Made by a program: the position numbers and the translations under genes
Shown here: in pieces, positions 1 through 19,550 of the stretch
Position numbering within the stretch: the first letter of the stretch is position 1
Layout of the letters: every line of letters starts with the position of its first letter
The notes under the pieces: generated by a model
What the model saw: only the letters and a program-made list of their open reading frames with translations
Told to the model about the DNA's origin: nothing
The model's database searches: none
Virus record (IMG/VR): IMGVR_UViG_2529292888_000015
Strand: one strand, 5' to 3'
DNA from: a virus
Lineage: Duplodnaviria > Heunggongvirae > Uroviricota > Caudoviricetes
Length of the DNA stretch: 19,550 nt

Positions 1-52
1 ATGCCATTTGCTCGTTATTTCTGCATTTTCATAAACGTTGGTTTGGGAGAAG
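1..52. repeat. Left inverted repeat of the invertible segment (contains the presumed invertase crossover site)
   Basis: Perfect 52-nt reverse-complement match to 1883..1934; both alternative fibre ORFs begin inside a repeat and so share the first ~17 codons (MPFARYFCIFINVGLGE). Confidence 0.8.
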
Positions 53-495
53 GTGCTCCAGCTATTGGCGTTCCGTTCTTCTGGCCGTCCGCTGCAATGC
101 CAAATACTGTAATCGACAGCTGGTCCTGTATGGTGTTTTTGAAGTTCAACGGCGCGAAATTCTCTGCCACTGATTATCCTGTGCTGGCGAAAGTGTTTCC
201 TTCGCTGGTATTACCTGAAGCCCGCGGTGATTTCATTCGTATCTGGGATGACGGGCGAGGTGCAGACGGTGGTCGCGAATTATTAAGCTGGCAGGCAGCT
301 ACAAACTTTTCTCAGTTTGCCGGGAATATAGGCGAAGGTGCGGGACACGCAATTAACTTTCATGATGGCATCGCCGGAAATCAGCCAGGATTTTCACGAT
401 TTAATTTCACCAGTAACTCTGTGGGTGATGGTGTGAATTTTGTTGCAGTCAGACCGCGAAATATTGCATTTAACTTTCTGGTGAGGGCTAAATAA
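1..495 (+). CDS. Tail fibre C-terminal variable (receptor-binding) domain, orientation-A tip; 5'-partial, the constant N-terminal part would lie upstream of the window
   Basis: ORF starts inside the left inverted repeat; Gly/Asn/Ser-rich fibre-tip-like sequence; its stop overlaps the downstream Tfa start (TAATG at 493..497). Confidence 0.55.
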   Translation: MPFARYFCIFINVGLGEGAPAIGVPFFWPSAAMPNTVIDSWSCMVFLKFNGAKFSATDYPVLAKVFPSLVLPEARGDFIRIWDDGRGADGGRELLSWQAATNFSQFAGNIGEGAGHAINFHDGIAGNQPGFSRFNFTSNSVGDGVNFVAVRPRNIAFNFLVRAK

Positions 496-1088
496 TGAAA
501 CCTGTTTTTGATGAAAATGGGCTGGCTACAGTGCCGGGCGATATGCGTTGTTTTTATTATGATGCTGAAACATCTGAGTATACGGGCTGGTCTGATGAAT
601 ATATTAATACTGGCGTAAGTATGCCCGCCTGTTCCACTGGTATTGACCCTGGCGAAAACATTCCGGGAAGAGTGGCAGTATTTACAGGTAAGGGATGGAG
701 CCATGAAGAAGACCATCGCAATGAGACTGTTTACTCAATCGAAAATGGCGCAGCTGTTACAGTGGATTATATCGGTGCCATCAAAGACGGTTATGTCACG
801 ATTTCACCGTTAACGCCATACGATAAATGGGATGGTGAGAAATGGGTGACAGACACTGAGGCACAACACAGTGCCGCAGTAGACGCGGCAGAAGCACAGC
901 GCCAATCACTGATTGATGCAGCAATGGCTTCCATTAGTCTGATTCAGCTGAAGTTACAGGCCGGACGGAAACTGACTCAGGCAGAAACAACCCGACTTAA
1001 CGCCGTGCTGGATTACATTGACGCGGTGACGGCAACAGATACCAGCACCGCGCCGGATGTCATCTGGCCTGAACTGCCGGAGGCGTAG
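495..1088 (+). CDS. Tail fibre assembly protein (Tfa / Mu U-like chaperone), orientation A
   Basis: 197 aa; conserved Tfa-like C-terminus (LTQAETTRLNAVLDYIDAVTATDTSTAPDVIWPELP); translationally coupled to the upstream fibre-tip ORF. Confidence 0.8.
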   Translation: MKPVFDENGLATVPGDMRCFYYDAETSEYTGWSDEYINTGVSMPACSTGIDPGENIPGRVAVFTGKGWSHEEDHRNETVYSIENGAAVTVDYIGAIKDGYVTISPLTPYDKWDGEKWVTDTEAQHSAAVDAAEAQRQSLIDAAMASISLIQLKLQAGRKLTQAETTRLNAVLDYIDAVTATDTSTAPDVIWPELPEA

Positions 1089-1512
1089 GCCATTCAATAT
1101 CTGGCGCACCGGAAGTATCGACCAGCTCCAGTGCGTCCAGATAATCCAGCCACAAATTATATTGCGTCAGTTCGTCACCTTTCAGACGACCAATAGCCGC
1201 TTTACCGGGCCATTGCTTACTGTTCATGTATTCGTTGGCCTGGTTAATTAGTAGCTGTCTTTCTGATTCAGTAATTTCAATAAGCTCTTCATGCGTGGGT
1301 GGAGGAATATCTGCCCACGCAGGCAGCCCATCATCTCCGGCAATACGGATTTTTCCTTGTGGCGGTTCAGCCATAAACTCACTGATAATATTTTGATTTA
1401 CTTCCTTAGCGTCTGATAAATCCCATCCCTCTGATTTATATTTATCAATCATATCCACAGGGAAAAAAGCATTATGCCTTGCGCTATAAACATATTCGTC
1501 CATATAAATCAC
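1060..1512 (-). CDS. Tail fibre assembly protein, alternative copy (Tfa', orientation B)
   Basis: 150 aa on the opposite strand, convergent with the first Tfa; same C-terminal motif family (LTQYNLWLDYLDALELVDTSGAPDIEWPTPP). Confidence 0.8.
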   Translation of the reverse strand: MIYMDEYVYSARHNAFFPVDMIDKYKSEGWDLSDAKEVNQNIISEFMAEPPQGKIRIAGDDGLPAWADIPPPTHEELIEITESERQLLINQANEYMNSKQWPGKAAIGRLKGDELTQYNLWLDYLDALELVDTSGAPDIEWPTPPAVQAR

Positions 1513-1523
1513 CCTGAATAAAA

Positions 1524-1937
1524 TTACTCACCAACAGCCCACCAACTGTAATTCATCGATACCGTGTCGCTGGTTGATGACGTTCTGTAAGCAGAATTAA
1601 AGCCGGTTAACGTTGGGCCTTCTGCAGTCATCACGAACCCTCGCCCAGCGCCTAAAGGCGCACCGCCATCACCAGAATGAGTAAGCATGGCGCAGTCCGC
1701 TTTTTTGGGGAAAGGGATGCTGAATGTAATTCTCATTGTTTGCGTCGATAATGTCGGCGTAACCGCACCACGACCATATTGCAGGATTTTCCCGTTGGGT
1801 AATTTCATCCATCCATTACCACTGGCAAAAGAGGCCATGTCCGGTATCTGATTTTCCCCTGTCCCCACATCCCGTTTTGCCGCTTCTCCCAAACCAACGT
1901 TTATGAAAATGCAGAAATAACGAGCAAATGGCATCAT
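1524..1937 (-). CDS. Alternative tail fibre C-terminal variable domain (orientation-B tip), probably silent in this orientation
   Basis: Begins in the right inverted repeat with the same N-terminal peptide as the + strand tip; contains a classic fibre-tip motif (GWMKLPNGKILQYG). The annotated Met is unlikely to be a real start; expression would require inversion. Confidence 0.55.
   Translation of the reverse strand: MMPFARYFCIFINVGLGEAAKRDVGTGENQIPDMASFASGNGWMKLPNGKILQYGRGAVTPTLSTQTMRITFSIPFPKKADCAMLTHSGDGGAPLGAGRGFVMTAEGPTLTGFNSAYRTSSTSDTVSMNYSWWAVGE
1883..1934. repeat. Right inverted repeat of the invertible segment
   Basis: Reverse complement of 1..52, ending 30 bp upstream of the invertase start codon. 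Confidence 0.8.
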
Positions 1938-1963
1938 TCCTGCTTTTGTCAGGGAGATCTACC

Positions 1964-2518
1964 ATGCTTATTGGCTATGTACGTGTGTCAACAAATGACC
2001 AGAACACAGATCTACAACGTAATGCGCTGAACTGTGCAGGATGCGAGCTGATTTTTGAAGACAAGATAAGCGGTACAAAGTCCGAAAGGCCGGGACTGAA
2101 AAAACTGCTCAGGACATTATCGGCAGGTGACACTCTGGTTGTCTGGAAACTGGATCGGCTGGGGCGCAGTATGCGGCATCTGGTCATTCTGGTTGAGGAG
2201 TTGCGCGAACGTGGCGTTAATTTTCGCAGCCTGACGGATGCTATTGATACCAGTACCCCAATGGGGCGCTTTTTCTTTCATGTGATGGGGGCCCTGGCTG
2301 AAATGGAACGAGAACTGATTGTTGAACGAACAAAAGCTGGACTGGAAGCTGCTCGCGCACAGGGACGAATTGGTGGACGTCGTCCCAAACTTACACCAGA
2401 ACAATGGGCGCAGGCCGGACGATTAATTGCAGCAGGAATTCCTCGCCAGAAGGTAGCGATCATCTATGATGTTGGTGTATCGACACTGTATAAGAAGTTT
2501 CCGGCCGGAGATAAATGA
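1964..2518 (+). CDS. pin: Serine recombinase / DNA invertase of the Pin/Gin/Hin/Cin family
   Basis: N-terminus MLIGYVRVSTNDQNTDLQRNAL carries the catalytic serine motif; VVWKLDRLGRS and C-terminal HTH (GIPRQKVAIIYDVGVSTLYKK); AGGGAG RBS at 1951..1956; start taken at the internal ATG at 1964 rather than the track's 1928. Confidence 0.92.
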   Translation: MLIGYVRVSTNDQNTDLQRNALNCAGCELIFEDKISGTKSERPGLKKLLRTLSAGDTLVVWKLDRLGRSMRHLVILVEELRERGVNFRSLTDAIDTSTPMGRFFFHVMGALAEMERELIVERTKAGLEAARAQGRIGGRRPKLTPEQWAQAGRLIAAGIPRQKVAIIYDVGVSTLYKKFPAGDK

Positions 2519-2575
2519 AACCGTAGCACGTCGTATGCAAGATCGTGCTGCGGTTTATGCTTACCACTTGAAGAT

Positions 2576-3445
<870 letters not shown>

Positions 3446-3528
3446 CTAACCCTTTGAATTTACATAGCGCAAAAAGATACCTTTCCTCATAATGTGAGCT
3501 AATTTTATGTTTCGTTTGATGATCGGGT

Positions 3529-3590
3529 CGGTCTCGAAAACCGGAGTAGGGGCAACTCTACCGGGGGTTCAAATCCCCCTCTCTCCGCCA
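3529..3590 (+). other. 3' fragment (~62 nt) of a tRNA-Ser(CGA) gene, from anticodon stem to CCA; presumed prophage att core duplicate
   Basis: cggtctcgaaaaccggagtaggggcaactctaccgggggttcaaatccccctctctccgcca matches the anticodon loop (CGA), long variable arm, T-arm and acceptor 3' strand of enterobacterial tRNA-Ser, recalled from memory. No matching 5' acceptor strand (GGAGAG...) upstream, so it is not a complete tRNA. Confidence 0.7.
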
Positions 3591-4172
3591 CTTTATCAAT
3601 GACTTATCTCCCGACTTCCCGCCTTGCTTTTCCTAAACAGAACAATCGTAGAATATTCTTGAAGGGTTAGATCGTCACTGTTTTCTGTTCGATACTGTGA
3701 CATTCAGCACTTGATTCGCTATGGATCTGACAGGAAGGTTTTGAGCGAAAATCTGCAGTTATTCAGTCGTTTTCTTATCGGTCACCATTATTCTTTTAGA
3801 CATTGATCCTACAAAGCTGCCGCAAAGTTGGTGGTGGGAACTGAAGTTGCGTAGAGAAGGGGTCAATACCCGGAGGCAAACATGGGCTGGCAAAAGTGTA
3901 GCGGTATTAGGCGCAGCTATTTAGCCTAGTTATGTTTTATGAAAACTTGATATCATATAAGTGTCTTACTTATTGGCTGTAAATAAGTTTTTCCTAAGGA
4001 ATTGTTTCTTGAGTATCATTTGTAACTGTAACGGAATTTATAATCCTTTGCTTTATTGTTACGGTATTTTTTATCACACCCTATTTTTAGTGGTTTTTTA
4101 TACTGAAGTTTGGCAAAGTGAACTTTATATACATATACTTCATCCTGGTTTCAGTTAAATTGGGGGGATGAT

Positions 4173-4916
4173 ATGGCAACTACATGTTCAGTTATATTGA
4201 TTTTGGAGTCCTTTGATGTTTATTTCGGAAAAGAGAGTGTGTTTCTGGAGAGAGGTTCATCTGTACTTGTCGACTCTAGCTCTAGAGATTTTTTCCTGAC
4301 ATATCCTGAAAGAGTGATAGTGGCGGATTTTGGCGCTGAGTTTATTAGTCGCTATTTGAAAGCTAATAACTTAAGGGATATTTCTGATTGTAGGGAATAT
4401 CCATCTTATTTAAAAATAAACTTTGCTGACTTCAGTTTAATTAAAGGATTAATTAGTTGGGCTAATCACTGTGCTGAATACATAGAAATTTTTGATGAGT
4501 CTATTGCTTTTACATGTCTCTCTGCATTTTCTTCTGAAAAACAATTTGGAGTATTTCTGTTTGGATGTTTGAAAAGCACAGGGGCTAAAGTTAAAACGAT
4601 TATTCATACGGATTTATCTGCACCATGGCGTCTTAAGGATATATCATCAAGATTATATCTCAGCGAAAGTTTACTAAAGAGGAAATTGAAAGAAGAGGGG
4701 GTATCATTCAGTAAGATCATACTTGATGAGAGGATGCAAATGGCTGAATATTTACTCAGCACTCGTTGTTATCCTATTAGTAAAGTAGCTAAGGTCTGTG
4801 GTTATGCCAGTGTCTCATACTTTACTTATGTATTTAGACGTTATTTTGGTGTTTCTCCAAGTCAATACTCTCAGAGGAGTTCAGAAAGTAAAATTCTTAC
4901 TCACCAGGGAATCTGA
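4173..4916 (+). CDS. AraC/XylS-family transcriptional regulator (AppY/EnvY/Rns-like small activator)
   Basis: 247 aa; C-terminal AraC-type double HTH (SKIILDERMQMAEYLLSTRCYPISKVAKVCGYASVSYFTYVFRRYFGVSPSQY); AT-rich gene with an extremely AT-rich upstream region. Confidence 0.85.
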   Translation: MATTCSVILILESFDVYFGKESVFLERGSSVLVDSSSRDFFLTYPERVIVADFGAEFISRYLKANNLRDISDCREYPSYLKINFADFSLIKGLISWANHCAEYIEIFDESIAFTCLSAFSSEKQFGVFLFGCLKSTGAKVKTIIHTDLSAPWRLKDISSRLYLSESLLKRKLKEEGVSFSKIILDERMQMAEYLLSTRCYPISKVAKVCGYASVSYFTYVFRRYFGVSPSQYSQRSSESKILTHQGI

Positions 4917-5400
4917 TCATTGTTCTTGCCCCCTTATTTCCAGACAGGGGGGGTATCTTAAGTTAACGTTACCCGCTGACGTCGATATTCTCGCGGAGAG
5001 CGATAACCCAACGCACTGTGCGGATGGTTTTCATTGTAATGTTCGATCGCCACTGCAAGATTATGCAATGCCGTTCTTACATTCGGTTTCGGCATGAACG
5101 CGATGTAGTCTTCCTTCATCGTTTTCACGAACCTTTCTGCAATTCCATTACTCTGAGGACTGCTGATTGCCGTTGTGCAGGGCTCCAGATTCAACTCTCT
5201 GGCGAACTGCCGTGTTTCATGCGCTCTATACGCTGAACCGTTATCTGTCAGCCACTGGATGGACTGTTCCGGTACTTTATCGCCAAAGCGTTTTTCTATC
5301 GCTCCTAACATGACATCCTGCACTGTCGCTTTATCGTAACCTCCCGTGCTTGCGGCCCAGTCTATGGCTTCACGATCGCAACAGTCCAGGGCGATTCATC
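4917..5400 (-). mobile_element. IS2-like (IS3 family) insertion sequence remnant: right terminal repeat plus the 3' part of the transposase gene
   Basis: 4920..4945 (ttgcccccttatttccagaca) resembles the IS2 terminal inverted repeat as recalled from memory; adjacent ORF encodes only the C-terminal DDE-domain portion of an IS3-family transposase. Upper boundary is approximate. Confidence 0.6.
4958..5323 (-). pseudogene. Truncated IS3-family (IS2 OrfB-like) transposase, C-terminal fragment only
   Basis: 121-aa ORF with [21 protein letters not shown]...[20 protein letters not shown]...[12 protein letters not shown], the C-terminal rve/DDE region; the ~180 N-terminal residues and orfA are absent. 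Confidence 0.7.
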
Positions 5401-5670
5401 TGGGCCAATCCTTGCTCATAACAGGCATTCACTTCAGTCATGGCAGAAAGGTATGCATGCTGGAGAAGTCGTGAAAGAAAAGAAGACTGCTGCGCCGTTT
5501 GTCGTCACGTTTATCTTCATTGGCTATGCAAGTCGTAATACAAGGTGGGACAAAACTGAGACACATAAGGCCTCGCAATGGCTTGCAAGGCTTTACATGT
5601 TTTGATGTGGTGGGACGTGTGAGCGCAGTGTTGATGGGGTAATGCTTTGAATTAGAAGCGGATTCTTATA

Positions 5671-5716
5671 ATTCGTAATGCGAAGGTCGTAGGTTCGACT
5701 CCTATTATCGGCACCA
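5671..5716 (+). other. 3' fragment (46 nt) of a tRNA-Thr(CGU) gene; left att site of the P4-like element
   Basis: attcgtaatgcgaaggtcgtaggttcgactcctattatcggcacca matches the anticodon loop to CCA end of enterobacterial tRNA-Thr (thrW-like), recalled from memory; the 5' half is missing. Integrase gene begins 163 bp downstream. Confidence 0.75.
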
Positions 5717-5878
5717 TCTCAACTTCCTCAAACGTCCGTATTAGTCCATAAAATCTCTGATTTATAACATTTTTTATTCTTTTAAGTCCATAGTAGTCCG
5801 TAACCATCCAGTAGAATCCGGTACTGAATGTGTATAGGATTGTGTATATGTTCCTGTTCGGTCTGGATTCCTATACAC

Positions 5879-7060
5879 ATGCCTTTAAACGATATGCAGA
5901 TTCGCCGCGCTAAGCCTGAAGCTAAAGCCTATACATTTGGAGATGGGCTAGGGTTGTCATTACTTATAGAACCTAATGGAAGCAAGAGTTGGCGGTTCCG
6001 CTATCGCTATGCCGGCAAACCCAAAATGATCTCGCTTGGTGTTTACCCAACGATCACCCTTGCCGATGCTCGTTCCCGTCGTGATGAAGCTCGAAAACTT
6101 GTGGCAGAAGGAAAGAACCCTAGTGAGGTTCGAAAAGAGCAAAAGCTAGCTATGCAAACAGAGTCAGAGAACGCCTTCGAAAAGATAGCCAGAGAGTGGC
6201 ATCAACTTAAATCTGCTAAATGGTCGGCGGGATATGCATCAGACATCATGGAAGCGTTTAAGAACGACATTTTTCCTTATGTCGGAACAAGGCCTGTGGG
6301 AGAGATTAAACCGCTAGAGCTGCTGAACGTTCTGCGTAAAATTGAGAAACGTGGTGCGTTGGAGAAAATGCGCAAAGTGCGGCAGCGTTGCTCCGAAGTG
6401 TTTCGCTACGCAATTGCAACGGGTAGGGCGGAGTACAATCCTGCGGCTGATCTCTCCAGCGCTCTCGAAGTACACCAATCCAATCATTTCCCATTCCTAA
6501 AAGCTGATGAGATACCTGATTTTCTACGTGCCTTAGAGGGTTACTCCGGGAGTAAGCTTGTCCAGATAGCCACGAAATTACTGATGATTACGGGTGTGAG
6601 AACCATCGAATTACGCGCGGCATTATGGCAAGAATTTGATCTGGATAACGCTATTTGGGAAATTCCTGCTGAAAGGATGAAAATGCGTAGGCCACATCTT
6701 GTGCCCTTATCATCTCAAGCGGTAGATTTACTCAATGAACTCAAGATCATGACAGGGAACTATCGTTATGTTTTTCCAGGGCGGAACGATCCGAATAGGC
6801 CAATGAGCGAAGCGAGTATAAATCAAGCCATTAAGCGTATTGGGTATGGAGGAAAAGTCACTGGACATGGTTTTCGTCATACCCTTTCTACAATCCTGCA
6901 TGAGCAAGGTTTTGAGAGTGCTTGGATTGAAATCCAGTTGGCTCATGTAGATAAAAATTCTATTAGGGGGACTTATAACCATGCTCAATATTTTAGTGGA
7001 AGGAAGTCTATGATGGACTGGTACAGTAATTTGATATTTGAAAGACTAAAAAGGAGTTAA
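5879..7060 (+). CDS. int: P4-type tyrosine integrase
   Basis: N-terminus MPLNDMQIRRAKPEAKAYTFGDGLGLSLLIEPNGSKSWRFRYRYAGK is the typical P4-integrase arm-binding start; catalytic HGFRHTLST (HxxR) and C-terminal RGTYNHAQY tyrosine. Start set at ATG 5879 rather than the track's 5828. Confidence 0.92.
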   Translation: MPLNDMQIRRAKPEAKAYTFGDGLGLSLLIEPNGSKSWRFRYRYAGKPKMISLGVYPTITLADARSRRDEARKLVAEGKNPSEVRKEQKLAMQTESENAFEKIAREWHQLKSAKWSAGYASDIMEAFKNDIFPYVGTRPVGEIKPLELLNVLRKIEKRGALEKMRKVRQRCSEVFRYAIATGRAEYNPAADLSSALEVHQSNHFPFLKADEIPDFLRALEGYSGSKLVQIATKLLMITGVRTIELRAALWQEFDLDNAIWEIPAERMKMRRPHLVPLSSQAVDLLNELKIMTGNYRYVFPGRNDPNRPMSEASINQAIKRIGYGGKVTGHGFRHTLSTILHEQGFESAWIEIQLAHVDKNSIRGTYNHAQYFSGRKSMMDWYSNLIFERLKRS

Positions 7061-7063
7061 TTT

Positions 7064-7480
7064 GTGTCTCAACCACTTTCGGAAATATTGACATGGGATG
7101 ATGAACAATGGGAGGTATTTGTCCATGATTGGCTTATTGTCTGTAAATCAGATGATTACCCGTGGAGCGAACGTTTGGGAGGAGCTGGAGATAAAGGTAG
7201 AGACGTTGTTGGATATAAATCGGATCCTAACGTAGAAGGTTATTCTTGGGATAATTATCAATGCAAACTGTACAAAAAAAGTTTAGGGTTCTCTGATGTT
7301 GTAGTTGAGTTTGGAAAACTTATCTATTTTACTCTGAATGGTGATTATCCCATCCCTCAGAAGTACTTTTTTGTGGCACCCTATGATTTATCTACTACAT
7401 TTTCTAATTTATTGAAAAATAAAAACGAGCTTAAAAAAGCAGTCCTTGATTCATGGGATTCAGCAATTTCAAAAAAATAA
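7064..7480 (+). CDS. Mrr-like PD-(D/E)xK restriction-endonuclease catalytic domain protein; probable N-terminal part of a frameshifted effector gene (LmuA-like)
   Basis: GTG start with AAAAAGGAG RBS overlapping the int stop. GDKGRDVVGY ... DNYQCKLYKK ... KYFFVAPYDLSTTF aligns with the Mrr_cat motif order (GDGGIDG ... VQAKR ... GVFITTSGFT). ORF ends at a TAA immediately after an A7 run. Confidence 0.6.
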   Translation: MSQPLSEILTWDDEQWEVFVHDWLIVCKSDDYPWSERLGGAGDKGRDVVGYKSDPNVEGYSWDNYQCKLYKKSLGFSDVVVEFGKLIYFTLNGDYPIPQKYFFVAPYDLSTTFSNLLKNKNELKKAVLDSWDSAISKK

Positions 7481-8070
7481 CTAAAAAGATTGATATTCCA
7501 TTAGATGATGAAATAAAAAAATATATTGAGGATTTTGATTTTAGTATTTTTTACTCTCTACCCTTATCATTGATTTTAAATGATATTGCAAATACACACC
7601 TTTATTTTAAGTACTTTAACGAGCTGTATGTCGTGAGAATCCCTCCAAATGAAATTCCAACATACAATTCAAAAAAAGAGTCTGTATATGTTAATGCACT
7701 GCTTCAAGCCTATTCAGAGCATGGAAATAAAACTTATAGTTCTTTCTTAGAGCTTGATGATCCATACAGACGACACTTTAATAATAGTAGAAATGATTTT
7801 TATTTTGCATCTTCGCTTGAGGTTTTTGTCCGCGAAGTATTTAAAGATGATGTATTCAAAGCATTGAAATGTTACATTTCATCTTCAATTGAACCCGTCT
7901 TTTATGAAGACCATAATTATGCATTTATTAGGTGTAATGCAGTCTTGAAGCAGGCTGTTCTGACACCAATTGCACATTCAGTACTATCAAAAATATGTGA
8001 AGCAAATGATAAAAAAGGAATATGCCATCATTTGGTTAATGATGGTGAAGTAATTTGGACGGTGAGATAA
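7453..8070 (+). CDS. Hypothetical protein; probable C-terminal part of the same effector gene, in a different frame
   Basis: Overlaps the previous ORF by 28 nt; one extra A in the 7471..7477 run would fuse the two into a ~335-aa protein. Stop overlaps the next start (TAATG at 8068..8072). Very AT-rich. Confidence 0.55.
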   Translation: MGFSNFKKITKKIDIPLDDEIKKYIEDFDFSIFYSLPLSLILNDIANTHLYFKYFNELYVVRIPPNEIPTYNSKKESVYVNALLQAYSEHGNKTYSSFLELDDPYRRHFNNSRNDFYFASSLEVFVREVFKDDVFKALKCYISSSIEPVFYEDHNYAFIRCNAVLKQAVLTPIAHSVLSKICEANDKKGICHHLVNDGEVIWTVR

Positions 8071-8528
8071 TGGTTAGAATTTATAATTCAAGTTTAGAAG
8101 TGGCATGTCGAATGGCGAAAGTGCTCGTCGCTATTTATCCTTCTTCATTAAGCCTTGAACGGCTTATTTGTTTTGATTTTATTTTAGTAAATCTTAAGGA
8201 TTTTTTACCTGAAGAGATTAGTCTTCATCCTCCAATACCCCGTAGAGATGCTCAGTTAGCCCTAAAACGAGAGATTGTTTTAGAATCATTGGCTTTGTTG
8301 CAAGGCTATGAACTAGCCTCAAAAATTTATACACATCGTGGTTTTGTATATAAAGCTTCTGAAAAAACATATGCATTTACAAATTCTCTACATAATGAAT
8401 ATGTTGCGCAGATGGAGCATAATATAAATTTGGTGGTTAAGTTATATAGTGATATTCCTGATGAGCAGTTGCAATCAATTATAAAAAATAAAATTGGCAA
8501 ATATGATATGGAATTTAATTATGAATGA
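8070..8528 (+). CDS. Small predicted alpha-helical protein (~152 aa), middle gene of the cargo operon (LmuC/DdmB-like position)
   Basis: ATG at 8070 coupled to the upstream stop; stop TGA at 8526..8528 overlaps the downstream ATG at 8521 (ATGAATGA). No recognisable catalytic motif. Confidence 0.6.
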   Translation: MVRIYNSSLEVACRMAKVLVAIYPSSLSLERLICFDFILVNLKDFLPEEISLHPPIPRRDAQLALKREIVLESLALLQGYELASKIYTHRGFVYKASEKTYAFTNSLHNEYVAQMEHNINLVVKLYSDIPDEQLQSIIKNKIGKYDMEFNYE

Positions 8529-9153
8529 CAATTTTTTTACGTTCAGAAAAATAAAGGTAACCGGATTCAATAAATTAGATGCTATAATTGAATTTGGTTC
8601 TAAATTGACTATTTTATATGGTGGTTCTGACTCTGGAAAAACATACATATATTATTTGATTCGATATTTATTAGGGAGTGAAAAACTAAAAAATAAAGAT
8701 ATCGATCATGCTCAAGGTTATGATTTAGCCTATCTGGAATTTAATTTTCAAGGTAGGGTAATGACAATTGAGAGGTCTCTTCAGGATAGCGCCCATTACA
8801 GATTATATGATTCGAGCATTGAAAATGTTAGTGAAGCTAATCTGTTGATGGTTTTTTCCAAAAGTGCTTCGTCTAAAAAGAGTTTTTCATCATACTTTTA
8901 TGGTAGGTTGAATTTCAAAGAGGCTAAAGTAAGAACAAACTTAAGTAATACTCTTCATAAATTTAATCTTAATAATGTTTTTGAATTTTTTTGTATTGAT
9001 GAATTAAGAGTGTTAACTGAGAAGTCGTTAATTCTTTCTGATATTCCTAGCGAGGAGACAAAAAGAAAGTCTGAATTTAAATTCCTTTTAACTCAGAGAG
9101 ATGATACTAACTCCTTAGCAGAAAAACCAAATAAAAAAGCAAGATATTTTTAA
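8521..9153 (+). CDS. SMC/Rad50/RecF-like ABC ATPase, N-terminal head with Walker A; apparently terminated by an in-frame TAA
   Basis: FRKIKVTGFNKLDAIIEFGSKLTILYGGSDSGKTYIYYLIRYLLG is the SMC_N/AAA_23-type N-terminal strand plus Walker A (GGSDSGKT). The next ORF is in the same frame, separated only by TAA 9151..9153. Confidence 0.65.
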   Translation: MNDNFFTFRKIKVTGFNKLDAIIEFGSKLTILYGGSDSGKTYIYYLIRYLLGSEKLKNKDIDHAQGYDLAYLEFNFQGRVMTIERSLQDSAHYRLYDSSIENVSEANLLMVFSKSASSKKSFSSYFYGRLNFKEAKVRTNLSNTLHKFNLNNVFEFFCIDELRVLTEKSLILSDIPSEETKRKSEFKFLLTQRDDTNSLAEKPNKKARYF

Positions 9154-9183
9154 AAAAATCAAATTGCAAATATTTATGAGGAA

Positions 9184-9774
9184 TTGAAAGCGCAATTAAT
9201 TTATCCTGAATATGATCAAGTCATTGTTTCAAGAGAACTTGAGAAAGTAGAGCAAGATATTGAATCATCGAAAGATATATTGAAAGGTATTGTTGATGCA
9301 CTTGATGATAAGAAGCAATTATTAAAAGAGTTAAGTGATGAATTATATTCAATCAGTGACAGGGAAAAATACTTATCATTACTCATTGAAAGATTTAGTC
9401 TTCTTAAAGACCAATACTTTATAGATCTACAAAGAATAGATGTTGTATCACAGGCGAATTTCTATTTAAATAATTTTGCAGATATTTATTGTGAGTTCTG
9501 TAATACACCGCAAAAAAAAGAAAATGAAATATCATATGATGATTGTTTTTTGTCGTGTAATGCAGAAAAATTGAAAATCAAAAGCCAGCTGAAAGGATTA
9601 ATTGAATCAATCGGATCTAATGTTCGCGAACATGAATTAATTATGTTAAGAAAAAATGATGTTAATGAAATTTATCAATCAGAAAAAAGTGATTTTAAGA
9701 CGTTAGAAGATAAAAATATAAAACAATACATTCATCTCTTGAATCACTTTATGAATATAAAGACAATCTTTTAA
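9184..9774 (+). CDS. Coiled-coil segment with a central CxxC (CEFC), probable middle part of the same SMC-like ATPase
   Basis: Charged heptad-like sequence (ELEKVEQDIESSKDILKGIVDALDDKKQLLKELSDEL...); no in-frame ATG start (track uses TTG at 9184); same frame as 8521..9153. Confidence 0.5.
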   Translation: MKAQLIYPEYDQVIVSRELEKVEQDIESSKDILKGIVDALDDKKQLLKELSDELYSISDREKYLSLLIERFSLLKDQYFIDLQRIDVVSQANFYLNNFADIYCEFCNTPQKKENEISYDDCFLSCNAEKLKIKSQLKGLIESIGSNVREHELIMLRKNDVNEIYQSEKSDFKTLEDKNIKQYIHLLNHFMNIKTIF

Positions 9775-10340
9775 TGGATCACACAAAACATAGCATTCTA
9801 TCTTCATTACAAGATAAAGAAGATGATGTTGACGAACTTAAATACTCCGCCGAGGACTTTGACTCCTTAACAGTAGCTGATTTGTATGATATAGAAATAG
9901 CGATGCAAGACTTTTTGAATGATATAAATTTTGAAAATTCTAAAGATAACAAAGTGCGATTTGACGAAGATACATATGACTTTAATATCAATGGGAAACG
10001 CCGAGGAATGTTTGGTAAAGGTACCCGTGCAGTAATGCATGCTATATTTACCATTTGCTTTGCGGAATTTTTATCAAGAAAAGGGAATCCATTCATTGGA
10101 TTTGTTGTGCTTGATAGTCCATTAGTGACGCACTTTGATAAAGATAGAGGGGGTTCTCTATCGGATGTTAATAGCGTCAGTCTCAGTGATTCATTTTATC
10201 ACGCATTAATCAAAAGGGACTATAATTTCCAGATTGTAATTCTTGAGAATAAAGGTCCGACGTTCCAAATAAAAATTAATGATGCAAATAAAATCCATAA
10301 CTTAAATAAGAATGGAAGCTCTGGTTTTTATCCTGTTTAA
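9774..10340 (+). CDS. C-terminal head of an SMC-like ABC ATPase (signature-like and Walker B-like motifs, both non-canonical)
   Basis: GMFGKGTRAVMHAIFTICFAEFL ... FIGFVVLDSPL ... FQIVILEN occupy the positions of the signature, Walker B and H-loop of SMC-type heads but are degenerate (DS instead of DE). Start overlaps the upstream stop (TAATG); one extra A in the runs at 9712..9723 would fuse it to the preceding ORF. Confidence 0.55.
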   Translation: MDHTKHSILSSLQDKEDDVDELKYSAEDFDSLTVADLYDIEIAMQDFLNDINFENSKDNKVRFDEDTYDFNINGKRRGMFGKGTRAVMHAIFTICFAEFLSRKGNPFIGFVVLDSPLVTHFDKDRGGSLSDVNSVSLSDSFYHALIKRDYNFQIVILENKGPTFQIKINDANKIHNLNKNGSSGFYPV

Positions 10341-10370
10341 TACATTAAAAATATAACTGCTAATTGGGGT

Positions 10371-10396
10371 GCTCGAAATTATATTTCGTTTCGAGC
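10371..10396 (+). terminator. Hairpin downstream of the cargo operon (possible terminator, no clear U-tract)
   Basis: gctcgaaa (10371..10378) pairs with tttcgagc (10389..10396), beginning 31 bp after the stop at 10340. Confidence 0.3.
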
Positions 10397-10749
10397 GCTC
10401 AGTTCATTTCTAAATAATTTGCAAAATTATTTTGGGTACTTTCGCCTCTACACTTCCTTCGGGTGGTTCCACAATAATGGATCTCACCGGCGTTTGATAT
10501 TTTATAATCTAACCCCTTAGCGCGCGCAGCCCCCCACGCCTGCTCGCTTCGCTTAACAGACTGGTTTTCATGCATTCCGCAAATCGTCTCAGAAGCCACC
10601 ACACAAGGGCTTTCGCGTCAAAAATGGTGCATGAGAATCATGCGTTTTCATGCGCTATAGACATGCACTCATGCGCTCTCAGGCCAGCCAGGGAAAAGGC
10701 GTAAAAAATCCCAGTACTGGACCGGGATTACGTGGGCTTTTTTTGCTAA

Positions 10750-11022
10750 TCAGACAGGAATTTGCTGACGGCTTGACAGCTTTGACGCGGAGCCATAGCG
10801 ATTGAGAGTTTGCTGTTGTTTTTCCGGCATTTGTGCTTTCTCTGATTCCTGTTCATTGCGCCGGGGCTTCATGATTATCGTATCCACACTTTCCAGTGCG
10901 GTAAATGTGTAGGAACATTCAAGATTCTGGCACTGATACCATGAGCGTTTAACCGATGGTGCTTCATAGGCGGAGGTTCTGGCGTGTGCCGTCGTACCGC
11001 ATTCGGGACATTTAAGTGCCAT
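10750..11022 (-). CDS. Ogr/Delta-family zinc-finger late-gene transcriptional activator
   Basis: MALKCPECGTTAHARTSAYEAPSVKRSWYQCQNLECSYTFTALESV follows the Ogr pattern C..C..AHARTS...QC.N..CS.TF..ESV; GGAG RBS inside the end of the upstream gene. Confidence 0.85.
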   Translation of the reverse strand: MALKCPECGTTAHARTSAYEAPSVKRSWYQCQNLECSYTFTALESVDTIIMKPRRNEQESEKAQMPEKQQQTLNRYGSASKLSSRQQIPV

Positions 11023-11027
11023 TAATA

Positions 11028-11579
11028 TTACTCCTGCATGCCGTTAATGTAATCCAGACGTTGCTGAAAGCGCAGTTGTTGTGCAGGGGTGTAAGAGCTC
11101 TGGCAATCACGAACCATCATGGGGTCAGGCATCACACCGGATTCATCCAGAATCATACGATAATCCCCGGCAATTTCAGGCGGTGTTATTGCCAGCTGGC
11201 GAACCAGAGCATTGCGTAATATACGGGACGCAACGTCAACCCCTCCGCGCCCCTTCAGGAACGGAGCCAGTGCAGATGTCAGGGCTGCTCCATTCGCCTG
11301 CATAAAATTGCTGAGAGCGTCTTCTGTGCAGGCCTCCATCAGTTGATGCTGCGAGTAAATGCATTCGCGCGCAGCACAGTTAATTTGCCATTTCAGCACA
11401 TCCAGATGTTCCCGCTGTAATTCGAGCTGTCGAGCATAATCTGCTGGTTTTTCCATGGCAGTGAGGAGTGATTCTATCTGTTGTTCAACGGCTTTTCGGC
11501 TCTCACTATGTCCAGCCCACAGAATACGGGCATTTCTAAAACTGATAAGCGCTTGGTCTGGAGTGACTCGGGCCATCAT
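11028..11579 (-). CDS. psu: P4 Psu-like protein (polarity suppression / capsid decoration), assignment tentative
   Basis: 183 aa, close to P4 Psu size; sits in the late operon directly upstream of the Ogr/Delta gene and is coupled to the preceding gene (ATGA overlap at 11576..11579). Similarity to Psu is from imperfect memory. Confidence 0.5.
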   Translation of the reverse strand: MMARVTPDQALISFRNARILWAGHSESRKAVEQQIESLLTAMEKPADYARQLELQREHLDVLKWQINCAARECIYSQHQLMEACTEDALSNFMQANGAALTSALAPFLKGRGGVDVASRILRNALVRQLAITPPEIAGDYRMILDESGVMPDPMMVRDCQSSYTPAQQLRFQQRLDYINGMQE

Positions 11580-12328
11580 ACTGCTTTCTCCTTCTCAGCA
11601 CGTTCCTGACGAACCTTCATTTTATGCATAGCTGCTGGAGAGAGTTTATTACTGAAATCCAGACGGGCCGCATAATCCGGGGCAACTCCCGCCAGTTTAA
11701 ACACGGGGTCCTGTTCGGGCATCGCATCGTTAGTCAGAGCCGGTCTGGTGATATGTTTATGAATAAAATCTTTCAGCAGTGTGTCCGGGTCATTAACTGA
11801 ATGCACCACACCGACAACTGCGCTGGCTTCCCTGCCCATTGTTGATTTGAGCAGGCTTAGTGTCTGGATTAGTGCTTTTCCATGCGACTGCATAAAATCT
11901 TCCCAGATTTGTTTTGCGCGAATACCCACAAGGGTGTCGTGCGCGTGGATATACTTTCCGGCTAATTCCGCAGCCTCCTGCGGCAAAAGTGCATTTTCGC
12001 TTTCCTGAGCCGCCAGCAGCTCATCAAAATCCTCAAGCGTTTCTCGTCCCAGCGCAATTTCCGTGCGCAGTTTTTTCATTTCCTTTGAGACTACGCCCTG
12101 ACTTTCACGAAATAGCGTGCGCCACTCCTCATTCAGGGCGTTCGTCGTGGCTTCCATTTCAGCGCGGCGCTGGCGGATTGTCGCAATATTATCCGCTGCC
12201 GCTTTTTGCTGACGACGTGCTTCAAGCCATGCAGATTTGGTGGCATTCACTTTCTCAAGCGCCTGTTGCGTCGAAACAGGGATAGAAATTTCAACGATCG
12301 GGTTATTGTTCTGTTCTGGGATTGTCAT
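11576..12328 (-). CDS. First gene of the P4-like late operon; Sid-like (capsid size determination) by size and position
   Basis: 250-aa predicted helical protein, first gene of the leftward operon, divergent from the alpA/primase operon. No motif-level confirmation. Confidence 0.4.
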   Translation of the reverse strand: MTIPEQNNNPIVEISIPVSTQQALEKVNATKSAWLEARRQQKAAADNIATIRQRRAEMEATTNALNEEWRTLFRESQGVVSKEMKKLRTEIALGRETLEDFDELLAAQESENALLPQEAAELAGKYIHAHDTLVGIRAKQIWEDFMQSHGKALIQTLSLLKSTMGREASAVVGVVHSVNDPDTLLKDFIHKHITRPALTNDAMPEQDPVFKLAGVAPDYAARLDFSNKLSPAAMHKMKVRQERAEKEKAV

Positions 12329-12398
12329 GTCAGCACCTAGTGGTTTGTCGTGGTGTCAATTGTGCTGTGATGCATACAAAGCTGCCATTGAACGCCAT

Positions 12399-12416
12399 TG
12401 TGCGAGCGACAAGACA
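12399..12416 (-). promoter_or_regulatory. Candidate Ogr/Delta-responsive late-promoter element (TGT-N12-ACA) upstream of the late operon
   Basis: tgt gcgagcgacaag aca; centre lies ~80 bp upstream of the 12328 start codon, compatible with a -55 activator site and a ~25-nt leader. Confidence 0.3.
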
Positions 12417-12495
12417 AAGACTGAACCGCCCCGGACCTCTTTTGGCTAGCCAGAAAAGGCCTCGTTTAACTAAGGCTGTTTCAGACTTACCTTAA

Positions 12496-12710
12496 CTATT
12501 CACTACTATTCACTTAGGTAAAAAAAATAGGTAATACAGAAGGTTATAAGGTGAAGGGTTGGCATGGCAGTATTCATCGACTGTTCATAACTGTTCACAT
12601 GGGAATAAAATTATTTATGGTATTTTTTCATAATGGGTGGTTTTTTTATTCCTCGTAGCTATTTGTTTTTTGCTCCTCACCACTATTCACCCTTATTCAG
12701 GAGTATTCAA
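12496..12710. repeat. Iteron-like array: eight YTRTTCAY octamers in three 10-bp-phased clusters with AT-rich spacers (candidate ori/crr-type alpha-binding region)
   Basis: ctattcac at 12496 and 12506; gtattcat 12570, ctgttcat 12581, ctgttcac 12591; ctattcac 12683, ttattcag 12693, gtattcaa 12703. P4 ori and crr are known to carry TGTTCACC repeats bound by alpha. Confidence 0.45.
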
Positions 12711-13261
12711 CAGGCACATAAATAGACTGCATGTTTTTGCCGGGGAATAACATTTTCGCCTCTGGCCATGGTGTTGCATTTCATACTGATTTTTATAAAA
12801 CTAGATCTGTCCGGTTCTTTATGGATTCATTCGGATATATTTTACGATTTAAGGTGATGTTATTTAATATCAAGGTTTTTATGCAGGCCCAATGTTTATA
12901 AGTTGGATGCGATTCAAAAATATGCCCGGAAATTGGGGCCTGCAATGCAAGGCCTCGTGTAGAAGTTGTACTGCCTTGCTGTATTGGCGGTGGGGTTAGC
13001 ACTATCAGGTGCAATGACCCATAGGATAGTAAACCCTGGGTGAATGGTAGTTCCTATTAATGCTCCTGTATTTATAGTCCGCAGGCATGGTATTTATTAT
13101 GTCATTTTATATGGTTTAATCGGGCTTTAAATTCCATAAAATCAATATGTGACGCTAAATAAAAAATGCGTGCGCAGGTGGTTTATATACACATAATAAG
13201 GAACTACCTGAACCCGGATAAATTCATCCGGACTGTTGTGGAAATTAAAGAGGGTAGATAA

Positions 13262-13522
13262 ATGCGTAATATTTCTGTGTCTGCGCCAGCTCCTGCTGCG
13301 CCATTATTTCCTGTATCGAACCATCATGAGCGATTTTTACGCCTGCCTGAGGTGATGCACTTATGCGGGTTGTCCCGTTCGACCGTTTACGACCTGATCA
13401 GCCGCGATGCGTTTCCGAAGCAGATCCCGCTTGGCGGTAAAAATGTCGCCTGGGCACAGTCTGAGGTCAGCGCATGGATGGCGGACCGCATCAGCGCCCG
13501 TGGGCGGGGATGTGATGCATGA
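13262..13522 (+). CDS. alpA: AlpA / Vis-family phage transcriptional regulator (MerR-like HTH, excisionase-like)
   Basis: [50 protein letters not shown] is the AlpA signature; the true start may be downstream of the annotated ATG. Confidence 0.8.
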
Positions 13523-13881
13523 TGATACCTGCATACATTAAATACCTTTATTCTGGCTTGCTTACTGTCGTCATTTCCAGGTATAGTTTTTCCGCTGTCG
13601 CAAAATCGGCAGCCGGAATTGGCGTTCCGTATAACTTATTGGCGACAATTGACGCCCCTTGCGTCTTTTTTTACGTCGTAGCTCAGGCACAACCATTTTC
13701 AGGGCTGTGGTGTTTATGCTTACACCATGGTTCTATCGAGATAATGGTAGTCCGGGCGGGGCAGCCTTCGGGCTGGCCGGTTTCCAATAAGGCCGGTTAC
13801 GCCAACCCCGTTCGGGCTGCCACCAGTGAAATTGGCGTTTCCGGTGGTAGCAATAACCGCTACTTATTGGAGGCTGCCATC

Positions 13882-14076
13882 ATGGCTACAATCCTCACCC
13901 CGTCACACCCGCAATATGTCTTTGTGTTTGCCGCAATCCGCCGTGCTGACACTCACCCCCGCATCTGTATGCTTCGCACTGTCTCCTGCGATGAGCATTC
14001 CGCGCGCCGTTTGCTAGTCCGAGATTATGTACTCTCCCTTTCTGCACGGCTGCCTGCCGGGGAGGTGACGCTATGA
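13882..14076 (+). CDS. Small hypothetical protein (64 aa), first of three translationally coupled small ORFs upstream of the primase
   Basis: ATG at 13882 with GGAGG 8 nt upstream; stop overlaps the next ATG (ATGA at 14073..14076). The track's longer 13519 start gives an implausible N-terminal extension. Confidence 0.4.
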
Positions 14077-14294
14077 ACCAGTTTGAGATTTCCTACGACG
14101 ATGTTGTAAGGCTGAAACATTTACGCAATGTGGGTGAGTATGTAACTGGCATGGCAGCCCTGCAGGACTGTTATGAAAAGCCAGCAGGTGCCCAATGCGA
14201 ACAACTGGTTTCCCTCATTTATCTGATGACAGAGCAACTGGATGGAGTGGTGCAACGCTGCCATGACGACCTGATGAATGCGGAGGTGGCCTGA
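14073..14294 (+). CDS. Small hypothetical protein (73 aa), P4-like early operon
   Basis: Coupled at both ends by overlapping stop/start codons (ATGA at 14073, TGATG at 14292..14296); GGAGG RBS for the next gene lies within its end. Confidence 0.55.
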
Positions 14295-14539
14295 TGATAT
14301 GCTGTGAATCTCTTCTGGCACTTCGTGCCGCTCTGTATCGCCGTGCCATAGCCCGCGAGCTGGAAGGGTTCTATCTGCGCCAGCATGGGCAGCAAAGAGG
14401 GCTGGAAATTGCCTGCGCGTTGCTTTCGGATCTGATGGAGTCGGGGCCGCTTAAAGCCTGTCCGGTTCTCTCACTGCTCGGAATGACGGTCATGGATGAA
14501 CTTTGTTCCCGTCACCTCAACAAACCAGCGCTGCACTAA
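14294..14539 (+). CDS. Small hypothetical protein (81 aa), P4-like early operon
   Basis: ATG 14294 preceded by GGAGGTGG; stop at 14537..14539 lies within the primase RBS region. Confidence 0.55.
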
Positions 14540-14552
14540 GGAGGGCCGCACA

Positions 14553-16886
14553 ATGTCAGGAATGAAAGTTAGCCAGGCTGAGAAAGCAGCTCGGGGTCAC
14601 TGGTCAAGAATTTTACCTGCGCTGGGCGTAAATGTACTGAAAAATCGGCACCAGCCCTGCCCGGTCTGTGCCGGGAAAGACCGCTTTCGATTTGATGACC
14701 AGGAAGGGCGGGGAACGTGGTTCTGTAACCAGTGCGGGGCAGGTGATGGCCTGGCGCTTGTAAGTAAAGTACTGGATGTAGGCATTAGTGAAGCGGCAGA
14801 CAGAATAAACGGCATTATCGGAAACCTGCTGCCAGTATCTCAGGGAATGCTTGAATCTGGTTCTCCTGAAAAAGAGGACGGGAGAAAAGCTGCAGCAGTG
14901 CTGGCTGCCCGTTTGTTTGATAAGTCCCGCCAGACCACTGGCAATGCCTATCTGACGAGTAAAGGGTTTCCTGCACTGCCTTGCCGGGAATTAACCGCTA
15001 TGCATAAAGTCGGTGGTGTGGCATTTCGCGCGGGAGATCTTGTCGTTCCATTGTATGCAGATGGAGAGCTGGTAAATCTGCAGTTAATCAACGCTAATGG
15101 GGGCAAATGCTTCCTTAAAGGCGGTCAGGTTAAGAATGCCTTTTACCTGGTTGAAGGTACTGCCAAAGCAGCCAAACGGCTCTGGATAGCGGAAGGATAT
15201 GCCACCGCACTTACTATCAACTATCTGACTGGCGATGCTGTCATGGTGGCCTTTTCGTCCGTCAATTTCCTTTCCCTGGCGAGCATTGCCTGCAGTGAGT
15301 ACCCAACGCACCAGATAATTATTGCTGCTGACCGCGATCTCAACGGTGCGGGGCAAACAAGGGGCGCAGCTGTTACCGGGGCCTGCAATTGCACAATGGC
15401 GCTCCCGCCTGTGTTTGGTGACTGGAACGATGCATTCACGCAAAACGGCGAAGAAGCCACCCGGCATGCAATTCATGAAGTAATAAAACCAGCTGTTGCC
15501 AGCCCCTTCGACACAATGAGCGAAGCTGAATTTACCGCGCTGAGCGTCAGCGAAAAAGCGCAGAGGGTAGTGGATCACTATAAAAATTCACTGGCAGTAG
15601 ACCCGAACGGGCAGCTCCTTTCACGCTATGAGGCGGGGGCCTGGAAAGTTATCTATTACGCCGATTTTGCCCGTGATGTCGCTGCGCTGTTTCAGCGCCT
15701 CGACGCACCTTTTTCATCCGCGAAAATTGCGTCTCTCGTGGAAACCCTCAAACTGATCGTTCCGCAACAGCAGAATCCGGCGCGGCAACTTATCGGATTT
15801 CGCAACGGTGTGCTCGATACCCGGACAGGATTGTTCAGCCCGCACGATAAGAAGCACTGGTTACGTACGCTGTGCGAGGTGGATTACACGCAGCCCGTTG
15901 ACGGTGAGTCACTGGAAACCCATGCCCCGGCATTCTGGCGCTGGCTGGATCGTGCCGCAGGTTTTAATCCTGAAAAACGGGACATTATTCTGGCTGCATT
16001 GTTTATGGTGCTGGCTAACCGTTATGACTGGCAGCTGTTTCTGGAGGTCACTGGCCCTGGCGGAAGTGGAAAGAGTATTCTTGCTGAAATAGCAACCATG
16101 CTGGCGGGTGAAGATAACGCGACCTCGGCAACCATTGAAATGCTTGAGTCGCCAAGAGAACGAGCTGCGTTAATAGGTTTTTCACTGATTCGACTTCCCG
16201 ACCAGGAAAAGTGGAGCGGTGACGGGGCCGGACTAAAAGCCATCACTGGCGGCGATGCGGTATCCGTTGATCCCAAATATCAGAACGCCTATTCAACCCA
16301 CATCCCGGCGGTCATCCTGGCTGTGAACAATAATCCGATGCGCTTCACTGATCGTAGTGGTGGAGTTTCACGCCGAAGGGTGATCCTGCATTTCCCCGAC
16401 CAGATAGCCCCGGAGGAACGCGATACCCAGCTCAAAGAGAAAATTGCCAGTGAGCTAGCGGTGATTGTTCGCCAGCTTATGCAGCGTTTCAGCGACCCAA
16501 TGAGTGCCAGGACATTGCTTCAGTCACAGCAGAACTCCGATGAAGCGCTCACCATCAAACGTGATGCTGATTCAGCTTTTGATTTTTGCGGCTACCTTGA
16601 GGTCCTACCTGACACCACGGGCATGTTTATGGGGAACGCTAATATTGTTCCACGTCAGCCTCGAACTTACCTCTACCATGCCTATCTGGTCTACATGGAG
16701 GCTAACGGCTATAAAAATACGCTCAGTCTGACCATGTTTGGCAAGGGGCTACCGTTAATGCTCAAGGAATATGGGCTGCAGTATGAGAAACGACGGACCA
16801 ATCAAGGAATGCAGACTAATCTGGCCCTAAGAGAGGAAAGCAATGCTGACTGGTTGCCAAAATGCGATGAGTTTGCAGCGAAATAA
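14553..16886 (+). CDS. P4 alpha-type bifunctional DNA primase/helicase (zinc-binding primase, TOPRIM, D5-like P-loop NTPase)
   Basis: AAGGAGGG RBS at 14538..14545; zinc motif CPVCAGKDRFRF...CNQCGAGDG; TOPRIM acidic motifs (IAEGYATA, IIIAADRDLNG); Walker A GPGGSGKS and Walker B-like region. Start at 14553 rather than the track's 14496. Confidence 0.9.
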   Translation: MSGMKVSQAEKAARGHWSRILPALGVNVLKNRHQPCPVCAGKDRFRFDDQEGRGTWFCNQCGAGDGLALVSKVLDVGISEAADRINGIIGNLLPVSQGMLESGSPEKEDGRKAAAVLAARLFDKSRQTTGNAYLTSKGFPALPCRELTAMHKVGGVAFRAGDLVVPLYADGELVNLQLINANGGKCFLKGGQVKNAFYLVEGTAKAAKRLWIAEGYATALTINYLTGDAVMVAFSSVNFLSLASIACSEYPTHQIIIAADRDLNGAGQTRGAAVTGACNCTMALPPVFGDWNDAFTQNGEEATRHAIHEVIKPAVASPFDTMSEAEFTALSVSEKAQRVVDHYKNSLAVDPNGQLLSRYEAGAWKVIYYADFARDVAALFQRLDAPFSSAKIASLVETLKLIVPQQQNPARQLIGFRNGVLDTRTGLFSPHDKKHWLRTLCEVDYTQPVDGESLETHAPAFWRWLDRAAGFNPEKRDIILAALFMVLANRYDWQLFLEVTGPGGSGKSILAEIATMLAGEDNATSATIEMLESPRERAALIGFSLIRLPDQEKWSGDGAGLKAITGGDAVSVDPKYQNAYSTHIPAVILAVNNNPMRFTDRSGGVSRRRVILHFPDQIAPEERDTQLKEKIASELAVIVRQLMQRFSDPMSARTLLQSQQNSDEALTIKRDADSAFDFCGYLEVLPDTTGMFMGNANIVPRQPRTYLYHAYLVYMEANGYKNTLSLTMFGKGLPLMLKEYGLQYEKRRTNQGMQTNLALREESNADWLPKCDEFAAK

Positions 16887-16892
16887 CTGACC

Positions 16893-16915
16893 TAAGACCG
16901 GCTGTGCCGGTCTTA
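16893..16915 (+). terminator. Strong GC-rich hairpin directly after the primase stop (probable terminator, no U-tract)
   Basis: taagaccggc tgt gccggtctta: perfect 10-bp stem with 3-nt loop beginning 7 nt after the TAA at 16884..16886. Confidence 0.45.
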
Positions 16916-17018
16916 AATCCGCTACAGGAAATTATCTCAAAATATATATCGATAAAATTTAAAAGTTATATGCTAAGGCGTCAGCGGAAAATGCATCTAA
17001 TTCATTGTTAGATGATGT

Positions 17019-17975
17019 TTATTTTTGAATTGATTTAAACATCCCATCGAGTTGTAATTTATTTATGTCGGTTTTCTTTATGGCTTTAATTAAGTTTTCA
17101 ATAACTTCCAAAGAAAAAATTACATCTTTCTTTTCAATTCTAACCCCCCCGTGGTGGCTGCAAGCATTAAGGATGTCCTTTGTAATTTCAACATCATTTT
17201 TCATTAATGGTTCATAGTCCAGAGCCTCAATAACAGAAACTAAACTACCTAGCATTTGCTCTTGGTATTGAACGTTGTTTAAATGCATTATACGAATATT
17301 AACAAGCATGAGAATATATTCTAAATATCTCCTGGCAGTATTTCCTTTCTCTTGTAAAGAATCACGATCATATTCCTCAATACTCATGACTTCATTATGT
17401 AAAGAGGCTATTTTGTGCTCTGCTAATGAAATATTTATCGCATCCATGAGGTTTCGTGAGAAGCCTGTAGATGTAACATGACCATTTGCGGGCCTTGTTA
17501 AAATACATGTAGTATAGCAATTTATATTTGGGGTCTGGATTGTCTCATTTACTCTTTTAACCGTTCTATAAACGTCTACCATATAAGAACCTGAGTTTTC
17601 AAATGAACATGAAGAGCATTTTGTATTATATATTCTATTTAGAGATAACTGATTGTGATAGTATCCCTTTAAGAAAGCATATATAGTGTCATTAAACTCG
17701 ACAAACACAACGGACTCAATATATATATGGAATTTATCATTGGGGTGCCACTCTAATTCAAGTCTTCTTGTAGAGTCATCAAAGGAAAAGTTTGAAATAA
17801 AATCCCAGTTACCTAAATCTATAAAATCAACGATATTTCTACCTGCACCATGGATATTTTTATTTATTAAAGTTGTGATTGAGTTTTTTATAATGTCCCA
17901 ATCATGAATTTCATGATCGAATTTATTATTGATGGTTTCTTTTATTTGATTGGAAAAGTTTGAATAACTAGTCAC
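17019..17975 (-). CDS. Hypothetical protein (318 aa), AT-rich cargo gene between primase and attR; function unknown
   Basis: Long uninterrupted ORF in a very AT-rich block flanked by AT-rich non-coding DNA (16920..17018 and 17976..18505); no motif recognisable by eye. Confidence 0.6.
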   Translation of the reverse strand: MTSYSNFSNQIKETINNKFDHEIHDWDIIKNSITTLINKNIHGAGRNIVDFIDLGNWDFISNFSFDDSTRRLELEWHPNDKFHIYIESVVFVEFNDTIYAFLKGYYHNQLSLNRIYNTKCSSCSFENSGSYMVDVYRTVKRVNETIQTPNINCYTTCILTRPANGHVTSTGFSRNLMDAINISLAEHKIASLHNEVMSIEEYDRDSLQEKGNTARRYLEYILMLVNIRIMHLNNVQYQEQMLGSLVSVIEALDYEPLMKNDVEITKDILNACSHHGGVRIEKKDVIFSLEVIENLIKAIKKTDINKLQLDGMFKSIQK

Positions 17976-18505
17976 TTGTTAGCCTCAAAATTAATAATGA
18001 GTATTAAAATTTAATTGATATTGTCTATAAAATGTAGCGATGCAATTTTATTGCAACGAAATGATTTTTACAACATACCATTATCGCTAAACAAAATCGC
18101 ACCCATCAAATCAACTTACGTTACAATCACTACAAAGCGATTGCATTTAAATTCAAAACAGTTTTCTGTTGGGCGCATTTTTTGTTGTACTGGACTAAAG
18201 AGAAAAAATGGGGTAAGGAACAAATACCTTCCGTGCTCAAAAATTAGGTTTTTATGCACTTATTAATCAGTCAAGGTGAACAGTAAAGTGTTCACTTCTT
18301 ATCAATCGTTAATTTCATATCTTTTTGAATATTAATGAAAAAAAACACAATGAGTAGTATGAACAGTTTTCCCCCAAAAAAAGTTTTTTCTGCCTTGAGA
18401 ATGCGCGGAAAGCGAACGCCTTCACCAATGTGTATAGGGGTGTGTGTAGTTTAAATCTTCTATTTTAATTTATGTATTAAAATCATTGTGTTGGTGGCGA
18501 TTATT

Positions 18506-18524
18506 GGTTCCTATTATCGCACCA
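18506..18524 (+). repeat. Degenerate direct repeat of the tRNA-Thr 3' end; candidate attR of the P4-like element
   Basis: ggttcctattatcgcacca versus ggttcgactcctattatcggcacca at 5692..5716: shared ggttc, cctattatcg and cacca in order, with two small gaps. Confidence 0.45.
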
Positions 18525-18650
18525 TTTAAATCAAGTAGTTACCCCATATTTAAATACACCACGTTTCCTCCTGTGCCGCATTTGTGCCATTGTAACCCTG
18601 GCAATTAATCAAAATACTGTTCTGACATCAGGCAATGCAGGTGCAGACAT

Positions 18651-19550
18651 TTAAGCCAATTGCTGCCGCCATTCCTTAACGTGGTCAATCAGAGCGCGGA
18701 GCTTTGGTGCAATATTGCGACGCTGTGGGAAATACAGATAGAAGCCCGGAAATTGTGGAAGAAAGTCATCAAGCAGAGATACAAGCTTACCGCTTTCAAT
18801 ATACGGCCTGAAAGTTTCCTGAGTGGCAATTGTTATTCCTCCGCCGGCAAGAGCCAGCCTCAACATCAGACGCAGATCATTAGTCGTAATCTGCGGTTCA
18901 ATCGCAAGGTCGAAAGCTCTCCCGTTTTCTTCAAATGGCCAGCGATAAGGCGCAACCTCCGGGGACTGACGCCAGCCGATACACTTATGATTCACAAGTT
19001 CACGCGGATGAACAGGTGTGCTGTTGGCTGCGAGATAGGAGGGAGAGGCAACGACCATTTCACGCTGCCTGCCGGTAAGGGGCACAGCAATCATGTCTTT
19101 TTCAATGACCTCTCCGAGCCTTACGCCAGCATCGTAACCTGCGGCCACGATATCGAATTCCTCATCCGTGACAACAATATCAAGCGTAACGGCTGGATTG
19201 GCTGCTGCAAACGAAGCGATTAGCGGACCTGAAAGAAATTCTTCAGCTATTGACGTCACCGCGATTCTGAGAAGTCCGCGTGGCACATGGTCAGAAACCA
19301 TCTCTTCGAACGCTGCCTCAATACCGGATAAAGGTAATGACAGCGATTTATGCAGCCGTTCTCCCGCTTCTGTCAAATTAACTGAGCGCGTGGTCCGCAT
19401 TACAAGCATTGTCCCGAATGCATCTTCAAGGCGTCTTATTCCCTGACTGACCGCTGAACGGGTAACGCCCAGCCGTGCGGCGGCTTTACTAAAATTACTC
19501 TCTTCTGCTACCGCGATAAAAATGGGTAAAAGATTAAGATCGATTTTCAT
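18651..19550 (-). CDS. LysR-family transcriptional regulator (LTTR); start codon at the last bases of the window
   Basis: N-terminal HTH (FSKAAARLGVTRSAVSQGIRRLEDAFGTMLVMRTTRSVNLTEAG) and a ~200-aa LysR substrate-binding domain; GC content like the surrounding host-like DNA. Confidence 0.85.
   Translation of the reverse strand: MKIDLNLLPIFIAVAEESNFSKAAARLGVTRSAVSQGIRRLEDAFGTMLVMRTTRSVNLTEAGERLHKSLSLPLSGIEAAFEEMVSDHVPRGLLRIAVTSIAEEFLSGPLIASFAAANPAVTLDIVVTDEEFDIVAAGYDAGVRLGEVIEKDMIAVPLTGRQREMVVASPSYLAANSTPVHPRELVNHKCIGWRQSPEVAPYRWPFEENGRAFDLAIEPQITTNDLRLMLRLALAGGGITIATQETFRPYIESGKLVSLLDDFLPQFPGFYLYFPQRRNIAPKLRALIDHVKEWRQQLA

What the first reader, a model, noticed from the sequence alone, without database searches (positions are those of the whole stretch)
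1..1964. Invertible tail-fibre switch with unusually long 52-bp perfect inverted repeats
Two alternative fibre-tip and Tfa cassettes face each other between 52-bp perfect inverted repeats next to a Pin-family invertase. Both tips share their first ~17 codons because each begins inside a repeat. The + strand cassette (1..1088) is presumably joined to the constant fibre gene upstream of the window, so the 1524..1937 cassette is silent. Perfect identity over 52 bp indicates recent or actively maintained inversion.
Basis: partly seen in the sequence, partly recalled or inferred. Interest (0 to 1): 0.4.

Follow-up and report, generated by a model that had tools for sequence, protein, structure and literature searches.

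The report
Known Pin fibre switch; long repeat artefactual
This is the well-known Pin invertase tail-fibre switch of a decayed E. coli O157:H7 prophage; finished genomes show only an ordinary 15-20 bp repeat there, so the 'unusually long' 52-bp repeat most likely arose because the sequence carries one junction from each orientation of the switch.

Summary
The 52-nt perfect inverted repeat (1-52 / 1883-1934), the two facing tip+Tfa cassettes and the adjacent Pin gene are all in the window. From base 28 on, the window is 99.97% identical to prophage remnant Sp1 (CP-933H) plus the P4-like Sp2 of E. coli O157:H7 Sakai.

In Sakai, strain 9000, K-12 e14 and the intact myovirus vB_EcoM-606R2, the repeat at this switch is only 20-21 nt with one mismatch (15-16 nt perfect, TTGGTTTGGGAGAAG). 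These are the canonical 26-bp pix crossover sites.

Window bases 1-37 are the reverse complement of the flank between the segment and pin. That makes the left end the right-hand junction of the flipped state, while the right end is the unflipped junction. No complete E. coli genome among 5,426 shows both in one contiguous match. A gapped draft scaffold does carry both, and a metagenome contig shows the same hairpin-type end.

The long repeat is therefore most likely an assembly product of a mixed-orientation culture. That same mixture is evidence the switch is active, and so are finished O157 genomes: 235 join the constant part to tip 1 and 263 to tip 2, including near-clonal isolates in opposite states.

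Pin is 97% identical to e14 PinE. Already known; low interest.

The parts
1..37 (+). Reverse-complement copy of the flank that lies between the invertible segment and pin (bases 1898-1934). It equals the right-hand junction of the flipped state and is not the constant fibre region.
   Evidence: window 1-52 equals the reverse complement of Sakai L001 13855-13906. Sakai has ...GGCTCTTCAAAACC at this position; flipped-state genomes carry pin'-flank'-tip1 collinear with window 1-1907.
26..51 (.). Left 26-bp pix-type site as it appears in the window (TTTTCATAAACG TT GGTTTGGGAGAA), with the crossover dinucleotide at 38-39. The outer half-site is that of the right site. In the Sp1 copies read here (Sakai, strains 9000 and 107) and in phage vB_EcoM-606R2 it is CTCTTCAAAACC; K-12 e14 has CTCTCGAAAACC.
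   Evidence: site layout compared with Mu gix.
38..52 (.). The genuine inverted repeat, left arm (TTGGTTTGGGAGAAG, 15 nt perfect). It encodes LGLGE at the constant/variable boundary.
   Evidence: The same 16-nt repeat is reported for the e14 P segment in PMC12529663.
1..495 (+). ORF of a 13-codon leader (MPFARYFCIFINV) plus fibre tip 1 (from LGLGE; homologous to the e14 StfE tip). Fused to the 117-aa constant part (through LGLGE), it gives the 264-aa fibre of Sakai.
   Evidence: 44% identity to e14 stfE; the 264-aa fibre is 97% identical to that of myovirus vB_EcoM-606R2.
495..1088 (+). Tail fibre assembly chaperone for tip 1 (TfaE-like, 197 aa).
   Evidence: Caudo_TAP, E = 2.3e-27; 65% identity to K-12 TfaE.
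1060..1503 (-). Tail fibre assembly chaperone for tip 2 (TfaP-like, 147 aa). It converges on the other tfa gene and overlaps it by 29 nt.
   Evidence: Caudo_TAP, E = 2.7e-30; 54% identity to K-12 TfaP.
1524..1934 (-). ORF of the same 13-codon leader plus fibre tip 2 (gp53-like C-terminal domain); Sakai yfdL/ECs_0283. It is the analogue of e14 StfE2.
   Evidence: Gp53-like_C, E = 9.7e-13.; fused to the constant part in strain 9000 (236 aa).
1884..1909 (.). Right 26-bp pix site (TTCTCCCAAACC AA CGTTTATGAAAA), with the crossover dinucleotide at 1896-1897.
   Evidence: identical to the e14 site and aligned with Mu gixR.
1964..2518 (+). pin: a 184-aa serine DNA invertase, 97% identical to K-12 e14 PinE.
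   Evidence: Resolvase E = 8e-52, HTH_7 E = 1e-15; 178/184 identical.
1985..2048 (.). Candidate Fis-dependent recombinational enhancer inside the 5' end of pin. Two G-N13-C 15-mers lie at 1985-1999 and 2034-2048, about 95 bp from the right pix centre.
   Evidence: scan; the block is near-identical in e14 pinE and strongly conserved in Mu gin. This rests on homology only.

Best explanation
The region is the Pin/P-segment-type invertible tail-fibre switch of the E. coli O157:H7 prophage remnant Sp1 (CP-933H). It is a mosaic sibling of the K-12 e14 P segment.

**Inferred mechanism**, by homology to Hin, Gin and Pin. Pin dimers bind two 26-bp pix sites in inverted orientation. A Fis-bound enhancer in the 5' end of pin assembles the invertasome. 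Both sites are cut at the central dinucleotide, one half rotates 180 degrees, and the ends are religated. This flips a segment of about 1.85 kb.

**Consequence of flipping.** One of two receptor-binding tips becomes fused in frame, at ...LGLGE, to the 117-aa constant N-terminal part of a short fibre gene (117 aa counted through LGLGE). Its cognate Tfa chaperone follows in the same direction. The other tip becomes attached to a 13-codon leader from the pin-side flank.

**The 52-bp repeat.** It is not part of this biology. The true repeat is 15 nt perfect. The window carries the flipped-state junction (pin flank + tip 1) at its left end and the unflipped junction (tip 2 + pin flank) at 1883-1934. 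The most likely cause is that a culture containing both orientations was assembled from short reads, so the contig ends in a hairpin-like copy of the pin flank.

**Context.** Sp1 has lost all head, tail and baseplate genes, so the switch no longer serves a virion of its own.
For: **Identity of the locus.** Window 28-19550 is collinear with Sakai Sp1+Sp2 at 99.97%, differing by 2 SNPs and one 78-nt deletion.

**True repeat length.** It is 20-21 nt at 95% (15-16 nt perfect) in:
- Sakai
- strain 9000 and K-12 e14
- eight further flipped-state loci
- phage vB_EcoM-606R2

PMC12529663 gives the same 16-nt repeat for e14.

**Window 1-52 is the reverse complement of the right site plus its outside flank**.

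**Junction pairing.** Every ungapped locus in which both junctions were found pairs constant+tip1 with tip2+flank, or constant+tip2 with flank+tip1. Only the window and a scaffold with a 20-N gap (L013) mix the two. The best of 5,426 complete genomes all match from base 28, and none from base 1.

**Independent example.** Metagenome contig L022 starts with a 95-nt perfect repeat that runs to its first base and includes the reverse complement of the pin start codon.

**Same-lineage assembly break.** A draft contig sharing the window's rare 81-aa allele begins at about window 1904, that is at the right pix site.

**Switching in nature.** Junction counts in complete genomes, at >=80% query coverage:

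| Junction | Genomes |
|---|---|
| constant+tip1 | 235 |
| constant+tip2 | 263 |
| flank+tip1 | 248 |

 Strains 107 (unflipped) and 110 (flipped) share an IS1203 insertion at the same point inside the segment, and their chromosome lengths differ by 1 bp.

**Pin itself.** Resolvase+HTH_7 domains, 97% identity to PinE, and the QAGRL Fis-contact motif (PMC3798978). The enhancer block is conserved with Mu gin.
Against: - I could not retrieve the source contig or its reads, so the artefact is inferred rather than seen.
- The window is cut at gene boundaries (one search shows the right end is the yagP start codon). What lies left of base 1 is therefore unknown.
- A real long inverted repeat, collapsed by a short-read assembler, would give the same contig-end picture.
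- The enhancer and the cleavage positions are assigned by homology only.
Confidence: 0.85

Rival explanations
1. The 52-bp (or longer) repeat is real in the source strain. An inverted duplication of the pin-side flank, possibly with a second inverted pin copy, has replaced the constant fibre region to the left of the segment. Both tips would then carry the same leader.
For: The window sequence itself. A real long repeat would also break a short-read assembly at this point. L022 shows the same layout with at least 95 nt.
Against: No complete E. coli genome among 5,426 matches the window contiguously from base 1; all the best matches start at base 28. The 25 unflipped and 30 flipped genomes listed do not overlap. 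The window differs from Sakai by only 2 SNPs and one deletion elsewhere. Pin-type invertases make inversions, not inverted duplications. Both junctions exist separately at 100% identity in the two normal states.
Confidence: 0.08
2. One reading: a natural switch whose crossover repeats are 52 bp. The upstream constant fibre gene would end in MPFARYFCIFINVGLGE, and the long perfect identity would be maintained by frequent inversion.
For: A 52-nt perfect repeat and a shared 17-residue start of both tip ORFs.
Against: The constant part ends in ...DGTVKTALQNLGLGE in Sp1 and ...DGTVKTALENLGLGE in phage vB_EcoM-606R2. e14 StfP has a different N-terminus but the same end...TALENLGLGE. If the repeat continued leftwards, an in-frame TAG would lie 10 codons upstream of base 1 (sequence), so no fibre gene could read into it. 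In Mu the extra identity lies inside the segment and not on the invertase side.
Confidence: 0.02
3. The switch is real and has been kept in this gene-poor remnant because it was co-opted by the host. The leader+tip ORF next to pin would act as a phase-variable anti-phage protein, like e14 StfE2.
For: The module is intact although Sp1 has lost all other structural genes. The leader is 15/17 identical to that of e14 stfE, and tip 2 has the same gp53-like domain as StfE2. PMC12529663 reports that StfE2 blocks T2 adsorption. A PD-T4-3 defence gene sits next to pin.
Against: There are no expression or phenotype data for O157. Promoter-like sites in the region are at chance level. The tips are only 35-44% identical to those of e14. 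This explanation concerns function and is compatible with the best explanation of the structure.
Confidence: 0.25

Closest known systems
e14 P segment with PinE of E. coli K-12 (stfP-tfaP-tfaE-stfE-pinE)
   Same: - The gene order is the same.
- The crossover core TTGGTTTGGGAGAAG and the right 26-bp site are identical.
- Pin is 97% identical.
- The 13-codon leader next to pin is the same.
- The tfa genes are convergent and overlapping.
- It also sits in a defective prophage.

(PMC12529663, PMC4272514.)
   Different: - The tips and Tfa proteins are mosaic variants, 35-65% identical.
- The first ~90 aa of the constant fibre part are unrelated.
- The segment has 1830 nt between its repeats, against 1797.
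- The neighbouring cargo gene is PD-T4-3 (GIY-YIG) instead of mcrA.
- Sp1 lacks even the baseplate genes that e14 retains.
Phage Mu G segment with Gin
   Same: A serine invertase lies next to two facing tip+chaperone cassettes (S/U and S'/U'). It has 26-bp sites with the same AAACC-NN-GGTTT core. The enhancer region in the 5' end of the invertase gene is conserved at the DNA level.
   Different: - The Mu segment is 3 kb.
- Its repeat is 41 nt at 93%, and the identity extends into the segment.
- Both outer half-sites are identical in Mu.
- Mu is a complete phage in which the switch sets host range.
Salmonella Hin / H segment
   Same: A Fis- and enhancer-dependent serine invertase acts on 26-bp sites, with the enhancer about 100 bp from the nearest site (PMC3798978). 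The Fis-contact residues are conserved in Pin.
   Different: Hin flips a promoter for flagellin genes. It does not swap the coding ends of a fibre gene.
Phage P1 C segment with Cin (from my own knowledge)
   Same: A Din-family invertible fibre segment, and the only classical one with long inverted repeats (about 0.6 kb).
   Different: In P1 the long repeats are real, lie inside the segment boundaries, and are seen in finished genomes. Here the extra repeat lies outside on the invertase side and is absent from finished genomes.

Membership tests
Fis/enhancer-dependent serine DNA invertase switches (Hin/Gin/Cin/Pin) | A small serine recombinase with an N-terminal resolvase catalytic domain and a C-terminal HTH. 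| tested here: met
   PF00239, E = 8.3e-52, and PF02796, E = 1.1e-15, on window 1964-2518; 97% identity to PinE, with the N-terminal motif YVRVST.
Fis/enhancer-dependent serine DNA invertase switches (Hin/Gin/Cin/Pin) | Two 26-bp imperfectly palindromic sites in inverted orientation with identical central dinucleotides. | tested here: met
   Sites at 26-51 and 1884-1909, with centres TT/AA. Sakai, strain 9000, e14 and phage 606R2 have the same sites, with a different left outer half. They align with Mu gix.
Fis/enhancer-dependent serine DNA invertase switches (Hin/Gin/Cin/Pin) | A recombinational enhancer with two Fis sites in cis, inside the 5' end of the invertase gene. | tested here: inconclusive
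   Two G-N13-C 15-mers at 1985 and 2034 are 49 bp apart. The block is strongly conserved with e14 pinE and Mu gin. Fis sites are degenerate and no binding was tested.
Fis/enhancer-dependent serine DNA invertase switches (Hin/Gin/Cin/Pin) | Invertase residues that contact Fis (Hin Q151, R154, L155). | tested here: met
   Pin has EQWAQAGRL at residues 146-154, so Q150, R153 and L154 match with an offset of 1 (sequence; residues named in PMC3798978).
Fis/enhancer-dependent serine DNA invertase switches (Hin/Gin/Cin/Pin) | Both orientations of the segment occur. | tested here: met
   Searches (junction counts; flipped loci), and 60 against 23 (a clonal pair in opposite states).
e14-type P segment fibre cassette | A constant fibre N-terminal part ending in ...LGLGE is joined at the left crossover. 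| tested here: not met
   Not met in the window as given, because bases 1-37 are the pin flank. Met in all finished genomes of the same locus.
e14-type P segment fibre cassette | Two convergent tip+Tfa cassettes with an StfE-like tip/TfaE and a gp53-like tip/TfaP. | tested here: met
Invertible segments with genuinely long inverted repeats (P1 C-segment type) | A long repeat present on both sides of the segment in finished genomes. | tested here: not met
   All the best matches among 5,426 complete genomes start at base 28, and none from base 1. The perfect repeat is 14-16 nt in 16 of the 18 other repeat pairs examined; the two exceptions are the gapped scaffold L013 and the contig end of L022.

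The most novel reading that the evidence does not exclude
The intact fibre-tip switch has been retained in a prophage remnant that has no virion genes left. Finished O157:H7 genomes are split about evenly between the two states. The switch may therefore be a domesticated, phase-variable anti-phage device. In that reading the short leader+tip ORF beside pin, the analogue of e14 StfE2, would mask phage receptors in one orientation, and it would work alongside the adjacent PD-T4-3 defence gene.
Probability: 0.2. Interest if true: 0.45.

Novelty: already known. Interest (0 to 1): 0.1.

Why it matters
It matters little for biology. The Sp1/CP-933H pinE module is already annotated in the O157:H7 reference genomes, and its mechanism is textbook.

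The practical lesson is methodological. An actively inverting segment assembled from short reads can end a contig with a hairpin-like copy of the outside flank. That creates a spurious long perfect inverted repeat and a spurious shared N-terminus. Scans that rank inversion switches by repeat length will be misled by such contig ends.

Conversely, a contig that carries one junction of each state is a cheap indicator that both orientations were present in the sequenced culture.

Tried and rejected
**Finding the source contig, to see what lies left of base 1**
- A scan of viral contigs with the rare deletion junction at 14344 found nothing.
- Looking up the rare 81-aa allele returned only 5 of its 16 contigs. 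One of them starts at about window 1904.
- The 'SNP 3622' pattern used for the single genome and metagenome scans turned out to be the common E. coli allele, so it was not diagnostic.

**Inferring the assembler's k-mer size from the repeat length** (52 here, 95 in L022). I dropped this. The window is trimmed to gene boundaries, and 95 fits no usual k.

**Promoter and terminator scan of 1-2700.** Counts were at the level of shuffled sequence, so it gives no evidence for or against expression of the leader+tip ORFs.

**Other repeats reported in the region.**
- The 18-nt repeat 1007-1024/1133-1150 simply reflects the conserved C-terminal ends of the two convergent Tfa genes. It is also present in e14, strain 9000 and phage 606R2.
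- The 23-nt, 78% repeat 1658-1680/2184-2206 looks like a chance match.

**Literature.** Johnson's review of serine invertases (PMC4384473) is not held. I used PMC3798978 instead.
Full report
**1. The observation**

The repeat is in the window as described. Arms 1-52 and 1883-1934 are 52 nt long, 100% complementary and 1830 nt apart. The left arm is truncated by the window start.

Between the arms lie two facing cassettes:
- tip 1 (1-495, +) with a Tfa (495-1088, +)
- tip 2 (1524-1934, -) with a Tfa (1060-1503, -)

A 184-aa serine recombinase follows at 1964-2518. Pfam gives Caudo_TAP for both Tfa proteins, Gp53-like_C for tip 2, and Resolvase plus HTH_7 for the recombinase. Both tip ORFs begin with MPFARYFCIFINVGLGE.

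**2. Where the window comes from**

From base 28 to its end, the window is collinear with E. coli O157:H7 Sakai at 99.97% identity. It differs by two SNPs and one 78-nt deletion.

It covers the right part of prophage remnant Sp1 (CP-933H in EDL933), all of the P4-like Sp2, and ends exactly at the start codon of yagP. The window is therefore trimmed to gene boundaries, and its left end is a called gene start.

Sp1 keeps only these genes:
- a decayed integrase, cI, cro and cII
- broken O and P genes
- the fibre module and pin
- a GIY-YIG gene, an AraC-type regulator and an IS remnant

No head, tail or baseplate gene is left.

The fibre gene itself is complete. Its 264-aa product is 97% identical to the fibre of the intact myovirus vB_EcoM-606R2, where it follows the baseplate genes.

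**3. The real repeat is short**

The inverted repeat flanking the segment is AAACCTTGGTTTGGGAGAAG / CTTCTCCCAAACCAACGTTT in Sakai, strain 9000 and vB_EcoM-606R2: 20 nt with one mismatch, 15 nt perfect. K-12 e14 has the same repeat one base longer (21 nt, 16 nt perfect). A recent paper gives the same 16-nt repeat for the e14 P segment (PMC12529663).

These are 26-bp sites of the Hin/Gin/Pin type:
- left: CTCTTCAAAACC TT GGTTTGGGAGAA
- right, read in reverse: TTTTCATAAACG TT GGTTTGGGAGAA

The inner halves are identical and the outer halves differ.

**4. What the extra 37 nt is**

Window 1-37 is the exact reverse complement of 1898-1934, the flank between the segment and pin. Flank-reversed plus core plus tip 1 is precisely the right-hand junction of the flipped state.

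That junction occurs at 100% identity in many finished O157:H7 genomes. In every one I read, pin lies to its left and the constant region joined to tip 2 lies at the other end. The window's other junction, tip 2 plus flank plus pin, belongs to the unflipped state.

So the window carries one junction from each state. Three results show how unusual that is:
- Among all loci held, every ungapped locus in which both junctions were found pairs the junctions in one of the two legitimate ways. Only the window and a draft scaffold with a 20-N gap (L013) mix them.
- The best matches among 5,426 complete E. coli genomes all start at base 28 of the query, and none at base 1.
- The listed unflipped and flipped genomes do not overlap.

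**5. Why I call it an assembly product**

For any k-mer longer than 16, sequence spanning flank+core+tip1 can only come from flipped molecules. Sequence spanning tip2+core+flank can only come from unflipped molecules. A contig containing both must come either from a culture that held both states or from a molecule with an inverted duplication of the pin flank.

The first option is expected for an active switch, and other assemblies show its traces:
- Metagenome contig L022 begins with a 95-nt perfect repeat that reaches its first base and includes the reverse complement of the pin start codon.
- A draft contig sharing the window's rare 81-aa allele starts at about window 1904, at the right site.
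- L013 shows both junction types on either side of a gap.

The second option has no example among finished genomes, and Pin-type enzymes would not produce it.

If the repeat did continue leftwards, an in-frame TAG would lie 10 codons upstream of base 1, so no fibre gene could read into it.

I could not retrieve the source contig or its reads. The artefact therefore remains an inference, to which I give about 85%.

**6. The switch is active**

Junction counts in complete genomes, at >=80% query coverage:

| Junction | Genomes |
|---|---|
| constant+tip1 | 235 |
| constant+tip2 | 263 |
| flank+tip1 | 248 |
| tip2+flank | 830 |

The last junction also occurs in other prophages.

Cattle isolates 107 and 110 make the point within a clone. 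Their chromosome lengths are 5,442,851 and 5,442,850 bp. Both carry IS1203 inserted at the same point of tfa1, inside the segment. The segment is in opposite orientations in the two. Inversion has therefore happened within a clone since that insertion.

**7. Mechanism**

What is shown:
- Pin is 97% identical to e14 PinE.
- It has the QAGRL residues that contact Fis in Hin (PMC3798978).
- The 5' end of pin, with two G-N13-C 15-mers at 1985 and 2034, is almost identical in e14 and strongly conserved in Mu gin. According to the literature cited in PMC3798978, the gin enhancer lies inside the invertase gene.

What is inferred by homology:
- Pin dimers sit on the two sites and a Fis-bound enhancer assembles the invertasome.
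- Cleavage is at the central TT/AA, followed by a 180-degree rotation and religation.

The result is that one tip and its Tfa are read from the constant part, giving a 264-aa or 236-aa fibre. The other tip hangs on a 13-codon leader next to pin.

**8. Comparison and novelty**

This is the e14 P-segment design. It has the same sites, the same leader and a nearly identical Pin, but mosaic tips and Tfa proteins at 35-65% identity.

Mu G is the same kind of switch with a 41-nt repeat, but there the extra identity lies inside the segment.

The module is annotated in the reference genomes as pinE, tfaE, yfdK and yfdL. Nothing here is new. The only unusual feature claimed, the repeat length, is most likely not real.

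**9. One open point**

For e14, the leader+gp53-like-tip protein made after inversion (StfE2) is reported to block phage T2 adsorption (PMC12529663). The O157 ORF at 1524-1934 is its structural analogue and sits next to a PD-T4-3 defence gene.

Whether the O157 switch has such a host function is untested. Promoter scans say nothing either way.

Noticed in passing
window 2576-3349 (- strand): The GIY-YIG gene immediately after pin is a full-length match to the single-gene anti-phage system PD-T4-3 (PADLOC, E = 2e-140). It occupies the position where K-12 e14 carries mcrA.
   Followed up: partly
window 7064-10340 (+ strand): The P4-like prophage Sp2 carries a decayed Lamassu defence system. LmuA is split into two ORFs (7064-7480 and 7453-8070), LmuC lies at 8055-8528, and LmuB is split into three ORFs (8494-9153, 9184-9774 and 9774-10340).
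   Followed up: partly
window 14294-14539: The DUF5375 gene has a 78-nt in-frame deletion relative to Sakai (81 aa here). The exact protein was found on only 16 contigs, so it marks a narrow sublineage.
   Followed up: partly
window 5671-5717: A 47-nt exact copy of the 3' end of tRNA-Thr thrW lies between Sp1 and Sp2, just upstream of the Sp2 integrase. It is presumably the shared attachment site. No tRNA gene is present in the window.
   Followed up: partly
L022 1-95 and 1953-2047 (IMGVR_UViG_3300029068_000018): A 4.3-kb metagenome contig of a related Pin switch starts with a 95-nt perfect inverted repeat that runs to its first base and includes the reverse complement of the pin start codon. 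This is the same hairpin-type contig end as in the window, with a third kind of tip.
   Followed up: partly
L013 6001-9283 (DS571135.1): A draft O157:H7 scaffold with a 20-N gap holds a flipped-state junction fragment (pin-flank-tip1, 634 nt) followed by the complete unflipped locus. This indicates that both orientations were present in the sequenced culture.
   Followed up: partly
L157 2347-3656 and L008 6874-8188: Cattle isolates 107 and 110 share an IS1203 insertion that disrupts tfa1 at window position ~874, yet hold the segment in opposite orientations. The switch keeps inverting even with one chaperone gene destroyed.
   Followed up: yes
window 1060-1088: The two convergent tfa genes overlap by 29 nt at their 3' ends and share a conserved C-terminal motif. 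That motif produces the 18-nt imperfect inverted repeat at 1007-1024/1133-1150. The same arrangement occurs in e14 and phage vB_EcoM-606R2.
   Followed up: partly

Follow-up and report, generated by a model that had tools for sequence, protein, structure and literature searches.

The closest described relatives of the locus studied here are the prophages Sp1 and Sp2 (CP-933H/I) at thrW in Escherichia coli O157 and the element CP4-6 at thrW in K-12. In both arrangements, an intact tRNA gene stands at one end, its 3' part recurs as a direct repeat at every junction, and each unit has its own integrase. The att core of P22 spans 46 bp, and 46 nt is also the length of the stretch that thrW shares with the attP of P22/Sf-type phages. 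Integration of an incoming phage into the attR of a resident prophage has been documented for Sp10 and Rac (PMC2669165). Further parallels are offered by the specialised transducing phages lambda-gal and lambda-bio, which through imprecise excision carry host DNA from beside att, so that an attR-type junction made up of P arm, core and B' runs directly into host DNA where the right end of the prophage is expected. The morons of lambdoid phages, including those for the AraC-like regulators PatE, PsrA and PsrB of EHEC, provide another model, that of an AT-rich, separately acquired regulator gene in b-region position.

The window, i.e. the whole stretch of 19,550 nt analysed here, comes from E. 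coli O157:H7 (Sakai-type) and spans the annotated prophages Sp1 and Sp2. It contains pieces of two tRNA genes, both of which are ordinary scars of phage integration. We are fairly confident that these scars have two distinct histories, the thrW piece being an att site of the Sp1/Sp2 array and the serU piece a fossil attR that was carried along as phage cargo.

Two incomplete tRNA genes in the window

The first piece, that of a tRNA-Ser(CGA) gene, occupies 3529..3590 on the + strand and corresponds exactly to nt 29-90 of the 90-nt serU gene of K-12, from the anticodon stem to the CCA end. The second, that of a tRNA-Thr(CGU) gene, starts 2,142 nt further on the same strand (5671..5716, +) and is an exact copy of nt 31-76 of the 76-nt thrW gene, a 46-nt match reproduced by chance in none of 100 shuffles. 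Continuity with the tRNA gene breaks directly upstream of each piece, and the missing 5' parts, 28 nt for serU and 30 nt for thrW, are absent from the window. ARAGORN predicted no tRNA gene in the window, and an Rfam search of the same sequence gave no tRNA match above threshold. The first-pass annotation had described two incomplete tRNA 3' fragments in the same orientation, and this description holds. Intact copies of both genes are found elsewhere in the genome: serU at 2.71 Mb, 2.4 Mb away, where the site is occupied by Sp14, and thrW 10,586 bp upstream of the exact 46-nt repeat (L001 8756-8831, outside the window).

Between the two pieces, only an orphan AraC regulator and an IS remnant had been noticed. 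Both are indeed there (4173-4916 and 4921-5394, respectively), but three components had been overlooked, namely a 278-bp serU flank (3591-3868), a 56-bp scrap of an IS630-family element (3869-3924) and a thrW-type attP arm of about 260 bp (5411-5670).

The thrW piece and the tandem array of Sp1 and Sp2

The elements of the array are ordered as follows: proA, intact thrW, Sp1, the 46-nt thrW copy, Sp2, a degenerate copy and yagP. In the Sakai record, Sp1 extends over 300042-310627 and Sp2 over 310628-323514, and the thrW piece coincides with their boundary. Of the att sites in the array it is the middle one, at which the attR of Sp1 and the attL of Sp2 are one and the same. The proposal that it marks the start of a satellite was correct, as it sits exactly where two independently acquired elements meet. 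Compared with the attP of P22/Sf-type phages, it is a hybrid site composed of the P arm of Sp1, the core and the Sp2 arm.

By sequence comparison, Sp1 ends on the right with a P arm (5411..5670, +) from the attP of a phage specific for thrW. This arm shares 94.9% identity with its attR counterpart in the thrW prophage of KW21, positions 5546-5717 match what is presumed to be the attP region of Shigella phage SfIV at 98.3% identity, and phage phi458 matches the thrW-type attP region at the right end of Sp1 at 87.6% identity. Sp1 itself is a degraded prophage annotated as lambda-like, with an intD-type integrase pseudogene that adjoins thrW, outside the window. On the other side of the thrW piece, positions 5717..7060 (+) comprise the Sp2 left arm and the gene for a tyrosine integrase of the P4 type. 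The integrase (ORF 5828-7060, annotated start 5879, intS) begins about 110 nt downstream of the thrW piece and contains the Pfam domains Arm-DNA-bind_3, Phage_int_M and Phage_integrase. Sp2 has the attributes of a P4-like satellite, with a P4-type integrase, psu/delta/sid, an alpha primase and a C4-type immunity RNA, according to the Sakai annotation ('prophage Sp2, P4-like phage') and Rfam. At 13581-13827, C4 scores 84 bits and isrK 71.9 bits in Rfam, both above the gathering score, and c4-a1b1 reaches 44.6 bits, slightly under its gathering score of 46.7.

A third copy of the thrW 3' part, ggttcctattatcgcacca (18506..18524, +), lies at the right end of Sp2 and is degenerate, being 19 nt long with two indels. 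Owing to these indels, it was missed by a search allowing up to 3 mismatches and was found by repeat extension and reading of the sequence. The host flank toward yagP starts at 18525. In K-12, CP4-6 terminates at the corresponding end with a perfect 46-nt thrW copy, after which this same flank begins; apart from the degenerate outermost copy and the pseudogene state of the Sp1 integrase, nothing essential differs between the O157 and K-12 arrays. Tandem arrays with a terminal P4-like element also occur in other lineages. Here, the intact tRNA gene at one end, the internal and distal repeats, the integrase in each unit and the uninterrupted empty site in other genomes are those of a tandem array, in which the second element would have integrated into the att site that the first one had made at thrW. 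Arrival of Sp1 before Sp2 and the reverse order would leave identical junctions. This part of the locus is textbook material that is already annotated and holds nothing new.

The empty site, proA-thrW-yagP, is present in only 948 of 5,426 complete genomes, counting those in which at least 80% of the reconstructed site is covered (best coverage 100% at 99% identity); thrW is a busy site, and relative to these island-free genomes the region is interrupted. In them, thrW is joined straight to the flank that starts at position 18525 of the window. Because of this direct junction, no local host DNA has been lost, and the whole 2.1 kb belongs to Sp1. This result contradicts the earlier proposal that IS activity may have deleted intervening host DNA. 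It also bears on the broader idea of a composite hotspot, in which serU and thrW sites would have lain side by side before the DNA separating them was removed. The shared orientation of the two tRNA 3' pieces and the IS scraps that separate them do fit such a scenario, but we consider it extremely improbable: nothing local is missing, the intact serU of the same genome has its own attR and flank, and all of 3528-5394 is found in lambda-like phages and in att-lambda prophages. The notion of an integration hotspot is valid for thrW but not for serU, which is no integration site at this place.

The serU piece is a displaced attR

What precedes the serU piece is the right-hand end of a contractile-tailed, SfV/e14-like prophage (1836..3528; Sakai annotation and homology). 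This block encodes the pin invertase (1964-2518, +; Sakai annotation) and the GIY-YIG protein ECs_0285 (2576-3349, -; Pfam LEM-3_GIY-YIG; PADLOC PD-T4-3, E 2.3e-140) and ends with a non-coding arm (~3350-3528) that abuts the serU core. Positions 1836-3868 of the window are 96.0% identical to a complete prophage integrated at serU in MB15, which ends at the serU attR. The pin/GIY-YIG block also resembles the thrW prophage of KW21 (97.4% identity) and the ssrA prophage of CE10 (94%), in both cases only up to 3543. A by-eye resemblance between the phage arm of the window and that of Sp14 was noted as well, a matter for which MB15 and the prophage SerU-LTIIb provide better evidence.

Identity to serU starts at 3529 and identity to the ev099-type phages described below at 3528, and the match to the module-free relatives KW21 and CE10 ends at 3543. 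The three homologies overlap on the 15-nt anticodon stem-loop of serU, CGGTCTCGAAAACCG (3529..3543, +), which, from these alignments, probably represents the att core or the region of crossover. The variable arm of the serU piece is of the host type, GTAGGGGCAACTCTAC, as opposed to the phage-supplied copy at the attL of Sp14, GTGGGGGCAACTCCAC. Downstream of the piece comes a captured segment of the serU-yodB chromosomal spacer, 278 bp long and directed toward yodB/zinT (3591..3868, +). Its identity to that spacer is 96.5-98.6%, and it has a match in 5,423 of the 5,426 E. coli genomes. A non-chromosomal origin of this segment is contradicted by the data on serU loci.

A phage arm followed by the core and the host-type tRNA 3' half is the junction expected for the attR of a serU prophage, and it is in place at serU in 7 genomes, such as MB15, in which it runs on into yodB. 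In the window, the flank does not reach yodB but stops after 278 bp at the IS630 scrap. The serU piece is a translocated, truncated attR and not an integration site at the thrW locus. The first-pass annotation had it end the prophage module. This is right in so far as the piece ends the ancestral pin/GIY-YIG block, as at the serU attR of MB15, but it now lies inside a 1.87-kb module carried by phages.

One may ask whether the serU piece is nevertheless a working attachment site, either as the attP of the ancestor of Sp1 or of ev099-type phages, or as a live secondary att site. The attP of a phage that targets a tRNA gene contains the 3' half of that tRNA, as illustrated by Sp14 at serU, and the serU piece of the window has kept the core and a B'-type arm; in addition, the Sp14 integrase is annotated as intact, and Sp14 circularises (PMC2669165). 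We find this very unlikely all the same, given that a host-type variable arm followed by 278 bp of host spacer represents the P-O-B' architecture of an attR and not that of an attP. Furthermore, the lambda core adjoins int in ev099, the RM10410 prophage sits at att-lambda, Sp1 resides at thrW, its arm being of the thrW type and its integrase gene a pseudogene, and a serU-type integrase is absent nearby.

A 1.87-kb module carried as phage cargo

The module (3528-5394) comprises the serU piece with its flank, the IS630 scrap, the AraC gene and an IS3 remnant. It is 98.9-99.4% identical in the lambda-like phage genomes ev099, mEp332 and PhiR70_1, in which it lies between tfa, of the tail-fibre genes, and int/attP. 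In ev099, the lambda attP core is found 2.4 kb beyond the module, next to int. The metadata of the respective records indicate a virion origin for ev099 (ICTV-classified), mEp332 and PhiR70_1, and on that basis host DNA beside an att site is present inside packaged phage genomes. The hosts listed for mEp332 and PhiR70_1 are K-12 MG1655 and E. coli C, neither of which is expected to supply the module. It is also found in att-lambda prophages, e.g. that of RM10410, and in 36 IMG/VR loci, and roughly 546 genomes contain it. In today's carriers, the att-int module is complete and has a different specificity. The arm of ev099-type phages and the attR arm of the prophage SerU-LTIIb share 91.6% identity.

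Across all carriers, the module is 98.5-99.8% identical, versus 93-98% for the flanking phage backbone. Its right boundary depends on the carrier and falls at 5168/5171, 5394 or 5410; identity to ev099, RM10410 and related carriers stops at 5394, the right end of the IS3 remnant. This variability implies further rearrangement, which counts against the simplest form of the history that we favour. The presumed donor arrangement, in which the IS630 scrap and the AraC gene would lie downstream of an intact serU at the serU locus, was found in 0 of 5,426 genomes with a chimeric query.

Could the serU piece have been copied within O157, by recombination or rearrangement between Sp14, resident at serU, and Sp1? 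Sp14 is a lambda-like prophage whose core boundary is the same, identity beginning at serU nt 30, and recombination between prophages has been documented in this strain (PMC2669165). Yet positions 3529-3868 are only 97.3% identical to the Sp14 attR copy of O157 itself (9 mismatches in 337 nt), as against 99.1-99.7% to the phage-borne copies, with 1-3 mismatches to copies of phages or other lineages. In addition, Sp14 has a different phage arm to the left of the core, and the same arrangement occurs in many non-O157 prophages with backbone identities of 93-98%. Such a local copy is hardly credible, and the origin of the serU piece as imported cargo is retained below.

IS remnants and the AraC-family regulator

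The captured host flank ends with ...CAATA, i.e. at a TA, against the IS630 scrap, as seen in boundary alignments with K-12 and MB15. The dinucleotide TA is the target of IS630-family elements. The scrap (3869..3924) is an ISEc33-like end whose 56 bp are 93-98% identical to annotated IS630-family transposase genes. IS activity is visible only as this cut of the imported flank, at TA. At the other end of the module lies a 5'-truncated, ISEc48-like remnant of an IS3-family element (4921..5394, -), annotated in Sakai as repeat_region 'ISEc48 Family: IS3 partial', with rve_3 and rve domains in ORF 4958-5323.

Between these IS remnants, an AT-rich upstream region precedes the gene for an AraC-family regulator, ECs_0287 (3925..4916, +; Pfam HTH_AraC and HTH_18). 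The ORF (4173-4916) codes for 247 aa and has a GC content of 35%, with 29% for the upstream region. ECs_0287 is the sole AraC-family ORF of Sp1. Z0321 has been described as a 'putative regulator (prophage CP-933H)' of O-island 8 (PMC2907692), and PatE is the AraC-type product of z0321 (PMC10877973). From these descriptions of prophage and family, ECs_0287 is probably PatE. PatE was reported to activate the acid-resistance genes gadE and hdeA and to lower LEE expression (PMC10877973), and is reported to tune acid resistance and type III secretion in EHEC. A search of GTDB with one genome per species confirmed no close relatives of the protein in other species, and no donor outside E. coli was identified.

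In its AT-richness, separate acquisition and b-region position, this regulator gene is like the lambdoid morons, but unlike them it forms one physical unit with IS scraps and a fossil att junction, in which its assembly is recorded. Our literature search yielded no mention of such a linkage, and nothing relevant that ties serU to PatE or imprecise excision to morons.

Proposed capture and spread of the module

The following history probably accounts for these observations. A prophage ending with the pin/GIY-YIG block would once have occupied serU, as it does today in MB15. The phage arm, the 15-nt core, the host serU 3' half and the adjoining 278 bp of chromosome would then have been taken into a phage genome, and an IS630-family element would have cut the host flank at TA. 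The fossil junction would have ended up beside the AT-rich AraC gene and the IS3 remnant, forming a cargo module between the end of the tail-fibre genes and the working attP. From this single origin, the module would have recombined into two unrelated backbones, that of lambda-like siphoviruses integrating at att-lambda and that of SfV/e14-like prophages at thrW, and Sp1 would have delivered it to the thrW locus.

Capture of the host flank by imprecise excision, as for lambda-bio, followed by recombinational spread is most likely. As in lambda-gal and lambda-bio, host DNA contiguous with an attR-type junction is found in phage genomes where the prophage right end is expected. Unlike in those phages, only a short remainder of host DNA is left, bounded by an IS scrap, and the capture is deduced from present-day sequences. 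Since the attP and int at work in the carriers are different ones, later recombination must have restored their ability to integrate.

Two findings sit uneasily with this scheme. The module-free prophages of KW21 and CE10 have 15-17 nt of anticodon-arm sequence after the GIY-YIG gene and then non-serU sequence. Moreover, two distinct, authentic serU-type phage arms are joined to one and the same module. As a single imprecise excision cannot give two such arms, either an exchange at a later time or another capture has to be assumed.

It is conceivable, though we lean against it, that the module entered the pin/GIY-YIG backbone secondarily instead of having been captured by the pin/GIY-YIG phage. 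This might have happened by homologous recombination over the 340 bp of serU plus flank, between a resident serU prophage and an incoming lambda-like phage carrying the module, or by integrase-mediated exchange at the 15-nt core. Several observations point in this direction: the ev099-type carriers have kept the longest IS3 side, the module is more uniform than the backbones, the boundary between the two backbone types is exactly at the core, and both phage arms are authentic serU arms. The same boundaries would nevertheless be expected from independent captures off a common donor chromosome.

Whatever the route, the serU part of the locus is a clear natural record of how a cargo module was assembled: an att junction with host flank was cut by an IS and linked to a regulator, probably PatE. 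The module is common, at 99% identity, to lambda-like phages and to SfV/e14-like prophages that occupy different places in the chromosome. The long-standing idea that such cargo genes arise through imprecise excision and subsequent recombination thereby gains support at the level of sequence. It also holds a warning for annotation, as a tRNA fragment within a prophage need not be a prophage boundary.

It is tempting to speculate that the fossil serU attR is not inert, and that integrases specific for serine tRNA, that of Sp14 among them, use fossil sites of this kind to exchange cassettes of cargo between phages of unrelated backbone. We regard this as rather unlikely. If true, a live fossil serU attR would offer a site-specific route for the spread of cargo genes such as the acid-resistance regulator patE. 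The fossil has indeed retained the 15-nt core and the B'-type arm, and the module joins the two serU-type arms exactly at the core.

The serU and thrW fragments

About 320 complete Escherichia coli genomes, mostly O157:H7, match window positions 3300-6000 at approximately 100% identity. On the Sakai chromosome (NC_002695.2, position = window position + 304,928), the annotated prophages are Sp1, a 'lambda-like phage' (300042-310627), and Sp2, a 'P4-like phage' (310628-323514), with an intact thrW gene (299983-300058) lying outside the window, 4.9 kb left of its start. The first-pass annotation had described two tRNA 3' fragments, and both are indeed fragments. On the plus strand, positions 3529-3590 are identical to nt 29-90 of serU, tRNA-Ser(CGA), and positions 5671-5716 to nt 31-76 of thrW, tRNA-Thr(CGU). 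The tRNA sequence does not continue directly upstream of either one, and neither ARAGORN (no tRNA gene) nor Rfam (no tRNA above threshold) found a tRNA in the window. The exact 46-nt repeat is not a chance match, as it arose in 0 of 100 shuffles. Annotation and domain searches place an AraC ORF (4173-4916) and an IS3-family remnant (4921-5394) between the two fragments.

The serU fragment is a displaced attR

Identity to the serU locus runs past the CCA end of the fragment, and positions 3591-3868 are 96.5-98.6% identical to the serU-yodB/zinT spacer present in nearly every E. coli genome. Sakai's own serU is intact at 2.712 Mb and is occupied by the lambda-like prophage Sp14. At the attL of Sp14 (serU at L015 3173-3262), the phage provides the 3' half of the tRNA, in which two compensating substitutions alter the variable arm (GTGGGGGCAACTCCAC in the functional Sakai serU versus GTAGGGGCAACTCTAC in the host version), while the attR (L011, about 8135-8205) keeps the host version. 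The Sp14 crossover accordingly falls within the anticodon arm, before the variable arm. The window copy has both the host-version variable arm and the host flank, which is the architecture of an attR, not of an attP.

Using a chimeric query, composed of the type-A phage arm of the window, the serU fragment and its flank joined to the K-12 spacer beyond, we found seven genomes with at least 80% coverage, and full coverage in at least two of them (MB15 and RMDEC332). In MB15, a complete SfV/e14-like prophage ends at the same junction, which continues into yodB, indicating that the window junction is a genuine serU attR that has moved. As for its source, the sequence was imported and not copied within O157: against the attR copy of O157 itself, the fragment and its flank show 9 differences in 337 positions, versus 1-3 against the copies of other carriers. 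The view that the fragment marks a local integration site therefore does not hold, as serU is intact elsewhere and the fragment rides in a mobile module.

A mobile module shared by lambda-like phages

This module (3528-5394) comprises the serU fragment, the 278-bp host flank, a 56-bp IS630-family scrap, the AraC gene and the IS3 remnant, and the phages ev099, mEp332 and PhiR70_1 carry it in their genomes at 98.9-99.4% identity. In ev099, it lies between a tail-fibre assembly gene and int/xis, with the lambda attP core GCTTTTTTATACTAA 2.4 kb beyond it, adjoining int. Prophages at att-lambda carry the same module at their right end, and it is present in 36 IMG/VR prophage loci. Its left neighbours are of two kinds, namely the pin/GIY-YIG end, as in the window (type A), and a lambda-like backbone (type B), the arm of which shares 91.6% identity with the attR arm of the serU prophage 'SerU-LTIIb'. 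Across all carriers, the module is 98.5-99.8% identical versus 93-98% for the adjacent type-A backbone, and this greater uniformity points to a single origin followed by spread.

The host flank stops at ...CAATA, a TA dinucleotide at which the IS630-family scrap starts; TA is the usual target of IS630-family elements. At the left boundary, homology to module-free relatives (KW21 at thrW and CE10 at ssrA) ends at 3543, and homology starts at 3529 for serU and at 3528 for type-B carriers. The three homologies overlap over the 15-nt anticodon stem-loop CGGTCTCGAAAACCG, which, together with the position of the Sp14 crossover, makes this motif the likely att core. The right end of the module varies among carriers (5168/5171, 5394 or 5410), indicating that the IS3 side was remodelled repeatedly. 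In two O157:H7 strains, ATCC 43890 and GTVSS-023 (NZ_CP045863.1 and NZ_CP176687.1), the match to 3300-6000 is split in two pieces by an IS1203 (IS3-like) insertion, so the region is still under remodelling by IS elements. In the att-lambda prophage of strain 104, an IS1 lies immediately upstream of the AraC gene.

The module-free prophages of strains KW21 (L014 7630-7660) and CE10 (L013 7630-7660) harbour 15-24 nt of serU-like anticodon-arm sequence directly after the GIY-YIG gene, then about 20 common nt (TAGSCACGT..TATGC) and unrelated DNA. This stretch may be what remains of an attP of the serU type, in phages now at thrW or ssrA.

The AraC ORF has AraC-type HTH domains and a GC content of 35%, and it is the only ORF of that family in Sp1. 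EDL933 Z0321 was described as a putative regulator of prophage CP-933H in O-island 8 (PMC2907692), and z0321 encodes PatE, which activates acid-resistance genes and negatively regulates LEE genes (PMC10877973). Given these descriptions, the AraC ORF is presumably PatE.

Proposed history of the module

The most likely history would be capture, trimming and spread by recombination. A prophage in serU would have departed with its attR and adjoining host DNA, much as lambda-bio-type transducing phages form. An IS630-family element and deletions might then have cut the flank to 278 bp, bringing it together with the AT-rich AraC gene and an IS3 remnant. Finally, the module would have come to lie upstream of other att-int modules, and passed between backbones, by recombination. 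The donor arrangement was not found in the 5,426 genomes searched, nor in other species. Types A and B may each have captured the module on their own, or one may have obtained it from the other. For such an exchange, homologous recombination over the 340 bp of shared serU-plus-flank sequence would fit the data, as would integrase action at the core. A fossil attR with captured host flank is an instance of a well-known process; its linkage to the probable patE appears to be undescribed in the literature searched.

A tandem array at thrW

At thrW, the intact gene is followed 10,586 bp downstream by the exact 46-nt copy, and then by a third, degenerate copy (ggttcctattatcgcacca, 18506-18524) with a flank leading to yagP. 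In K-12, the right end of CP4-6 bears a perfect 46-nt copy followed by this same flank. The empty site rebuilt from proA, thrW and the sequence from 18525 onwards is 100% covered at 99% identity, and its coverage reaches 80% or more in 948 of the 5,426 genomes. Sp1 and Sp2 thus represent a clean 23.5-kb insertion with no local host DNA missing. The proposed IS-driven loss of host DNA between the fragments is contradicted by this complete empty site, the whole 2.1 kb being Sp1 DNA, most of it the cargo module that phage genomes in the database also carry. A 16-nt filler, TTCATCTGGGCCAATC (5395-5410), which matches neither neighbour, separates the shared end of the IS3 remnant from the start of the KW21-like thrW attP arm.

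Positions 5546-5717, which end just past the thrW fragment (172 nt), share 98.3% identity with the presumed attP region of the Shigella phage SfIV, and positions 5411-5717 are 94.9% identical to the attR of the related thrW prophage of strain KW21. As the P4-type integrase of Sp2 starts to the right, at 5828, the thrW fragment is the hybrid middle site of the array, composed of the Sp1 arm, the core and the Sp2 arm. It does start the satellite, as first proposed, and the junction of independently acquired elements is real, with Sp1 and Sp2 meeting there. Unrelated strains hold similar arrays with a P4-like element at the end; such an array is known biology and was already annotated. According to Asadulghani et al. 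(PMC2669165), Sp1 and Sp2 neither excise nor replicate, and they are not packaged.

Defence and RNA genes in the vicinity

The GIY-YIG ORF ECs_0285 (2576-3349, minus strand), listed as hypothetical in the annotation, lies at the extreme end of the prophage, adjoining the att junction. It has a full-length match (E 2.3e-140) to PD-T4-3, a PADLOC model for single-gene anti-phage defence, as well as a match to Pfam LEM-3_GIY-YIG. It is found in about 850 of the 5,426 genomes, within prophages at serU, thrW and ssrA. Pfam and PADLOC gave no match for ECs_0304 (318 aa; 17019-17975, minus strand), the ORF located at the right end of Sp2. Next to its integrase, Sp2 carries as cargo a Lamassu defence system in decay (7064-10340, plus strand): LmuC is intact, while LmuA is broken into two ORFs and LmuB into three, where the Sakai record has an AAA ATPase pseudogene. 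Reverse-transcriptase genes take its place in related P4-like elements at this site. The RNA immunity region of Sp2, which is of the P4 type, lies at 13581-13827 (plus strand), with Rfam matches to C4 antisense RNA (84 bits) and isrK (71.9 bits), and a c4-a1b1 target at 44.6 bits, just under the gathering score of 46.7.

Follow-up and report, generated by a model that had tools for sequence, protein, structure and literature searches.

patE, a stand-alone AraC-type regulator gene of prophage Sp1/CP-933H in Escherichia coli O157:H7, and the ISEc48 remnant beside its stop codon

Introduction

When an AraC-type regulator gene has no operon next to it and an insertion sequence (IS) end directly behind it, is it the remnant of a broken regulatory unit or a gene that stands alone? 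The question is raised by a locus in a window of 19,550 nucleotides (the whole stretch of DNA analysed here, to which all positions refer unless another record is named). A preliminary description of this DNA regarded the gene as an orphan whose cognate operon may have been removed by the insertion or by a later deletion, with its last codons perhaps altered. The reading preferred here, with a probability of about 0.9, is that the open reading frame (ORF) at 4173-4916 is patE, a stand-alone accessory ('moron') activator gene of the AraC/XylS type close to the right-hand border of Sp1/CP-933H, a cryptic lambdoid prophage.

The gene is already known from work of 2012 and from later reviews. What is added here are small evolutionary points: the intact gene, an ancestral IS scar, a piece of serU in the cassette, and relatives in the slot between the phage Q and holin genes. 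The scar, the serU fragment, and the relatives in the Q-holin slot are absent from the work on PatE as summarised in the reviews consulted. These details are useful for annotation and possibly for studies of phage-moron evolution, and they open no new question.

Genomic setting

The window is 100% identical to the sequences of EDL933 and Sakai, which assigns it to E. coli O157:H7. The following features belong to the prophage border:

5671..5717, plus strand: the 3' 47 nt of thrW (tRNA-Thr), an attachment-site scar that is 100% identical to this part of the gene
5828-7060: P4-type integrase

The thrW scar separates the patE-carrying Sp1 from Sp2, a P4-like prophage. In the Sakai annotation, the Sp1/Sp2 border at 310627/310628 corresponds to window positions 5699/5700, and the distance from patE to the right end of Sp1 is about 0.75 kb. 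In Sp1, as in phages ev099 and mEp332, patE is located between the tail-fibre genes and int/att. Its surroundings comprise a divergent GIY-YIG gene, a tRNA-Ser fragment, an IS scar, and the prophage att site, and these neighbours bear out the earlier observation that no target operon is nearby. A GVEPTT-type ORF at 5652-5807 was resolved as the thrW 3' end. ARAGORN found no intact tRNA in the window, and the tRNA-like signals are fragments.

The gene and its identity

4173..4916, plus strand: patE (ECs_0287 / Z0321), 247 aa, recognised by Pfam and by identity to Sakai/EDL933

The ORF is 100% identical to ECs_0287 of Sakai, where window 4173-4916 matches 309101-309844, and to EDL933. The reading frame is intact and ends with a TGA at 4914-4916. 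The GC content of the coding sequence is 35.2% and that of the 240 nt upstream is 28.9%, against 43% for the whole window.

Sp1 is presumably the same prophage as CP-933H, and the Z-number of the ORF is likewise taken from established knowledge and gene order. PatE (Z0321) of O157:H7 EDL933, carried on CP-933H / OI-8, was reportedly described by Bender et al. in 2012 (Appl Environ Microbiol 78:5083). A review gives PatE as z0321 on OI-8. Z0321 has been listed as a 'putative regulator (prophage CP-933H)' of OI-8 with a WT/rpoS ratio of 6, and ECs0287 was found to be induced on entry to stationary phase. We take the ORF to be Z0321/PatE from its island and prophage location, its being the sole AraC gene there, and its matching expression, rather than from a printed sequence or coordinate. 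The ORF and PatE of EDL933 are alike in organism, prophage, presence of a single AraC-like gene, and stationary-phase and RpoS-dependent expression; no difference is detectable between them.

The ORF could instead be another, uncharacterised AraC regulator, with PatE/Z0321 being a different gene of the island. The database names of the protein are generic, which leaves room for this, and a cluster look-up of the exact protein returned only 'AraC family transcriptional regulator' names and no 'PatE' label. However, tblastn searches with PatE, AppY, YdeO, and EnvY detect one AraC-like locus in all of Sp1, whose remaining regulators are CI, Cro, and CII. The RpoS dependence of Z0321 also agrees with the stationary-phase induction of ECs0287. 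This alternative is very improbable, and the ORF is referred to as patE below.

Protein family and predicted fold

[quoted passage not shown] Both Pfam models score above their gathering cutoffs over residues 158-235, HTH_AraC with 60.7 bits (E 1.3e-16, cutoff 26.6) and HTH_18 with 58.4 bits (E 8.6e-16, cutoff 33.6). The protein, with 247 aa and a gene of 35% GC, is indeed the AT-rich AraC-family regulator that had been recognised earlier from the sequence.

A beta-rich domain takes up the N-terminal part (about residues 1-135), and a DNA-binding domain with a double helix-turn-helix follows at about 136-235. In the AF2 model (pLDDT 77.4), residues 1-135 form six beta strands as well as helices, and this N-terminal part is of moderate confidence, with block means of 53-78. 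The model indicates a two-domain fold of the Rns/ToxT type, in which a predicted beta-rich, cupin-like N-terminal domain is joined to the AraC DNA-binding domain. The PDB matches in sequence and fold are the GadX DNA-binding domain, Rns, CsvR, and ToxT. The GadX domain structure has 43-44% identity to PatE and a TM score of 0.85-0.90 in Foldseek. Rns, CsvR, and ToxT are the best full-length structural matches (E 1e-10 to 3e-7, TM 0.37-0.40) and have the same two domains, but their identity to PatE is just 17-23% and the TM is no higher than 0.40 because the predicted domain orientation differs. These three are virulence regulators with a fatty-acid-binding N-terminal domain that mostly govern fimbrial or toxin loci.

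The closest NCBIfam model is YdeO, over the full length, followed by GadX. Full-length identity is 35% to YdeO (E 4e-47) and 28% to AppY. These values, together with the structural matches to Rns, CsvR, and ToxT, uphold the earlier placement among the small AppY/Rns-type activators. The YdeO equivalog model (NF007407) gives 148.1 bits over residues 1-235, below its cutoff of 348 bits, and by this comparison PatE is a relative of YdeO and not its orthologue.

YdeO and AppY, which resemble PatE over their full length, are K-12 AraC-type activators in the acid-resistance (gadE) network. The likeness of AppY extends to its location, since appY, like patE, is a single gene located downstream of tail-fibre remnants towards the right end of its cryptic lambdoid prophage, DLP12; it differs in that no IS scar is annotated alongside. 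In contrast, ydeO is chromosomal and lies within the safA-ydeO operon. The AppY paper names PatE and PsrB as parallel cases. A review presents PsrA (Z1789) and PsrB (Z2104) of O157:H7 as further single AraC-like genes on prophages, whose products activate gadE and hdeA as PatE does, and reports that PsrB and PatE bind the same hdeA region. By that description the three are alike, while PsrA and PsrB belong to other prophage islands, OI-50 and OI-57.

The region upstream of patE

3931..4172, plus strand: patE 5' non-coding region, identified from the homologous stretch between Q and the AraC gene in relative L009

Nucleotide homology to the L009 intergenic region (82.6%) starts at window position 3931, which aligns with L009 position 5752, 8 nt before the Q stop codon. 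A promoter-like site, TTGGCA-18-TATACT, is predicted at 4110-4139 within a block that is conserved in 3/3 aligned loci; the site is a consensus match, from a scan that gave fewer promoter-like sites than shuffled sequence did. A G-rich ribosome-binding site of patE occurs at 4162-4168. The left limit of 3961 given in the preliminary description does not stand as the start of a gene. It is the first position of a 65-aa GTG ORF (3961-4158), which is rejected as a gene because its frame is broken by indels in relatives, and the stretch is the 5' region of patE.

Function of PatE

According to the literature, PatE activates hdeA, gadE, and gadBC in trans, at distant chromosomal promoters of the acid-fitness island, and its induction in stationary phase depends on RpoS. 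It is also reported there to increase acid survival and to decrease the expression of some genes of the LEE/type III secretion. A review places the hdeA cis-element for PatE between -132 and -45. Because the literature assigns these distant targets to PatE, no neighbouring operon is expected for patE.

A course of action consistent with the sequence can be proposed. The gene would be transcribed from its own conserved promoter at 4110-4139, and the protein, like YdeO, AppY, and GadX, may use its C-terminal double helix-turn-helix to bind AT-rich promoters silenced by H-NS. From the published work, PatE contributes to the acid tolerance of O157:H7 and, through it, to the low infectious dose.

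The ISEc48 remnant downstream of patE

4917..4920, no strand: spacer TCAT of 4 nt, read from the sequence, between the patE stop and the outer end of the IS
4921..5394, minus strand: ISEc48 remnant (IS3 family, IS2-like) of 474 bp, by identity, rve_3/rve domains, and Sakai/RefSeq annotation
4958-5392, minus strand: transposase pseudogene, C-terminal third, in RefSeq 'integrase core domain ... missing N-terminus'

The resemblance of the stretch beside patE to an IS is far beyond chance. The sequence TGTTCTTGCCCCCTTATTTCCAGACA begins at 4921, directly after TCAT. The terminal inverted repeat opens with TGTTCTTGCCCC at 4921; this right repeat, which ends at about 4946, is similar to the right repeat of IS2, TGGATTTGCCCCTATATTTCCAGACA. 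Over the 474 bp of 4921-5394, identity to the right end of the full-length ISEc48 in UMNK88 is 96.8%, and the Sakai record carries the label 'ISEc48 Family: IS3 partial' there. The element is ISEc48, with a terminal repeat beginning TG. Compared with K-12 IS2, the identity is 71% over 424 bp, which falls short of near-identity, so that 'IS2-like' is a fair term and 'IS2' is not. The preliminary description was therefore correct in placing an IS2-like end beside the stop codon, as the repeat starts 4 nt past the TGA, and the element itself is ISEc48 instead of IS2.

A minus-strand ORF at 4958-5323 carries the rve_3/rve integrase-core domains, corresponding to the C-terminal (DDE) part of the transposase. 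Homology to ISEc48 ends at 5394. The remnant is inert and no longer able to transpose, as it has lost OrfA, the frameshift region, and the left end. The coding sequence of patE is untouched since the IS starts 4 nt past the native stop. No intrinsic terminator was found after patE from 4917 to 5200.

Relatives in the Q-holin slot

Two relatives of patE are free of the IS. P0022 (a 79% relative) has 247 aa and ends in ...SESEIITHEEI, compared with ...SESKILTHQGI in PatE, with the stop at the aligned position; P0021 (84%) ends three residues earlier than PatE. Both are single genes of lambdoid prophages with their own intrinsic terminator and are located upstream of a holin gene. P0021 also has a Q antiterminator gene just upstream, and Q is seen upstream of the 79-84% relatives wherever the contig extends far enough. 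What lies downstream of the relatives are phage lysis genes and not a regulated operon. The 53-55% relatives are found in the same Q-to-holin region, with P0027-P0030 (53%) in lambdoid prophages. The relatives in this slot also retain the conserved promoter block of patE. The Q-holin slot is home to Shiga toxin genes as well. What originally followed the near-identical patE allele can probably be read from the 79-84% relatives.

These loci bear on the view that the regulator once ran an adjacent fimbrial, acid-resistance, or envelope operon, which the IS or a deletion removed, perhaps rewriting the last codons and leaving a decaying orphan. Many Rns/AppY-type regulators do adjoin their targets, and the IS end is located only 4 nt from the patE stop codon. 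The IS is itself truncated, which means that a deletion on its inner side did occur, and the native terminator of the relatives is missing at patE. Yet the IS-free relatives have the same C-terminus and stop position, and they are single genes upstream of a holin gene with no operon after them. Decay does not fit a gene that is intact, with at least 98.8% identity, in 654 complete genomes and present in sequenced lambdoid phages. PatE is also described in the literature as active on distant targets.

The loss of a cognate operon is hence extremely unlikely. The suggestion of altered last codons is contradicted by P0022, with its equal length of 247 aa and equal stop position, and the alignment of IS-free homologues reveals a shared C-terminus in a stand-alone context, the very finding that the preliminary description had named as one that would refute its idea. 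From the proposed removal of an operon, what stands is that the native terminator and the downstream stretch were replaced; the 79-84% relatives without the IS stand alone. The earlier interpretation as a whole is thus partly supported, and patE is best described as a stand-alone accessory activator gene.

Captured serU DNA and probable origin of the cassette

3520..3868, plus strand: captured host DNA, comprising about the 3' 70 nt of the tRNA-Ser(CGA) gene serU and about 280 bp of downstream chromosome

This stretch is 96.6% identical to K-12 serU and its flank over 349 bp, and a sub-threshold Rfam tRNA-like match at 3509-3587 turned out to be the serU 3' part. The serU piece is the left part of a block that moves with patE. 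The block, at 3528-5394, is common to phages ev099 and mEp332 and is 99% identical. Within it, patE shows some traits of a moron, an accessory gene dispensable for phage growth: it is a single prophage gene with 35% GC against 43% for the window and has a promoter-like site. The terminator present in its relatives is replaced here by the scar.

A cassette of the last Q codons, the intergenic region, and patE probably passed from the Q-to-holin slot to the phage b region, beside the captured serU fragment. On this reading the ISEc48 scar, which is old and inert, marks the 3' breakpoint of the relocated cassette. It took the native terminator, but no codon and no cognate operon.

A further-reaching proposal is that the entire 1.87-kb block (serU fragment, patE, and ISEc48 scar; 3528-5394) is a discrete cassette from the Q-to-holin slot that was rebuilt in the b region, and that the fixed, terminator-replacing scar altered patE expression. 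This is put forward tentatively, as an outside chance. If true, patE would have been uncoupled from Q-dependent late transcription or would have gained a new mRNA 3' end. A lytic-cycle moron would thereby have become a lysogen-expressed, RpoS-linked host regulator.

Spread and age of the patE-IS junction

Among complete E. coli genomes, 654 are positive for patE, with the gene intact at a nucleotide identity of at least 98.8%, and the patE-IS junction is present in 649 of them. It occurs at differing chromosomal sites (thrW and the bio/lambda site), and two sequenced lambdoid phages, ev099 and mEp332, have it as well. At its inner end the scar is variable, with lengths from about 65 to 474 bp, the shortest (about 65 bp) in strain MEI005. 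Among the records inspected, no copy of the near-identical patE allele lacks the IS. The junction is old and fixed, and the scar is ancestral to essentially all copies.

Such constancy could mean that the scar is kept for a benefit to patE, either as a repeat hairpin forming or stabilising the mRNA 3' end or through the uncoupling of patE from Q-dependent late transcription in favour of expression in the lysogen. This would add to the main explanation and not displace it. The junction is nearly invariant (649/654 and the phages) while the inner end varies. A G+C-rich hairpin of 9 bp can form within the IS repeat at 4927-4955, and the G run of the repeat is longer than in the reference ISEc48 owing to two G substitutions. 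However, simple linkage would already make the junction nearly invariant in a clade this young (at least 98.8% identity). Shuffled sequence folds at least as well as the hairpin region (z = +0.71), and a U-tract is absent. The relatives in the Q-holin slot keep the promoter block, which argues that lysogenic expression may not need the move. A beneficial role of the scar is improbable on balance, and the stand-alone activator gene with an inert scar behind it remains the preferred reading.

Variants of the region with IS1203 were also observed. They carry this additional IS inside the ISEc48 scar, and patE itself is unaffected.

The patE gene and its product

The one convincing gene in the interval 3961-5400 is patE, which encodes an AraC/XylS-family regulator. 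The window matches E. coli O157:H7 genomes at 100% identity, EDL933 and Sakai among them, and subtracting 304,928 from a Sakai coordinate gives the window position. The features around patE are listed below.

Features around patE
2576-3349, minus strand: gene for a LEM-3-like GIY-YIG domain protein (Pfam E 3.8e-14), divergent from patE
3520-3868: 3' ~70 nt of serU (tRNA-Ser CGA) and ~280 bp of chromosome downstream of it, 96.6% identity to K-12
4173-4916, plus strand: patE, 247 aa
4958-5323, minus strand: ORF for a C-terminal piece of a transposase, rve_3/rve domains
5671-5717: 3' 47 nt of thrW (tRNA-Thr), attachment scar

Residues 158-235 of PatE comprise HTH_AraC (E 1.3e-16) and HTH_18 (E 8.6e-16) in Pfam. 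The top curated model, YdeO, covers residues 1-235, and its score of 148 bits is below the cutoff of 348; PatE is therefore a relative of YdeO and not its orthologue; GadX is the second model. Pairwise identity to PatE is 35% for YdeO and 28% for AppY over the full length, and 39% for EnvY in the DNA-binding domain. Among solved structures, the sequence matches the GadX DNA-binding domain, CsvR, Rns, and ToxT. The AlphaFold2 model (19 sequences, pLDDT 77.4, low confidence in the final 13 residues) combines a beta-rich N-terminal with a helical C-terminal domain. Foldseek with this model gives full-length matches to Rns, CsvR, and ToxT (E 1e-10 to 3e-7, TM about 0.4) and a match to the GadX domain at 43-44% identity with a TM of 0.85-0.90. 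The label "AppY/EnvY/Rns-type" in the preliminary description is fair. PatE is a two-domain AraC protein of the YdeO/AppY/GadX-Rns kind, and its gene is intact, phage-borne, and stand-alone.

The patE coding sequence has a GC content of 35.2%, the 240 nt upstream have 28.9%, and the whole window has 43.1%. A promoter-like TTGGCA-18-TATACT at 4110-4139 lies within the block kept in all three aligned loci and is likely the patE promoter, as predicted from sequence. A 65-aa ORF at 3961, the left limit of the interval in the preliminary description, was rejected as a gene; its frame is disrupted by indels in the relatives, and it represents 5' non-coding sequence. The GIY-YIG gene accompanies patE in the thrW prophages of other strains and is outside the block common to phages ev099 and mEp332.

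Identification as PatE and published role

The Sakai record lists ECs_0287 as "transcription regulator" inside "prophage Sp1, lambda-like phage", with thrW as the integration site. According to a 2024 review, z0321 in O-island 8 of EDL933 encodes PatE, an AraC/XylS-family regulator. A 2009 transcriptome paper gives Z0321 as "Putative regulator (prophage CP-933H)" of O-island 8, with expression six-fold up in the wild type compared to an rpoS mutant. In Sakai, ECs0287 goes up at stationary-phase entry, which agrees with the RpoS dependence of Z0321. The remaining Sp1 regulators in the Sakai record are CI, Cro, and CII. The patE ORF is the single AraC-like locus in the whole of Sp1 by tblastn with PatE, AppY, YdeO, and EnvY as queries. 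Sakai Sp1 corresponds to EDL933 CP-933H, as the two genome papers established. The identification of ORF 4173-4916 as patE/Z0321 is very safe, although we infer its last step.

In the literature, PatE activates gadB, gadC, gadE, and hdeAB, acting in trans on hdeA, gadE, and gadBC, raises acid survival, and lowers the expression of several LEE genes. PatE, PsrB, and AppY are classed together as prophage AraC regulators tied into the host acid-resistance network. The gene is a known regulator, and only the evolutionary details of the patE cassette are new here. By the published data, patE is expressed in stationary phase in an RpoS-dependent manner. Its transcription would start from the 4110-4139 promoter, and the C-terminal domain of PatE may bind AT-rich promoters, as in its relatives.

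Relatives of patE

The preliminary description was correct that no target operon is nearby, and it proposed that an IS, or a deletion from it, had removed a cognate operon and perhaps changed the last codons. The relatives found by protein search have 84% (P0021, 244 aa), 79% (P0022, 247 aa), and 47-55% identity. P0022 ends in SESEIITHEEI at the same alignment column as SESKILTHQGI of PatE, and P0021 ends three residues short of it. In the nucleotide alignment, the P0022 gene has its TGA opposite that of patE, and the similarity is gone a few bases further. In a 146-kb contig, the P0021 gene has a Q antiterminator gene on one side and a holin gene on the other; the P0022 gene is directly upstream of a holin gene, and the P0025 gene comes after a Q-type antiterminator. 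A group at 53% identity also occupies the Q-to-holin region, both in prophages and in sequenced phages, for example 1H12, where two other accessory genes share the region with it. No adjoining IS was found at the genes of P0021, P0022, P0025, or the 53% group.

The relatives thus have the same C-terminus and a conserved stand-alone context without an IS, which is the very finding that the preliminary description gave as refuting its proposal. The patE coding sequence is therefore native throughout, the last codon included. The proposed loss of a cognate operon and change of the last codons are refuted. A single gene without a neighbouring target operon is the normal state of the family.

The ISEc48 scar

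The patE stop TGA (4914-4916) is followed by TCAT and, from 4921, by TGTTCTTGCCCCCTTATTTCCAGACA. The segment 4921-5394 aligns over 474 bp with the right end of a complete "IS3-like element ISEc48" of strain UMNK88 at 96.8% identity, and over 424 bp with K-12 IS2 at 71%, whose right repeat is TGGATTTGCCCCTATATTTCCAGACA. The rve_3/rve domains of ORF 4958-5323 identify it as the C-terminal piece of the transposase. In the Sakai record, a repeat_region "ISEc48 Family: IS3 partial" follows ECs_0287, and the Sp1/Sp2 boundary is next. The reported IS end beside the stop codon is therefore real, but the element is ISEc48 (IS3 family, IS2-like) and not IS2 itself.

The 79% and 84% relatives each have a canonical intrinsic terminator, CCAGCA-UUAU-UGCUGG with a U run, about 60-70 nt past the stop. 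No terminator-like site was found 3' of patE in the window; the IS repeat hairpin is G+C-rich without a U-tract, and shuffled sequence folds at least as well as this region. The native terminator has therefore been replaced, together with all that lay beyond it. The scar is probably neutral; a change in patE expression, caused by the scar or by leaving the late operon, is improbable.

At 4927-4955, the patE-linked scar repeat is CAGGGGGGGTA, compared to CAGGGGTTGTA in the full-length UMNK88 copy. The two changes from CAGGGGTTGTA to CAGGGGGGGTA extend a C5/G7 hairpin just past the patE stop. A few O157 strains have IS1203 (IS629-type) within the scar with patE unchanged, for example at 1889-3102 of the ATCC 43890 locus.

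Origin and spread of the cassette

Homology to the locus of the 84% relative (L009) starts at 3931, 8 nt before its Q stop (L009 5752-5760), and runs through the end of patE. The alignment therefore suggests excision of the cassette from the Q-to-holin slot, with one end in the last Q codons and the other 4 nt past the patE stop. This slot is the position of the stx genes in Shiga-toxin phages.

Among 5,426 complete E. coli genomes, patE (query 4100-4920) is present at at least 98.8% identity in 654, and the patE-IS junction (query 4761-5080) is covered in 649. The junction also occurs in thrW prophages of non-O157 strains and in a prophage adjoining bioA/ybhB, and these differ in where the scar is truncated at its inner end. 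The junction is old and moves together with patE. Two sequenced lambdoid phages, ev099 and mEp332, encode the protein at 98-99% identity; their patE lies between the tail-fibre genes and int, with the same transposase fragment after it. PhiR70_1 also has patE, at 99% identity. The block common to the window, ev099, and mEp332 comprises 3528-5394 at 99% nucleotide identity.

The serU fragment lies upstream of patE within Sp1, and the same fragment is present in ev099 and mEp332. It appears to be host DNA that was captured into the b region of the phage, probably when an ancestor residing at serU excised imprecisely.

Other features of the window

Features beyond the Sp1/Sp2 boundary
5828-7060: P4-type integrase, after the boundary
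13594-13671: isrK (Rfam 71.9 bits, above the gathering score), in P4-like Sp2
13740-13827: C4 antisense RNA (Rfam 84 bits, above the gathering score), beside isrK in Sp2
18509-18534: 3' 27 nt of thrW, attachment scar

The two thrW pieces are attachment scars bounding the tandem prophages Sp1 (lambda-like) and Sp2 (P4-like), and ARAGORN found no intact tRNA in the window. Just past the Sp2 integrase, 7453-9153 contains the RefSeq products "ABC-three component system protein" and "ABC-three component system middle component 2" and an AAA ATPase. These ABC-three component genes lie in a very AT-rich region from 7000 to 10500 (28-35% GC), and the Sakai annotation of 8521-10340 is one AAA ATPase pseudogene. 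The segment 1-2518 contains tail-fibre and tail-fibre-assembly genes on both strands beside the pinE DNA invertase gene (Sakai ECs_0280-0284), and is an invertible tail-fibre segment of the cryptic prophage. In other O157 strains, this segment contains IS insertions and deletions.

Follow-up and report, generated by a model that had tools for sequence, protein, structure and literature searches.

A tRNA-Thr gene fragment at the left end of a P4-like satellite is the junction of two mobile elements in tandem at thrW

Features of the locus

The window, i.e. the whole 19,550-nt stretch of DNA analysed here, holds a part of Sp1, a 10.6-kb remnant of a ~40-kb lambda-like phage, and, to its right, Sp2, a 12.8-kb P4-like satellite. 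The features are as follows.

4921..5390, minus strand: IS3-family (ISEc48-like) transposase remnant, cargo near the Sp1-type right end (Pfam rve/rve_3, ORF 4958-5323)
5391..5670, plus strand: right (P) arm of the Sp1-type attachment site
5671..5716, plus strand: displaced 46-nt 3' fragment of thrW, attR of Sp1 (exact identity to the thrW 3' end; junctions listed below)
5700-5716: attL core of Sp2, the last 17 nt of the 46-nt fragment
5717..5880, plus strand: P' arm of Sp2 with candidate arm-type integrase sites (repeat motifs; putative function)
5879..7060, plus strand: P4-type tyrosine integrase IntS of Sp2, apparently intact (Pfam Arm-DNA-bind_3, Phage_int_M, Phage_integrase)
7064..10340, plus strand: decayed Lamassu (ABC-3C) defence system, cargo in the int-psu hotspot (PADLOC; Pfam CTD6, MC2, AAA_23)
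10520..10558, minus strand: diverged cos-like region (GCAGGCGTGGGGGGCTGC, compared with GGCGAGGCGGGGAAAGCAC in P4)
10750..12328, minus strand: late operon with a sid-like gene (11576-12328), psu (11028-11579) and a single-domain ogr/delta gene (10750-11022)
12492..12700, plus strand: ori-like iterons made of ACTRTTCAC units (repeat family D1)
13262..13522, plus strand: AlpA/Vis-type regulator and excisionase (Pfam Phage_AlpA, 1.2e-19; PHROG 'excisionase and transcriptional regulator')
13594..13827, plus strand: immunity-region RNAs, an isrK-family element (13594-13671) and a C4/CI antisense RNA (13740-13827)
14073..16886, plus strand: replication block with a 73-aa protein, a DUF5375/cnr-like gene (14294-14539) and the alpha primase-helicase (14553-16886)
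17019..17975, minus strand: 318-aa ORF between alpha and attR, homologue of ECs_0304 ('hypothetical protein' in the Sakai record)
18430..18524, plus strand: P arm and attR of Sp2 (GTGTATAGG / GTGTGTAG repeats at 18430-18448; core copy TCCTATTATCG-CACCA)

Gene content of the satellite

The translated integrase carries the conserved motifs RTIELR, HGFRHT and ...RGTYNH, and in an alignment of 405 aa it has 38% identity to P4 Int (E 2e-98). In the Lamassu cargo, LmuA is split over two ORFs and LmuB over three, while LmuC is whole; the PADLOC matches to LmuA, LmuC and LmuB cover consecutive parts of the profiles, and the Sakai record lists the Lamassu ATPase as pseudogene ECs_0293. A search for the P2/P4 cos 19-mer with up to three mismatches gave no match. 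Local alignment of the P4 cos region with the minus strand of 10341-10750 scored 70, compared to 32.7 +/- 5.3 (maximum 51) for 200 shuffles, a deviation of ~7 sd.

The ogr/delta product (Pfam Ogr_Delta, 1e-16) is 41% identical to P4 Delta and, as a single 90-aa unit, matches both halves of that protein. The psu product (Pfam Psu, 4.8e-42) shares 31% identity with P4 Psu. The Sid-like protein, a member of the Psu family (Pfam Psu, 7e-10; phrog_6165, 5e-96), aligns with P4 Sid over 243 aa at 23% identity (E 8e-11), and we count it as the probable sid component.

The iteron core CTRTTCAC has four copies in 12496-12690, and its total of five was reached by none of 200 shuffles; segment 12492-12598 also aligns with the type-1 repeat region of the P4 ori, 9311-9418 (blastn, 72%, E 6e-8). 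The AlpA/Vis protein is 66% identical to P4 ORF88/Vis. Both immunity RNAs exceed the Rfam gathering score (RF01394, 71.9 bits; RF01695, 84 bits) and lie within an Ash/cI-ORF gene (13519-14076) whose ORF is 67% identical to the P4 'cI' ORF137. The alpha protein (Pfam Zn_Ribbon_Prim, Toprim_3, D5_N, Pox_D5) aligns with P4 alpha over 771 aa, or 99% of the length, at 72.6% identity, and the DUF5375/cnr-like gene has a 78-bp in-frame deletion relative to Sakai. For the 318-aa ORF there was no match in Pfam, PHROGs or PADLOC.

A P4-like satellite has been defined by seven core components, of which one or two may be absent (de Sousa et al. 2021, PMC8628076). Six of the seven are present in Sp2: integrase, psu, delta, sid, alpA/vis and alpha. 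The seventh, epsilon, which serves in helper derepression, was sought across the whole window with blastp and tblastn (E <= 0.01) and gave no match; an epsilon homologue has been placed in Sp13, a P2-like prophage, and a P2 ogr homologue has been noted in Sp2 (PMC2669165). With six components Sp2 is 'Type B' in the published scheme and still counts as a P4-like satellite (PMC8628076). Sp2 also keeps the gene order int ... psu/delta/sid ... alpA ... alpha that is conserved in such satellites, and att is placed between alpha and int; the one departure is a swap of psu and delta in the late operon. The Pfam genes, the CI RNA, the iterons and the P4-type order bear out the classification made in an earlier, sequence-only reading of this DNA.

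Copies of the thrW 3' end

Compared with thrW of Sakai, the E. coli gene for tRNA-Thr (CGU), positions 5671-5716 are identical to the last 46 nt (thrW nt 31-76), which agrees exactly with the tRNA-Thr 3' fragment proposed earlier for the left end. Its first base lies 1 nt before the anticodon loop. The right-hand copy, TCCTATTATCG-CACCA at 18509-18524, corresponds to the final 17 nt of thrW but for one absent G, which leaves 16 nt. A degenerate copy of ~19 nt at 18506..18524 had been described; the part from 18509 on is confirmed, but 18506-18508 match poorly. Within the window the 11-mer TCCTATTATCG has just two copies, one at 5700 and one at 18509, and 0/200 shuffles had any match. In 948 genomes thrW abuts the sequence that begins at window position 18525, so the right copy marks a genuine boundary. 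From 18525 onwards the DNA is chromosomal, with the downstream flank of thrW followed by yagP.

The two arms of the Sp2 attachment site have repeats in common. In the P' arm, GTGTATAGG is found at 5830 and 5842 and, inverted, at 5870, and AGTCCRTA occurs three times across 5743-5802. Of the five matches to GTGTRTAKR, a number reached by none of 200 shuffles, four are within ~160 bp of the two att cores. These repeats may act as arm-type sites for the integrase.

ARAGORN detected neither a tRNA nor a tmRNA gene in the window, and thus no tRNA at 5640-5716, where a tRNA finder had been suggested as a check. The statement that neither end of the satellite has an intact tRNA gene is true of the window, and the reason is where the window was cut.

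The same locus in E. coli O157:H7

Apart from the 78-bp deletion and the first 27 nt, the window has 99.97-100% identity to E. coli O157:H7 Sakai and EDL933. The annotation of the Sakai record runs from thrW through 'prophage Sp1, lambda-like phage' to 'prophage Sp2, P4-like phage', with borders that correspond to window positions 5699/5700 and 18508; Sp2 is described as a P4-like prophage of Sakai in the literature as well (PMC2669165; PMC8046923). The tandem Sp1-Sp2 arrangement at thrW is thus already known and annotated. We take Sp1 and Sp2 of Sakai to be CP-933H and CP-933I of EDL933.

In both genomes an intact thrW is located at the left end of Sp1, ~4.9 kb outside the window on the left; in Sakai the direct-repeat family (D3) places it 10,586 bp upstream of the 46-nt fragment. 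The 5' half of the gene, thought to be missing, is therefore present in both. For the window itself an intact upstream thrW is presumed from these near-identical genomes, because none of 5,426 complete genomes is its exact source. The 78-bp deletion was absent from every top match among complete genomes, and none of them had a match collinear with window positions 1-2600 from base 1.

Occupancy of thrW

The survey covered 5,426 complete E. coli genomes. The thrW site was empty in 948 of them. An Sp2-type satellite was located directly at thrW in 120, an Sp1-type right arm with the 46-nt fragment was joined directly to the chromosome in 342, and the tandem Sp1-Sp2 junction was found in 279. The junctions of the three simpler states are listed below.

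Empty site: thrW + tttaaatcaagtag
Sp2 only (O55:H7 DEC5A): thrW + tctcaacttcc ... TTCCTATTATCG-CACCA + tttaaatcaagtag
Sp1-type only (PapM-32-1): thrW + ttaaaatcaataag ... ggattcttata + 46 nt + tttaaatcaagtag

Added together, the two single insertions give the O157 tandem junctions base for base. The three direct repeats (thrW, 46 nt and 16 nt) have the same orientation, with the intact thrW seen in Sakai and EDL933, and each interval between them has an integrase gene, the intD pseudogene in Sp1 and intS in Sp2. Each member of the pair occurs alone at thrW in some genomes, and the empty site exists in others; in these island-free strains the junction lies inside thrW, as the interpretation of the fragment had required.

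Given these data, we consider it nearly certain that two independent integrative elements, Sp1 and Sp2, share the 3' end of thrW as their attachment site and occupy it in tandem. The 46-nt tRNA-Thr fragment is an ordinary junction of two mobile elements, the decayed Sp1 and the satellite Sp2, at thrW. Of the two origins first suggested for it, tandem islands at one att site turned out to be exactly right, as the junctions and the genomes with single occupancy show.

Order of arrival

Judging from the distribution of the elements, Sp2 was most likely the first resident, and the regenerated thrW later became the target of Sp1. In O55:H7 DEC5A, Sp2 is alone at thrW and 99.7-99.9% identical to the Sp2 of the window; the occurrence of Sp2 alone in O55:H7 relatives suggests that it arrived first. 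For the STEC O55:H7 strain 122262, homologues of Sp2, Sp3, Sp6, Sp8 and Sp14 are listed, and Sp1 is unlisted (PMC5708253). Sp2 is also alone in two typical-looking O157:H7 strains, 2571 and F6321; this could reflect loss of Sp1, so the Sp2-only state need not always be ancestral.

The opposite order, with an Sp1-type element entering the empty thrW and Sp2 then using the displaced 46-nt fragment (attR of Sp1) as a secondary attB, seems to us rather improbable, though several observations speak for it. The junction sequences fit it equally well, since Sp2 entering the displaced fragment after Sp1 yields an identical sequence, and both possible targets have the same sequence between the T-arm and a point at least 10 bp past CCA. 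The attR of a resident prophage has been used experimentally as attB, by Sp10 beside Rac (PMC2669165), and the Sp1-type right end occurs without Sp2 in the 342 genomes mentioned above. On the other hand, orthologous Sp2 (99.7-100%) is found directly at an intact thrW without Sp1 in the close outgroups O55:H7 DEC5A, 122262 and SF O157 493/89. Prior arrival of Sp1 would therefore require its repeated precise loss, with an integrase that is a pseudogene. Thus, the arrival of Sp2 ahead of Sp1 remains the order that we favour.

Deletion and composite-island explanations

The other origin suggested for the fragment was an IS-associated deletion that took the 5' half of a tRNA-Thr gene formerly present at the left end of the satellite. 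An IS3-family transposase remnant does lie 281 bp to the left of the fragment. It had been placed 270 bp away and described as IS2-like, a description that is roughly right at the family level: the Sakai record labels it 'ISEc48 Family: IS3 partial'. However, segment 5391-5670, the 'unrelated sequence' that stands in place of the tRNA 5' half, has, together with the remnant itself, a contiguous match of 99.4% identity in PapM-32-1, where this arm terminates an intact 39.6-kb prophage and adjoins the chromosome directly. The right-end cargo of that prophage, the IS remnant in the same place and the 46-nt fragment are all as in Sp1. The same arm directly precedes the fragment and the chromosomal flank in 342 genomes, in all of which the fragment begins at the same base; this start is the edge of a block of attP identity and not a deletion end point. 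With the conserved boundary, the status of the IS remnant as Sp1-type cargo and the intact thrW upstream in both matching records examined, a deletion is ruled out, and we assign it next to no probability.

That everything from thrW to 18524 is a single composite island, with the 46-nt and 16-nt copies as chance or relict similarity and not element ends, fits the constant company of the two parts in O157:H7, as seen in the 279 tandem genomes, and the failure of either to excise in Sakai, but has a negligible chance of being true: it is refuted by the hundreds of genomes in which one part occupies thrW alone with precise junctions, and it runs against the integrase in each part and the restriction of TCCTATTATCG to the two predicted ends.

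Proposed mechanism of integration

We propose that each element integrates via a tyrosine-recombinase crossover within the tRNA gene. Because each brings along a copy of the 3' end of the tRNA gene, an insertion would regenerate thrW on the left and displace the old 3' end to the right. The Sp1-type phage shares with thrW the sequence from the anticodon loop onward (46 nt and ~10 nt past the gene). Sp2 shares only the T-stem/acceptor end (17 nt), the same tRNA sublocation that P4 uses in leuX. From left to right, the order that results is intact thrW, Sp1, the 46-nt fragment, Sp2, the 16-nt fragment and the chromosome. The 46-nt fragment therefore serves both as attR of Sp1 and as attL of Sp2, and since the window starts within Sp1, the intact thrW is out of view.

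A diverged satellite in an O169:H41 strain also has a core copy that lacks the single G. Most simply, the missing G may be a trait of the satellite's own attP, which would put the Sp2 crossover 3' of the missing G, probably in GCACCAT.

The array now looks fixed in place, since the Sp1 integrase gene is a pseudogene and Sp2 did not circularise, replicate or become packaged in Sakai. In that strain no circular form of Sp1 or Sp2 was detected with or without mitomycin C, and circularisation, replication and packaging were all negative for Sp2 (PMC2669165).

Comparison with known systems

The Sakai Sp1/Sp2 locus is identical to that of the window in position, elements and borders. The window copy differs by the in-frame loss of 78 bp from the cnr-like DUF5375 gene, by two point differences, and by the odd arrangement of its first 27 nt, at a Pin-invertible segment.

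P4 (NC_001609, at leuX) and Sp2 have in common a gene set and its order, which runs int, cargo hotspot, cos or cos-like region, late operon, ori iterons, vis, CI RNA, cnr, alpha, att. In both the att core reaches the CCA end of the tRNA (GAGTCCGGCCTTCGGCACCA in P4, TCCTATTATCG(G)CACCA in Sp2), although the target is leuX for P4 and thrW for Sp2. Unlike P4, Sp2 is without epsilon, ORF151 and gop/beta/cII; its Delta is a single 90-aa protein of Ogr size encoded after psu, while P4 delta precedes psu; its cos-like region is diverged, and its hotspot holds a decayed Lamassu system.

CP4-6, a cryptic prophage of E. coli K-12, has thrW as its attachment gene, like Sp1 and Sp2. At its right end there is a displaced thrW 3' fragment of 49 nt (tRNA nt 28-76), followed by the same chromosomal flank before yagP. 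It is, however, a different element, 34 kb long with the integrase gene intF at the right end beside the fragment, and the sole occupant of thrW, compared to the tandem in O157:H7.

Tandem arrays at tRNA genes are routine, with 125 in the Islander survey (PMC4383910). As in Sp1-Sp2, every member of these arrays comes with a separate integrase and a separate displaced tRNA fragment, and a one-base deletion near the discriminator, as seen in the right copy of Sp2, is a recognised 'damaged fragment' class (PMC4383910). The Sp10/Rac tandem demonstrates that an attR can act as attB for a second element (PMC2669165). We see no essential difference between these arrays and the Sp1-Sp2 tandem.

Fragments of thrW in the window

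The 46 nt at 5671-5716 (ATTCGTAATGCGAAGGTCGTAGGTTCGACTCCTATTATCGGCACCA) were identical at 46 of 46 positions to the 3' end of the 76-nt thrW gene of Sakai, a tRNA-Thr(CGU), and started one base 5' of the anticodon loop. The right copy at 18509-18524 (TCCTATTATCG-CACCA) corresponded to the last 17 nt of thrW minus one G. Because of this one-nucleotide deletion, a gapless 17-mer search of the window with up to three mismatches missed the right copy; an 11-mer search found it. Chance similarity was rejected for the right copy, since the 11-mer TCCTATTATCG occurred at only two sites in the window, the left and right copies, and in none of 200 shuffles. The sequence-only reading, which had placed tRNA-Thr 3' fragments at both ends of the satellite, was thus borne out by the thrW comparison and the 11-mer search, with coordinates right to within three bases.

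ARAGORN, run as that reading had proposed, found no tRNA or tmRNA gene across the 19,550-base window. Both window ends are gene starts: a tail-fibre ORF opens with its ATG at base 1, and the minus-strand gene yagP has its ATG at base 19550; this cut therefore leaves the tRNA gene out of view. Within a tandem array, an internal junction is expected to show just such a tRNA 3' fragment without a neighbouring tRNA, and a lone fragment of this kind calls for a check further upstream before any deletion is assumed.

The tandem array at thrW

Positions 5000-6200 matched many E. coli O157:H7 chromosomes at 100% identity, and the whole window matched Sakai and EDL933 at 99.97-100%, save for a 78-bp deletion, two point differences and the first 27 nt. 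The Sakai record gives the order proA, intact thrW, 'prophage Sp1, lambda-like phage', 'prophage Sp2, P4-like phage' and yagP. In window coordinates, its Sp1/Sp2 border is at 5699/5700 and Sp2 ends at 18508, so that the annotated span opens with the left 17-nt copy and stops one base short of the right copy. Sakai has its intact thrW, which begins GCCGATATAGCTCAGTTGG, at a distance of 10,586 bp upstream from the 46-nt fragment and ~4.9 kb left of window base 1. Judging from these near-identical genomes, the window's own genome would also have an intact thrW upstream, and the left end of the array is expected to read thrW, then tttaaatcaataagttacac, then an integrase pseudogene.

Three synthetic junctions were searched against 5,426 complete E. 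coli genomes, with counts referring to one contiguous match.

Junctions at thrW: genomes counted, followed by the base-by-base reading
Empty site, proA-thrW followed by the sequence from window 18525: 948 genomes, up to 99.2% identity
thrW followed immediately by the integrase arm of Sp2: 120 genomes, including O55:H7 DEC5A (99.8%) and O157 493/89, 2571, F6321 and CEC13002 (100%)
Sp1 right arm, 46-nt fragment, then directly the chromosomal flank: 342 genomes
Tandem junction: 279 genomes
Empty junction: thrW + tttaaatcaagtag
Sp2-only junctions: thrW + tctcaacttcc ... attattgg TTCCTATTATCG-CACCA + tttaaatcaagtag
Sp1-type-only junctions: thrW + ttaaaatcaataag ... ggattcttata + 46 nt + tttaaatcaagtag
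O157 tandem: thrW + tttaaatcaataag ... ggattcttata + 46 nt + tctcaacttcc ... TTCCTATTATCG-CACCA + tttaaatcaagtag

All four occupancy states of thrW were found among sequenced E. coli, and the tandem junctions, read base by base, were the exact sum of the Sp1-type and Sp2 single insertions. Therefore, the 46-nt fragment is the attR of Sp1 and the attL of Sp2 together. The earlier suggestion of tandem islands at one att site was correct, on the Sakai annotation as well as on these junctions, and the comparison with island-free genomes that it called for gave the empty site in 948 of the 5,426. A single composite island was rejected, as Sp1-type and Sp2 elements each occur alone.

The other explanation put forward earlier was a deletion, associated with an IS2-like remnant 270 bp away, that removed the 5' half of the tRNA gene. 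A remnant is indeed present at 4921-5390, 281 bp from the 46-nt fragment; the family assigned was IS3. However, PapM-32-1 (NZ_CP049204.1, about 3729137-3768817) carries at thrW an apparently intact Sp1-type prophage of ~39.6 kb whose right end is that of the window: GIY-YIG gene, AraC regulator, IS remnant, 280-bp arm and 46-nt fragment. The IS remnant is therefore old cargo of that phage family, and with the same elements conserved at the end of an intact prophage the IS-mediated truncation was rejected. By sequence comparison, what had been read as 'unrelated sequence' left of the fragment is the att arm of an Sp1-type phage, and the fragment start is the edge of the attP identity block rather than a deletion end point.

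The PapM-32-1 prophage has an integrase adjoining thrW, a lambda/e14-like early region, terminase, portal and HK97-type capsid genes, a contractile tail, tail fibres and a Pin invertase with a Pin-invertible tail-fibre segment. It is a useful reference for the former state of Sp1, which in O157:H7 is a 10.6-kb remnant with int, O and P pseudogenes and a deletion that fuses P to a tail-fibre gene.

Order of arrival

The junction sequences are compatible with either order of Sp1 and Sp2. The distribution of the elements favors Sp2 as the first arrival, an order we consider fairly probable. An orthologous Sp2, 99.7-99.9% identical, is directly at intact thrW in O55:H7 DEC5A, and an O157 strain that ferments sorbitol, 493/89, shares this thrW-Sp2 junction. 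STEC O55:H7 122262 is reported to share Sp2, Sp3, Sp6, Sp8 and Sp14 with Sakai, with Sp1 unlisted (PMC5708253). Alternatively, Sp2 entered the displaced fragment of an already resident Sp1, for which Sp10 and Rac provide an experimental precedent (PMC2669165); the solitary Sp2 of DEC5A and 493/89 and the unlisted Sp1 of 122262 speak against it, in favor of Sp2 first.

Integration sites and the missing G

Upon integration into a tRNA gene, the gene is rebuilt from the attP copy and the original end is displaced; crossovers take place either in the anticodon loop or within the T-loop/acceptor region. Sp1-type and Sp2 elements are both found, each also alone, at the thrW 3' end, each with a tyrosine integrase adjoining its tRNA-proximal end, and the displaced 3' fragment is 46 nt long for Sp1-type elements versus 16-17 nt for Sp2. 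The Sp1-type elements would belong to the anticodon-loop class, as the identity block starts at the anticodon loop, and Sp2 would belong to the T-loop/acceptor class, like P4 (attP core GAGTCCGGCCTTCGGCACCA). Two integrases would then use two sublocations of one tRNA gene, the anticodon loop and the T-stem/acceptor end. Repeats of GTGTATAGG at 5830, 5842, 5870 and 18430 are candidate arm-type integrase sites, and the Sp2 attP junction would contain attattggTTCCTATTATCGCACCAtctcaacttcc.

The lack of one G in the right copy would most simply be a feature of the satellite attP. A diverged satellite with a different P arm, from an O169:H41 strain, lacks this G too. Provided that the missing G is no later decay, the crossover would be placed 3' of it, in GCACCAT, because attL has GG and attR one G. 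A small deletion 3 bp upstream of the discriminator marks a known class of 'damaged' fragments (PMC4383910). We regard it as unlikely that the one-base deletion of the distal copy (TATCG-CACCA), common to diverged thrW satellites, is a built-in P4-type attP feature rather than decay; such a feature would confine the crossover to the final 6-7 bp of the tRNA gene (GCACCAT) and leave a deliberately imperfect distal copy. If true, the imperfect copy could bias the att choice of later elements or excision and thus array build-up at thrW.

A further thrW tandem was observed in E. coli 64EVA (locus L007, 33133-33151), where a P4-like satellite is followed downstream by a second island with YfjI, DUF3987 and inovirus Gp2-type genes. 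Its middle att copy has GG, then tttaaatcaataagtta, resembling the P' arm of the Sp1-type phage.

Cargo genes and differences from reference genomes

The following features were observed in the two elements.

2576-3400, minus strand: Sp1 remnant, full-length match to the single-gene anti-phage system PD-T4-3 (PADLOC E 2e-140; Pfam LEM-3-like GIY-YIG)
4173-4916: AraC-family regulator after the PD-T4-3 gene; both are also in the intact PapM-32-1 prophage
7064-10340: int-psu hotspot of Sp2, a decaying Lamassu (ABC-3C) defence system with LmuA in two ORFs, LmuC whole and LmuB in three ORFs
14347/14348: 78-bp in-frame deletion in the DUF5375 gene, a homologue of the P4 copy-number control gene ORF106/cnr, with TGCC microhomology at the flanks
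17019-17975, minus strand: 318-aa ORF between alpha and attR, kept in Sakai, EDL933 and DEC5A

The Lamassu breaks differ in DEC5A (an internal stop in LmuC, LmuB in two pieces), which suggests that the system decayed independently in the two Sp2 copies. Two related thrW satellites (L007 and L008) have in its place an ATP-dependent nuclease and UvrD-type helicase pair, which looks Gabija-like. The decayed Lamassu and the PD-T4-3 gene are of minor interest for surveys of O157:H7 defence systems. The 78-bp deletion was in none of the 15 best-matching complete genomes, all of which had the 78 bp. The 318-aa ORF had no match in Pfam, PHROGs or PADLOC; its position is possibly a second cargo site of the satellite.

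At the left edge (1-52, and 1883-1937), the first 27 nt and a Pin crossover site (AAACGTTGGTTTGGGAGAAGG) join the 9-codon N-terminus of the pin-proximal yfdL-like gene to the tail-fibre C-terminal segment; the remainder of the invertible segment is unflipped, as in Sakai. This arrangement, B'-IR-X-IR-B, is unobtainable by simple inversion. Among complete genomes, 100% matches to window 1-700 were on the opposite strand only (the flipped state), and no collinear match of window 1-2600 from base 1 was found. It could reflect a real rearrangement, or else a chimeric assembly of a switching segment. Pin is probably active, because both segment orientations exist among O157 genomes.

Comparison with P4 and other known systems

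All the satellite genes named earlier, encoding a P4-type integrase, Ogr/Delta, Psu, a Sid-like protein (Psu family), AlpA and a primase-helicase, were confirmed by Pfam, which also matched an Ash/cI-ORF protein and DUF5375. The iterons were upheld as well: iteron-like CTRTTCAC units cluster at 12496-12690, and in alignments they correspond to the P4 origin's type-1 repeats. Rfam added two elements.

13594-13671: isrK-family element
13740-13827: C4/CI antisense RNA

Sp2 has six of the seven core components of the P4-like satellite definition ('Type B'), and its integrase retains the conserved motifs. Identity to the P4 homologues was 72.6% for Alpha, 67% for cI-ORF, 66% for Vis, 56% for Cnr/ORF106, 41% for Delta, 38% for Int, 31% for Psu and 23% for Sid; P4 epsilon, ORF151 and gop/beta/cII had no match in Sp2. 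The late genes are related to P4 at the protein level only, and distant blastn of the late region (10300-13300) against a phage collection gave no match. Delta of Sp2 is a single 90-aa protein of Ogr size encoded after psu, the psu/delta order being swapped relative to P4. The P2/P4 cohesive-end 19-mer had no exact or near-exact site, with noise only at six mismatches. A diverged cos-like stretch at 10520-10558 on the minus strand, well above shuffles in gapped local alignment only, differs from the 19-mer at about a third of positions. Together, the diverged cos, the single-unit Delta after psu and the absent epsilon suggest that this satellite lineage has adapted to some helper that is not P2 itself.

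A study of Sakai saw no circular form, replication or packaging of either Sp1 or Sp2, and argues that the P2-like prophage Sp13 may have ceased to help Sp2 (PMC2669165). Judged by the P4 comparison and this inactivity, the array has the look of a fixed relic.

Both elements, with their borders and tandem placement at thrW, are already known from the reference annotation and the literature; the EDL933 names are presumably CP-933H and CP-933I. The finding is ordinary and its weight beyond correct annotation is small; as a textbook case the locus is tidy, with two integrases at different sublocations of one tRNA gene and all four occupancy states on record. Arrays of this kind are frequent, one survey having counted 125 (PMC4383910), and CP4-6 of K-12 likewise ends with a thrW fragment, 49 nt long there.

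What the first reader, a model, noticed from the sequence alone, without database searches (positions are those of the whole stretch)
7064..10340. Lamassu-like nuclease / small protein / SMC-like ATPase operon in the P4-satellite cargo slot
Directly downstream of the satellite integrase (RBS overlapping the int stop) lies a ~3.3-kb block that is far more AT-rich than the flanking P4 core (about 25-30% versus about 50% G+C by hand count of sample stretches). It encodes in order: a protein whose N-terminus has the Mrr-type PD-(D/E)xK motif order (GDKGRD ... QCK ... hydrophobic strand); a ~150-aa helical protein; and a ~600-aa equivalent SMC/Rad50-like ABC ATPase (Walker A GGSDSGKT, long coiled coil, C-terminal head). 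Nuclease effector, small subunit and SMC-like ATPase is the architecture of Lamassu (LmuA-LmuC-LmuB / DdmABC). It occupies the int-to-psu position where P4 carries gop/beta/cII and where P4-like satellites are known to carry variable anti-phage systems. Family membership is inferred from motifs only; it could be a Lamassu-Mrr variant or a related uncharacterised system.
Basis: partly seen in the sequence, partly recalled or inferred. Interest (0 to 1): 0.85.

Follow-up and report, generated by a model that had tools for sequence, protein, structure and literature searches.

The report
Broken Lamassu defence operon in satellite
This is a three-gene Lamassu anti-phage system carried in the cargo slot of the P4-like satellite prophage Sp2 of E. 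coli O157:H7, but two frameshifts and a stop codon have broken it, so it is a decaying relic of a known and already published kind, not a new system.

Summary
The window is E. coli O157:H7 (Sakai/EDL933), covering the end of prophage Sp1 and the P4-like prophage Sp2. Block 7064-10340 is real and AT-rich (27-34% versus about 50% G+C). It is a short (type II) Lamassu / ABC-3C operon in the order LmuA, LmuC, LmuB. LmuA has an Mrr-like PD-(D/E)xK nuclease domain plus CTD6, LmuC is an MC2 component, and LmuB is a Rad50/SMC-like ATPase. PADLOC E-values run from 1e-21 to 1e-50, and models of intact relatives best match solved LmuA and LmuB chains.

However, the operon is a pseudogene array with three lesions:
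- a 1-nt loss in an A-run that splits LmuA;
- a TTA>TAA nonsense codon in LmuB;
- a 1-nt loss in a second A-run in LmuB.

Intact relatives exist in Klebsiella aerogenes (LmuB only, 95%), Proteus mirabilis and Pantoea alhagi; the Pantoea copy sits in the same int-to-delta/psu slot. Strains of the O55:H7/O157:H7 lineage carry further independent indels. Their point changes are 11 nonsynonymous to 1 synonymous, which indicates relaxed selection.

The O55:H7 allele of this locus was published in 2024 as "Lamassu-var" with a weak phenotype; that paper does not mention frameshifts. Ordinary and already known; low interest.

The parts
5879..7060 (+). P4-type tyrosine integrase of prophage Sp2 (context). 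Its last codons carry the AGGAG that serves LmuA.
   Evidence: Pfam Arm-DNA-bind_3, Phage_int_M and Phage_integrase; annotated intS in Sakai.
7064..7480 (+). LmuA N-terminal fragment (138 aa): the Mrr-like PD-(D/E)xK nuclease domain, with catalytic-type residues D43, D47, Q66 and K68.
   Evidence: PADLOC LmuA PDLC03852 E 9e-41, profile 10-140. Mrr_cat only 12.2 bits. Residues invariant in 63 homologues.
7471..7477 (+). Lesion d1: an A7 tract that has lost one base relative to intact relatives. It splits LmuA at residue 137. In the N-terminal frame it reads A_AAA_AAA followed by TAA.
   Evidence: DNA alignment with the Proteus and Pantoea operons; tblastn frame switch at 7471-7474; present in all 309 complete E. 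coli records carrying the block.
7477..8070 (+). LmuA C-terminal fragment (linker plus CTD6 domain). The annotated ORF is 7453-8070.
   Evidence: PADLOC LmuA E 3.9e-44, profile 141-333; Pfam CTD6 E 7.7e-30.
8070..8528 (+). LmuC (152 aa), the ABC-3C middle component 2. It is the only gene of the operon still intact. Its ATG shares one base with the LmuA stop.
   Evidence: PADLOC LmuC PDLC03871 E 2.5e-36; Pfam MC2 E 6e-30; 90.8% identical to Proteus LmuC.
8521..9153 (+). LmuB fragment 1 (210 aa): N-terminal ATPase head lobe with Walker A GGSDSGKT (8620-8643). It ends at lesion d2, the TAA at 9151-9153 (TTA Leu in O55:H7, Proteus and K. aerogenes; CTG Leu in Pantoea).
   Evidence: PADLOC LmuB PDLC03863 E 1.3e-49, profile 3-199; AAA_23; 9152 A versus T.
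9154..9711 (+). LmuB fragment 2: ascending coiled coil, CxxC zinc-hook-like apex (9490-9501) and part of the descending coil. The annotated ORF is 9184-9774.
   Evidence: PADLOC LmuB E 1.6e-21, profile 231-412; C324 and C327 conserved 100% in 78 homologues; helices 233-318 and 339-439 in the model.
9712..9716 (+). Lesion d3: an A5 tract that is A6 in the intact Proteus relative. It shifts the reading frame of LmuB.
   Evidence: DNA alignment. Present in all 309 complete E. coli records.
9712..10340 (+). LmuB fragment 3: end of the coiled coil and the C-terminal head lobe, with a conserved GKG motif (repaired LmuB residues 499-501) and Walker B FVVLDS (10101-10118). The annotated ORF is 9774-10340.
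   Evidence: PADLOC LmuB E 5.1e-37, profile 428-608; D532, S533 and P534 conserved.
10367..10400 (+). Terminator-like hairpin 27 nt after the LmuB stop.
   Evidence: Consensus scan, 13-pair stem; pattern match only.
10750..12328 (-). P4-like late genes bounding the cargo slot: ogr/delta (10750-11022), psu (11028-11579) and sid-like (11576-12328).
   Evidence: Pfam Ogr_Delta 9.7e-17, Psu 4.7e-42, Psu 7e-10; Sakai annotation 'prophage Sp2, P4-like phage'.

Best explanation
The block is a short (type II) Lamassu operon of the Mrr-effector, CTD6/MC2 ABC-3C class. A P4-like satellite (Sp2) acquired it in its int-to-delta/psu cargo hotspot, and it is now inactivated.

How the intact form should work is inferred from the solved V. 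cholerae and Salmonella systems. Two LmuB Rad50-like ATPases and one LmuC hold one LmuA monomer inactive. Binding of free dsDNA ends or phage replication intermediates, together with ATP, releases LmuA. LmuA then oligomerises through its C-terminal domain and its nuclease degrades DNA, aborting the infection.

In this window that machine cannot assemble. LmuA is split between its nuclease domain and its CTD by a 1-nt loss in an A-run. LmuB is cut into three pieces by a nonsense codon and a second 1-nt A-run loss. Only LmuC is whole. The locus is drifting neutrally in the O55:H7/O157:H7 lineage.

Shown here: family assignment, the lesions, their fixation and the relaxed constraint. Inferred: the mechanism of the ancestral system and the loss of function.
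For: - Family. PADLOC LmuA, LmuC and LmuB hits have E 1e-21 to 1e-50 and lie colinear across the fragments. Pfam gives CTD6, MC2 and AAA_23.
- Operon conservation. LmuA-LmuC-LmuB are adjacent and in order in 75 of 78 distant loci, with median lengths 362, 169 and 624.5 aa.
- Fold. The LmuA model (pLDDT 94) best matches LmuA chains 9nxx, 9hqx, 9ny1 and 9uxh, then Cap4, MspJI and FokI nucleases. The LmuB model (pLDDT 86) best matches LmuB chains 9uxh_F, 9hqu_A and 9nyg_B (E 1e-12 to 1e-15), then Rad50 and SMC.
- Short-Lamassu hallmarks listed by Haudiquet et al. 2025 (PMC12663957) are present: about 600 aa, Gx4GK[ST], hhhhD[S] and one CxxC.
- Lesions. They are defined against intact operons of Yersinia, Proteus at 89.3% DNA identity and Pantoea at 78.7%, and K. 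aerogenes LmuB at 95% without gaps.
- Fixation. No complete E. coli record matches the repaired 81-mers at d1 or d3 exactly. No repaired full-length LmuB exists among about 15 billion proteins.
- Continued decay. Independent extra lesions occur in sublineages: 9683delA in three O55:H7 strains, 9650insA, 8985insT plus a CAA>TAA at 9160, 9512delA in two strains, and others. Nine of ten indels lie in homopolymers of at least 5 nt. There is also an IS insertion in some strains.
- Relaxed selection. Within the clade there are 11 nonsynonymous changes (2 of them nonsense) to 1 synonymous. On the older branch the ratio is 33:60. Fisher p = 2.5e-4.
Against: - Johnson et al. 2024 (PMC11754643) cloned the O55:H7 allele ('Lamassu-var', CP038295:4116517-4120474, identical to locus L013). 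They saw smaller plaques for T2, T4, T6 and RB69, which they read as function.
- The d1 site is a perfect A_AAA_AAA slippery heptamer. A -1 slip there would give exactly the ancestral LmuA.
- The exact repaired LmuA sequence occurs on 434 contigs of unknown origin, so LmuA is whole in some genomes.
- All conserved catalytic and ATPase residues are still present in the fragments, so inactivation is recent.
Confidence: 0.85

Rival explanations
1. The fragmented operon still defends. Low-level -1 ribosomal frameshifting or transcriptional slippage on the A-runs restores some full-length LmuA (and LmuB in O55:H7-type alleles), or the split pieces assemble in trans, giving a weak Lamassu.
For: A small-plaque phenotype against T-even phages was reported for the O55:H7 allele (PMC11754643). 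d1 is A_AAA_AAA followed by TAA, and a -1 slip yields the ancestral sequence ISKKITKK. The split in LmuA falls at the end of helix 120-138, after the nuclease core. Conserved residues are intact.
Against: The window allele has an in-frame TAA at LmuB codon 211 that slippage cannot bypass. d3 (GAT AAA AAT) is not a canonical X_XXY_YYZ heptamer. The tested O55:H7 allele has three frame-breaking lesions: d1, 9683delA and d3. The cloned fragment starts exactly at the LmuA GTG, so it lacks the native RBS and promoter, and it also contains ogr/delta; the phenotype is therefore not clearly attributable to Lamassu. Extra independent lesions and an 11:1 nonsynonymous-to-synonymous ratio argue against selection. 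A similar P4 'Lamassu variant' gave no protection against 28 phages in PMC13586616; whether it is the same locus is unknown.
Confidence: 0.07
2. It is a phase-variable (contingency) defence locus: homopolymer A-tracts switch the nuclease and the ATPase on and off by slipped-strand mispairing.
For: Both frameshifts, and 9 of 10 strain-specific indels, sit in A/T runs of at least 5 nt. Tract lengths differ among strains (A5, A6 and A7 at 9683-9688). The exact A8-repaired LmuA is found on 434 contigs.
Against: No allele with a whole LmuB exists in the protein collection. None of 309 complete E. coli records has the ON length at d1 or d3. Two or three independent reversions plus a nonsense reversion would be needed. 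In a 28-34% G+C gene block with 45 homopolymers of at least 5 nt, neutral indels are expected to fall in such runs anyway. Intact relatives have interrupted runs at d1 (CCAATAAAAT in Proteus, CAAAGAAAAT in Pantoea), so the tract is not a conserved switch.
Confidence: 0.05
3. It is not Lamassu but another ABC-ATPase defence system (Gabija, PARIS, Septu-like) or a housekeeping SMC/RecN-like repair module.
For: The LmuB N-terminal fragment also gives weak PADLOC hits to GajA, AriA and PtuA (E 1e-3 to 1e-6).
Against: These hits are 40 or more orders of magnitude weaker than the LmuB hits and cover only the P-loop region. The three-gene order, the CTD6 and MC2 partners and the top structural matches to solved LmuA and LmuB chains are specific to Lamassu. 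The block sits on mobile elements in every close relative examined.
Confidence: 0.02

Closest known systems
'Lamassu-var' of Johnson et al. 2024 (Domainator paper, NAR, PMC11754643): cluster 1 of E. coli Psu-to-integrase hotspots, cloned from E. coli O55:H7 TB182A, CP038295:4116517-4120474
   Same: It is the same locus. Within the block (window 7064-10340) the TB182A allele (L013) differs from the window at 8 substitutions and one 1-nt deletion. The flanking int, delta, psu and sid genes are the same. The count of 259 hotspots with '3 to 9 CDSs' and Psu about 31% identical to P4 Psu fits the O157:H7/O55:H7 lineage found here (309 of 5426 complete genomes).
   Different: The paper treats it as a new, functional Lamassu variant and does not mention frameshifts or pseudogenes. 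Here it is shown to be a canonical LmuA-LmuC-LmuB operon broken by lesions. The window (O157:H7) allele carries an extra nonsense codon that the cloned allele lacks. The paper says the elements are not P4-like. The core genes here (Ogr_Delta, Psu, AlpA, Ash, D5/Toprim primase) and the Sakai annotation are P4-like in organisation, although divergent.
Short (type II) Lamassu: V. cholerae DdmABC / Lamassu Vc-Cap4 and Salmonella enterica LmuACB (PDB 9nxx, 9ny1, 9nyg, 9hqu, 9hqx, 9uxh; Haudiquet et al. 2025, PMC12663957)
   Same: Three components. LmuB is about 600 aa with Gx4GK[ST], hhhhD[Q/S/T/E] and short coiled coils. LmuA has an N-terminal effector plus a C-terminal domain. These are the best structural matches of the models.
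   Different: The effector is Mrr-like rather than Cap4. LmuB has one CxxC, whereas Vc-Cap4 has none. Sequence identity to the solved chains is only 8-14%, and no sequence-level PDB hit was found. The window copy is inactivated.
ABC-3C (ABC three-component) systems as named in Pfam: effector with CTD6 (PF20282) and middle component MC2 (PF20288)
   Same: CTD6 E 7.7e-30 and MC2 E 6e-30. RefSeq already names the pieces 'ABC-three component system protein / middle component 2'.
   Different: None beyond the lesions. ABC-3C and Lamassu are two names for the same kind of system.
P4-like satellite defence hotspot between int and psu (Rousset et al. 2022 as cited in PMC11754643; PMC13586616)
   Same: The position is the same, directly after int and before delta/psu. 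The cargo is AT-rich. A Pantoea alhagi satellite has the intact homologous operon in the same slot.
   Different: PMC13586616 reports that recognisable defence pseudogenes are rare in P4-like elements (<1% of pseudogenes) and that systems are swapped before decaying. This locus is a clear counter-example, fixed in a whole pathogenic lineage.

Membership tests
Lamassu, short / type II | LmuB: SMC/Rad50-like ABC ATPase of about 600 aa with Walker A Gx4GK[S/T] | tested here: met
   GGSDSGKT at 8620-8643. G34, S36, G39 and K40 are conserved 97-100% in 78 homologues. The repaired length is 606 aa. PADLOC LmuB E 1.3e-49, 1.6e-21 and 5.1e-37 for the three pieces.
Lamassu, short / type II | Walker B of the short type, hhhhD[Q/S/T/E] (PMC12663957) | tested here: met
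   FVVLDS at 10101-10118. D532, S533 and P534 are 95-99% conserved. Definition taken.
Lamassu, short / type II | Head - antiparallel coiled coil - apex (optional CxxC) - head architecture, with fold similarity to solved LmuB | tested here: met
   Tested on the 87.8%-identical intact Proteus LmuB, not on the broken window protein. Helices 233-318 and 339-439 flank C324xxC327. Top Foldseek hits are LmuB chains at E 3.5e-15 to 4.8e-12.
Lamassu, short / type II | LmuC small middle subunit encoded between LmuA and LmuB | tested here: met
   Intact 152-aa ORF at 8070-8528. PADLOC LmuC E 2.5e-36; Pfam MC2 E 6e-30.
Lamassu, short / type II | LmuA with an N-terminal effector domain and a conserved C-terminal domain | tested here: met
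   PADLOC LmuA E 9e-41 and 3.9e-44, colinear across the two pieces. CTD6 E 7.7e-30. The model of the 67%-identical relative best matches LmuA chains at prob 1.0, although TM is only 0.26-0.34 because domain orientation differs.
Lamassu-Mrr subtype | Effector domain is an Mrr-type PD-(D/E)xK nuclease (Pfam Mrr_cat) | tested here: inconclusive
   The window fragment scores 12.2 bits against the cut-off of 21. 11 of 63 family members match Mrr_cat at E <= 0.01, best 1.6e-6. D43, D47, Q66 and K68 are invariant. Fold hits include Cap4, MspJI and FokI nuclease domains. This is consistent with Mrr-like but below Pfam's own threshold for this protein.
Lamassu (as a functional defence system) | All components encoded as complete open reading frames | tested here: not met
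   LmuA is split at the A7 tract 7471-7477. LmuB is cut by the TAA at 9151-9153 and by the A5 tract 9712-9716. This is fixed in 309 complete E. coli records.
Lamassu (as a functional defence system) | Protects against phage or plasmids (abortive infection) | not testable with these tools
   The only published test is of the O55:H7 allele: reduced plaque size for T-even phages, visible only at the most dilute titres (PMC11754643). The construct lacks the native upstream region and includes delta.
P4-like satellite cargo hotspot | Located between the P4-type integrase and psu/delta of an element with sid, alpA, ash and primase | tested here: met
   Pfam hits for int, Ogr_Delta, Psu, Psu-like, Ash and primase. 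AlpA is called in identical loci. Sakai feature 'prophage Sp2, P4-like phage'. No P2/P4 cos 19-mer, as I recalled it, was found.

The most novel reading that the evidence does not exclude
The broken operon is not dead. A -1 slip on the A_AAA_AAA tract restores LmuA, and the LmuB pieces (or LmuA and LmuC alone) give residual, possibly switchable, anti-phage activity. That would explain the published small-plaque phenotype and the 434 contigs with an A8-restored LmuA. It would amount to a recoded or phase-variable Lamassu retained in the O157:H7 lineage.
Probability: 0.06. Interest if true: 0.6.

Novelty: already known. Interest (0 to 1): 0.2.

Why it matters
There are three modest points.

1. 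The most frequent 'system' in E. coli Psu-to-integrase hotspots was published as a new functional Lamassu variant. It is in fact a canonical Lamassu (Mrr-like effector, CTD6/MC2) that has been pseudogenised. Its abundance simply reflects heavy sequencing of O157:H7. Defence-system censuses and functional claims for it should be corrected.

2. It is a clear case of a defence system decaying in place inside a P4-like satellite. This bears on the recent claim that such cargo is swapped before it decays.

3. Intact close relatives (K. aerogenes LmuB only; Proteus and Pantoea whole operons) are better candidates if anyone wants to study a Lamassu with an Mrr-like effector experimentally.

None of this opens a new biological question.

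Tried and rejected
- My first placement of lesion d3 near 9733, from the distant Yersinia protein alignment, was wrong. The 89%-identical Proteus DNA places it in the A-run at 9712-9716, and K. aerogenes LmuB confirms this.
- I suspected recurrent LmuA truncation in Proteus (L094) and Pantoea alhagi (L096) because short genes were called there. The DNA is identical or intact, and the short calls come from the GTG start.
- IMG/VR contig L113 appeared to have both A-runs restored. It carries about 20 further homopolymer indels within the block, and its LmuA translation is full of stops. It is either noisy or hyper-decayed, so I did not use it.
- Sequence searches of LmuA, LmuB and LmuC against the PDB found nothing useful. 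Only fold comparison linked them to solved Lamassu structures.
- NCBIfam has no model for any of the three proteins.
It was still useful for operon conservation.
- An 81-mer query for the TTA allele gave no match, probably because of the low-complexity filter.
- A search for the P2/P4 cos 19-mer, recalled from memory, gave no match.
- Supplements of the two key papers are not held, so I could not check whether the non-protective 'Lamassu variant' of PMC13586616 is this locus.
Intact relatives were modelled instead.

Full report
**Identity of the window.** Block 7064-10340 is 100% identical to E. coli O157:H7 Sakai, EDL933 and hundreds of other O157:H7 chromosomes. In Sakai it lies inside the annotated 'prophage Sp2, P4-like phage', directly after intS; the genes are ECs_0290-0293, and ECs_0293 is already flagged as a pseudogene 'AAA family ATPase'. 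RefSeq names the pieces 'ABC-three component system protein', 'ABC-three component system middle component 2' and 'AAA family ATPase'. Among 5426 complete E. coli genomes the block occurs in 309. All copies are at least 99% identical, and all listed rows that carry a serotype label are O157:H7/O157 or O55:H7. No diverged copy was detectable at the DNA level.

**Observation check.** Six ORFs lie in a row on the + strand and fill 7064-10340.
- G+C is 0.27-0.34 inside the block and about 0.50 in the P4 late genes to its right.
- The first ORF starts at GTG 7064, with AGGAG overlapping the int stop.
- LmuC's ATG shares a base with the LmuA stop, and LmuB's ATG (8521) overlaps the LmuC stop, as expected for a coupled operon.

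**What it is.**
- PADLOC profiles assign the ORFs to LmuA (two pieces covering positions 10-140 and 141-333 of one profile, E 9e-41 and 3.9e-44), LmuC (E 2.5e-36) and LmuB (three pieces covering 3-199, 231-412 and 428-608 of one profile, E 1.3e-49, 1.6e-21 and 5.1e-37).
- Pfam gives CTD6 and MC2 of the ABC-3C systems, and AAA_23.
- In 80 distant relatives from many phyla, LmuA, LmuC and LmuB homologues are adjacent and in that order in 75 of 78 loci that have all three, with median lengths 362, 169 and 624.5 aa.
- An AlphaFold model of the 67%-identical Xenorhabdus LmuA (pLDDT 94) best matches LmuA chains of solved Lamassu complexes, then Cap4, MspJI and FokI nuclease domains.
- A model of the 87.8%-identical Proteus LmuB (pLDDT 86) shows head, coiled coil, CxxC apex, coiled coil, head. 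It best matches solved LmuB chains (E 1e-12 to 1e-15), then Rad50 and SMC.
- The hallmarks of 'short' Lamassu given by Haudiquet et al. 2025 are all present: LmuB of about 600 aa, Gx4GK[S/T], Walker B hhhhD[Q/S/T/E], and zero to two CxxC.
- The effector is Mrr-like. D43, D47, Q66 and K68 are invariant, and 11 of 63 relatives reach Pfam Mrr_cat. The window protein itself scores below threshold. Mrr is a listed Lamassu effector class.

**It is broken.** Intact operons were found in several places.
- Yersinia frederiksenii: 336, 157 and 609 aa, next to a P4-type integrase and ogr/delta.
- Xenorhabdus bovienii: in a prophage.
- Proteus mirabilis: 335, 152 and 606 aa. DNA identity is 89.3%. The proteins are 92.5%, 90.8% and 87.8% identical to the repaired window proteins. 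It sits in a non-P4 island.
- Pantoea alhagi: proteins 86.6%, 81.6% and 75.6% identical, in the same layout of int, LmuACB, delta, psu, sid, alpA, ash, primase.
- Klebsiella aerogenes: LmuB 95% identical without gaps.

Against these, the window has exactly three lesions.
- d1 is one base missing at the A-run 7471-7477, which splits LmuA after residue 137.
- d2 is TTA>TAA at 9151-9153 (LmuB codon 211).
- d3 is one base missing in the A-run 9712-9716.

None of the 309 complete E. coli records that match matches the repaired 81-mers at d1 or d3 exactly.

**History and selection.**
- O55:H7 strains and an E. coli allele next to proBA (L101) share d1 and d3 but have TTA at d2, so the nonsense codon is the latest hit.
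- Sublineages have added independent lesions: 9683delA in three O55:H7 strains, including the published clone; 9650insA in DEC5B; 8985insT plus CAA>TAA at 9160 in CB9615; 9512delA in two strains; 9060delA, 7515delA, 7107delA and 9682insA; and IS insertions. Some single-assembly indels may be sequencing errors, but the shared ones are not.
- Nine of ten indels lie in homopolymers of at least 5 nt.
- Point changes within the clade are 11 nonsynonymous (two of them nonsense) to 1 synonymous.
- On the older branch, changes specific to the window allele relative to Proteus and Pantoea are 33 nonsynonymous to 60 synonymous, no worse than the Proteus branch at 44:68. The contrast is significant (Fisher p = 2.5e-4).

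The operon was therefore under purifying selection until shortly before the O55/O157 ancestor and has drifted since. All conserved residues are still in place, which fits recent inactivation.

**Mechanism.** For the intact ancestor I adopt the mechanism shown for V. cholerae and Salmonella Lamassu (PMC12663957). An LmuA1-LmuB2-LmuC1 complex sequesters monomeric LmuA. LmuB and LmuC bind dsDNA ends or phage replication intermediates. With ATP, LmuA is released and oligomerises through its CTD, which activates the N-terminal nuclease. Non-specific DNA cleavage then aborts the infection. Here the nuclease would be Mrr-like rather than Cap4, and the LmuB dimer would use a CxxC hook. This is inference by homology.

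In the window the sensor cannot form, because LmuB is in three pieces and the first ends at 210 aa. The effector is also separated from its CTD. The best reading is a non-functional relic (confidence 0.85).

**What argues otherwise.** Johnson et al. 2024 (PMC11754643) found this locus as the most frequent Psu-to-integrase hotspot cluster in E. coli: 259 instances, '3 to 9 CDSs', related to type II Lamassu. They cloned CP038295:4116517-4120474 and saw reduced plaque size for T2, T4, T6 and RB69 only at the most dilute titres.
- That fragment is the O55:H7 TB182A allele of this same locus. It carries d1, 9683delA and d3.
- The paper does not mention frameshifts or pseudogenes.
- The fragment begins exactly at the LmuA GTG, so it has no native RBS or promoter, and it ends with the whole ogr/delta gene. 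The weak phenotype is therefore not securely due to Lamassu.
- A P4 'Lamassu variant' tested in PMC13586616 gave no protection against 28 phages. I could not establish whether it is this locus.

Two facts keep a small door open.
- d1 is a perfect A_AAA_AAA heptamer followed by TAA, and a -1 slip would recreate the ancestral protein.

However, no repaired LmuB of any allele backbone exists in the 15-billion-protein collection.

**Comparison and novelty.** It is a member, in degraded form, of short/type II Lamassu with an Mrr-like effector (ABC-3C CTD6/MC2 class), sitting in the known P4-like defence hotspot. The system type, the hotspot and this very locus are already in the literature and in RefSeq annotation, so the finding is 'already known'. 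The added value is corrective. The 'variant' architecture is an artefact of pseudogenisation. The locus is also a counter-example to the reported rarity of recognisable defence pseudogenes in P4-like satellites.

**Verdict.** Observation confirmed. Interpretation supported. The element is ordinary and inactivated. Interest 0.2.

Noticed in passing
window 2576-3397 (- strand): An intact PD-T4-3 anti-phage gene (PADLOC PDLC04031, E 2.4e-140; Pfam LEM-3-like GIY-YIG nuclease) lies in the Sp1 lambda-like remnant, next to the pin invertase and tail-fibre genes. It is a second, apparently functional, defence gene about 4 kb upstream of the dead Lamassu.
   Followed up: partly
window 17019-17975 (- strand): A 318-aa ORF lies in a second AT-rich patch (29-33% G+C) just after the primase at the far end of Sp2. 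It has no Pfam, PADLOC or NCBIfam hit. About 35 homologue clusters exist in Enterobacterales (44-80% identity), all 'hypothetical' and without any precomputed Pfam domain. It is a candidate for unknown satellite cargo.
   Followed up: partly
window 7471-7480: Lesion d1 forms a textbook -1 slippery heptamer, A_AAA_AAA, immediately followed by a TAA stop. A -1 slip would give exactly the ancestral LmuA sequence (ISKK-ITKK). Frameshifting efficiency was not assessed.
   Followed up: no
protein collection (P0161, P0162), corresponding to window 7064-8070 with A8: The exact repaired LmuA is on 434 contigs (longest 1.88 Mb), and the O55-type repaired LmuA is on 1 contig. Yet none of the 309 complete RefSeq E. 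coli records that match has A8. Cluster members are also labelled Salmonella enterica (several serovars) by their sources. The origin could not be looked up.
   Followed up: partly
L013 (CP038295 4116517-4120474), corresponding to window about 7064-11022: The published 'Lamassu-var' construct is bounded exactly by CDS ends. It starts at the first base of ogr/delta and stops at the first base of the LmuA GTG. It therefore includes delta and excludes the RBS and upstream region of LmuA.
   Followed up: yes
window 10750-12328 (- strand): The late-gene order is sid-like, psu, delta rather than P4's sid, delta, psu. The sid-like protein itself matches Pfam Psu (E 7e-10), so it appears to be a Psu paralogue. 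The published Psu identity to P4 is only about 31%.
   Followed up: no
L101 (GCA_002460865.1), L096/L097 (Pantoea): Some E. coli carry the same satellite directly next to proB-proA with no Sp1 in between. Their Lamassu allele lacks the TAA: the 417-aa LmuB fragment is on 127 contigs. Pantoea alhagi has its intact relative at the same proBA-adjacent site.
   Followed up: partly
window 1-19550; 5652-5807: ARAGORN finds no tRNA gene anywhere in the window, including at the left end of Sp2. No match to the P2/P4 cos 19-mer, as I recalled it, was found between LmuB and delta.
   Followed up: no
H1-H3, L104 (some O157:H7 strains): An IS3-family element (IS1203-like) has inserted inside the LmuB region in several strains. 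This is a further, independent disruption of the operon.
   Followed up: no

What the first reader, a model, noticed from the sequence alone, without database searches (positions are those of the whole stretch)
7450..9775. Cargo operon genes are split at homopolymer runs: decayed system, sequencing artefact, or genuinely multi-subunit?
Three discontinuities break what look like two genes. (a) The nuclease ORF stops at TAA 7478..7480 just after an A7 run (7471..7477); one extra A fuses it in frame to the next ORF, giving a ~335-aa protein. (b) The ATPase N-head ORF ends at TAA 9151..9153, yet the next ORF continues in the same frame with only a TTG start. (c) The coiled-coil ORF and the C-terminal head ORF are in different frames; one extra A in the runs at 9712..9716 or 9720..9723 would fuse them. 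Two -1 shifts both repairable by adding an A in poly-A tracts is the signature of homopolymer under-calling, but could equally be real inactivation or slippage-based phase variation. The tidy stop/start overlaps (TAATG, ATGAATGA) also leave open a real multi-polypeptide arrangement.
Basis: seen in the sequence. Interest (0 to 1): 0.6.

Follow-up and report, generated by a model that had tools for sequence, protein, structure and literature searches.

The report
Decayed Lamassu defence operon in O157:H7
The "split genes" are the mutated remains of a known three-gene anti-phage system (Lamassu) carried by a P4-like satellite prophage of E. coli O157:H7; the breaks are real, fixed mutations rather than sequencing errors or a multi-subunit design, so the finding is correct but ordinary.

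Summary
The window is E. coli O157:H7 (Sakai prophage Sp2, P4-like). The cargo between the integrase and delta/psu/sid is a short Lamassu (ABC-3C) operon with three genes. LmuA is an Mrr-type nuclease with a CTD6 domain, LmuC is the MC2 component, and LmuB is a Rad50/SMC-like ATPase with a CxxC zinc hook.

Five orthologous loci (Proteus mirabilis, Pantoea alhagi and related assemblies, three of them in the same P4-like layout) carry contiguous genes of 335, 152 and 606 aa. Against them the window has exactly three lesions:
- a 1-nt deletion that leaves the A7 run at 7471..7477;
- a TTA-to-TAA nonsense substitution at 9152;
- a 1-nt deletion in the A-run 9712..9716.

Repairing these three restores exact colinearity.

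The same sequence occurs in about 309 independent complete genomes, so a sequencing artefact is excluded. No genome has the restored allele at either frameshift, so phase variation is not supported.

The two frameshifts are shared with O55:H7. The nonsense mutation is absent from O55:H7, O157:H- 493/89 and LSU61. Further lesions have accumulated in sublineages: A8 to A7 in 66 of 309 records, other run-length changes, an IS insertion and deletions.

Verdict: a progressively decaying pseudogenised defence system, already partly annotated as such. Low interest.

The parts
5879..7060 (+). P4-like tyrosine integrase (intS, ECs_0289), the left boundary of the satellite's cargo hotspot
   Evidence: Sakai annotation. 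Orthologous loci L010-L012 have the same integrase-LmuA junction.
7064..7480 (+). LmuA fragment 1: the complete N-terminal Mrr-type (PD-(D/E)xK) nuclease domain, 138 aa with a GTG start, cut off by a frameshift
   Evidence: PADLOC LmuA PDLC03852 positions 10-140 of 336, E 9e-41. 39% identity (E 1e-26) to the N-domain of P0140, which passes Pfam Mrr_cat. G42, D43, G45, D47, Q66, C67 and K68 are 99-100% conserved across 117 homologues.
7471..7477 (+). Lesion (a): an A7 run left by a 1-nt deletion. Intact orthologues read TCA AAG AAA ATA or TCC AAT AAA ATA here.
   Evidence: alignment. Identical in O55:H7 and LSU61. The restored A8 allele occurs in 0 of 309 records.
7477..8070 (+). LmuA fragment 2: the C-terminal regulatory/docking domain (ABC-3C CTD6). 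The mechanical ORF starts at ATG 7453.
   Evidence: PADLOC LmuA positions 141-333 of 336, E 3.9e-44. Pfam PF20282 CTD6, E 7.7e-30.
8070..8528 (+). LmuC (ABC-3C middle component 2), 152 aa, apparently intact
   Evidence: PADLOC LmuC E 2.5e-36. Pfam MC2 E 6e-30. Same length as in the orthologous loci.
8521..9153 (+). LmuB fragment 1: the N-terminal half of the ABC ATPase head (Walker A GGSDSGKT at residues 34-41)
   Evidence: PADLOC LmuB PDLC03863 positions 3-199 of 610, E 8e-50. Pfam AAA_23/SMC_N. Conserved residues.
9151..9153 (+). Lesion (b): a TAA nonsense codon derived from TTA (Leu211) by T to A at 9152
   Evidence: Orthologues have TTA or CTG. TTA is retained in exactly 10 records (O55:H7 strains, O157:H- 493/89, LSU61) and all others have TAA.
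9154..9774 (+). LmuB fragment 2: the coiled-coil arm with a CxxC zinc-hook motif (C324/C327, about 9490..9501). The mechanical ORF starts at TTG 9184.
   Evidence: PADLOC LmuB positions 231-412 of 610. C324 and C327 are at least 90% conserved in 34 homologues.
9512..9519 (+). A8 run that is A7 in a sublineage, giving a fourth, later frameshift there
   Evidence: A7 in 66 of 309 records, including TW14359 and EC4115.
9683..9688 (+). A6 run that varies between lineages: A5 in O55:H7 DEC5D and A7 in LSU61. Each variant creates a further premature stop.
   Evidence: alignment. Annotated CDS ends.
9712..9716 (+). Lesion (c): an A5 run left by a 1-nt deletion. Proteus has A6: GGT AAA AAA TAT.
   Evidence: alignment. 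The restored allele occurs in 0 of 309 records. Identical in O55:H7 and LSU61.
9774..10340 (+). LmuB fragment 3: the C-terminal half of the ATPase head (Walker B/D-loop FVVLDSP at residues 528-534). Its ATG is an internal Met of the intact protein.
   Evidence: PADLOC LmuB positions 428-608 of 610, E 5e-37. Conserved G499, K500, G501, D532, S533 and P534.
10367..10400 (+). Terminator-like hairpin that ends the operon
10750..12328 (-). P4 delta, psu and sid homologues, the right boundary of the cargo hotspot
   Evidence: Pfam Ogr_Delta and Psu. Sakai annotation.

Best explanation
The region is a pseudogenised short Lamassu (ABC-3C) anti-phage operon, lmuA-lmuC-lmuB of the Mrr-effector type. It sits in the integrase-proximal cargo hotspot of the P4-like satellite prophage Sp2 (CP-933I) of E. 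coli O157:H7.

How the intact system works is inferred from published work on other Lamassu systems. Two LmuB SMC/Rad50-like ATPases and one LmuC hold a monomeric LmuA through its C-terminal domain. Sensing of phage DNA ends or replication intermediates releases LmuA, which oligomerises. Its nuclease then destroys DNA and aborts the infection.

In this lineage two 1-nt deletions arose before the O55:H7/O157:H7 split. One lies between the nuclease and CTD6 domains of LmuA. The other lies between the coiled coil and the C-terminal head of LmuB. A TTA-to-TAA nonsense mutation then cut the LmuB N-head from its coiled coil on the branch to typical O157:H7.

The ATPase head needs the Walker A half and the Walker B half joined through the coiled coil. 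The nuclease needs its docking domain. The operon is therefore most likely non-functional and drifting neutrally, as the further lineage-specific frameshifts, an IS insertion and deletions show.

Shown here: the identity of the genes, the nature, position and ancestry of each lesion, their fixation, and their order. Inferred: loss of function, and the mechanism of the intact system.
For: - Family identity: PADLOC LmuA/LmuC/LmuB with E values from 1e-36 to 1e-50, the fragments tiling single profiles. Pfam CTD6 and MC2. Mrr_cat in homologues, and 99-100% conserved GDxGxD...QCK residues.
- Intact orthologues: LmuB homologues of 606 aa at 88% and 76% identity and 100% coverage. Five loci have contiguous genes of 335, 152 and 606 aa. 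Three of these loci share the layout proBA-int-LmuACB-delta-psu-sid-primase.
- Lesions: the base-level alignment shows exactly one missing base at (a), one at (c), and TTA/CTG in place of TAA at (b). The repaired genes are exactly colinear with the orthologues.
- Population: 309-310 E. coli records at 99% identity or more. Restored (a) or (c) alleles occur in 0 of 309 records. TTA at (b) occurs only in 10 basal-lineage records.
- Extra lesions: A8 to A7 in 66 of 309 records; A5 or A7 at 9683..9688, and T-run changes; IS1203 insertions; partial deletions in about 9 records; and a variant with the N-head deleted.
- RefSeq already marks ECs_0293 (LmuB) as a pseudogene.
- Break points fall in ungapped, conserved stretches of 117 LmuA and 34 LmuB homologues.
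- Sp2 does not circularise, replicate or package in Sakai (PMC2669165).
- Lamassu mechanism: PMC12663957.
Against: - Loss of function was not tested experimentally.
- Site (a) is a perfect A_AAA_AAA -1 slippery heptamer followed by a stop codon. A small fraction of full-length LmuA could therefore be made by ribosomal or transcriptional slippage.
- N- and C-terminal halves of Rad50-type ATPase heads can in principle reassemble from separate polypeptides.
- LmuC and all fragments still have open frames.
- The N/S ratio on the E. coli branch is not raised (44:81 against 63:91, p 0.39). This shows only that the inactivation is recent, not that selection has been lost for a long time.
Confidence: 0.92

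Rival explanations
1. Contingency locus or programmed recoding. The A7 run at 7471..7477 and the A-run at 9712..9716 act as slippage switches, either as DNA-level phase variation or as -1 ribosomal/transcriptional frameshifting. They would keep a toxic abortive-infection system mostly off while allowing low-level or reversible expression.
For: Site (a) is a canonical X_XXY_YYZ heptamer (A_AAA_AAA) followed directly by a stop codon. A -1 slip there yields exactly the orthologue-like product ...SKKITKK.... Homopolymer lengths elsewhere in LmuB do vary between lineages. Lamassu is toxic when over-expressed (PMC12663957).
Against: - Neither site shows any 'ON' allele in 309 records.
- Intact orthologues have no frameshift, and at (a) no pure homopolymer (AAGAAAA or AATAAAA).
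- No stimulatory RNA structure lies downstream of either site (z +1.47 and -0.53).
- Site (c) is not a proper slippery heptamer.
- Typical O157:H7 also needs read-through of TAA 9151, and 66 of 309 records carry a further frameshift.
- The run-length changes that are seen all add new stops and none restores the frame.
Confidence: 0.04
2. Sequencing or assembly artefact. Homopolymer under-calling produced false frameshifts in otherwise intact genes.
For: Both frameshifts are repaired by adding one A to an A-run. A few single-genome run-length differences could themselves be assembly errors, for example T7 to T6 in AR-0429 and in OkiPb01699.
Against: - The identical sequence is present in about 309 independently sequenced complete genomes, including Sakai and EDL933.
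- Lesion (b) is a substitution, not an indel, and its distribution separates the basal lineages from typical O157:H7.
- The A8-to-A7 variant is shared by 66 of 309 records, including TW14359 and EC4115.
Confidence: 0.01
3. A genuinely split, still functional multi-subunit variant. Six polypeptides reassemble: a free Mrr nuclease plus a CTD6 adaptor, and an LmuB head rebuilt from separate N-head, coiled-coil and C-head pieces.
For: All six ORFs are open and preceded by possible start codons. LmuC is intact. It is general knowledge that split Rad50 head constructs can reassemble in vitro. The LmuA/LmuC half of the operon is almost invariant in most genomes.
Against: - No homologue in the searches shows this arrangement. 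About 117 LmuA and 34 LmuB relatives are single chains without gaps at the break points.
- The middle LmuB ORF has only a TTG start 30 nt after the stop, and the last ORF's ATG is an internal Met.
- Different lineages have different further truncations.
- About 9 records have deletions in LmuA/LmuC.
- The near-invariance is what the very low diversity of O157:H7 would give anyway.
Confidence: 0.03

Closest known systems
Short (type II) Lamassu, Mrr-effector subtype (LmuA-LmuC-LmuB), equivalent to the ABC-3C system with CTD6 and MC2 components
   Same: Gene order and content match: LmuA with an Mrr-type nuclease N-domain and CTD6, LmuC/MC2 of 152 aa, and a roughly 606-aa LmuB with Walker A, a short coiled coil, a CxxC zinc hook and Walker B. 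After three repairs the genes are colinear with intact orthologues in Proteus and Pantoea.
   Different: LmuA is cut in two and LmuB in three by two 1-nt deletions and one nonsense codon, so no intact effector or ATPase is encoded.
Vibrio cholerae DdmABC / Lamassu Vc-Cap4 (structurally characterised; PMC12663957)
   Same: The same three-component logic and presumably the same LmuA1:LmuB2:LmuC1 architecture. LmuB senses DNA ends and LmuA oligomerises to become active.
   Different: The effector domain is Mrr-type rather than Cap4. No sequence-level match to any solved chain was found. Activity was not tested, and the genes are disrupted here.
Defence-system cargo in the P4-like satellite hotspot between integrase and psu/sid/delta (Rousset et al. 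2022, PMC9122126; PMC13586616)
   Same: The same position in a P4-like element with intact-looking delta, psu, sid, alpA, ash and primase genes. An intact version of the same Lamassu sits at the same position in Pantoea-type P4-like satellites.
   Different: PMC13586616 reports that recognisable defence-gene pseudogenes are rare in P4 hotspots (under 1% of P4 pseudogenes) and that systems are swapped before they decay. Here the defence cargo has decayed in place and has persisted from O55:H7 through O157:H7.

Membership tests
Lamassu (short / type II; ABC-3C) | LmuB: an SMC/Rad50-like ABC ATPase with Walker A, an intervening coiled coil (often with a CxxC zinc hook) and a C-terminal Walker B/signature half | tested here: met
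   The three fragments cover PADLOC LmuB PDLC03863 positions 3-199, 231-412 and 428-608 of 610. Walker A is at residues 34-41, C324xxC327 is present, and VLDSP is at 529-534; all are conserved in 34 homologues. These features are met at the sequence level only, because the gene is interrupted.
Lamassu (short / type II; ABC-3C) | LmuC: a small middle component encoded between LmuA and LmuB | tested here: met
   PADLOC LmuC E 2.5e-36 and Pfam MC2 E 6e-30. It is 152 aa, as in the orthologues.
Lamassu (short / type II; ABC-3C) | LmuA: an N-terminal effector domain fused to a Lamassu-specific C-terminal domain on one polypeptide | tested here: not met
   Both domains are present: the Mrr-type N-domain and CTD6. 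They are separated by a frameshift at 7471..7480. Orthologues and about 117 homologues have them fused. The locus is therefore a pseudogenised member, not a working one.
Lamassu (short / type II; ABC-3C) | Complete, uninterrupted reading frames for all three genes | tested here: not met
   There are two frameshifts and one nonsense codon. RefSeq flags LmuB (ECs_0293) as a pseudogene.
Lamassu (short / type II; ABC-3C) | Protection against phage or plasmids by abortive infection | not testable with these tools
   This needs plaque or efficiency-of-plating assays with the native and the repaired operon.
P4-like satellite defence hotspot | Variable cargo located between the P4-type integrase and the psu/sid/delta module of an element that encodes the P4 alpha primase | tested here: met
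   Integrase 5879..7060, cargo 7064..10340, delta/psu/sid 10750..12328, ash 13519..14076, primase 14496..16886. Pantoea-type loci have the same layout.
Programmed -1 ribosomal frameshift site | A slippery heptamer conserved among homologues, with a stimulatory element, where the frameshift product is the functional protein | tested here: not met
   The heptamer A_AAA_AAA is present at (a) only. It is not conserved: orthologues are in frame without a homopolymer. No downstream structure was found.
Phase-variable contingency locus | Both ON and OFF repeat lengths segregating within a population | tested here: not met
   The restored allele occurs in 0 of 309 records at (a) and at (c).

The most novel reading that the evidence does not exclude
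The A_AAA_AAA-plus-stop site at 7471..7480 may support enough -1 slippage to make a trickle of full-length Mrr-CTD6 LmuA. The intact LmuC and the LmuA/LmuB fragments might then retain some activity, for example a domesticated or attenuated nuclease module in an immobilised satellite. The locus would then be a low-expression or repurposed remnant rather than a dead one. A milder version of this reading: the locus is a well-dated natural counter-example to the 'swap before decay' rule proposed for P4 defence hotspots, which could be used to time defence-system decay along the O55:H7 to O157:H7 stepwise lineage.
Probability: 0.05. Interest if true: 0.5.

Novelty: already known. Interest (0 to 1): 0.15.

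Why it matters
The main value is practical.

Homology-based defence finders can report 'Lamassu' in O157:H7; a published abstract lists it among O157:H7 defences found with PADLOC (PMC12050774). The operon cannot encode an intact effector or ATPase, so phage-therapy or biocontrol predictions for O157:H7 should not count it as active.

The locus is also a clean, phylogenetically ordered example of a defence system decaying in place inside an immobilised P4-like satellite. A recent survey argues that this outcome is rare (PMC13586616). The intact Proteus and Pantoea orthologues give ready templates for resurrecting and testing this Mrr-type short Lamassu.

Tried and rejected
- Sequencing artefact: rejected, because the sequence is identical in about 309 complete genomes.
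- An 81-nt query across site (b) returned nothing, probably because of low-complexity masking. A 192-nt query worked.
- The genome-contig scan with repaired LmuA gave only one distant Clostridia locus. The useful orthologous loci came from the look-up of encoding contigs with P0001 and P0002.
- The short LmuA calls in L008 and L010 (145 and 201 aa) looked like recurrent inactivation. They are only start-codon calls; the 335-aa GTG-initiated frame is intact.
- The system that Rousset et al. 2022 synthesised from O157:H7 FRIK944, and found to have no activity, looked like a possible direct test of this locus. It is a cytidine-deaminase system from another P4-like element.
- Sequence search of the PDB with repaired LmuA and intact LmuB found no significant match.
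- Downstream RNA structure as a frameshift stimulator: none found.
- A branch-specific N/S test for relaxed selection was not significant. It shows only that the inactivation is recent.
- Selective conservation of the LmuA/LmuC half: not supported. About 9 records have deletions there and one has an indel.


Full report
**Origin of the window.** The 3.4-kb region 7000..10400 matches 310 records (309 genomes) of complete E. coli assemblies at 99% identity or more. Almost all are O157:H7, with some O55:H7. In strain Sakai the window corresponds to about 304929..324478 of NC_002695.2. The finding lies inside 'prophage Sp2, P4-like phage'.

The layout along the window is:
- P4-type integrase, 5879..7060;
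- an AT-rich cargo block of 28-35% GC against about 50% in the flanks, 7064..10340;
- delta, psu and sid on the minus strand, 10750..12328;
- ash and the alpha primase further on.

This is the integrase-proximal variable hotspot of P4-like satellites, known to hold anti-phage systems (PMC9122126; PMC13586616).

**Check of the observation.**
- A7 at 7471..7477 is followed by TAA 7478..7480. One extra A yields a 335-aa fusion.
- TAA 9151..9153 is an in-frame stop between two ORFs in the same frame.
- The last ORF's frame is open from 9714 and the preceding frame closes at 9772..9774, so one added base in between fuses them.

**What the genes are.** PADLOC profiles identify the six ORFs as pieces of three Lamassu proteins.
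- ORF1 and ORF2 cover positions 10-140 and 141-333 of one 336-position LmuA profile (E 9e-41 and 4e-44).
- ORF3 is LmuC (E 2.5e-36).
- ORFs 4-6 cover 3-199, 231-412 and 428-608 of one 610-position LmuB profile (E 8e-50, 2e-21, 5e-37).

Pfam gives the equivalent ABC-3C names: CTD6 for ORF2 and MC2 for ORF3.

ORF1 is the effector domain. It is 39% identical (E 1e-26) to the N-domain of a homologue that passes Pfam Mrr_cat. Its GDxGxD...QCK residues are 99-100% conserved in 117 full-length homologues.

LmuB carries Walker A (residues 34-41), a conserved C324xxC327 zinc-hook motif in the coiled coil, and the Walker B/D-loop half in the last fragment. The system is thus a short Lamassu with an Mrr effector.

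**Orthologues.** A search with the repaired LmuB found full-length 606-aa proteins at 88% identity (Proteus mirabilis) and 76% identity (Pantoea alhagi) with 100% coverage, plus some thirty further homologues of 594-621 aa.

Their contigs show LmuA 335 aa, LmuC 152 aa and LmuB 606 aa as contiguous genes in all five loci examined. The short LmuA calls in two NCBI records are only start-codon choices; the GTG-initiated 335-aa frame is open.

Three of these loci have the same P4-like architecture as the window: proBA, integrase, LmuA-C-B, delta, psu, sid, alpA, ash, primase. They are true positional orthologues.

About 117 LmuA relatives are single polypeptides of 324-381 aa. The break points in LmuA (between K138 and I139) and in LmuB (L211, and around K398) fall in ungapped stretches of the family alignments, with conserved residues close by.

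**The lesions.** The DNA alignment of the window with the five loci shows three differences.
- (a) Orthologues read TCA AAG AAA ATA AGT or TCC AAT AAA ATA AGT. The window reads TCA AAA AAA TAA. One base is missing.
- (b) Orthologues have TTA or CTG (Leu). The window has TAA.
- (c) Proteus reads GGT AAA AAA TAT (A6). The window reads GAT AAA AAT AT (A5 at 9712..9716).

With these three edits all three genes are exactly the orthologues' lengths of 1008, 459 and 1821 nt, with no other indel.

The overlap ATGAATGA at 8521..8528 is the normal LmuC/LmuB junction and also occurs in intact loci. The TAATG at 9772..9776 is an internal TTA ATG (Leu-Met) of LmuB seen out of frame.

**Not an artefact, not phase variation.** Short queries carrying the restored alleles showed that none of 309 records has the restored A8 at (a) or the restored A6 at (c); every record differs from the query by one position. 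Replication across hundreds of independent assemblies excludes under-calling. The absence of any ON allele argues against a contingency switch.

Site (a) is formally a perfect -1 slippery heptamer (A_AAA_AAA) followed by a stop codon, and a -1 slip would give the orthologue-like product. However, it is not conserved, because intact relatives are in frame without a homopolymer. No downstream structure is present at either site (z +1.47 and -0.53). A little leaky full-length LmuA cannot be excluded.

**Order of events and continuing decay.**
- Lesions (a) and (c) are shared by O55:H7 DEC5D and the atypical O157:H7 strain LSU61, so they predate the O55:H7/O157:H7 split.
- The ancestral TTA at (b) survives in exactly ten records: the O55:H7 strains, FDAARGOS_946, O157:H- 493/89 and LSU61. 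All other records have TAA. The nonsense mutation therefore arose on the branch to typical O157:H7.
- More damage followed:
  - The A8 run 9512..9519 is A7 in 66 of 309 records, including TW14359 and EC4115.
  - The A6 run 9683..9688 is A5 in O55:H7 DEC5D and A7 in LSU61, each creating a new stop.
  - Single genomes have T7 to T6 changes.
  - Three strains carry an IS1203 in the locus.
  - About nine records lack part of LmuA/LmuC.
  - One assembly has the LmuB N-head deleted, fusing LmuC to the coiled coil.
- Every observed run-length change adds a stop and none restores a frame.
- The N/S ratio on the E. coli branch since the split from the Proteus allele is not raised (44:81 against 63:91, p 0.39). 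The gene was therefore under constraint for most of that branch, and the inactivation is recent.

**Mechanism.** For intact Lamassu, published structures show an LmuA1:LmuB2:LmuC1 complex that sequesters monomeric LmuA, senses dsDNA ends and phage replication origins, and releases LmuA to tetramerise and activate its nuclease. Over-expression is toxic through LmuA auto-activation (PMC12663957).

By homology the repaired operon should work the same way with an Mrr nuclease. In the window the nuclease is separated from its docking domain, and the two halves of the ATPase head are separated from the coiled coil that joins them. The most likely state is loss of function (inference).

Either gene could have been hit first. 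Because LmuA is the toxic component, loss of LmuB control might have selected for the LmuA frameshift, but (a) and (c) co-occur everywhere and their order cannot be resolved.

**What is already known.** RefSeq annotates Sakai ECs_0293 (LmuB) as a pseudogene, while the two LmuA pieces are annotated as ordinary hypothetical proteins. Sp2 is reported not to circularise, replicate or package, and its P2-like helper is defective (PMC2669165). This fits a cargo that can no longer be swapped by recombination among mobile satellites.

A 2026 survey reports that recognisable defence pseudogenes are rare in P4 hotspots (PMC13586616), so this locus is one of the exceptions. A conference abstract lists Lamassu among the O157:H7 defences detected by PADLOC (PMC12050774). 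The present analysis says that this hit should not be counted as an active system.

**Verdict.** It is an ordinary, partly annotated pseudogenised member of a well-known defence family. Interest is low, with modest value as a dated example of in-place decay and as a caution for automated defence-system calls.

Noticed in passing
window 2576..3400 (- strand): An intact single-gene defence protein, PD-T4-3 (GIY-YIG nuclease; PADLOC E 2.4e-140, Pfam LEM-3-like GIY-YIG). It lies in the lambda-like Sp1 remnant next to the P4-like element, so a working defence gene sits a few kb from the dead Lamassu.
   Followed up: partly
window 17019..17975 (- strand): A 318-aa ORF in 29-33% GC DNA immediately after the P4 alpha primase (ECs_0304, hypothetical). 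It has no Pfam or PADLOC match and could be a second cargo or defence candidate of the satellite.
   Followed up: partly
window 4173..4916 (+ strand): An AraC-family HTH regulator in a 33-38% GC island between the Sp1 remnant and the Sp2 integrase, followed by an IS3-family fragment.
   Followed up: no
window 9512..9519: The A8 run is A7 in 66 of 309 E. coli records, including TW14359 and EC4115. It is a fourth frameshift shared by many assemblies, and could serve as a lineage marker.
   Followed up: yes
window about 8480..9160; protein P0027: One public assembly encodes a 344-aa fusion of LmuC to the LmuB coiled coil (…SIIKN|QIANIYEEL…). This implies a deletion of about 0.66 kb covering the LmuB N-head.
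   Followed up: partly
E. coli records H1-H3 (NZ_CP089270.1, NZ_CP089034.1, NZ_CP089032.1), matching window 7000..10400: An IS3-family IS1203 copy is inserted within the Lamassu locus. The match spans 4714 bp instead of 3401 bp, in two pieces.
   Followed up: no
E. coli records matching window 7064..8528 (e.g. strains 2149, 9234, F3113): About nine of 310 records have lost part or nearly all of the integrase/LmuA/LmuC segment. One copy of the locus lies on a 46.9-kb record labelled as a plasmid (AR-0428, NZ_CP044147.1), which may be an assembly oddity.
   Followed up: no
window 10367..10400: A 13-bp-stem terminator-like hairpin lies 27 nt after the LmuB stop codon and marks the end of the cargo operon.
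   Followed up: no

What the first reader, a model, noticed from the sequence alone, without database searches (positions are those of the whole stretch)
8521..10340. SMC-like ATPase has a central CxxC and non-canonical C-terminal head motifs
Taken as one ~600-aa protein, the ATPase has a canonical Walker A but the C-terminal head shows FGKGTR where LSGGQ/E is expected, VVLDS where the Walker B DE is expected, and QIVILEN where the H-loop histidine is expected. The coiled-coil segment has a single CEFC near its midpoint (around 9490..9505), positioned like the Rad50/SbcC zinc hook at the coiled-coil apex. This suggests an ATP-binding but hydrolysis-impaired SMC-like sensor with a metal-mediated dimerisation hook, a combination I cannot match to a described family from memory.
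Basis: inference. Interest (0 to 1): 0.45.

Follow-up and report, generated by a model that had tools for sequence, protein, structure and literature searches.

The report
Broken Lamassu LmuB defence ATPase gene
The odd SMC-like ATPase is LmuB, the known zinc-hook DNA sensor of the Lamassu anti-phage system, sitting in a P4-like satellite of E. coli O157:H7. Here it and its nuclease partner are inactivated by a stop codon and frameshifts, so the finding is real but already explained.

Summary
Window 8521-10340 holds three collinear pieces of one 606-aa LmuB. LmuB is the Rad50/SMC-like ATPase of a short, type II (ABC-3C) Lamassu-Mrr system with gene order LmuA-LmuC-LmuB. The system lies in the int-psu hotspot of a P4-like satellite of E. 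coli O157:H7.

- Walker A: GGSDSGKT.
- CEFC at 9490-9501, in the apex loop of the coiled coil.
- FGKGTR, VVLDS and QIVILEN.

None of these is local decay. In 150 diverged representatives of the clade the CxxC, GKGxR, D-S-P and Q-x4-E/D-N are 96-100% conserved. A Glu replaces the Q-loop Gln in 148 of 150. The literature already describes the LmuB zinc hook and the deviant Walker B hhhhD[Q/S/T/E].

- LmuB carries TTA->TAA at codon 211.
- LmuB has a 1-nt deletion in an A-run at 9712-9716.
- LmuA has a 1-nt deletion at 7473/7474.

Intact 335/152/606-aa operons exist in Proteus and in a Pantoea-like P4 satellite. Both frameshifts are shared by the O55:H7 and O157 alleles compared. Later lesions are lineage-specific.

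The published "Lamassu-var" was cloned from the O55:H7 allele of this decayed locus.

The family is known and overall interest is low. The rewired ATPase site of the clade is a modest open question.

The parts
5828..7060 (+). Tyrosine integrase of the P4-like satellite; left border of the defence hotspot
   Evidence: Pfam Arm-DNA-bind_3, Phage_int_M and Phage_integrase. RefSeq annotates it as a tyrosine recombinase.
7064..7480 (+). LmuA fragment 1: Mrr-like PD-(D/E)xK nuclease effector domain (D43...QCK68), cut off by a frameshift
   Evidence: PADLOC LmuA PDLC03852, model positions 10-140, E = 9e-41. Weak Pfam Mrr_cat match. Intact homologs are 335 aa.
7471..7477 (+). LmuA lesion: 1-nt deletion between 7473 and 7474, which fuses two A-runs into A7
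   Evidence: DNA alignment with the intact Proteus and Pantoea-like operons. Shared by all four E. coli alleles compared.
7453..8070 (+). LmuA fragment 2: C-terminal docking domain (CTD6 of ABC-3C systems)
   Evidence: Pfam CTD6, E = 8e-30. PADLOC LmuA model positions 141-333, E = 4e-44.
8070..8528 (+). LmuC (ABC-3C middle component 2); apparently intact at 152 aa
   Evidence: Pfam MC2, E = 6e-30. PADLOC LmuC PDLC03871, E = 2.5e-36. RefSeq annotation.
8521..9153 (+). LmuB fragment 1: N-terminal half of the ATPase head. Walker A at 8620-8643. Glu161 (9001-9003) sits at the Q-loop position.
   Evidence: PADLOC LmuB PDLC03863, model positions 3-199, E = 8e-50. Pfam AAA_23. Alignments A1/A2. E161 aligns with the Gln of FQPQN in Salmonella LmuB.
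9151..9153 (+). LmuB lesion 1: nonsense codon TAA, from ancestral TTA (Leu211); the changed base is 9152
   Evidence: DNA alignment. The TTA allele survives in O55:H7 strains and in O157 strain 493/89.
9154..9711 (+). LmuB coiled-coil arm with the hook (listed ORF 9184-9774). Includes the conserved RFxLLxxxYxxDLxR motif (aa 291-305) before the hook.
   Evidence: PADLOC LmuB model positions 231-412, E = 1.6e-21. The AF2 model of this fragment is a helical hairpin.
9490..9501 (+). CEFC zinc-hook motif (C324, C327) in the apex loop
   Evidence: Both cysteines invariant in 150/150 representatives; clade consensus CPxCG. Aligns with CPMCG of Salmonella LmuB 9hqu. Apex position in the models.
9712..9716 (+). 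LmuB lesion 2: 1-nt deletion in an A-run (A6 in the closest intact homolog to A5). This is the real frameshift; the reading frame continues in the frame of ORF 9774-10340.
   Evidence: DNA alignment. No E. coli complete genome carries the repaired allele; the best match is 103/104.
9774..10340 (+). LmuB fragment 3: end of the descending helix plus the C-terminal half of the head. Signature FGKGTR at 10011-10028, Walker B VVLDSP at 10104-10121, H-loop QIVILEN at 10230-10250.
   Evidence: PADLOC LmuB model positions 428-608, E = 5e-37. Weak Pfam DUF3732 match. HMM alignments to solved LmuBs. Motif conservation counts.
10750..12328 (-). ogr/delta, psu and sid of the P4-like satellite; right border of the hotspot
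   Evidence: RefSeq annotation of the identical locus. Same arrangement around the intact homolog in locus L005.

Best explanation
The region is the remnant of lmuB. LmuB is the Rad50/SMC-like sensor ATPase of a short, three-gene Lamassu system: LmuA with an Mrr-type nuclease and CTD6, LmuC of the MC2 type, and LmuB. The system is carried as cargo in the int-psu defence hotspot of a P4-like satellite in E. coli O157:H7.

How intact relatives most likely work is inferred from solved Lamassu complexes. Two LmuB chains join at the CxxC zinc hook. LmuC and one LmuA monomer are held on the hook-proximal coiled coil. The ATP-bound heads sense DNA ends of an invader. LmuA is then released, oligomerises and cuts DNA, which aborts the infection.

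The unusual head motifs are the conserved signature of this LmuB clade, not local decay. They are GKGxR in place of LSGGQ, D-S-P in place of D-E, Q-x4-E-N in place of the H-loop His, and Glu in place of the Q-loop Gln.

In this window the system is non-functional. LmuB has a nonsense codon at residue 211 and a 1-nt deletion near residue 398. LmuA has a 1-nt deletion between its nuclease domain and its docking domain. The decay was stepwise. The two frameshifts predate the O55:H7/O157:H7 split. The stop codon arose on the branch leading to typical O157:H7.
For: Family assignment:
- The three ORFs match PADLOC LmuB model PDLC03863 collinearly (positions 3-199, 231-412, 428-608). LmuA and LmuC models hit the upstream ORFs.
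- Pfam finds MC2 and CTD6. RefSeq annotates 'ABC-three component system' proteins.
- A profile of the family hits solved LmuB 9hqu at E = 2e-19, aligning CxxC with CPMCG, GKG with GSG and DSP with DQP.
- Foldseek top hits for the model are LmuB chains 9uxh, 9hqu, 9nyg and 9ux7, followed by Rad50 and SMC.

Pseudogene status:
- Intact 606-aa homologs share 85-88% and 73-76% identity. They lie in operons of 335, 152 and 606 aa, one of them in the same P4 hotspot.
- DNA alignment shows exactly three lesions.
- The lesions are not sequencing errors. The A-run deletion is in all 308 genomes that have the locus.
- TTA persists in O55:H7 strains and in O157 strain 493/89.
- The O55:H7 alleles carry a further deletion at 9688.
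- Some strains have an IS1203 insertion or a partial deletion.
- Point differences among E. coli alleles are 6 nonsynonymous to 1 synonymous.

Motif conservation. Apex position of the CxxC.

Mechanism and known motif deviations come from bioRxiv 10.1101/2025.03.14.643221, PMC12663957, 10.1101/2025.06.23.660979 and PMC10586767.
Against: - No solved structure or biochemistry exists for this particular clade (MC2/CTD6, D-S Walker B). The mechanism is transferred from LmuBs that are about 14% identical.
- The O55:H7 allele, which also carries frameshifts, gave a slight plaque-size reduction of T-even phages when cloned (PMC11754643). Some residual activity therefore cannot be excluded.
- The LmuA deletion created A_AAA_AAA followed by UAA, a potential -1 slippery site that could restore a little full-length LmuA (sequence reading).
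- All E. coli copies are at least 99% identical, so selection on them cannot be measured well.
Confidence: 0.9

Rival explanations
1. The fragments are still used. Either the pieces are translated separately and reassemble into a working split LmuB and split LmuA, or recoding restores some full-length protein. Recoding would mean stop-codon readthrough plus ribosomal or transcriptional slippage on the A-runs. The locus would then remain a weak defence system.
For: - ORF3 starts with an ATG that overlaps the stop of ORF2 (TAATG).
- ABC heads are naturally built from N- and C-terminal halves.
- The LmuA lesion forms an A_AAA_AAA heptamer in the right frame for a -1 shift into the CTD6 frame.
- The cloned O55:H7 allele reduced T-even plaque size slightly (PMC11754643).
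- The locus is retained in about 308 genomes.
Against: - Three independent rescue events would be needed.
- The ATG at 9774 is an ancestral internal Met codon, present in the intact homologs, not a new start.
- The LmuB deletion leaves only an A5 run with no slippery heptamer.
- ORF2 has no ATG start.
- Different sublineages add further lesions: the 9688 deletion, the 9152 stop, IS1203 and a partial deletion.
- Substitutions are 6:1 nonsynonymous to synonymous.
- Retention is explained by clonality, since all copies are at least 99% identical.
- The published clone starts at the annotated lmuA start codon without a promoter, and its phenotype was marginal (PMC11754643).
Confidence: 0.07
2. It is a previously undescribed SMC-like sensor family. 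On this view it is distinct from Lamassu, Rad50/SbcC and RecN.
For: - Pfam gives only weak generic hits to the ATPase pieces: AAA_23, and DUF3732 below its cut-off.
- NCBIfam has no model for it.
- Identity to solved LmuBs is only about 14%.
Against: - Strong, collinear PADLOC LmuB matches.
- Canonical LmuA-LmuC-LmuB operon with MC2 and CTD6.
- The family profile finds solved LmuBs.
- The best fold matches are LmuBs.
- The Walker B D-S variant and the CxxC are listed for short Lamassu in PMC12663957.
- The same locus has already been published as a Lamassu variant (PMC11754643).
Confidence: 0.02
3. It is a degenerate SbcC/Rad50-type DNA-repair protein rather than a defence component.
For: It has a CxxC hook and an SMC-like head. 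Rad50 structures appear among the fold matches.
Against: - No Mre11/SbcD-type nuclease gene lies next to it.
- The coiled coil is short (about 230 aa) and the Walker B Glu is absent.
- It sits in a satellite defence hotspot with LmuA and LmuC.
Confidence: 0.01

Closest known systems
Short type II Lamassu, Mrr subtype (Lamassu-Mrr; ABC-3C system with MC2 and CTD6). An E. coli SE15 Lamassu-Mrr was validated by Millman et al. 2022 (bioRxiv 10.1101/2022.05.11.491447).
   Same: - Three-gene order LmuA (Mrr-like nuclease plus CTD), LmuC, LmuB.
- LmuB of about 600 aa with one CxxC hook and Walker B of the form hhhhD[Q/S/T/E].
- Location in a mobile-element defence hotspot.
   Different: - Here lmuA and lmuB are pseudogenes.
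- Sequence relatedness to the tested SE15 system was not measured. No E. coli copy other than the clone at 99% identity or above was found at DNA level.
'Lamassu-var' of Johnson et al. 2024 (Domainator, PMC11754643), cloned from CP038295 4116517-4120474
   Same: It is the same locus in E. coli O55:H7 TB182A. Gene order and satellite are identical, and only a handful of nucleotide differences separate it from the window.
   Different: - The authors present it as an abundant new Lamassu variant of 3-9 CDSs.
- The comparison here shows the extra CDSs are fragments made by frameshifts: one in lmuA and two in lmuB in that allele.
- The abundance reflects the O55/O157 clone.
- The window allele lacks the 9688 deletion and has the additional stop codon at 9151-9153.
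Salmonella enterica LmuACB (PDB 9hqu/9hqx) and Vibrio cholerae DdmABC/LmuACB (9ny5, 9nyg, 9uxh)
   Same: - LmuB fold.
- Salmonella LmuB has a CPxCG hook at the equivalent position.
- The Walker B Glu is missing.
- The LmuA nuclease has its catalytic Lys at residue 68 in both Salmonella LmuA (K68A mutant) and the window's LmuA.
   Different: - Those LmuBs are DUF3732-type with GSGSN or GSGAN signature, D-Q-P Walker B, an H-loop His (visible for V. cholerae LmuB in the alignments) and a Q-loop Gln (seen in the Salmonella alignment).
- This clade has GKGxR, D-S-P, Asn and Glu at those positions.
- V. cholerae LmuB has no hook.
- LmuA (tested) has no sequence match among solved structures; LmuC was not searched (one search failed on coordinates).
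Rad50 / SbcC
   Same: ABC head split by an antiparallel coiled coil, with a CxxC zinc hook at its apex. Both are DNA-end sensors coupled to a nuclease.
   Different: - Much shorter arm.
- No Mre11/SbcD partner.
- No LSGGQ, D-E or H-loop His.
- The nuclease is released rather than stably bound, according to the published Lamassu models.

Membership tests
Lamassu LmuB (SMC-like ATPase of ABC-3C systems) | Sequence match to LmuB profiles over the whole length | tested here: met
   PADLOC PDLC03863 matches collinearly at model positions 3-199, 231-412 and 428-608 of 610, with E = 8e-50, 2e-21 and 5e-37. The family profile hits solved LmuB 9hqu at E = 2e-19.
Lamassu LmuB (SMC-like ATPase of ABC-3C systems) | ABC head split by an antiparallel coiled coil; fold closest to solved LmuB | tested here: met
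   AF2 model with pLDDT 85.6 and helices 233-318 and 339-439. Foldseek top hits are 9uxh_F, 9hqu_A, 9nyg_B and 9ux7_A.
Lamassu LmuB (SMC-like ATPase of ABC-3C systems) | Intact Walker A with a deviant Walker B (hhhhD[Q/S/T/E] in short Lamassu, PMC12663957) | tested here: met
   GGSDSGKT and VVLDSP are present. D532 is in 150/150 and S533 in 144/150 representatives.
Lamassu LmuB (SMC-like ATPase of ABC-3C systems) | CxxC zinc hook at the arm apex (present in many but not all LmuBs) | tested here: met
   CEFC at 9490-9501, invariant across the clade, and in the apex loop of the models. Zinc binding itself cannot be tested here.
Lamassu system (type II / ABC-3C) | Operon with LmuA (effector plus CTD) and LmuC (middle component) next to LmuB | tested here: met
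   Pfam CTD6 and MC2. PADLOC LmuA and LmuC. Same order in the intact loci L003 and L005.
Lamassu system (type II / ABC-3C) | Complete open reading frames for all three components | tested here: not met
   lmuA has a 1-nt deletion at 7473/7474. lmuB has TAA at 9151-9153 and a 1-nt deletion at 9712-9716. The locus is a Lamassu remnant, not a working system.
Lamassu system (type II / ABC-3C) | Anti-phage activity that depends on LmuB ATP binding and on the LmuA effector | not testable with these tools
   The only published result is a marginal plaque-size effect of the frameshifted O55:H7 allele (PMC11754643).
Rad50 / SbcC | Canonical LSGGQ signature, Walker B D-E and H-loop His | tested here: not met
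   The corresponding positions read FGKGTR, VVLDS and QIVILEN, and the replacing residues are conserved across the clade.
Rad50 / SbcC | Adjacent Mre11/SbcD phosphoesterase gene | tested here: not met
   The neighbours are LmuC, LmuA, the integrase and ogr/delta.
P4-like satellite defence hotspot cargo | Location between the integrase and psu of a P4-like element that has sid, delta, alpA and an alpha primase | tested here: met
   RefSeq annotation and Pfam. C4 antisense RNA and isrK lie in the immunity region. The intact homolog sits in the same slot in L005.

The most novel reading that the evidence does not exclude
The large LmuB clade to which this gene belonged may have a rewired, still functional nucleotide site rather than a dead one. 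The clade has at least 150 representatives at or below 50% mutual identity, and 1299 profile hits at E <= 1e-30.

Four features define the rewiring:
- The Walker B catalytic Glu is replaced by Ser.
- The H-loop His is replaced by Asn.
- The Q-loop Gln is replaced by an almost invariant Glu (E161).
- The signature loop carries an invariant Lys and Arg (GKGxR) instead of the Ser.

On this reading the Q-loop Glu would act as the relocated catalytic base. The signature Lys and Arg would contact the gamma-phosphate of the partner head in trans, like an arginine finger. That would give an ATP switch with different kinetics from the D-Q LmuBs studied so far.
Probability: 0.2. Interest if true: 0.5.

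Novelty: already known. Interest (0 to 1): 0.25.

Why it matters
The finding resolves to a known defence family, so it does not reveal a new system. It has three practical consequences.

1. The most abundant "Lamassu variant" reported in E. coli P4-like hotspots is a frameshifted remnant fixed in the O55:H7/O157:H7 clone (PMC11754643). That explains its odd gene count and its marginal phenotype. Defence-system censuses that count it as a system overcount.

2. It is a clear counter-example to the recent conclusion that defence pseudogenes are rare in P4 hotspots (PMC13586616). Here a dead system has been kept through the whole O55-to-O157 radiation, with stepwise decay that could serve as lineage markers.

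3. The clade-wide motif set is not discussed in the Lamassu papers I could read. It comprises a Q-loop Glu, a GKGxR signature, a D-S Walker B and an H-loop Asn. It offers defined mutants for asking whether ATP hydrolysis, or only ATP-driven head engagement, is needed for Lamassu activation.

Tried and rejected
- A 90-nt repaired query across the stop codon found nothing, because BLAST masks the A/T-rich stretch. A 240-nt query worked.
I modelled the 88%-identical intact homolog instead, and the window's own ORF2 fragment.
- The founding ABC-3C paper (Krishnan et al. 2020, NAR, PMC7544218) is not held. What it says about the signature and H-loop of this clade could not be checked.
- A C-terminal-only profile against PDB at E <= 10 hit only LmuBs, not Rad50 or SMC. 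The register of the signature motif relative to LSGGQ therefore stays ambiguous by one residue. HMMER puts K500 on the signature Ser (S536 of Salmonella LmuB) but needs a 1-residue gap before the conserved His. The ungapped register puts G499 on the Ser.
- LmuA has no sequence match among solved structures. The LmuC PDB query failed because I gave wrong coordinates, and I did not repeat it.
- A distant blastn of lmuB against E. coli genomes found only the clone at 99% identity or above. The relation to the validated SE15 Lamassu-Mrr could not be established.
- Sequencing error was considered and rejected, because the lesions recur in hundreds of independent complete genomes.
- Programmed recoding was considered and judged unlikely, because it would need three events and no slippery site exists at the lmuB deletion.
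Full report
**Observation**

On the + strand, 8494/8521-9153, 9184-9774 and 9774-10340 are three consecutive ORFs. The first two are in the same frame and are separated by a single TAA at 9151-9153. The third is shifted by one base.

- Walker A GGSDSGKT at 8620-8643.
- CEFC at 9490-9501.
- FGKGTR at 10011-10028.
- VVLDSP at 10104-10121.
- QIVILEN at 10230-10250.

**Context**

The window matches E. coli O157:H7 chromosomes at 99-100% identity. About 309 of 5426 complete genomes have the locus, EDL933 among them.

The finding lies in a low-GC island (28-35% against about 50% around it). The island sits between a tyrosine integrase (5828-7060) and ogr/delta, psu and sid (10750-12328, minus strand). 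Further along are alpA, an Icd-like gene, a DUF5375 gene and an alpha-type primase. C4 antisense RNA and isrK are also present. This is the int-psu defence hotspot of a P4-like satellite.

**Identity**

PADLOC's LmuB model PDLC03863 (610 positions) matches the three ORFs collinearly. The matched positions are 3-199, 231-412 and 428-608, with E = 8e-50, 2e-21 and 5e-37.

The upstream ORFs match as follows:
- ORF 8055/8070-8528 matches LmuC (E = 2.5e-36).
- ORFs 7064-7480 and 7453-8070 match positions 10-140 and 141-333 of one 336-position LmuA model.
- Pfam independently calls MC2 and CTD6 of ABC-3C systems, and RefSeq annotates them likewise.

A profile of the family finds the solved Salmonella LmuB (9hqu) at E = 2e-19. 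An AlphaFold2 model of the closest intact homolog (pLDDT 85.6) has solved LmuB chains as its best Foldseek matches, ahead of Rad50 and SMC.

The protein is therefore LmuB of a short type II Lamassu. Its effector is Mrr-like, with a D...QCK motif whose Lys is at residue 68.

**Pseudogene status**

Full-length 606-aa homologs exist in Proteus mirabilis (85-88% identity) and Pantoea alhagi (73-76%). Their operons encode LmuA of 335 aa, LmuC of 152 aa and LmuB of 606 aa. The Pantoea-type copy sits in the same int-...-ogr-psu-sid slot of a P4-like satellite.

Nucleotide alignment of the operons shows exactly three disabling differences in the window:
- A 1-nt deletion between 7473 and 7474 in lmuA.
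- TTA to TAA at base 9152 in lmuB codon 211.
- A 1-nt deletion in the A-run at 9712-9716 in lmuB.

The true frameshift is thus about 60 nt upstream of the ORF2/ORF3 junction. The last 19 residues of ORF2 are out of frame. The ATG at 9774 is an ancestral internal Met codon.

The lesions are not sequencing errors:
- A query carrying the repaired A-run has no perfect match in any E. coli complete genome; all 308 show the deletion.
- A query carrying TTA matches perfectly in O55:H7 strains and in O157 strain 493/89.

A four-allele comparison with outgroups gives the order of events:
- Both frameshifts are shared by all four alleles.
- The two O55:H7 alleles compared carry an extra deletion at 9688.
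- The stop codon is found only in the window (typical O157:H7) allele.

Some strains add an IS1203 insertion or a partial deletion. Point differences among the alleles are six nonsynonymous to one synonymous. All of this fits stepwise neutral decay after an old inactivation.

**Motifs in the family**

A profile search of 1.84 billion representatives returns 4383 hits, 1299 of them at E <= 1e-30. Conservation in the 150 best, which are at most 50% identical to each other, is as follows:

| Position | Residue | Count (of 150) |
|---|---|---|
| Hook | C324, C327 | 150, 150 |
| Signature | G499 / K500 / G501 / R503 | 150 / 146 / 150 / 148 |
| Walker B | D532 / S533 / P534 | 150 / 144 / 149 |
| H-loop | Q571 / N577 | 150 / 150 |
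| Q-loop position | E161 | 148 |

The hook consensus is CPxCG. S533 is Thr in the other six sequences.

HMM alignments to solved LmuBs give these correspondences:
- The CxxC aligns with CPMCG of Salmonella LmuB.
- GKG aligns with GSG of GSGSN or GSGAN.
- DSP aligns with DQP.
- E-N aligns with D-H.
- E161 aligns with the second Gln of FQPQN in Salmonella LmuB.

The secondary-structure order in the model fits the ABC head topology. It runs signature loop, helix 500-520, strand 528-532 ending in Asp, then strand 571-576 followed by Asn.

One caveat applies. HMMER places K500 on the signature Ser (S536 of Salmonella LmuB, whose S536R mutant kills defence). That alignment needs a one-residue gap before a conserved His. 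The ungapped register puts G499 on the Ser. Either way there is no Ser, and a conserved Lys and Arg sit in the signature loop.

**Hook position**

In the model of the intact homolog, the CxxC lies in loop 319-338 between helices 233-318 and 339-439. In a model of the window's own ORF2 fragment it lies in loop 99-117 between helices 12-98 and 118-195.

**Comparison with the literature**

- LmuB is described as a Rad50 relative, with many homologs carrying a zinc hook (CPxCG or similar) and a Walker B lacking the Glu (PMC10586767).
- A survey of 3829 systems gives hhhhD[Q/S/T/E] for short Lamassu and zero, one or two CxxC copies (PMC12663957).
- The hook, ATP binding and head engagement are needed for defence by Salmonella LmuACB. 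That complex hydrolyses about 1 ATP per minute with DNA (bioRxiv 10.1101/2025.03.14.643221).
- V. cholerae and Bacillus LmuBs also hydrolyse ATP (10.1101/2025.06.23.660979).
- A Lamassu-Mrr from E. coli SE15 is a validated abortive-infection system (10.1101/2022.05.11.491447).

Impairment is unproven for this clade. I found no discussion of the signature, H-loop or Q-loop substitutions in the papers held. The founding ABC-3C paper could not be read.

**A link I did not expect**

The 'Lamassu-var' reported as the most frequent cargo of P4-like hotspots in E. coli was cloned from CP038295 4116517-4120474 (PMC11754643). It was described as 259 instances with 3-9 CDSs and a Psu about 31% identical to that of P4.

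That interval is this same locus in O55:H7 TB182A. In that allele lmuA is split in two and lmuB is split by two deletions. The cloned interval begins at the annotated lmuA start codon.

The reported phenotype was only a smaller plaque size for T-even phages at high dilution. The 'variant' architecture is therefore a product of pseudogenisation. Its abundance reflects the over-sampled O55/O157 clone. It also stands against the general finding that recognisable defence pseudogenes are rare in P4 hotspots (PMC13586616).

**Verdict**

The feature is a known family member, LmuB of Lamassu, and in this genome it is a pseudogene. The remaining open point is whether the clade's conserved substitutions amount to a rewired active site rather than a dead one.

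Noticed in passing
window 7064-8070 (lesion at 7471-7477): lmuA, the Mrr-like nuclease effector, is also split by a 1-nt deletion. The deletion creates an A7 run read as A_AAA_AAA followed by UAA, a potential -1 slippery site into the CTD6 frame. This might allow a trace of full-length LmuA.
   Followed up: partly
locus L008 (NZ_CP038295.1 4115500-4121500); window 7064-11022: The published, experimentally tested 'Lamassu-var' (PMC11754643) is the O55:H7 allele of this same decayed locus. It has one lmuA frameshift and two lmuB frameshifts, and was cloned from the lmuA start codon.
   Followed up: yes
window 2576-3400 (-): A LEM-3-like GIY-YIG protein matches the single-gene defence system PD-T4-3 almost end to end (PADLOC E = 2e-140). 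It lies next to a pin invertase and tail-fibre assembly genes of a prophage remnant.
   Followed up: partly
window 13594-13671 and 13740-13827 (+): isrK Hfq-binding RNA and C4 antisense RNA (Rfam, 72 and 84 bits) lie inside the listed ORF 13519-14076 (Icd-like). This is the P4-type immunity region of the satellite.
   Followed up: no
window 17019-17975 (-): A 318-aa ORF sits in a second low-GC patch (29-33% GC) just downstream of the primase gene. It has no Pfam or PADLOC match and may be further accessory cargo of the satellite.
   Followed up: partly
window 5600-5830: No tRNA gene is detected in the window. In strain 493/89 a tRNA-Thr lies directly upstream of the same integrase. Here an IS-type integrase fragment, an AraC regulator and prophage genes precede it, so the satellite's left junction has been rearranged in this lineage.
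   Followed up: no
hits H1-H3, H31 and H42 (E. coli O157:H7 genomes): Some O157:H7 strains carry an IS1203 insertion inside the Lamassu remnant. One strain retains only the last 17% of lmuB. These are further, independent decay events.
   Followed up: no
protein P0027 (344 aa, Logan assembly): This predicted protein combines an MC2 (LmuC) domain with a segment 96% identical to part of the window's LmuB, covering 36% of it. It suggests yet another frame change that fuses lmuC to lmuB in some isolate.
   Followed up: no
LmuB aa 291-305 and 349-352 (window about 9391-9435 and 9565-9576): An invariant motif R-F-x-L-L-x3-Y-x2-D-L-x-R precedes the hook, and E349/K352 follow it. Both lie on the hook-proximal coiled coil. 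In Salmonella LmuACB that region binds LmuC and the LmuA C-terminal domain, so this is a likely docking surface.
   Followed up: no

What the first reader, a model, noticed from the sequence alone, without database searches (positions are those of the whole stretch)
12496..12710. Phased octamer iterons with AT-rich spacers between the divergent late and early operons
Eight copies of CTATTCAC/CTGTTCAC-like octamers occur in three clusters with exact 10-bp phasing, separated by A/T tracts (for example taaaaaaaatag at 12519..12530 and the T-rich stretch at 12610..12660). P4 alpha protein is known to bind TGTTCACC iterons in ori and crr, so this is most likely the satellite's replication origin or cis replication region, and possibly also where helper and satellite regulation intersect.
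Basis: partly seen in the sequence, partly recalled or inferred. Interest (0 to 1): 0.4.

Follow-up and report, generated by a model that had tools for sequence, protein, structure and literature searches.

The report
P4-type replication origin of prophage Sp2

Summary
The window is E. coli O157:H7 DNA carrying the P4-like prophage Sp2. The eight same-strand TRTTCA repeats at 12496-12710 are real and far denser than chance. They lie between sid and the vis-like gene, where the phage P4 record annotates its replication origin.

Clusters 1 and 2 align with the P4 type 1 repeats (the TGTTCACC alpha-binding iterons): 73% identity over 109 nt, same 2 + 1 inverted + 3 layout, same A-rich spacer. Forty other P4-like elements share this block, with the iteron cores best conserved. 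Sp2 encodes an intact alpha primase-helicase (73% identical to P4 alpha, origin-binding domain present). One crr-like unit lies at 18263-18392. So this is ori, not crr.

Cluster 3 is a separate module. It sits where P4 has three 'type 2' decamers, which I show are P2 Cox boxes. Many other satellites carry phage 186 Apl-type operators at that site. Cluster 3 could be extra alpha sites or operators for an unidentified helper excisionase; I found no matching helper.

Verdict: an unannotated new member of a known kind. Binding and replication are untested.

The parts
12496..12513 (+). Cluster 1: two direct type-1-like iterons (CTATTCAC x2, 10-bp spacing).
   Evidence: Aligns column for column with P4 type 1 repeats 9396-9413. 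Conserved in 42 aligned P4-like origins.
12514..12549 (.). Conserved A-rich spacer (TTAGGTAAAAAAAATAGGTAATACAG...). Family consensus AAAAAGATAAGTAATACAGTAAGTTAAAG.
   Evidence: mean information content 1.43 bits, with AAAAA and GTAATACAG nearly invariant. This is more than a passive spacer. Its role (unwinding or a host-factor site) is inferred.
12550..12557 (-). Inverted, degenerate iteron (GGTGAAGG; reverse complement CCTTCACC).
   Evidence: Aligns with P4's inverted type 1 repeat GGTGAACA at 9353-9360. GGTGAA is nearly invariant across the family.
12570..12598 (+). Cluster 2: three direct iterons (GTATTCAT, CTGTTCAT, CTGTTCAC; spacing 11 and 10).
   Evidence: Aligns with P4 type 1 repeats 9310-9338. 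The two TTCAT variants recur in every member of the Sp2 lineage examined, at 82-94% alpha identity.
12599..12682 (.). T-rich, poorly conserved spacer (70% A+T).
   Evidence: for composition. Conservation drops to about zero immediately after the last iteron. It may be a DNA-unwinding region; that is inference only.
12683..12710 (+). Cluster 3: three tandem decamers (ACTATTCACC, CTTATTCAGG, AGTATTCAAC) with core YATTCR, at the position of P4's 'ori type 2 repeats'.
   Evidence: The core is conserved and the 4-nt linkers vary among Sp2-lineage elements. The corresponding P4 decamers are P2 Cox boxes. At least 10 of 42 other loci have 186 Apl-type boxes there.
12361..12416 (-). Psid region with two TGT-N12-ACA sites (12361-12378 and 12399-12416), typical of Delta/Ogr-activated late promoters, upstream of sid.
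   Evidence: P4 has the equivalent pair upstream of sid (read). Conserved in L065 and L052.
11576..12328 (-). sid (capsid size determination), first gene of the leftward late operon that bounds the origin region.
13185..13257 (+). Counterpart of the P4 PLL -10/start region, leader hairpin and vis ribosome-binding site.
   Evidence: Best local alignment to P4. It places PLL next to vis and shows about 400 bp of extra non-coding DNA between cluster 3 and PLL.
13262..13522 (+). vis-like gene (AlpA family), first gene of the rightward operon that bounds the origin region.
14294..14539 (+). cnr-like gene (DUF5375, homologue of P4 ORF106). In this window it lacks 26 codons.
14553..16886 (+). alpha primase-helicase with a C-terminal winged-helix origin-binding domain: the presumed iteron-binding initiator.
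   Evidence: 73% identical to P4 alpha over 771 aa. The C-terminal domain matches PDB 1KA8 at E = 2.7e-47.
18263..18392 (+). Single crr-like unit holding GGTGAACA, TGTTCACT, TTGAATA, ATGAACA and an A7/T6 tract. Presumed second cis site of the bipartite origin.
   Evidence: Local alignment to both P4 crr 120-bp repeats. Homologous units in many P4-like loci. Sequence.

Best explanation
Window 12496-12598 is the ori1 of the P4-like satellite prophage Sp2: six type 1 iterons (2 direct, 1 inverted, 3 direct) around a conserved A-rich spacer.

By homology with P4, the C-terminal winged-helix domain of the element's own alpha protein (14553-16886) would bind these iterons. It would also bind those of the crr-like unit at 18263-18392. 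The hexameric SF3 helicase and DnaG-type primase parts of the same protein would then open the neighbouring A+T-rich DNA and prime bidirectional theta replication. A cnr-like product would limit copy number.

Cluster 3 (12683-12710) belongs to the same origin/control region but is a separate module. Its first decamer is a canonical family iteron (CTATTCACC); the next two are not.

Shown here: the repeats, their clustering, homology and synteny with the P4 origin, family-wide conservation, an intact alpha with the binding domain, and a crr-like unit. Inferred: alpha binding, where the DNA opens, and whether this prophage copy still fires.
For: Identity of the element: the window is 100% identical to E. 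coli O157:H7 Sakai, where this stretch is annotated 'prophage Sp2, P4-like phage'.

Position: the P4 record places rep_origin 9086-9809 and its six type 1 repeats between vis and sid. The Sp2 repeats lie in the same interval at a similar distance from sid.

Alignment: 80 of 109 positions (73%) match P4 across the iterons and spacer, with the same order and orientation of sites.

Conservation: 40 P4-like loci from other Enterobacterales carry the block 1.6-2.7 kb upstream of alpha. Mean information content is 1.80 bits in the iteron cores, against 1.15 outside them, and about 0 after the last iteron.

Initiator: alpha is intact, 73% identical to P4 alpha. Its C-terminus matches the solved P4 origin-binding domain 1KA8. 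PMC4889955 states that origin binding in P4 alpha goes through this domain.

Second site: a crr-like unit lies downstream of alpha.

Exclusions: no DnaA box anywhere in the region, no Rfam RNA, and no annotated gene under it in 367 genomes.
Against: No binding or replication data exist for Sp2.

The iterons depart from the P4 octamer TGTTCACC. None of the nine matches it exactly, two of the three in cluster 2 read TTCAT, and the inverted copy is degenerate.

Only one crr unit is present, against two in P4, and it lies 1.4 kb from alpha behind a cargo gene.

The cnr-like gene in this window lacks 26 codons.

The region is 100% identical in about 307 O157 genomes. That is clonal inheritance and says nothing about selection on activity.

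My statements that alpha binds type 1 iterons in both ori and crr, and that P4 replication does not need DnaA, rest on my memory of Ziegelin et al. 1993 and related papers, which the paper tool does not hold.
Confidence: 0.85

Rival explanations
1. This concerns cluster 3 only (12683-12710). It is not an alpha site but an array of operators for an excisionase-type regulator (a recombination directionality factor such as Cox or Apl) of a helper phage. It would be the Sp2-lineage equivalent of the P2 Cox boxes through which P2 switches on P4.
For: P4's three 'ori type 2' decamers at the homologous position contain exact cox-boxes (TTAAAGTCA at 9180-9188, TTAAAGCCA at 9190-9198). The published consensus is TTAAA(G/C)NC(A/C) at 10-11 bp spacing, bound upstream of PLL (PMC3936717).

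Nearly every P4-like locus has 3-5 tandem decamers there, but their sequence differs between lineages. At least 10 of 42 loci carry WTTVCC boxes (shuffle expectation about 0). These match the annotated Apl sites of phage 186. The same GTTTGCC arrays occur in 186-like phages, at attP in three of them (L093, L106, L109) and also between apl and cI in L093.

Cox specificity differs between helpers, and Wphi Cox does not activate P4 (PMC5009727).

In cluster 3 the core YATTCR is conserved while the linkers vary. Boxes 2 and 3 lack the C of the TTCAC core that type 1 iterons keep. Three adjacent operators are the minimum for efficient Apl binding (PMC7498355).
Against: No helper phage with YATTCR arrays was found. 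I checked P2, 186, Wphi, Midge, 500465-1, part of P88, PSP3, Klebsiella phage ST147-VIM1phi7.1 and Sakai's own P2-like Sp13.

Cluster 3 matches neither the Cox nor the Apl consensus.

The true PLL counterpart lies at about 13185-13200. Cluster 3 is therefore about 480 bp upstream of it, against 90-122 bp in P4.

The first decamer is a perfect family-type iteron.
Confidence: 0.3
2. The homology is real, but the origin is a decayed relic. Sp2 is a fixed, cryptic prophage whose iterons have drifted, so the repeats no longer support replication.
For: None of the iterons matches TGTTCACC exactly. There are two TTCAT variants and a degenerate inverted copy. There is a single crr unit and a 78-bp deletion in the cnr-like gene of this window. 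An AAA-ATPase pseudogene sits in the element. The only P2-like prophage of Sakai (Sp13) is interrupted by IS elements. The region is invariant across about 307 clonal O157 genomes.
Against: The same 'deviant' iterons, including both TTCAT copies, are kept in Sp2-lineage elements from other hosts whose alpha is only 82-94% identical, while flanking bases change. That pattern fits constraint rather than drift. TATTCAC is the majority form of the first iteron across the whole family. The alpha reading frame is intact. Single, distal crr units are common among P4-like elements.
Confidence: 0.12
3. The repeats are transcription-factor operators (Vis or Delta) that control the divergent promoters Psid and PLL, and not an origin.
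For: They lie between two regulated promoters. RDF-type proteins such as Vis bind direct repeats about one helical turn apart (PMC7498355).
Against: The TGT-N12-ACA sites typical of Delta/Ogr-activated promoters are elsewhere, at 12361-12416. The one match inside the repeats (12582-12599) is just two adjacent iterons. Vis is almost invariant among loci whose decamer arrays differ completely. The 2+1+3 block is the one annotated as ori type 1 repeats in the P4 record.
Confidence: 0.03

Closest known systems
Phage P4 ori1 (NC_001609 rep_origin 9086-9809, type 1 repeats TGTTCACC)
   Same: Same position between sid and vis. Same 2 direct + 1 inverted + 3 direct iteron layout. Same A-rich spacer with GTAATACAG. 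73% identity over 109 nt. A homologous alpha initiator, and three tandem decamers further on.
   Different: The iterons read CTATTCAC, TGTTCAT or TATTCAT instead of TGTTCACC. The inverted copy is degenerate. The three decamers have a different sequence (YATTCR against the P2 cox-box). About 400 bp of extra non-coding DNA separates them from PLL.
Phage P4 crr (cis replication region, two 120-bp repeats downstream of alpha)
   Same: It uses the same iteron family. Sp2 has a homologous unit at 18263-18392.
   Different: The finding itself is not crr: it lies upstream of alpha, between the operons. The Sp2 crr is a single unit, 1.4 kb from alpha behind a cargo gene.
P2 Cox boxes upstream of P4 PLL, and phage 186 Apl operators
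   Same: Cluster 3 shares the architecture: three or more direct repeats at 10-bp spacing, a roughly 6-bp conserved core with variable linkers, and the same slot after the type 1 iterons.
   Different: Its sequence matches neither TTAAA(G/C)NC(A/C) nor the WTTVCC form of the 186 Apl sites. No cognate protein was identified. It is far from the PLL counterpart.
Iteron-type plasmid origins such as pSC101, R6K and RK2 (comparison from my own knowledge)
   Same: Helically phased direct repeats for the element's own initiator, next to A+T-rich DNA.
   Different: The initiator is a primase-helicase fusion, not a Rep protein that recruits DnaB. There are no DnaA boxes. The origin is bipartite, with a distant second site (crr).

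Membership tests
P4-type ori1 (alpha-dependent bipartite origin) | Located between the late operon (sid) and the vis / left operon | tested here: met
   sid starts at 12328 (-) and vis at 13262 (+). The repeats lie 168-382 bp upstream of the sid start, like P4's type 1 repeats (about 170-273 bp).
P4-type ori1 (alpha-dependent bipartite origin) | Six type 1 iterons arranged 2 direct + 1 inverted + 3 direct | tested here: met
   Sites at 12496, 12506, 12550 (inverted), 12570, 12581 and 12591. The layout is the same in P4 and in 40 other loci.
P4-type ori1 (alpha-dependent bipartite origin) | Iteron sequence TGTTCACC (family form T[GAC]TTCAC[CT]) | tested here: inconclusive
   No exact TGTTCACC in the origin. 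Four of six sites keep TTCAC and two read TTCAT. The variants are stable within the Sp2 lineage.
P4-type ori1 (alpha-dependent bipartite origin) | Sequence homology to the P4 origin, including the spacer | tested here: met
   80 of 109 positions identical. A plain blastn search of the phage collection missed it because no 11-mer word is shared.
P4-type ori1 (alpha-dependent bipartite origin) | Cognate alpha primase-helicase with a winged-helix origin-binding domain | tested here: met
   777 aa, 73% identical to P4 alpha. Matches 1KA8 at E = 2.7e-47.
P4-type ori1 (alpha-dependent bipartite origin) | Second cis site (crr) with iterons downstream of alpha | tested here: met
   One unit at 18263-18392 aligns with both P4 crr repeats. 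P4 has two units.
P4-type ori1 (alpha-dependent bipartite origin) | cnr copy-number regulator upstream of alpha | tested here: inconclusive
   A DUF5375 homologue is present at 14294-14539, but it lacks 26 codons relative to all 317 E. coli genomes that carry the locus.
P4-type ori1 (alpha-dependent bipartite origin) | Alpha binds the iterons and the region supports alpha-dependent replication | not testable with these tools
   Needs EMSA or footprinting and a replication assay.
Helper RDF operator array (Cox/Apl boxes), for cluster 3 only | At least three direct repeats at 10-11 bp spacing, with a conserved core and variable linkers | tested here: met
   Three YATTCR cores at 10-bp spacing. 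The linkers vary among Sp2, L290, L065, L052 and L266.
Helper RDF operator array (Cox/Apl boxes), for cluster 3 only | Match to a known RDF consensus, or to arrays in a helper phage | tested here: not met
   Matches neither the cox-box nor WTTVCC. No YATTCR arrays in nine P2-like phages or prophages. The IMG/VR scans were truncated.
Helper RDF operator array (Cox/Apl boxes), for cluster 3 only | Lies just upstream of PLL (P4: about -90 to -122) | tested here: not met
   The PLL counterpart is at about 13185-13200, so cluster 3 is about 480 bp upstream.
DnaA-dependent iteron origin (plasmid type) | DnaA boxes next to the iterons | tested here: not met
   TTWTNCACA has a single match in the window, at 8327, and none near the repeats.

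The most novel reading that the evidence does not exclude
The slot just after the alpha iterons in P4-like origins may be an exchangeable 'helper-sensing' cassette. It would hold three to five decamers that copy the operator sequence of the excisionase/regulator of whichever P2-like helper the satellite exploits. P4 carries P2 Cox boxes there, and many enterobacterial satellites carry 186 Apl-type boxes. On this reading, cluster 3 of Sp2 (YATTCR x3) is the operator set for a helper regulator not yet identified. Decamer class would then predict satellite-helper pairing.
Probability: 0.3. Interest if true: 0.55.

Novelty: new member of a known kind. Interest (0 to 1): 0.3.

Why it matters
For Sp2 itself this supplies a missing annotation. 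RefSeq lists no feature under these repeats. The origin, the crr-like unit and the Psid/PLL sites can now be placed, which helps anyone who tests whether this O157 satellite can still be mobilised or who builds P4-type vectors for O157.

The wider point comes from the comparison. The alpha-binding block is conserved across P4-like satellites of many genera. The adjacent decamer array changes by lineage and, in two cases, matches known helper regulators: P2 Cox in P4, and 186 Apl-type operators in many others. If that holds generally, it gives a sequence-level handle on which helper a satellite listens to. That question is open for the thousands of P4-like elements now catalogued.

Tried and rejected
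1. A blastn search ('distant' mode) of 12300-13300 against the phage collection found nothing. This was a sensitivity limit, not absence: P4 is in the collection and aligns once fetched.

2. Vis as the binder of the lineage-specific decamers is rejected. Vis proteins that differ by one residue sit next to unrelated decamers (L006 against L051; L037 and L038 are likewise near-identical).

3. Co-variation between the alpha winged-helix sequence and the TTCAT iteron variants: none seen. Near-identical domains go with canonical TTCAC iterons in other lineages.

4. The search for a helper phage with YATTCR arrays failed. Nine P2-like phages and prophages, including Sakai Sp13, had none.

5. The MAFFT placement of P4's PLL opposite Sp2 12720-12850 was overturned by a local alignment that puts it at 13185-13257.

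6. Small ORFs in 12730-13261 are rejected as genes, because they carry stops or frameshifts in relatives. No Rfam RNA lies in the intergenic region.

7. The promoter-like hits inside the iterons are no more frequent than in shuffles and were not used.

8. The classic P4 replication papers could not be read, so statements drawn from them are marked as my own knowledge.

Full report
WHAT THE WINDOW IS

The right half of the window is 100% identical to E. coli O157:H7 genomes. In strain Sakai this stretch is annotated 'prophage Sp2, P4-like phage', equivalent to window positions about 5700-18586.

Gene order is P4-like. An integrase gene (5879-7060) is followed by cargo genes. Delta (10750-11022), psu (11028-11579) and sid (11576-12328) are on the minus strand. 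After a 933-bp gap come, on the plus strand, a vis/AlpA-like gene (13262-13522), the isrK and C4/CI RNAs (13594-13671 and 13740-13827), a cnr-like DUF5375 gene, and the alpha primase-helicase (14553-16886). The finding lies in the sid-vis gap.

THE OBSERVATION

Spacing is 10; then 11 and 10; then 10 and 10.

The bare hexamer is not clearly enriched across the window. The octamer CTRTTCAC is enriched: 5 against 0.9 expected, reached by 0 of 200 shuffles. Eight same-strand copies in 215 bp exceed every one of 1000 window shuffles (maximum 5) and 2000 local shuffles (maximum 4).

A ninth copy, inverted and degenerate, lies at 12550-12557 (GGTGAAGG).

WHAT IT IS

The P4 record (NC_001609) places rep_origin 9086-9809 between orf88/vis and sid. 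It annotates six 'ori type 1 repeats' (9310-9413; five on one strand and one inverted) and three 'ori type 2 repeats' (9176-9205). crr lies downstream of alpha.

Read in the orientation of the window, P4 has ACTGTTCACCTCTGTTCACC-TTAATAAAAAAGATAAGTAATACAG...GGTGAACA...ACTGTTCACCGTCTGTTCACCACTGTTCACC. Sp2 has ACTATTCACTACTATTCAC-TTAGGTAAAAAAAATAGGTAATACAG...GGTGAAGG...GTATTCATCGACTGTTCATAACTGTTCAC. Eighty of 109 aligned positions are identical, and every site is in the same order and orientation.

A scan of one genome per species with the alpha protein returned 80 loci. Forty of them carry the same block 1.6-2.7 kb upstream of alpha. In the 42-sequence alignment the iteron cores are the best conserved columns (1.80 bits against 1.15 outside them). 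The spacer motifs AAAAA and GTAATACAG are nearly invariant. Conservation collapses right after the last iteron.

The family form of the iteron is T[GAC]TTCAC[CT], and TATTCAC is the majority form at the first site. The Sp2 'CTATTCAC' copies are therefore normal family iterons. The two TTCAT copies are peculiar to the Sp2 lineage, but they are kept in all its members (alpha 82-94% identical) while neighbouring bases change.

THE PARTNERS

Sp2 alpha is full length and 73% identical to P4 alpha. Its C-terminal residues match the solved P4 origin-binding winged-helix domain (1KA8, E = 2.7e-47). PMC4889955 states that origin binding by P4 alpha goes through this domain. That the sites bound are the type 1 iterons of both ori and crr is my recollection of Ziegelin et al. 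1993; I could not read that paper.

A single crr-like unit lies at 18263-18392. It contains GGTGAACA, TGTTCACT, two further degenerate copies and the A/T tract, and it aligns with both 120-bp repeats of P4 crr. Homologous units, single or double, proximal or behind cargo, occur in most P4-like loci.

There is no DnaA box near the repeats.

The two TGT-N12-ACA sites at 12361-12378 and 12399-12416 match the pair upstream of P4 sid. They place Psid immediately left of the iterons.

CLUSTER 3 IS A SEPARATE MODULE

Cluster 3 aligns with the position of P4's type 2 decamers, not with any type 1 site.

Those P4 decamers contain exact matches to the P2 cox-box. The consensus is TTAAA(G/C)NC(A/C), repeated every 10-11 bp, and P2 Cox binds upstream of P4 PLL to derepress the satellite (PMC3936717).

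Across the 42 loci almost all have three to five tandem decamers in this slot, but the sequence differs by lineage. Vis does not co-vary with them.

The commonest class, GTTTGCCANN, also occurs in IMG/VR. About half of 60 hits there are P4-like satellites, with the array about 175-200 bp upstream of vis. Three hits (L093, L106, L109) are 186-like phages with the array just past the 3' end of int. One of them (L093) also carries the boxes between an Apl homologue (89% identical to 186 Apl) and cI. The annotated Apl sites of phage 186 read ATTGCC, TTTGCC and ATTACC.

At least 10 of the 42 satellites carry three or more such boxes, against about zero in shuffles. The loci are related, so this is not a probability.

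The slot therefore looks like a set of operators borrowed from the helper's excisionase/regulator. Helpers are known to differ in this specificity (PMC5009727).

Sp2, L065, L290, L052, L266 and relatives carry YATTCR x3 instead, with variable linkers. I could not find a helper with such arrays.

A local alignment puts the true PLL counterpart at 13185-13257, next to vis. Cluster 3 is therefore about 480 bp from it, behind about 400 bp of non-coding DNA peculiar to this lineage. The first decamer, ACTATTCACC, is also a perfect family iteron.

I therefore leave cluster 3 open: about 45% extra alpha sites, about 30% helper-regulator operators, and the rest other or none.

MECHANISM AND RIVALS

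The most likely reading (0.85) is that the region is the Sp2 ori1. Alpha would bind the iterons here and at crr, open adjacent A+T-rich DNA and prime replication, as in P4.

The homology is shown. Binding, the unwinding site and present-day activity are inferred.

A decayed relic is possible (0.12) but is weakened by the lineage-wide retention of the variant iterons. Operators for Vis or Delta are unlikely (0.03).

NOVELTY

The kind is well known and the prophage is already labelled P4-like. What is new is only the placement of ori and crr in Sp2, where RefSeq has no feature, and the family-level view of the decamer slot. Interest is 0.3.

Noticed in passing
window 14343-14348 (inside ORF 14294-14539): The window lacks 78 bp (26 codons, in frame, flanked by a short TGCC repeat) of the cnr-like DUF5375 gene, the homologue of P4 ORF106 just upstream of alpha. 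The 78 bp are present in Sakai. Every listed top match among the 317 complete E. coli genomes with the locus spans 189 bp in two pieces rather than 111 bp, so none shows the deletion. From memory, cnr limits P4 copy number by acting on alpha, so this could affect use of the origin.
   Followed up: partly
window 18263-18392 and 17019-17975: There is a single crr-like unit 1.4 kb downstream of alpha, with a 318-aa cargo ORF of unknown function inserted between them. In L005, L028 and L054 two crr units flank about 1.8 kb of DNA, which suggests the crr repeats bracket a cargo hotspot.
   Followed up: partly
42 aligned P4-like loci, 80-110 bp after the last type 1 iteron (P4 L002 9176-9205; examples L007, L016, L024, L056): The slot holds lineage-specific tandem decamers. 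P4 has P2 cox-boxes there. At least 10 of 42 loci have WTTVCC boxes matching the annotated phage 186 Apl sites. Other classes include ATGGCCAAT, GAGGATGTGC, ACCCTTAYT and AAACCTCAGG.
   Followed up: partly
window 12715-13140: About 400 bp of non-coding DNA between cluster 3 and the PLL counterpart is present in the Sp2 lineage (and a comparable extra length in L030) but absent from P4 and most relatives. ORFs in it are broken in relatives, and there is no Rfam match. Its function is unknown.
   Followed up: partly
window 13594-13671 and 13740-13827: isrK and the C4/CI antisense RNA (Rfam scores 71.9 and 84 bits) lie inside the ORF annotated as 'phage repressor protein' or Icd-like (13519-14076). 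The immunity factor here is probably the RNA, as in P4.
   Followed up: no
window 12444-12454: A palindrome-like TGGCTAGCCAG followed by AAAAGG is conserved in Sp2, L065 and L052. P4 has the similar GGCAAGCCAGGAAAAGG. It lies between the Psid activator sites and the iterons. Its function is unknown.
   Followed up: no
L261 about 11650-11890; also L168, L169, L220 (IMG/VR): Distant alpha-encoding elements (alpha 32-51% identical) carry 4-10 tandem copies of CATTCAACAG, immediately followed by 3-4 copies of GACACGTAAT. Copy number varies between contigs. These may be their origin or control arrays.
   Followed up: no
window 13118-13126 (minus strand): One exact P2 cox-box match (TTAAAGCCC) lies about 75 bp upstream of the PLL counterpart. 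It is not conserved in L065 or L052, so it is probably chance.
   Followed up: partly
L340 3040-24159 (Sakai Sp13): The only P2-like prophage of Sakai is interrupted by IS629/IS1203 and IS30 copies and carries plasmid-type partition genes. It has no YATTCR arrays, so O157 Sakai seems to lack an obvious resident helper for Sp2.
   Followed up: partly

What the first reader, a model, noticed from the sequence alone, without database searches (positions are those of the whole stretch)
17019..17975. Second AT-rich cargo gene between the primase terminator and attR
A 318-aa ORF with no motif I can recognise sits alone on the opposite strand in the only other variable slot of the satellite, embedded in very AT-rich DNA with a ~530-bp AT-rich upstream region (17976..18505), typical of xenogeneic, H-NS-silenced cargo. 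Single-gene cargo in satellite variable regions is frequently abortive-infection or anti-phage, so it is a candidate uncharacterised defence or accessory gene.
Basis: inference. Interest (0 to 1): 0.5.

Follow-up and report, generated by a model that had tools for sequence, protein, structure and literature searches.

The report
Uncharacterised HEPN-like cargo gene in satellite
A real, well-conserved but unannotated 318-aa gene sits in a known minor defence hotspot of a P4-like phage satellite in E. coli O157:H7, and its predicted fold (an unknown sensor-like domain plus a HEPN-type RNase-like domain) makes it a plausible, untested single-gene anti-phage suicide toxin.

Summary
ORF 17019..17975 (-), 318 aa, is a genuine gene: RefSeq calls the same CDS, dN/dS against homologues is 0.06-0.13, and it is present in 307 of 5426 complete E. 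coli genomes (listed hits are O157:H7, one O55:H7). It lies inside a thrW-integrated P4-like satellite (attL 5671-5716, attR 18509-18524).

Comparison with P4 and related satellites delimits a 1358-bp cargo module, 16915-18272. This module replaces about 20 bp in an empty-slot satellite and a different gene in another. Only 297 bp of the "530-bp upstream region" is cargo. The rest is conserved satellite right-end DNA carrying integrase arm-type repeats.

The protein matches no Pfam, NCBIfam, PHROG or PADLOC model. Its family is small: 108 cluster representatives among 1.84 billion proteins. Members occur solo in satellites, an ICE, integrase islands and chromosomal islets, and are AT-rich in every host.

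Best reading: a new sensor-HEPN abortive-infection candidate. Function is untested.

The parts
17019..17975 (-). ORF318: 318-aa protein with an N-terminal beta-rich domain (aa 1-165) and a C-terminal HEPN-like helical domain (aa 170-318)
16915..18272 (.). Cargo module (1358 bp): the insertion relative to P4 and related P4-like satellites. It contains ORF318, 104 bp downstream and 297 bp upstream.
   Evidence: Homology to satellites L016/L017 and to phage P4 stops at 16914 and resumes at 18273-18276. L017 has only about 20 bp between these points.
17976..18272 (-). Cargo-specific AT-rich upstream region, presumed to hold the gene's own promoter. Consensus-like sites lie at 18027-18000, 18073-18045 and 18109-18080.
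   Evidence: Promoter-like matches are no more frequent than in shuffled sequence, so the promoter is inferred only. There is no similarity to the upstream DNA of homologues, no tandem repeats, no Rfam hit and no conserved small ORF.
16889..16919 (.). Hairpin between the convergent primase and ORF318 genes, equivalent to the P4 alpha terminator
   Evidence: Terminator-like scan. P4 annotates 't-alpha' at the homologous place.
18273..18492 (.). Conserved satellite right-end block. It has an inverted pair of P4 type-1-like repeats (18275-18296) and tandem integrase arm-type repeats TGTGT[AG]TA (18429, 18441). It is not part of the cargo.
   Evidence: About 74-83% identical in other P4-like satellites that lack ORF318. 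Repeat D13 matches 5827-5848 next to int. P4 has crr and attP arm repeats in this position. The single iteron pair is not above chance.
18509..18524 (+). attR: a 16-nt copy of the 3' end of tRNA-Thr (thrW), followed by native chromosomal flank and the LysR gene
   Evidence: Other E. coli genomes align from 18509 onward, across thrW. blastn of BL21 thrW against the window.
5671..5716 (+). attL: a 46-nt, 100% identical copy of the 3' part of thrW, just upstream of the satellite integrase (5828-7060)
   Evidence: ARAGORN finds no complete tRNA in the window.

Best explanation
ORF318 is an autonomous, horizontally mobile, single-gene accessory module. It was inserted into the minor cargo hotspot of a P4-like satellite, between the alpha-primase terminator and the attP arm / attR.

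It most likely encodes a two-domain abortive-infection-type defence protein:
- An N-terminal beta-rich domain (aa 1-165) with a conserved acidic/aromatic motif G45-x4-D50-F-x-D53-x3-W57-D58, plus W76 and Y154. This would act as the sensor or autoinhibitory module.
- A C-terminal HEPN-like four-helix domain (aa 170-318), which would be the effector.

Proposed mechanism, with status of each step:
1. Shown: the fold, the conserved residues, the cargo status and the solo occurrence.
2. Inferred: the protein is made at a low level from its own promoter in the 297-bp AT-rich leader and is inactive.
3. Inferred: a phage-derived trigger (a protein, nucleic acid or small molecule) binds the N-domain and causes dimerisation or oligomerisation of the HEPN domains.
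4. Inferred: this assembles a composite metal-independent RNase site from H274, N270 and S273 (end of helix 3) and R215, E219 and K223 (one face of helix 2).
5. Inferred: cleavage of tRNA, rRNA or mRNA stops translation, aborts the infection and protects the clonal population and the resident satellite.
For: Cargo status:
- Breakpoints at 16914/18273 against P4 and two related satellites, one with an empty slot.
- The slot is reported as a defence hotspot holding 7% of P4 defence systems (PMC13586616).

Real, selected gene:
- dN/dS 0.06-0.13.
- Invariant blocks DRDxLQEKGNTARRYxEY and LNxCSHHGG among close homologues.

Mobility and autonomy:
- Homologues occur solo in a Citrobacter ICE next to a methyltransferase, ArdC and a type I R-M; next to Ogr/Delta in a Providencia P4-like remnant; directly after a thrW integrase in another E. 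coli island; in an integrase/AlpA island; and in small chromosomal islets of Proteus, Serratia and Aeromonas.
- No conserved neighbouring gene, flanking small ORF or flanking DNA was found.
- The gene is 28-36% GC even in loci of 57-62% GC.

Fold:
- AF2 pLDDT 87.8, pTM 0.84.

Active-site-like conservation:
- Across 74 diverse family representatives the only invariant residues are R215, E219 and H274. N212, K223, N270, S273 and G277 are at least 90% conserved.
[quoted passage not shown] These are the positions Anantharaman et al. give for the HEPN catalytic His and the conserved acidic residue (PMC3710099).

Other points:
- Weak single-member Pfam hits to three HEPN-clan families: DUF4145 at 0.023, PaREP1 at 0.036, Ribonuc_2-5A at 0.18.
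- Precedents for the sensor-domain + HEPN single-protein design: RAZR/PD-T7-4 (PMC13017515) and DS-11 CBS-HEPN (PMC13092281).
Against: - There is no experimental evidence of any phenotype.
- The canonical Arg of the Rx4-6H motif is absent. Positions 266-269 are hydrophobic or variable, so RNase activity is not assured.
- Some HEPN-fold families are non-catalytic.
- No member of the family is recognised by PADLOC.
- The promoter is not distinguishable from chance in this AT-rich DNA.
- Rousset et al. found no activity for a system from O157:H7 FRIK944. That was from the other hotspot, but it shows that cargo of this lineage may be inactive against common phage panels.
Confidence: 0.45

Rival explanations
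1. Toxin half of an addiction or stabilisation module, i.e. a toxin-antitoxin system whose antitoxin is an unannotated small RNA or peptide in the 297-bp leader. It would serve to keep the satellite or island in the genome rather than to sense phage.
For: HEPN proteins are frequent TA toxins (HEPN-MNT hits 7ae2, 5yep and 8xdj). The gene sits on mobile elements and is preceded by a long non-coding leader here and in the Serratia and Proteus loci.
Against: No MNT or other conserved neighbour was found in 9 distinct contexts. There is no conserved flanking DNA or small ORF. There are no tandem repeats of the ToxI type and no Rfam hit. The Citrobacter copy has only about 245 bp upstream. The 165-aa conserved N-domain suggests intramolecular regulation instead.
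Confidence: 0.1
2. A non-catalytic HEPN-like protein. The invariant R/E/H/N cluster would bind a ligand or partner rather than cleave RNA. The function could be regulatory, an anti-defence or counter-defence role for the mobile element, or another accessory role.
For: The canonical catalytic Arg is missing. Several HEPN families are inactive binding domains (PMC3710099). In the Citrobacter ICE the gene lies beside the anti-restriction gene ardC and a methyltransferase, a region that can carry anti-defence genes.
Against: The exact retention of His at the end of helix 3 with N at -4 and S at -1, plus an invariant R-x3-E in helix 2, across relatives at about 20% identity looks like an enzyme site. 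Families 'with conserved H but lacking R' are still listed among predicted nucleases (c2405, PaREP1). Occurrence as a solo gene in chromosomal islets without an MGE argues against a transfer-specific anti-defence role.
Confidence: 0.2
3. A protein of another, unknown function whose C-terminal helical bundle only resembles HEPN by convergence. The slot location would say nothing about function.
Confidence: 0.2
4. A component of the satellite's own life cycle, such as helper exploitation, replication (a crr-associated factor) or excision control.
For: It occupies the place where P4 has its cis replication region crr, next to the attP arm sites.
Against: Closely related satellites lack it entirely or carry a different gene there. 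Most homologues are outside satellites. It is nearly absent from phage records, with one weak tblastn hit.
Confidence: 0.03

Closest known systems
DUF4145-type HEPN defence proteins, e.g. RAZR / PD-T7-4 (zinc-finger + DUF4145 RNase; PMC13017515)
   Different: The N-domain is beta-rich (YojF/ChuX/PH-like), not a zinc ribbon. The Arg 8 residues before the His (RAZR R146/H154) is not conserved here; position 266 is V/I/A/K. There is no significant Pfam DUF4145 or PADLOC PD-T7-4 match. The trigger and oligomeric state are unknown.
'c2405' and PaREP1 groups of the HEPN superfamily ('conserved H but lacks R'; Anantharaman et al. 2013, PMC3710099)
   Same: HEPN-like domain that retains the His but not the canonical Arg. 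In c2405 it is fused to an N-terminal alpha+beta domain of about 180 aa and is predicted to act in abortive infection.
   Different: The c2405 N-domain is AbiTii. None of the 74 family members scanned showed an AbiTii match in the listed results (the top 25 of 43 families).
Classical single-gene HEPN Abi/defence proteins (AbiD/F, AbiJ, AbiU2, AbiV, ApeA, DS-11 CBS-HEPN)
   Same: Solo genes on mobile elements or defence hotspots. They have a variable N-terminal domain plus a C-terminal HEPN, and a presumed suicide RNase action.
   Different: These carry Rx4-6H, and Pfam and PADLOC models exist for them. ORF318 matches none of them.
RnlA/LsoA HEPN toxins
   Same: A multi-domain E. coli endoribonuclease with a C-terminal HEPN. 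It recurs as a weak full-length Foldseek match at E 0.05-0.3.
   Different: The match is not significant (TM 0.13). RnlA has a cognate antitoxin, RnlB, encoded adjacently; no partner gene is found here.

Membership tests
HEPN superfamily (fold level) | [quoted passage not shown] | tested here: met
HEPN superfamily (catalytic RNase members) | Rx4-6H motif at the end of helix 3 / start of the helix 3-4 loop | tested here: not met
   H274 is invariant and correctly placed. The residues 4-6 positions before it are 268 (variable), 269 (L/A/S) and N270. No Arg is conserved there or at -8. The motif is N-x2-S-H.
HEPN superfamily (catalytic RNase members) | Conserved acidic/polar residue in helix 2 near the motif | tested here: met
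   E219 is invariant in 74/74 representatives. It is flanked by invariant R215 and K223 (72/74) on the same helical face.
HEPN superfamily (catalytic RNase members) | Metal-independent RNase activity, usually as a dimer with a composite site | not testable with these tools
   Needs biochemistry or a multimer prediction.
Pfam DUF4145 (PF13643) | Significant match to the family profile | tested here: not met
   There is no hit for ORF318 at E <= 10. One of 25 C-domains scores E 0.023 and one of 74 full-length members scores E 0.042, both below significance.
Known anti-phage defence systems (PADLOC-DB v2) | Match to any defence protein model | tested here: not met
   0 hits for ORF318. Across 74 family members there are only scattered single chance-level hits. 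DefenseFinder and post-2023 models were not available.
Cargo of the P4-like satellite primase-att hotspot | Located between the alpha terminator and the att site, and variable among related satellites | tested here: met
   Breakpoints lie at 16914/18273. An empty slot is seen in L017 and L021, and a different gene in L016. The hotspot is described in PMC13586616.
Abortive-infection / anti-phage function | Protects a population from phage, with growth arrest or death of infected cells | not testable with these tools
   No experiment is possible. No publication mentioning WP_000205213 was found.
Type II/III toxin-antitoxin module | Conserved adjacent antitoxin gene or repeat RNA | tested here: not met
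   No conserved neighbour, flanking ORF, flanking DNA or tandem repeat was found.

The most novel reading that the evidence does not exclude
ORF318 founds a previously undescribed single-protein immune family. A new beta-rich sensor domain (acidic/aromatic pocket D50/D53/W57/D58) would directly recognise a phage or helper-phage cue. It would switch on a non-canonical HEPN nuclease that uses an Arg donated from helix 2 (R215) in place of the classical Rx4-6H arginine. That would be a new catalytic arrangement within the HEPN superfamily, carried by a satellite to exclude competing phages.
Probability: 0.2. Interest if true: 0.6.

Novelty: new variant of a known kind. Interest (0 to 1): 0.45.

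Why it matters
If it is active, this would add an unannotated single-gene system to the anti-phage repertoire of E. coli O157:H7. In that lineage it is fixed alongside an ABC-three-component system on the same satellite.

It would also provide a concrete example for the little-studied primase-att hotspot of P4-like satellites. And it would give a natural test case for how a HEPN site can work without its signature arginine.

The family is small, found mainly in Enterobacterales plus Aeromonas among close homologues. It is invisible to Pfam, NCBIfam, PHROGs and PADLOC, so genome surveys currently miss it. If it turns out to be inactive or non-defensive, it is just one more hypothetical cargo gene.

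Tried and rejected
- Pfam, NCBIfam, PHROGs and PADLOC scans of ORF318 gave nothing significant. Scans of 74 family members (Pfam, PADLOC) and of 25 C-domains (Pfam) gave only chance-level or weak hits.
- Profile searches of PDB sequences with A1 and A3 found nothing meaningful.
- A profile search with the C-domain alone against 5.8 G proteins returned only the family's own members and no HEPN-annotated protein.
- Foldseek against the PDB found nothing at E <= 0.001. The AFDB library was unavailable.
- The genome-contig scan returned only one locus.
- The idea that the AT-rich leader is a P4 ori/crr was rejected. There is one exact TGTTCACC and one 1-mismatch copy, which is not above chance. 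These copies also lie in the conserved block, not in the cargo.
- A ToxI-like repeat RNA or known ncRNA in the leader was rejected: no tandem repeats and no Rfam hit.
- A conserved small antitoxin ORF or conserved leader DNA was not found.
- Literature searches found no match. The accession search returned none. The gene is not among the new P4 systems Crouga, Bandua, Aernus, Toga, Reve and Hailong. It is not found by accession or motif in the stored DefensePredictor supplements, some of which were cut when stored.
- An hhalign test against a DUF4145 alignment could not be set up because no seed sequence was obtainable.

Full report
**1. The observation**

- The window is the thrW region of E. 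coli O157:H7. It is 100% identical to many O157:H7 chromosomes.
- ORF 17019..17975 (-) is 318 aa. It has a GTG start and a TGAGG Shine-Dalgarno-like sequence upstream.
- RefSeq annotates the same CDS as hypothetical protein WP_000205213.1.
- It is convergent with the P4-type primase (14496..16886). A hairpin at 16889-16919 separates them, and P4 annotates the matching hairpin as the alpha terminator.
- The gene is 31% GC and its surroundings about 30%. The primase is 52-55% GC.
- It is clearly coding. dN/dS is 0.06 against the Citrobacter homologue and 0.13 against the Providencia homologue. Long invariant peptide blocks are shared by 33 aligned sequences.

**2. Boundaries of the element and of the cargo**

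- No tRNA gene lies in the window.
- E. coli genomes without an island align from 18509 onward, and that alignment starts inside tRNA-Thr thrW.
- Window 18509-18524 is a 16-nt copy of the thrW 3' end (attR). Window 5671-5716 is a 46-nt, 100% identical copy (attL), just upstream of the integrase at 5828-7060.
- The satellite therefore spans about 5671-18524, and a prophage remnant lies to its left.
- Arm-type repeats TGTGT[AG]TA flank both ends (5829, 5841, 5879 and 18429, 18441). P4 attP is organised the same way.
- Homology to P4 and to two related E. coli satellites ends at 16914 and resumes at 18273.
- At this junction:
  - L017 has about 20 bp.
  - L016 carries an unrelated 357-aa gene.
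  - L021 is empty, but has an HsdR-N-domain gene further on.
- The cargo module is therefore 16915-18272 (1358 bp).
18273-18492 is conserved satellite DNA.
- A 2026 survey reports this primase-att interval as a minor defence hotspot holding 7% of P4 defence systems (PMC13586616).

**3. The protein family**

- There is no significant hit in Pfam, NCBIfam, PHROGs or PADLOC.
- A word-indexed search of 5.8 G proteins found 36 relatives. All are 'hypothetical', from Enterobacterales and Aeromonas.
- An exhaustive profile search of 1.84 G cluster representatives found only 108 at E <= 0.001. Some carry unannotated extensions or a DUF3775 N-terminal domain.
- None of the 74 representatives scanned is recognised by PADLOC.
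- The gene is nearly absent from phage and plasmid records.
- In complete E. coli genomes the locus is present in 307 of 5426. Listed hits are O157:H7, plus one O55:H7 strain.

**4. Genomic contexts of homologues**

| Host / locus | Context |
|---|---|
| Citrobacter | ICE cargo, beside an N6/N4 methyltransferase, ArdC and a type I R-M with AAA_15 |
| Providencia | Next to Ogr/Delta in a P4-like remnant |
| Another E. coli | First gene after a thrW integrase, beside a Y4jQ three-gene cluster |
| L018 (organism not determined) | Integrase/AlpA island next to mutS |
| Proteus, Serratia, Aeromonas | Small chromosomal islets |

- No neighbouring gene, flanking small ORF or flanking DNA is conserved.
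- The gene is 28-36% GC everywhere, even in loci of 57-62% GC.
- This is the signature of an autonomous, frequently transferred single-gene module.

**5. Structure**

- AlphaFold2 with the family alignment gives pLDDT 87.8 and pTM 0.84.
  - HEPN toxins 7ae2, 5yep and 8xdj
  - sacsin HEPN
  - Csm6
- AbiA and Cas13b follow further down the list.
- The N-terminal domain was modelled alone at pLDDT 92.8. It is a beta-rich alpha+beta domain.
- Foldseek of the whole model against the PDB found nothing significant. Weak recurrent hits to the HEPN toxin RnlA appear at E 0.05-0.3.

**6. Conserved residues**

- Across 74 diverse representatives (about 20% identity) the only invariant residues are R215, E219 and H274. 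N212, K223, Y237, G243, L245, N270, S273 and G277 are at least 90% conserved.
- These form two motifs:
  - N-x2-R-R-x2-E-x3-K on one face of helix 2.
  - N-x2-S-H-[DH]-x-G at the end of helix 3.
[quoted passage not shown] H274 and E219 are therefore in the canonical active-site positions.
- The signature Arg is missing, because positions 266-269 are hydrophobic or variable. That paper lists such families ('conserved H but lacks R': c2405, PaREP1).
- In RAZR (DUF4145) the catalytic pair is R146/H154 (PMC13017515). The equivalent -8 position here is not Arg.
- Whether the invariant R215 substitutes for it is an inference.
- Weak Pfam hits of single members to DUF4145, PaREP1 and Ribonuc_2-5A are consistent with this but not significant.
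- In the N-domain, G45, D50, F51, D53, W57, D58, W76, Y154 and K/R161 are conserved. This suggests a binding pocket.

**7. Interpretation**

- The best-supported reading is a single-protein sensor-effector defence candidate of the abortive-infection type. An unknown N-terminal sensor would control a non-canonical HEPN-like RNase. The satellite would carry it as accessory cargo.
- Shown: gene reality, cargo status, hotspot location, solo mobility, predicted fold, and the position of conserved residues.
- Inferred: expression, trigger, oligomerisation, RNase chemistry and the defence phenotype.
- Rival readings:
  - A non-catalytic HEPN-like binding or regulatory protein, or an anti-defence protein.
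  - A toxin with an undetected antitoxin.
  - A merely convergent helical bundle of unknown function.
  - A satellite life-cycle role, which the empty-slot satellites largely exclude.

**8. Novelty and score**

- The design 'variable N-domain + HEPN effector, single gene, on a mobile element' is well known. Examples are AbiD/F/J/U2/V, ApeA, RAZR and DS-11.
- This family is in none of the libraries searched, has an unassigned N-domain and lacks the canonical Arg.
- It was not among the new P4 systems tested in 2026, nor found in the held DefensePredictor supplements.
- I rate it a new variant of a known kind, of moderate interest (0.45). It is a good, cheap experimental target but not conceptually surprising unless the atypical active site or the sensor proves new.

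Noticed in passing
window 7453-10340 (+): The main psu-int hotspot of the same satellite carries genes that RefSeq names 'ABC-three component system protein' and 'middle component 2', plus three hypothetical genes. The region is very AT-rich (27-34% GC). Rousset et al. 2022 synthesised a P4-hotspot system from O157:H7 FRIK944 and saw no activity on their panel. It is probably this locus, but that was not verified.
   Followed up: partly
window 5671-5716 and 1-5670: The satellite's attL is a 46-nt copy of thrW that lies to the right of a prophage remnant (tail-fibre assembly genes, pinE, AraC-type regulator, GIY-YIG protein). The thrW locus therefore holds a tandem array of elements. In some O157:H7 strains (e.g. 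PV15-279, L001) IS1203 has deleted the satellite integrase and the DNA to its left.
   Followed up: partly
window 18273-18492: This right-end block is conserved at 74-83% in other P4-like satellites. It starts with an inverted pair GGTGAACA-n6-TGTTCACT resembling P4 alpha-binding type-1 repeats, and contains tandem arm-type repeats. P4 has its 300-bp crr with ten type-1 repeats here, but this satellite has only the one pair. Where its crr/ori equivalent lies is therefore unclear.
   Followed up: partly
window 13594-13671 and 13740-13827 (+): Rfam finds isrK (71.9 bits) and C4 antisense RNA (84 bits) inside or overlapping the Icd-like ORF (13519-14076). This is the P4-type immunity RNA region of the satellite.
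   Followed up: no
L016:4746-5819 (E. coli TL012): A different 357-aa hypothetical protein (WP_198068590.1) occupies the same primase-att slot in a related thrW satellite. It has no Pfam or PADLOC match. It is another uncharacterised hotspot cargo gene.
   Followed up: partly
L009:11446-16327 (E. coli, thrW island): The 45%-identical homologue P0032 sits directly after a thrW integrase. Beside it is a convergent three-gene cluster: a 1091-aa Y4jQ-family protein, a 149-aa response-regulator-like protein and a 387-aa unknown protein. This may be another defence-like module.
   Followed up: no
L006-L008:11464-12591 (Proteus): In Proteus the homologue is followed on the same strand, about 570 bp downstream, by a 375-aa protein with no Pfam match. 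This was seen only in that genus, so it is not a conserved partner.
   Followed up: partly
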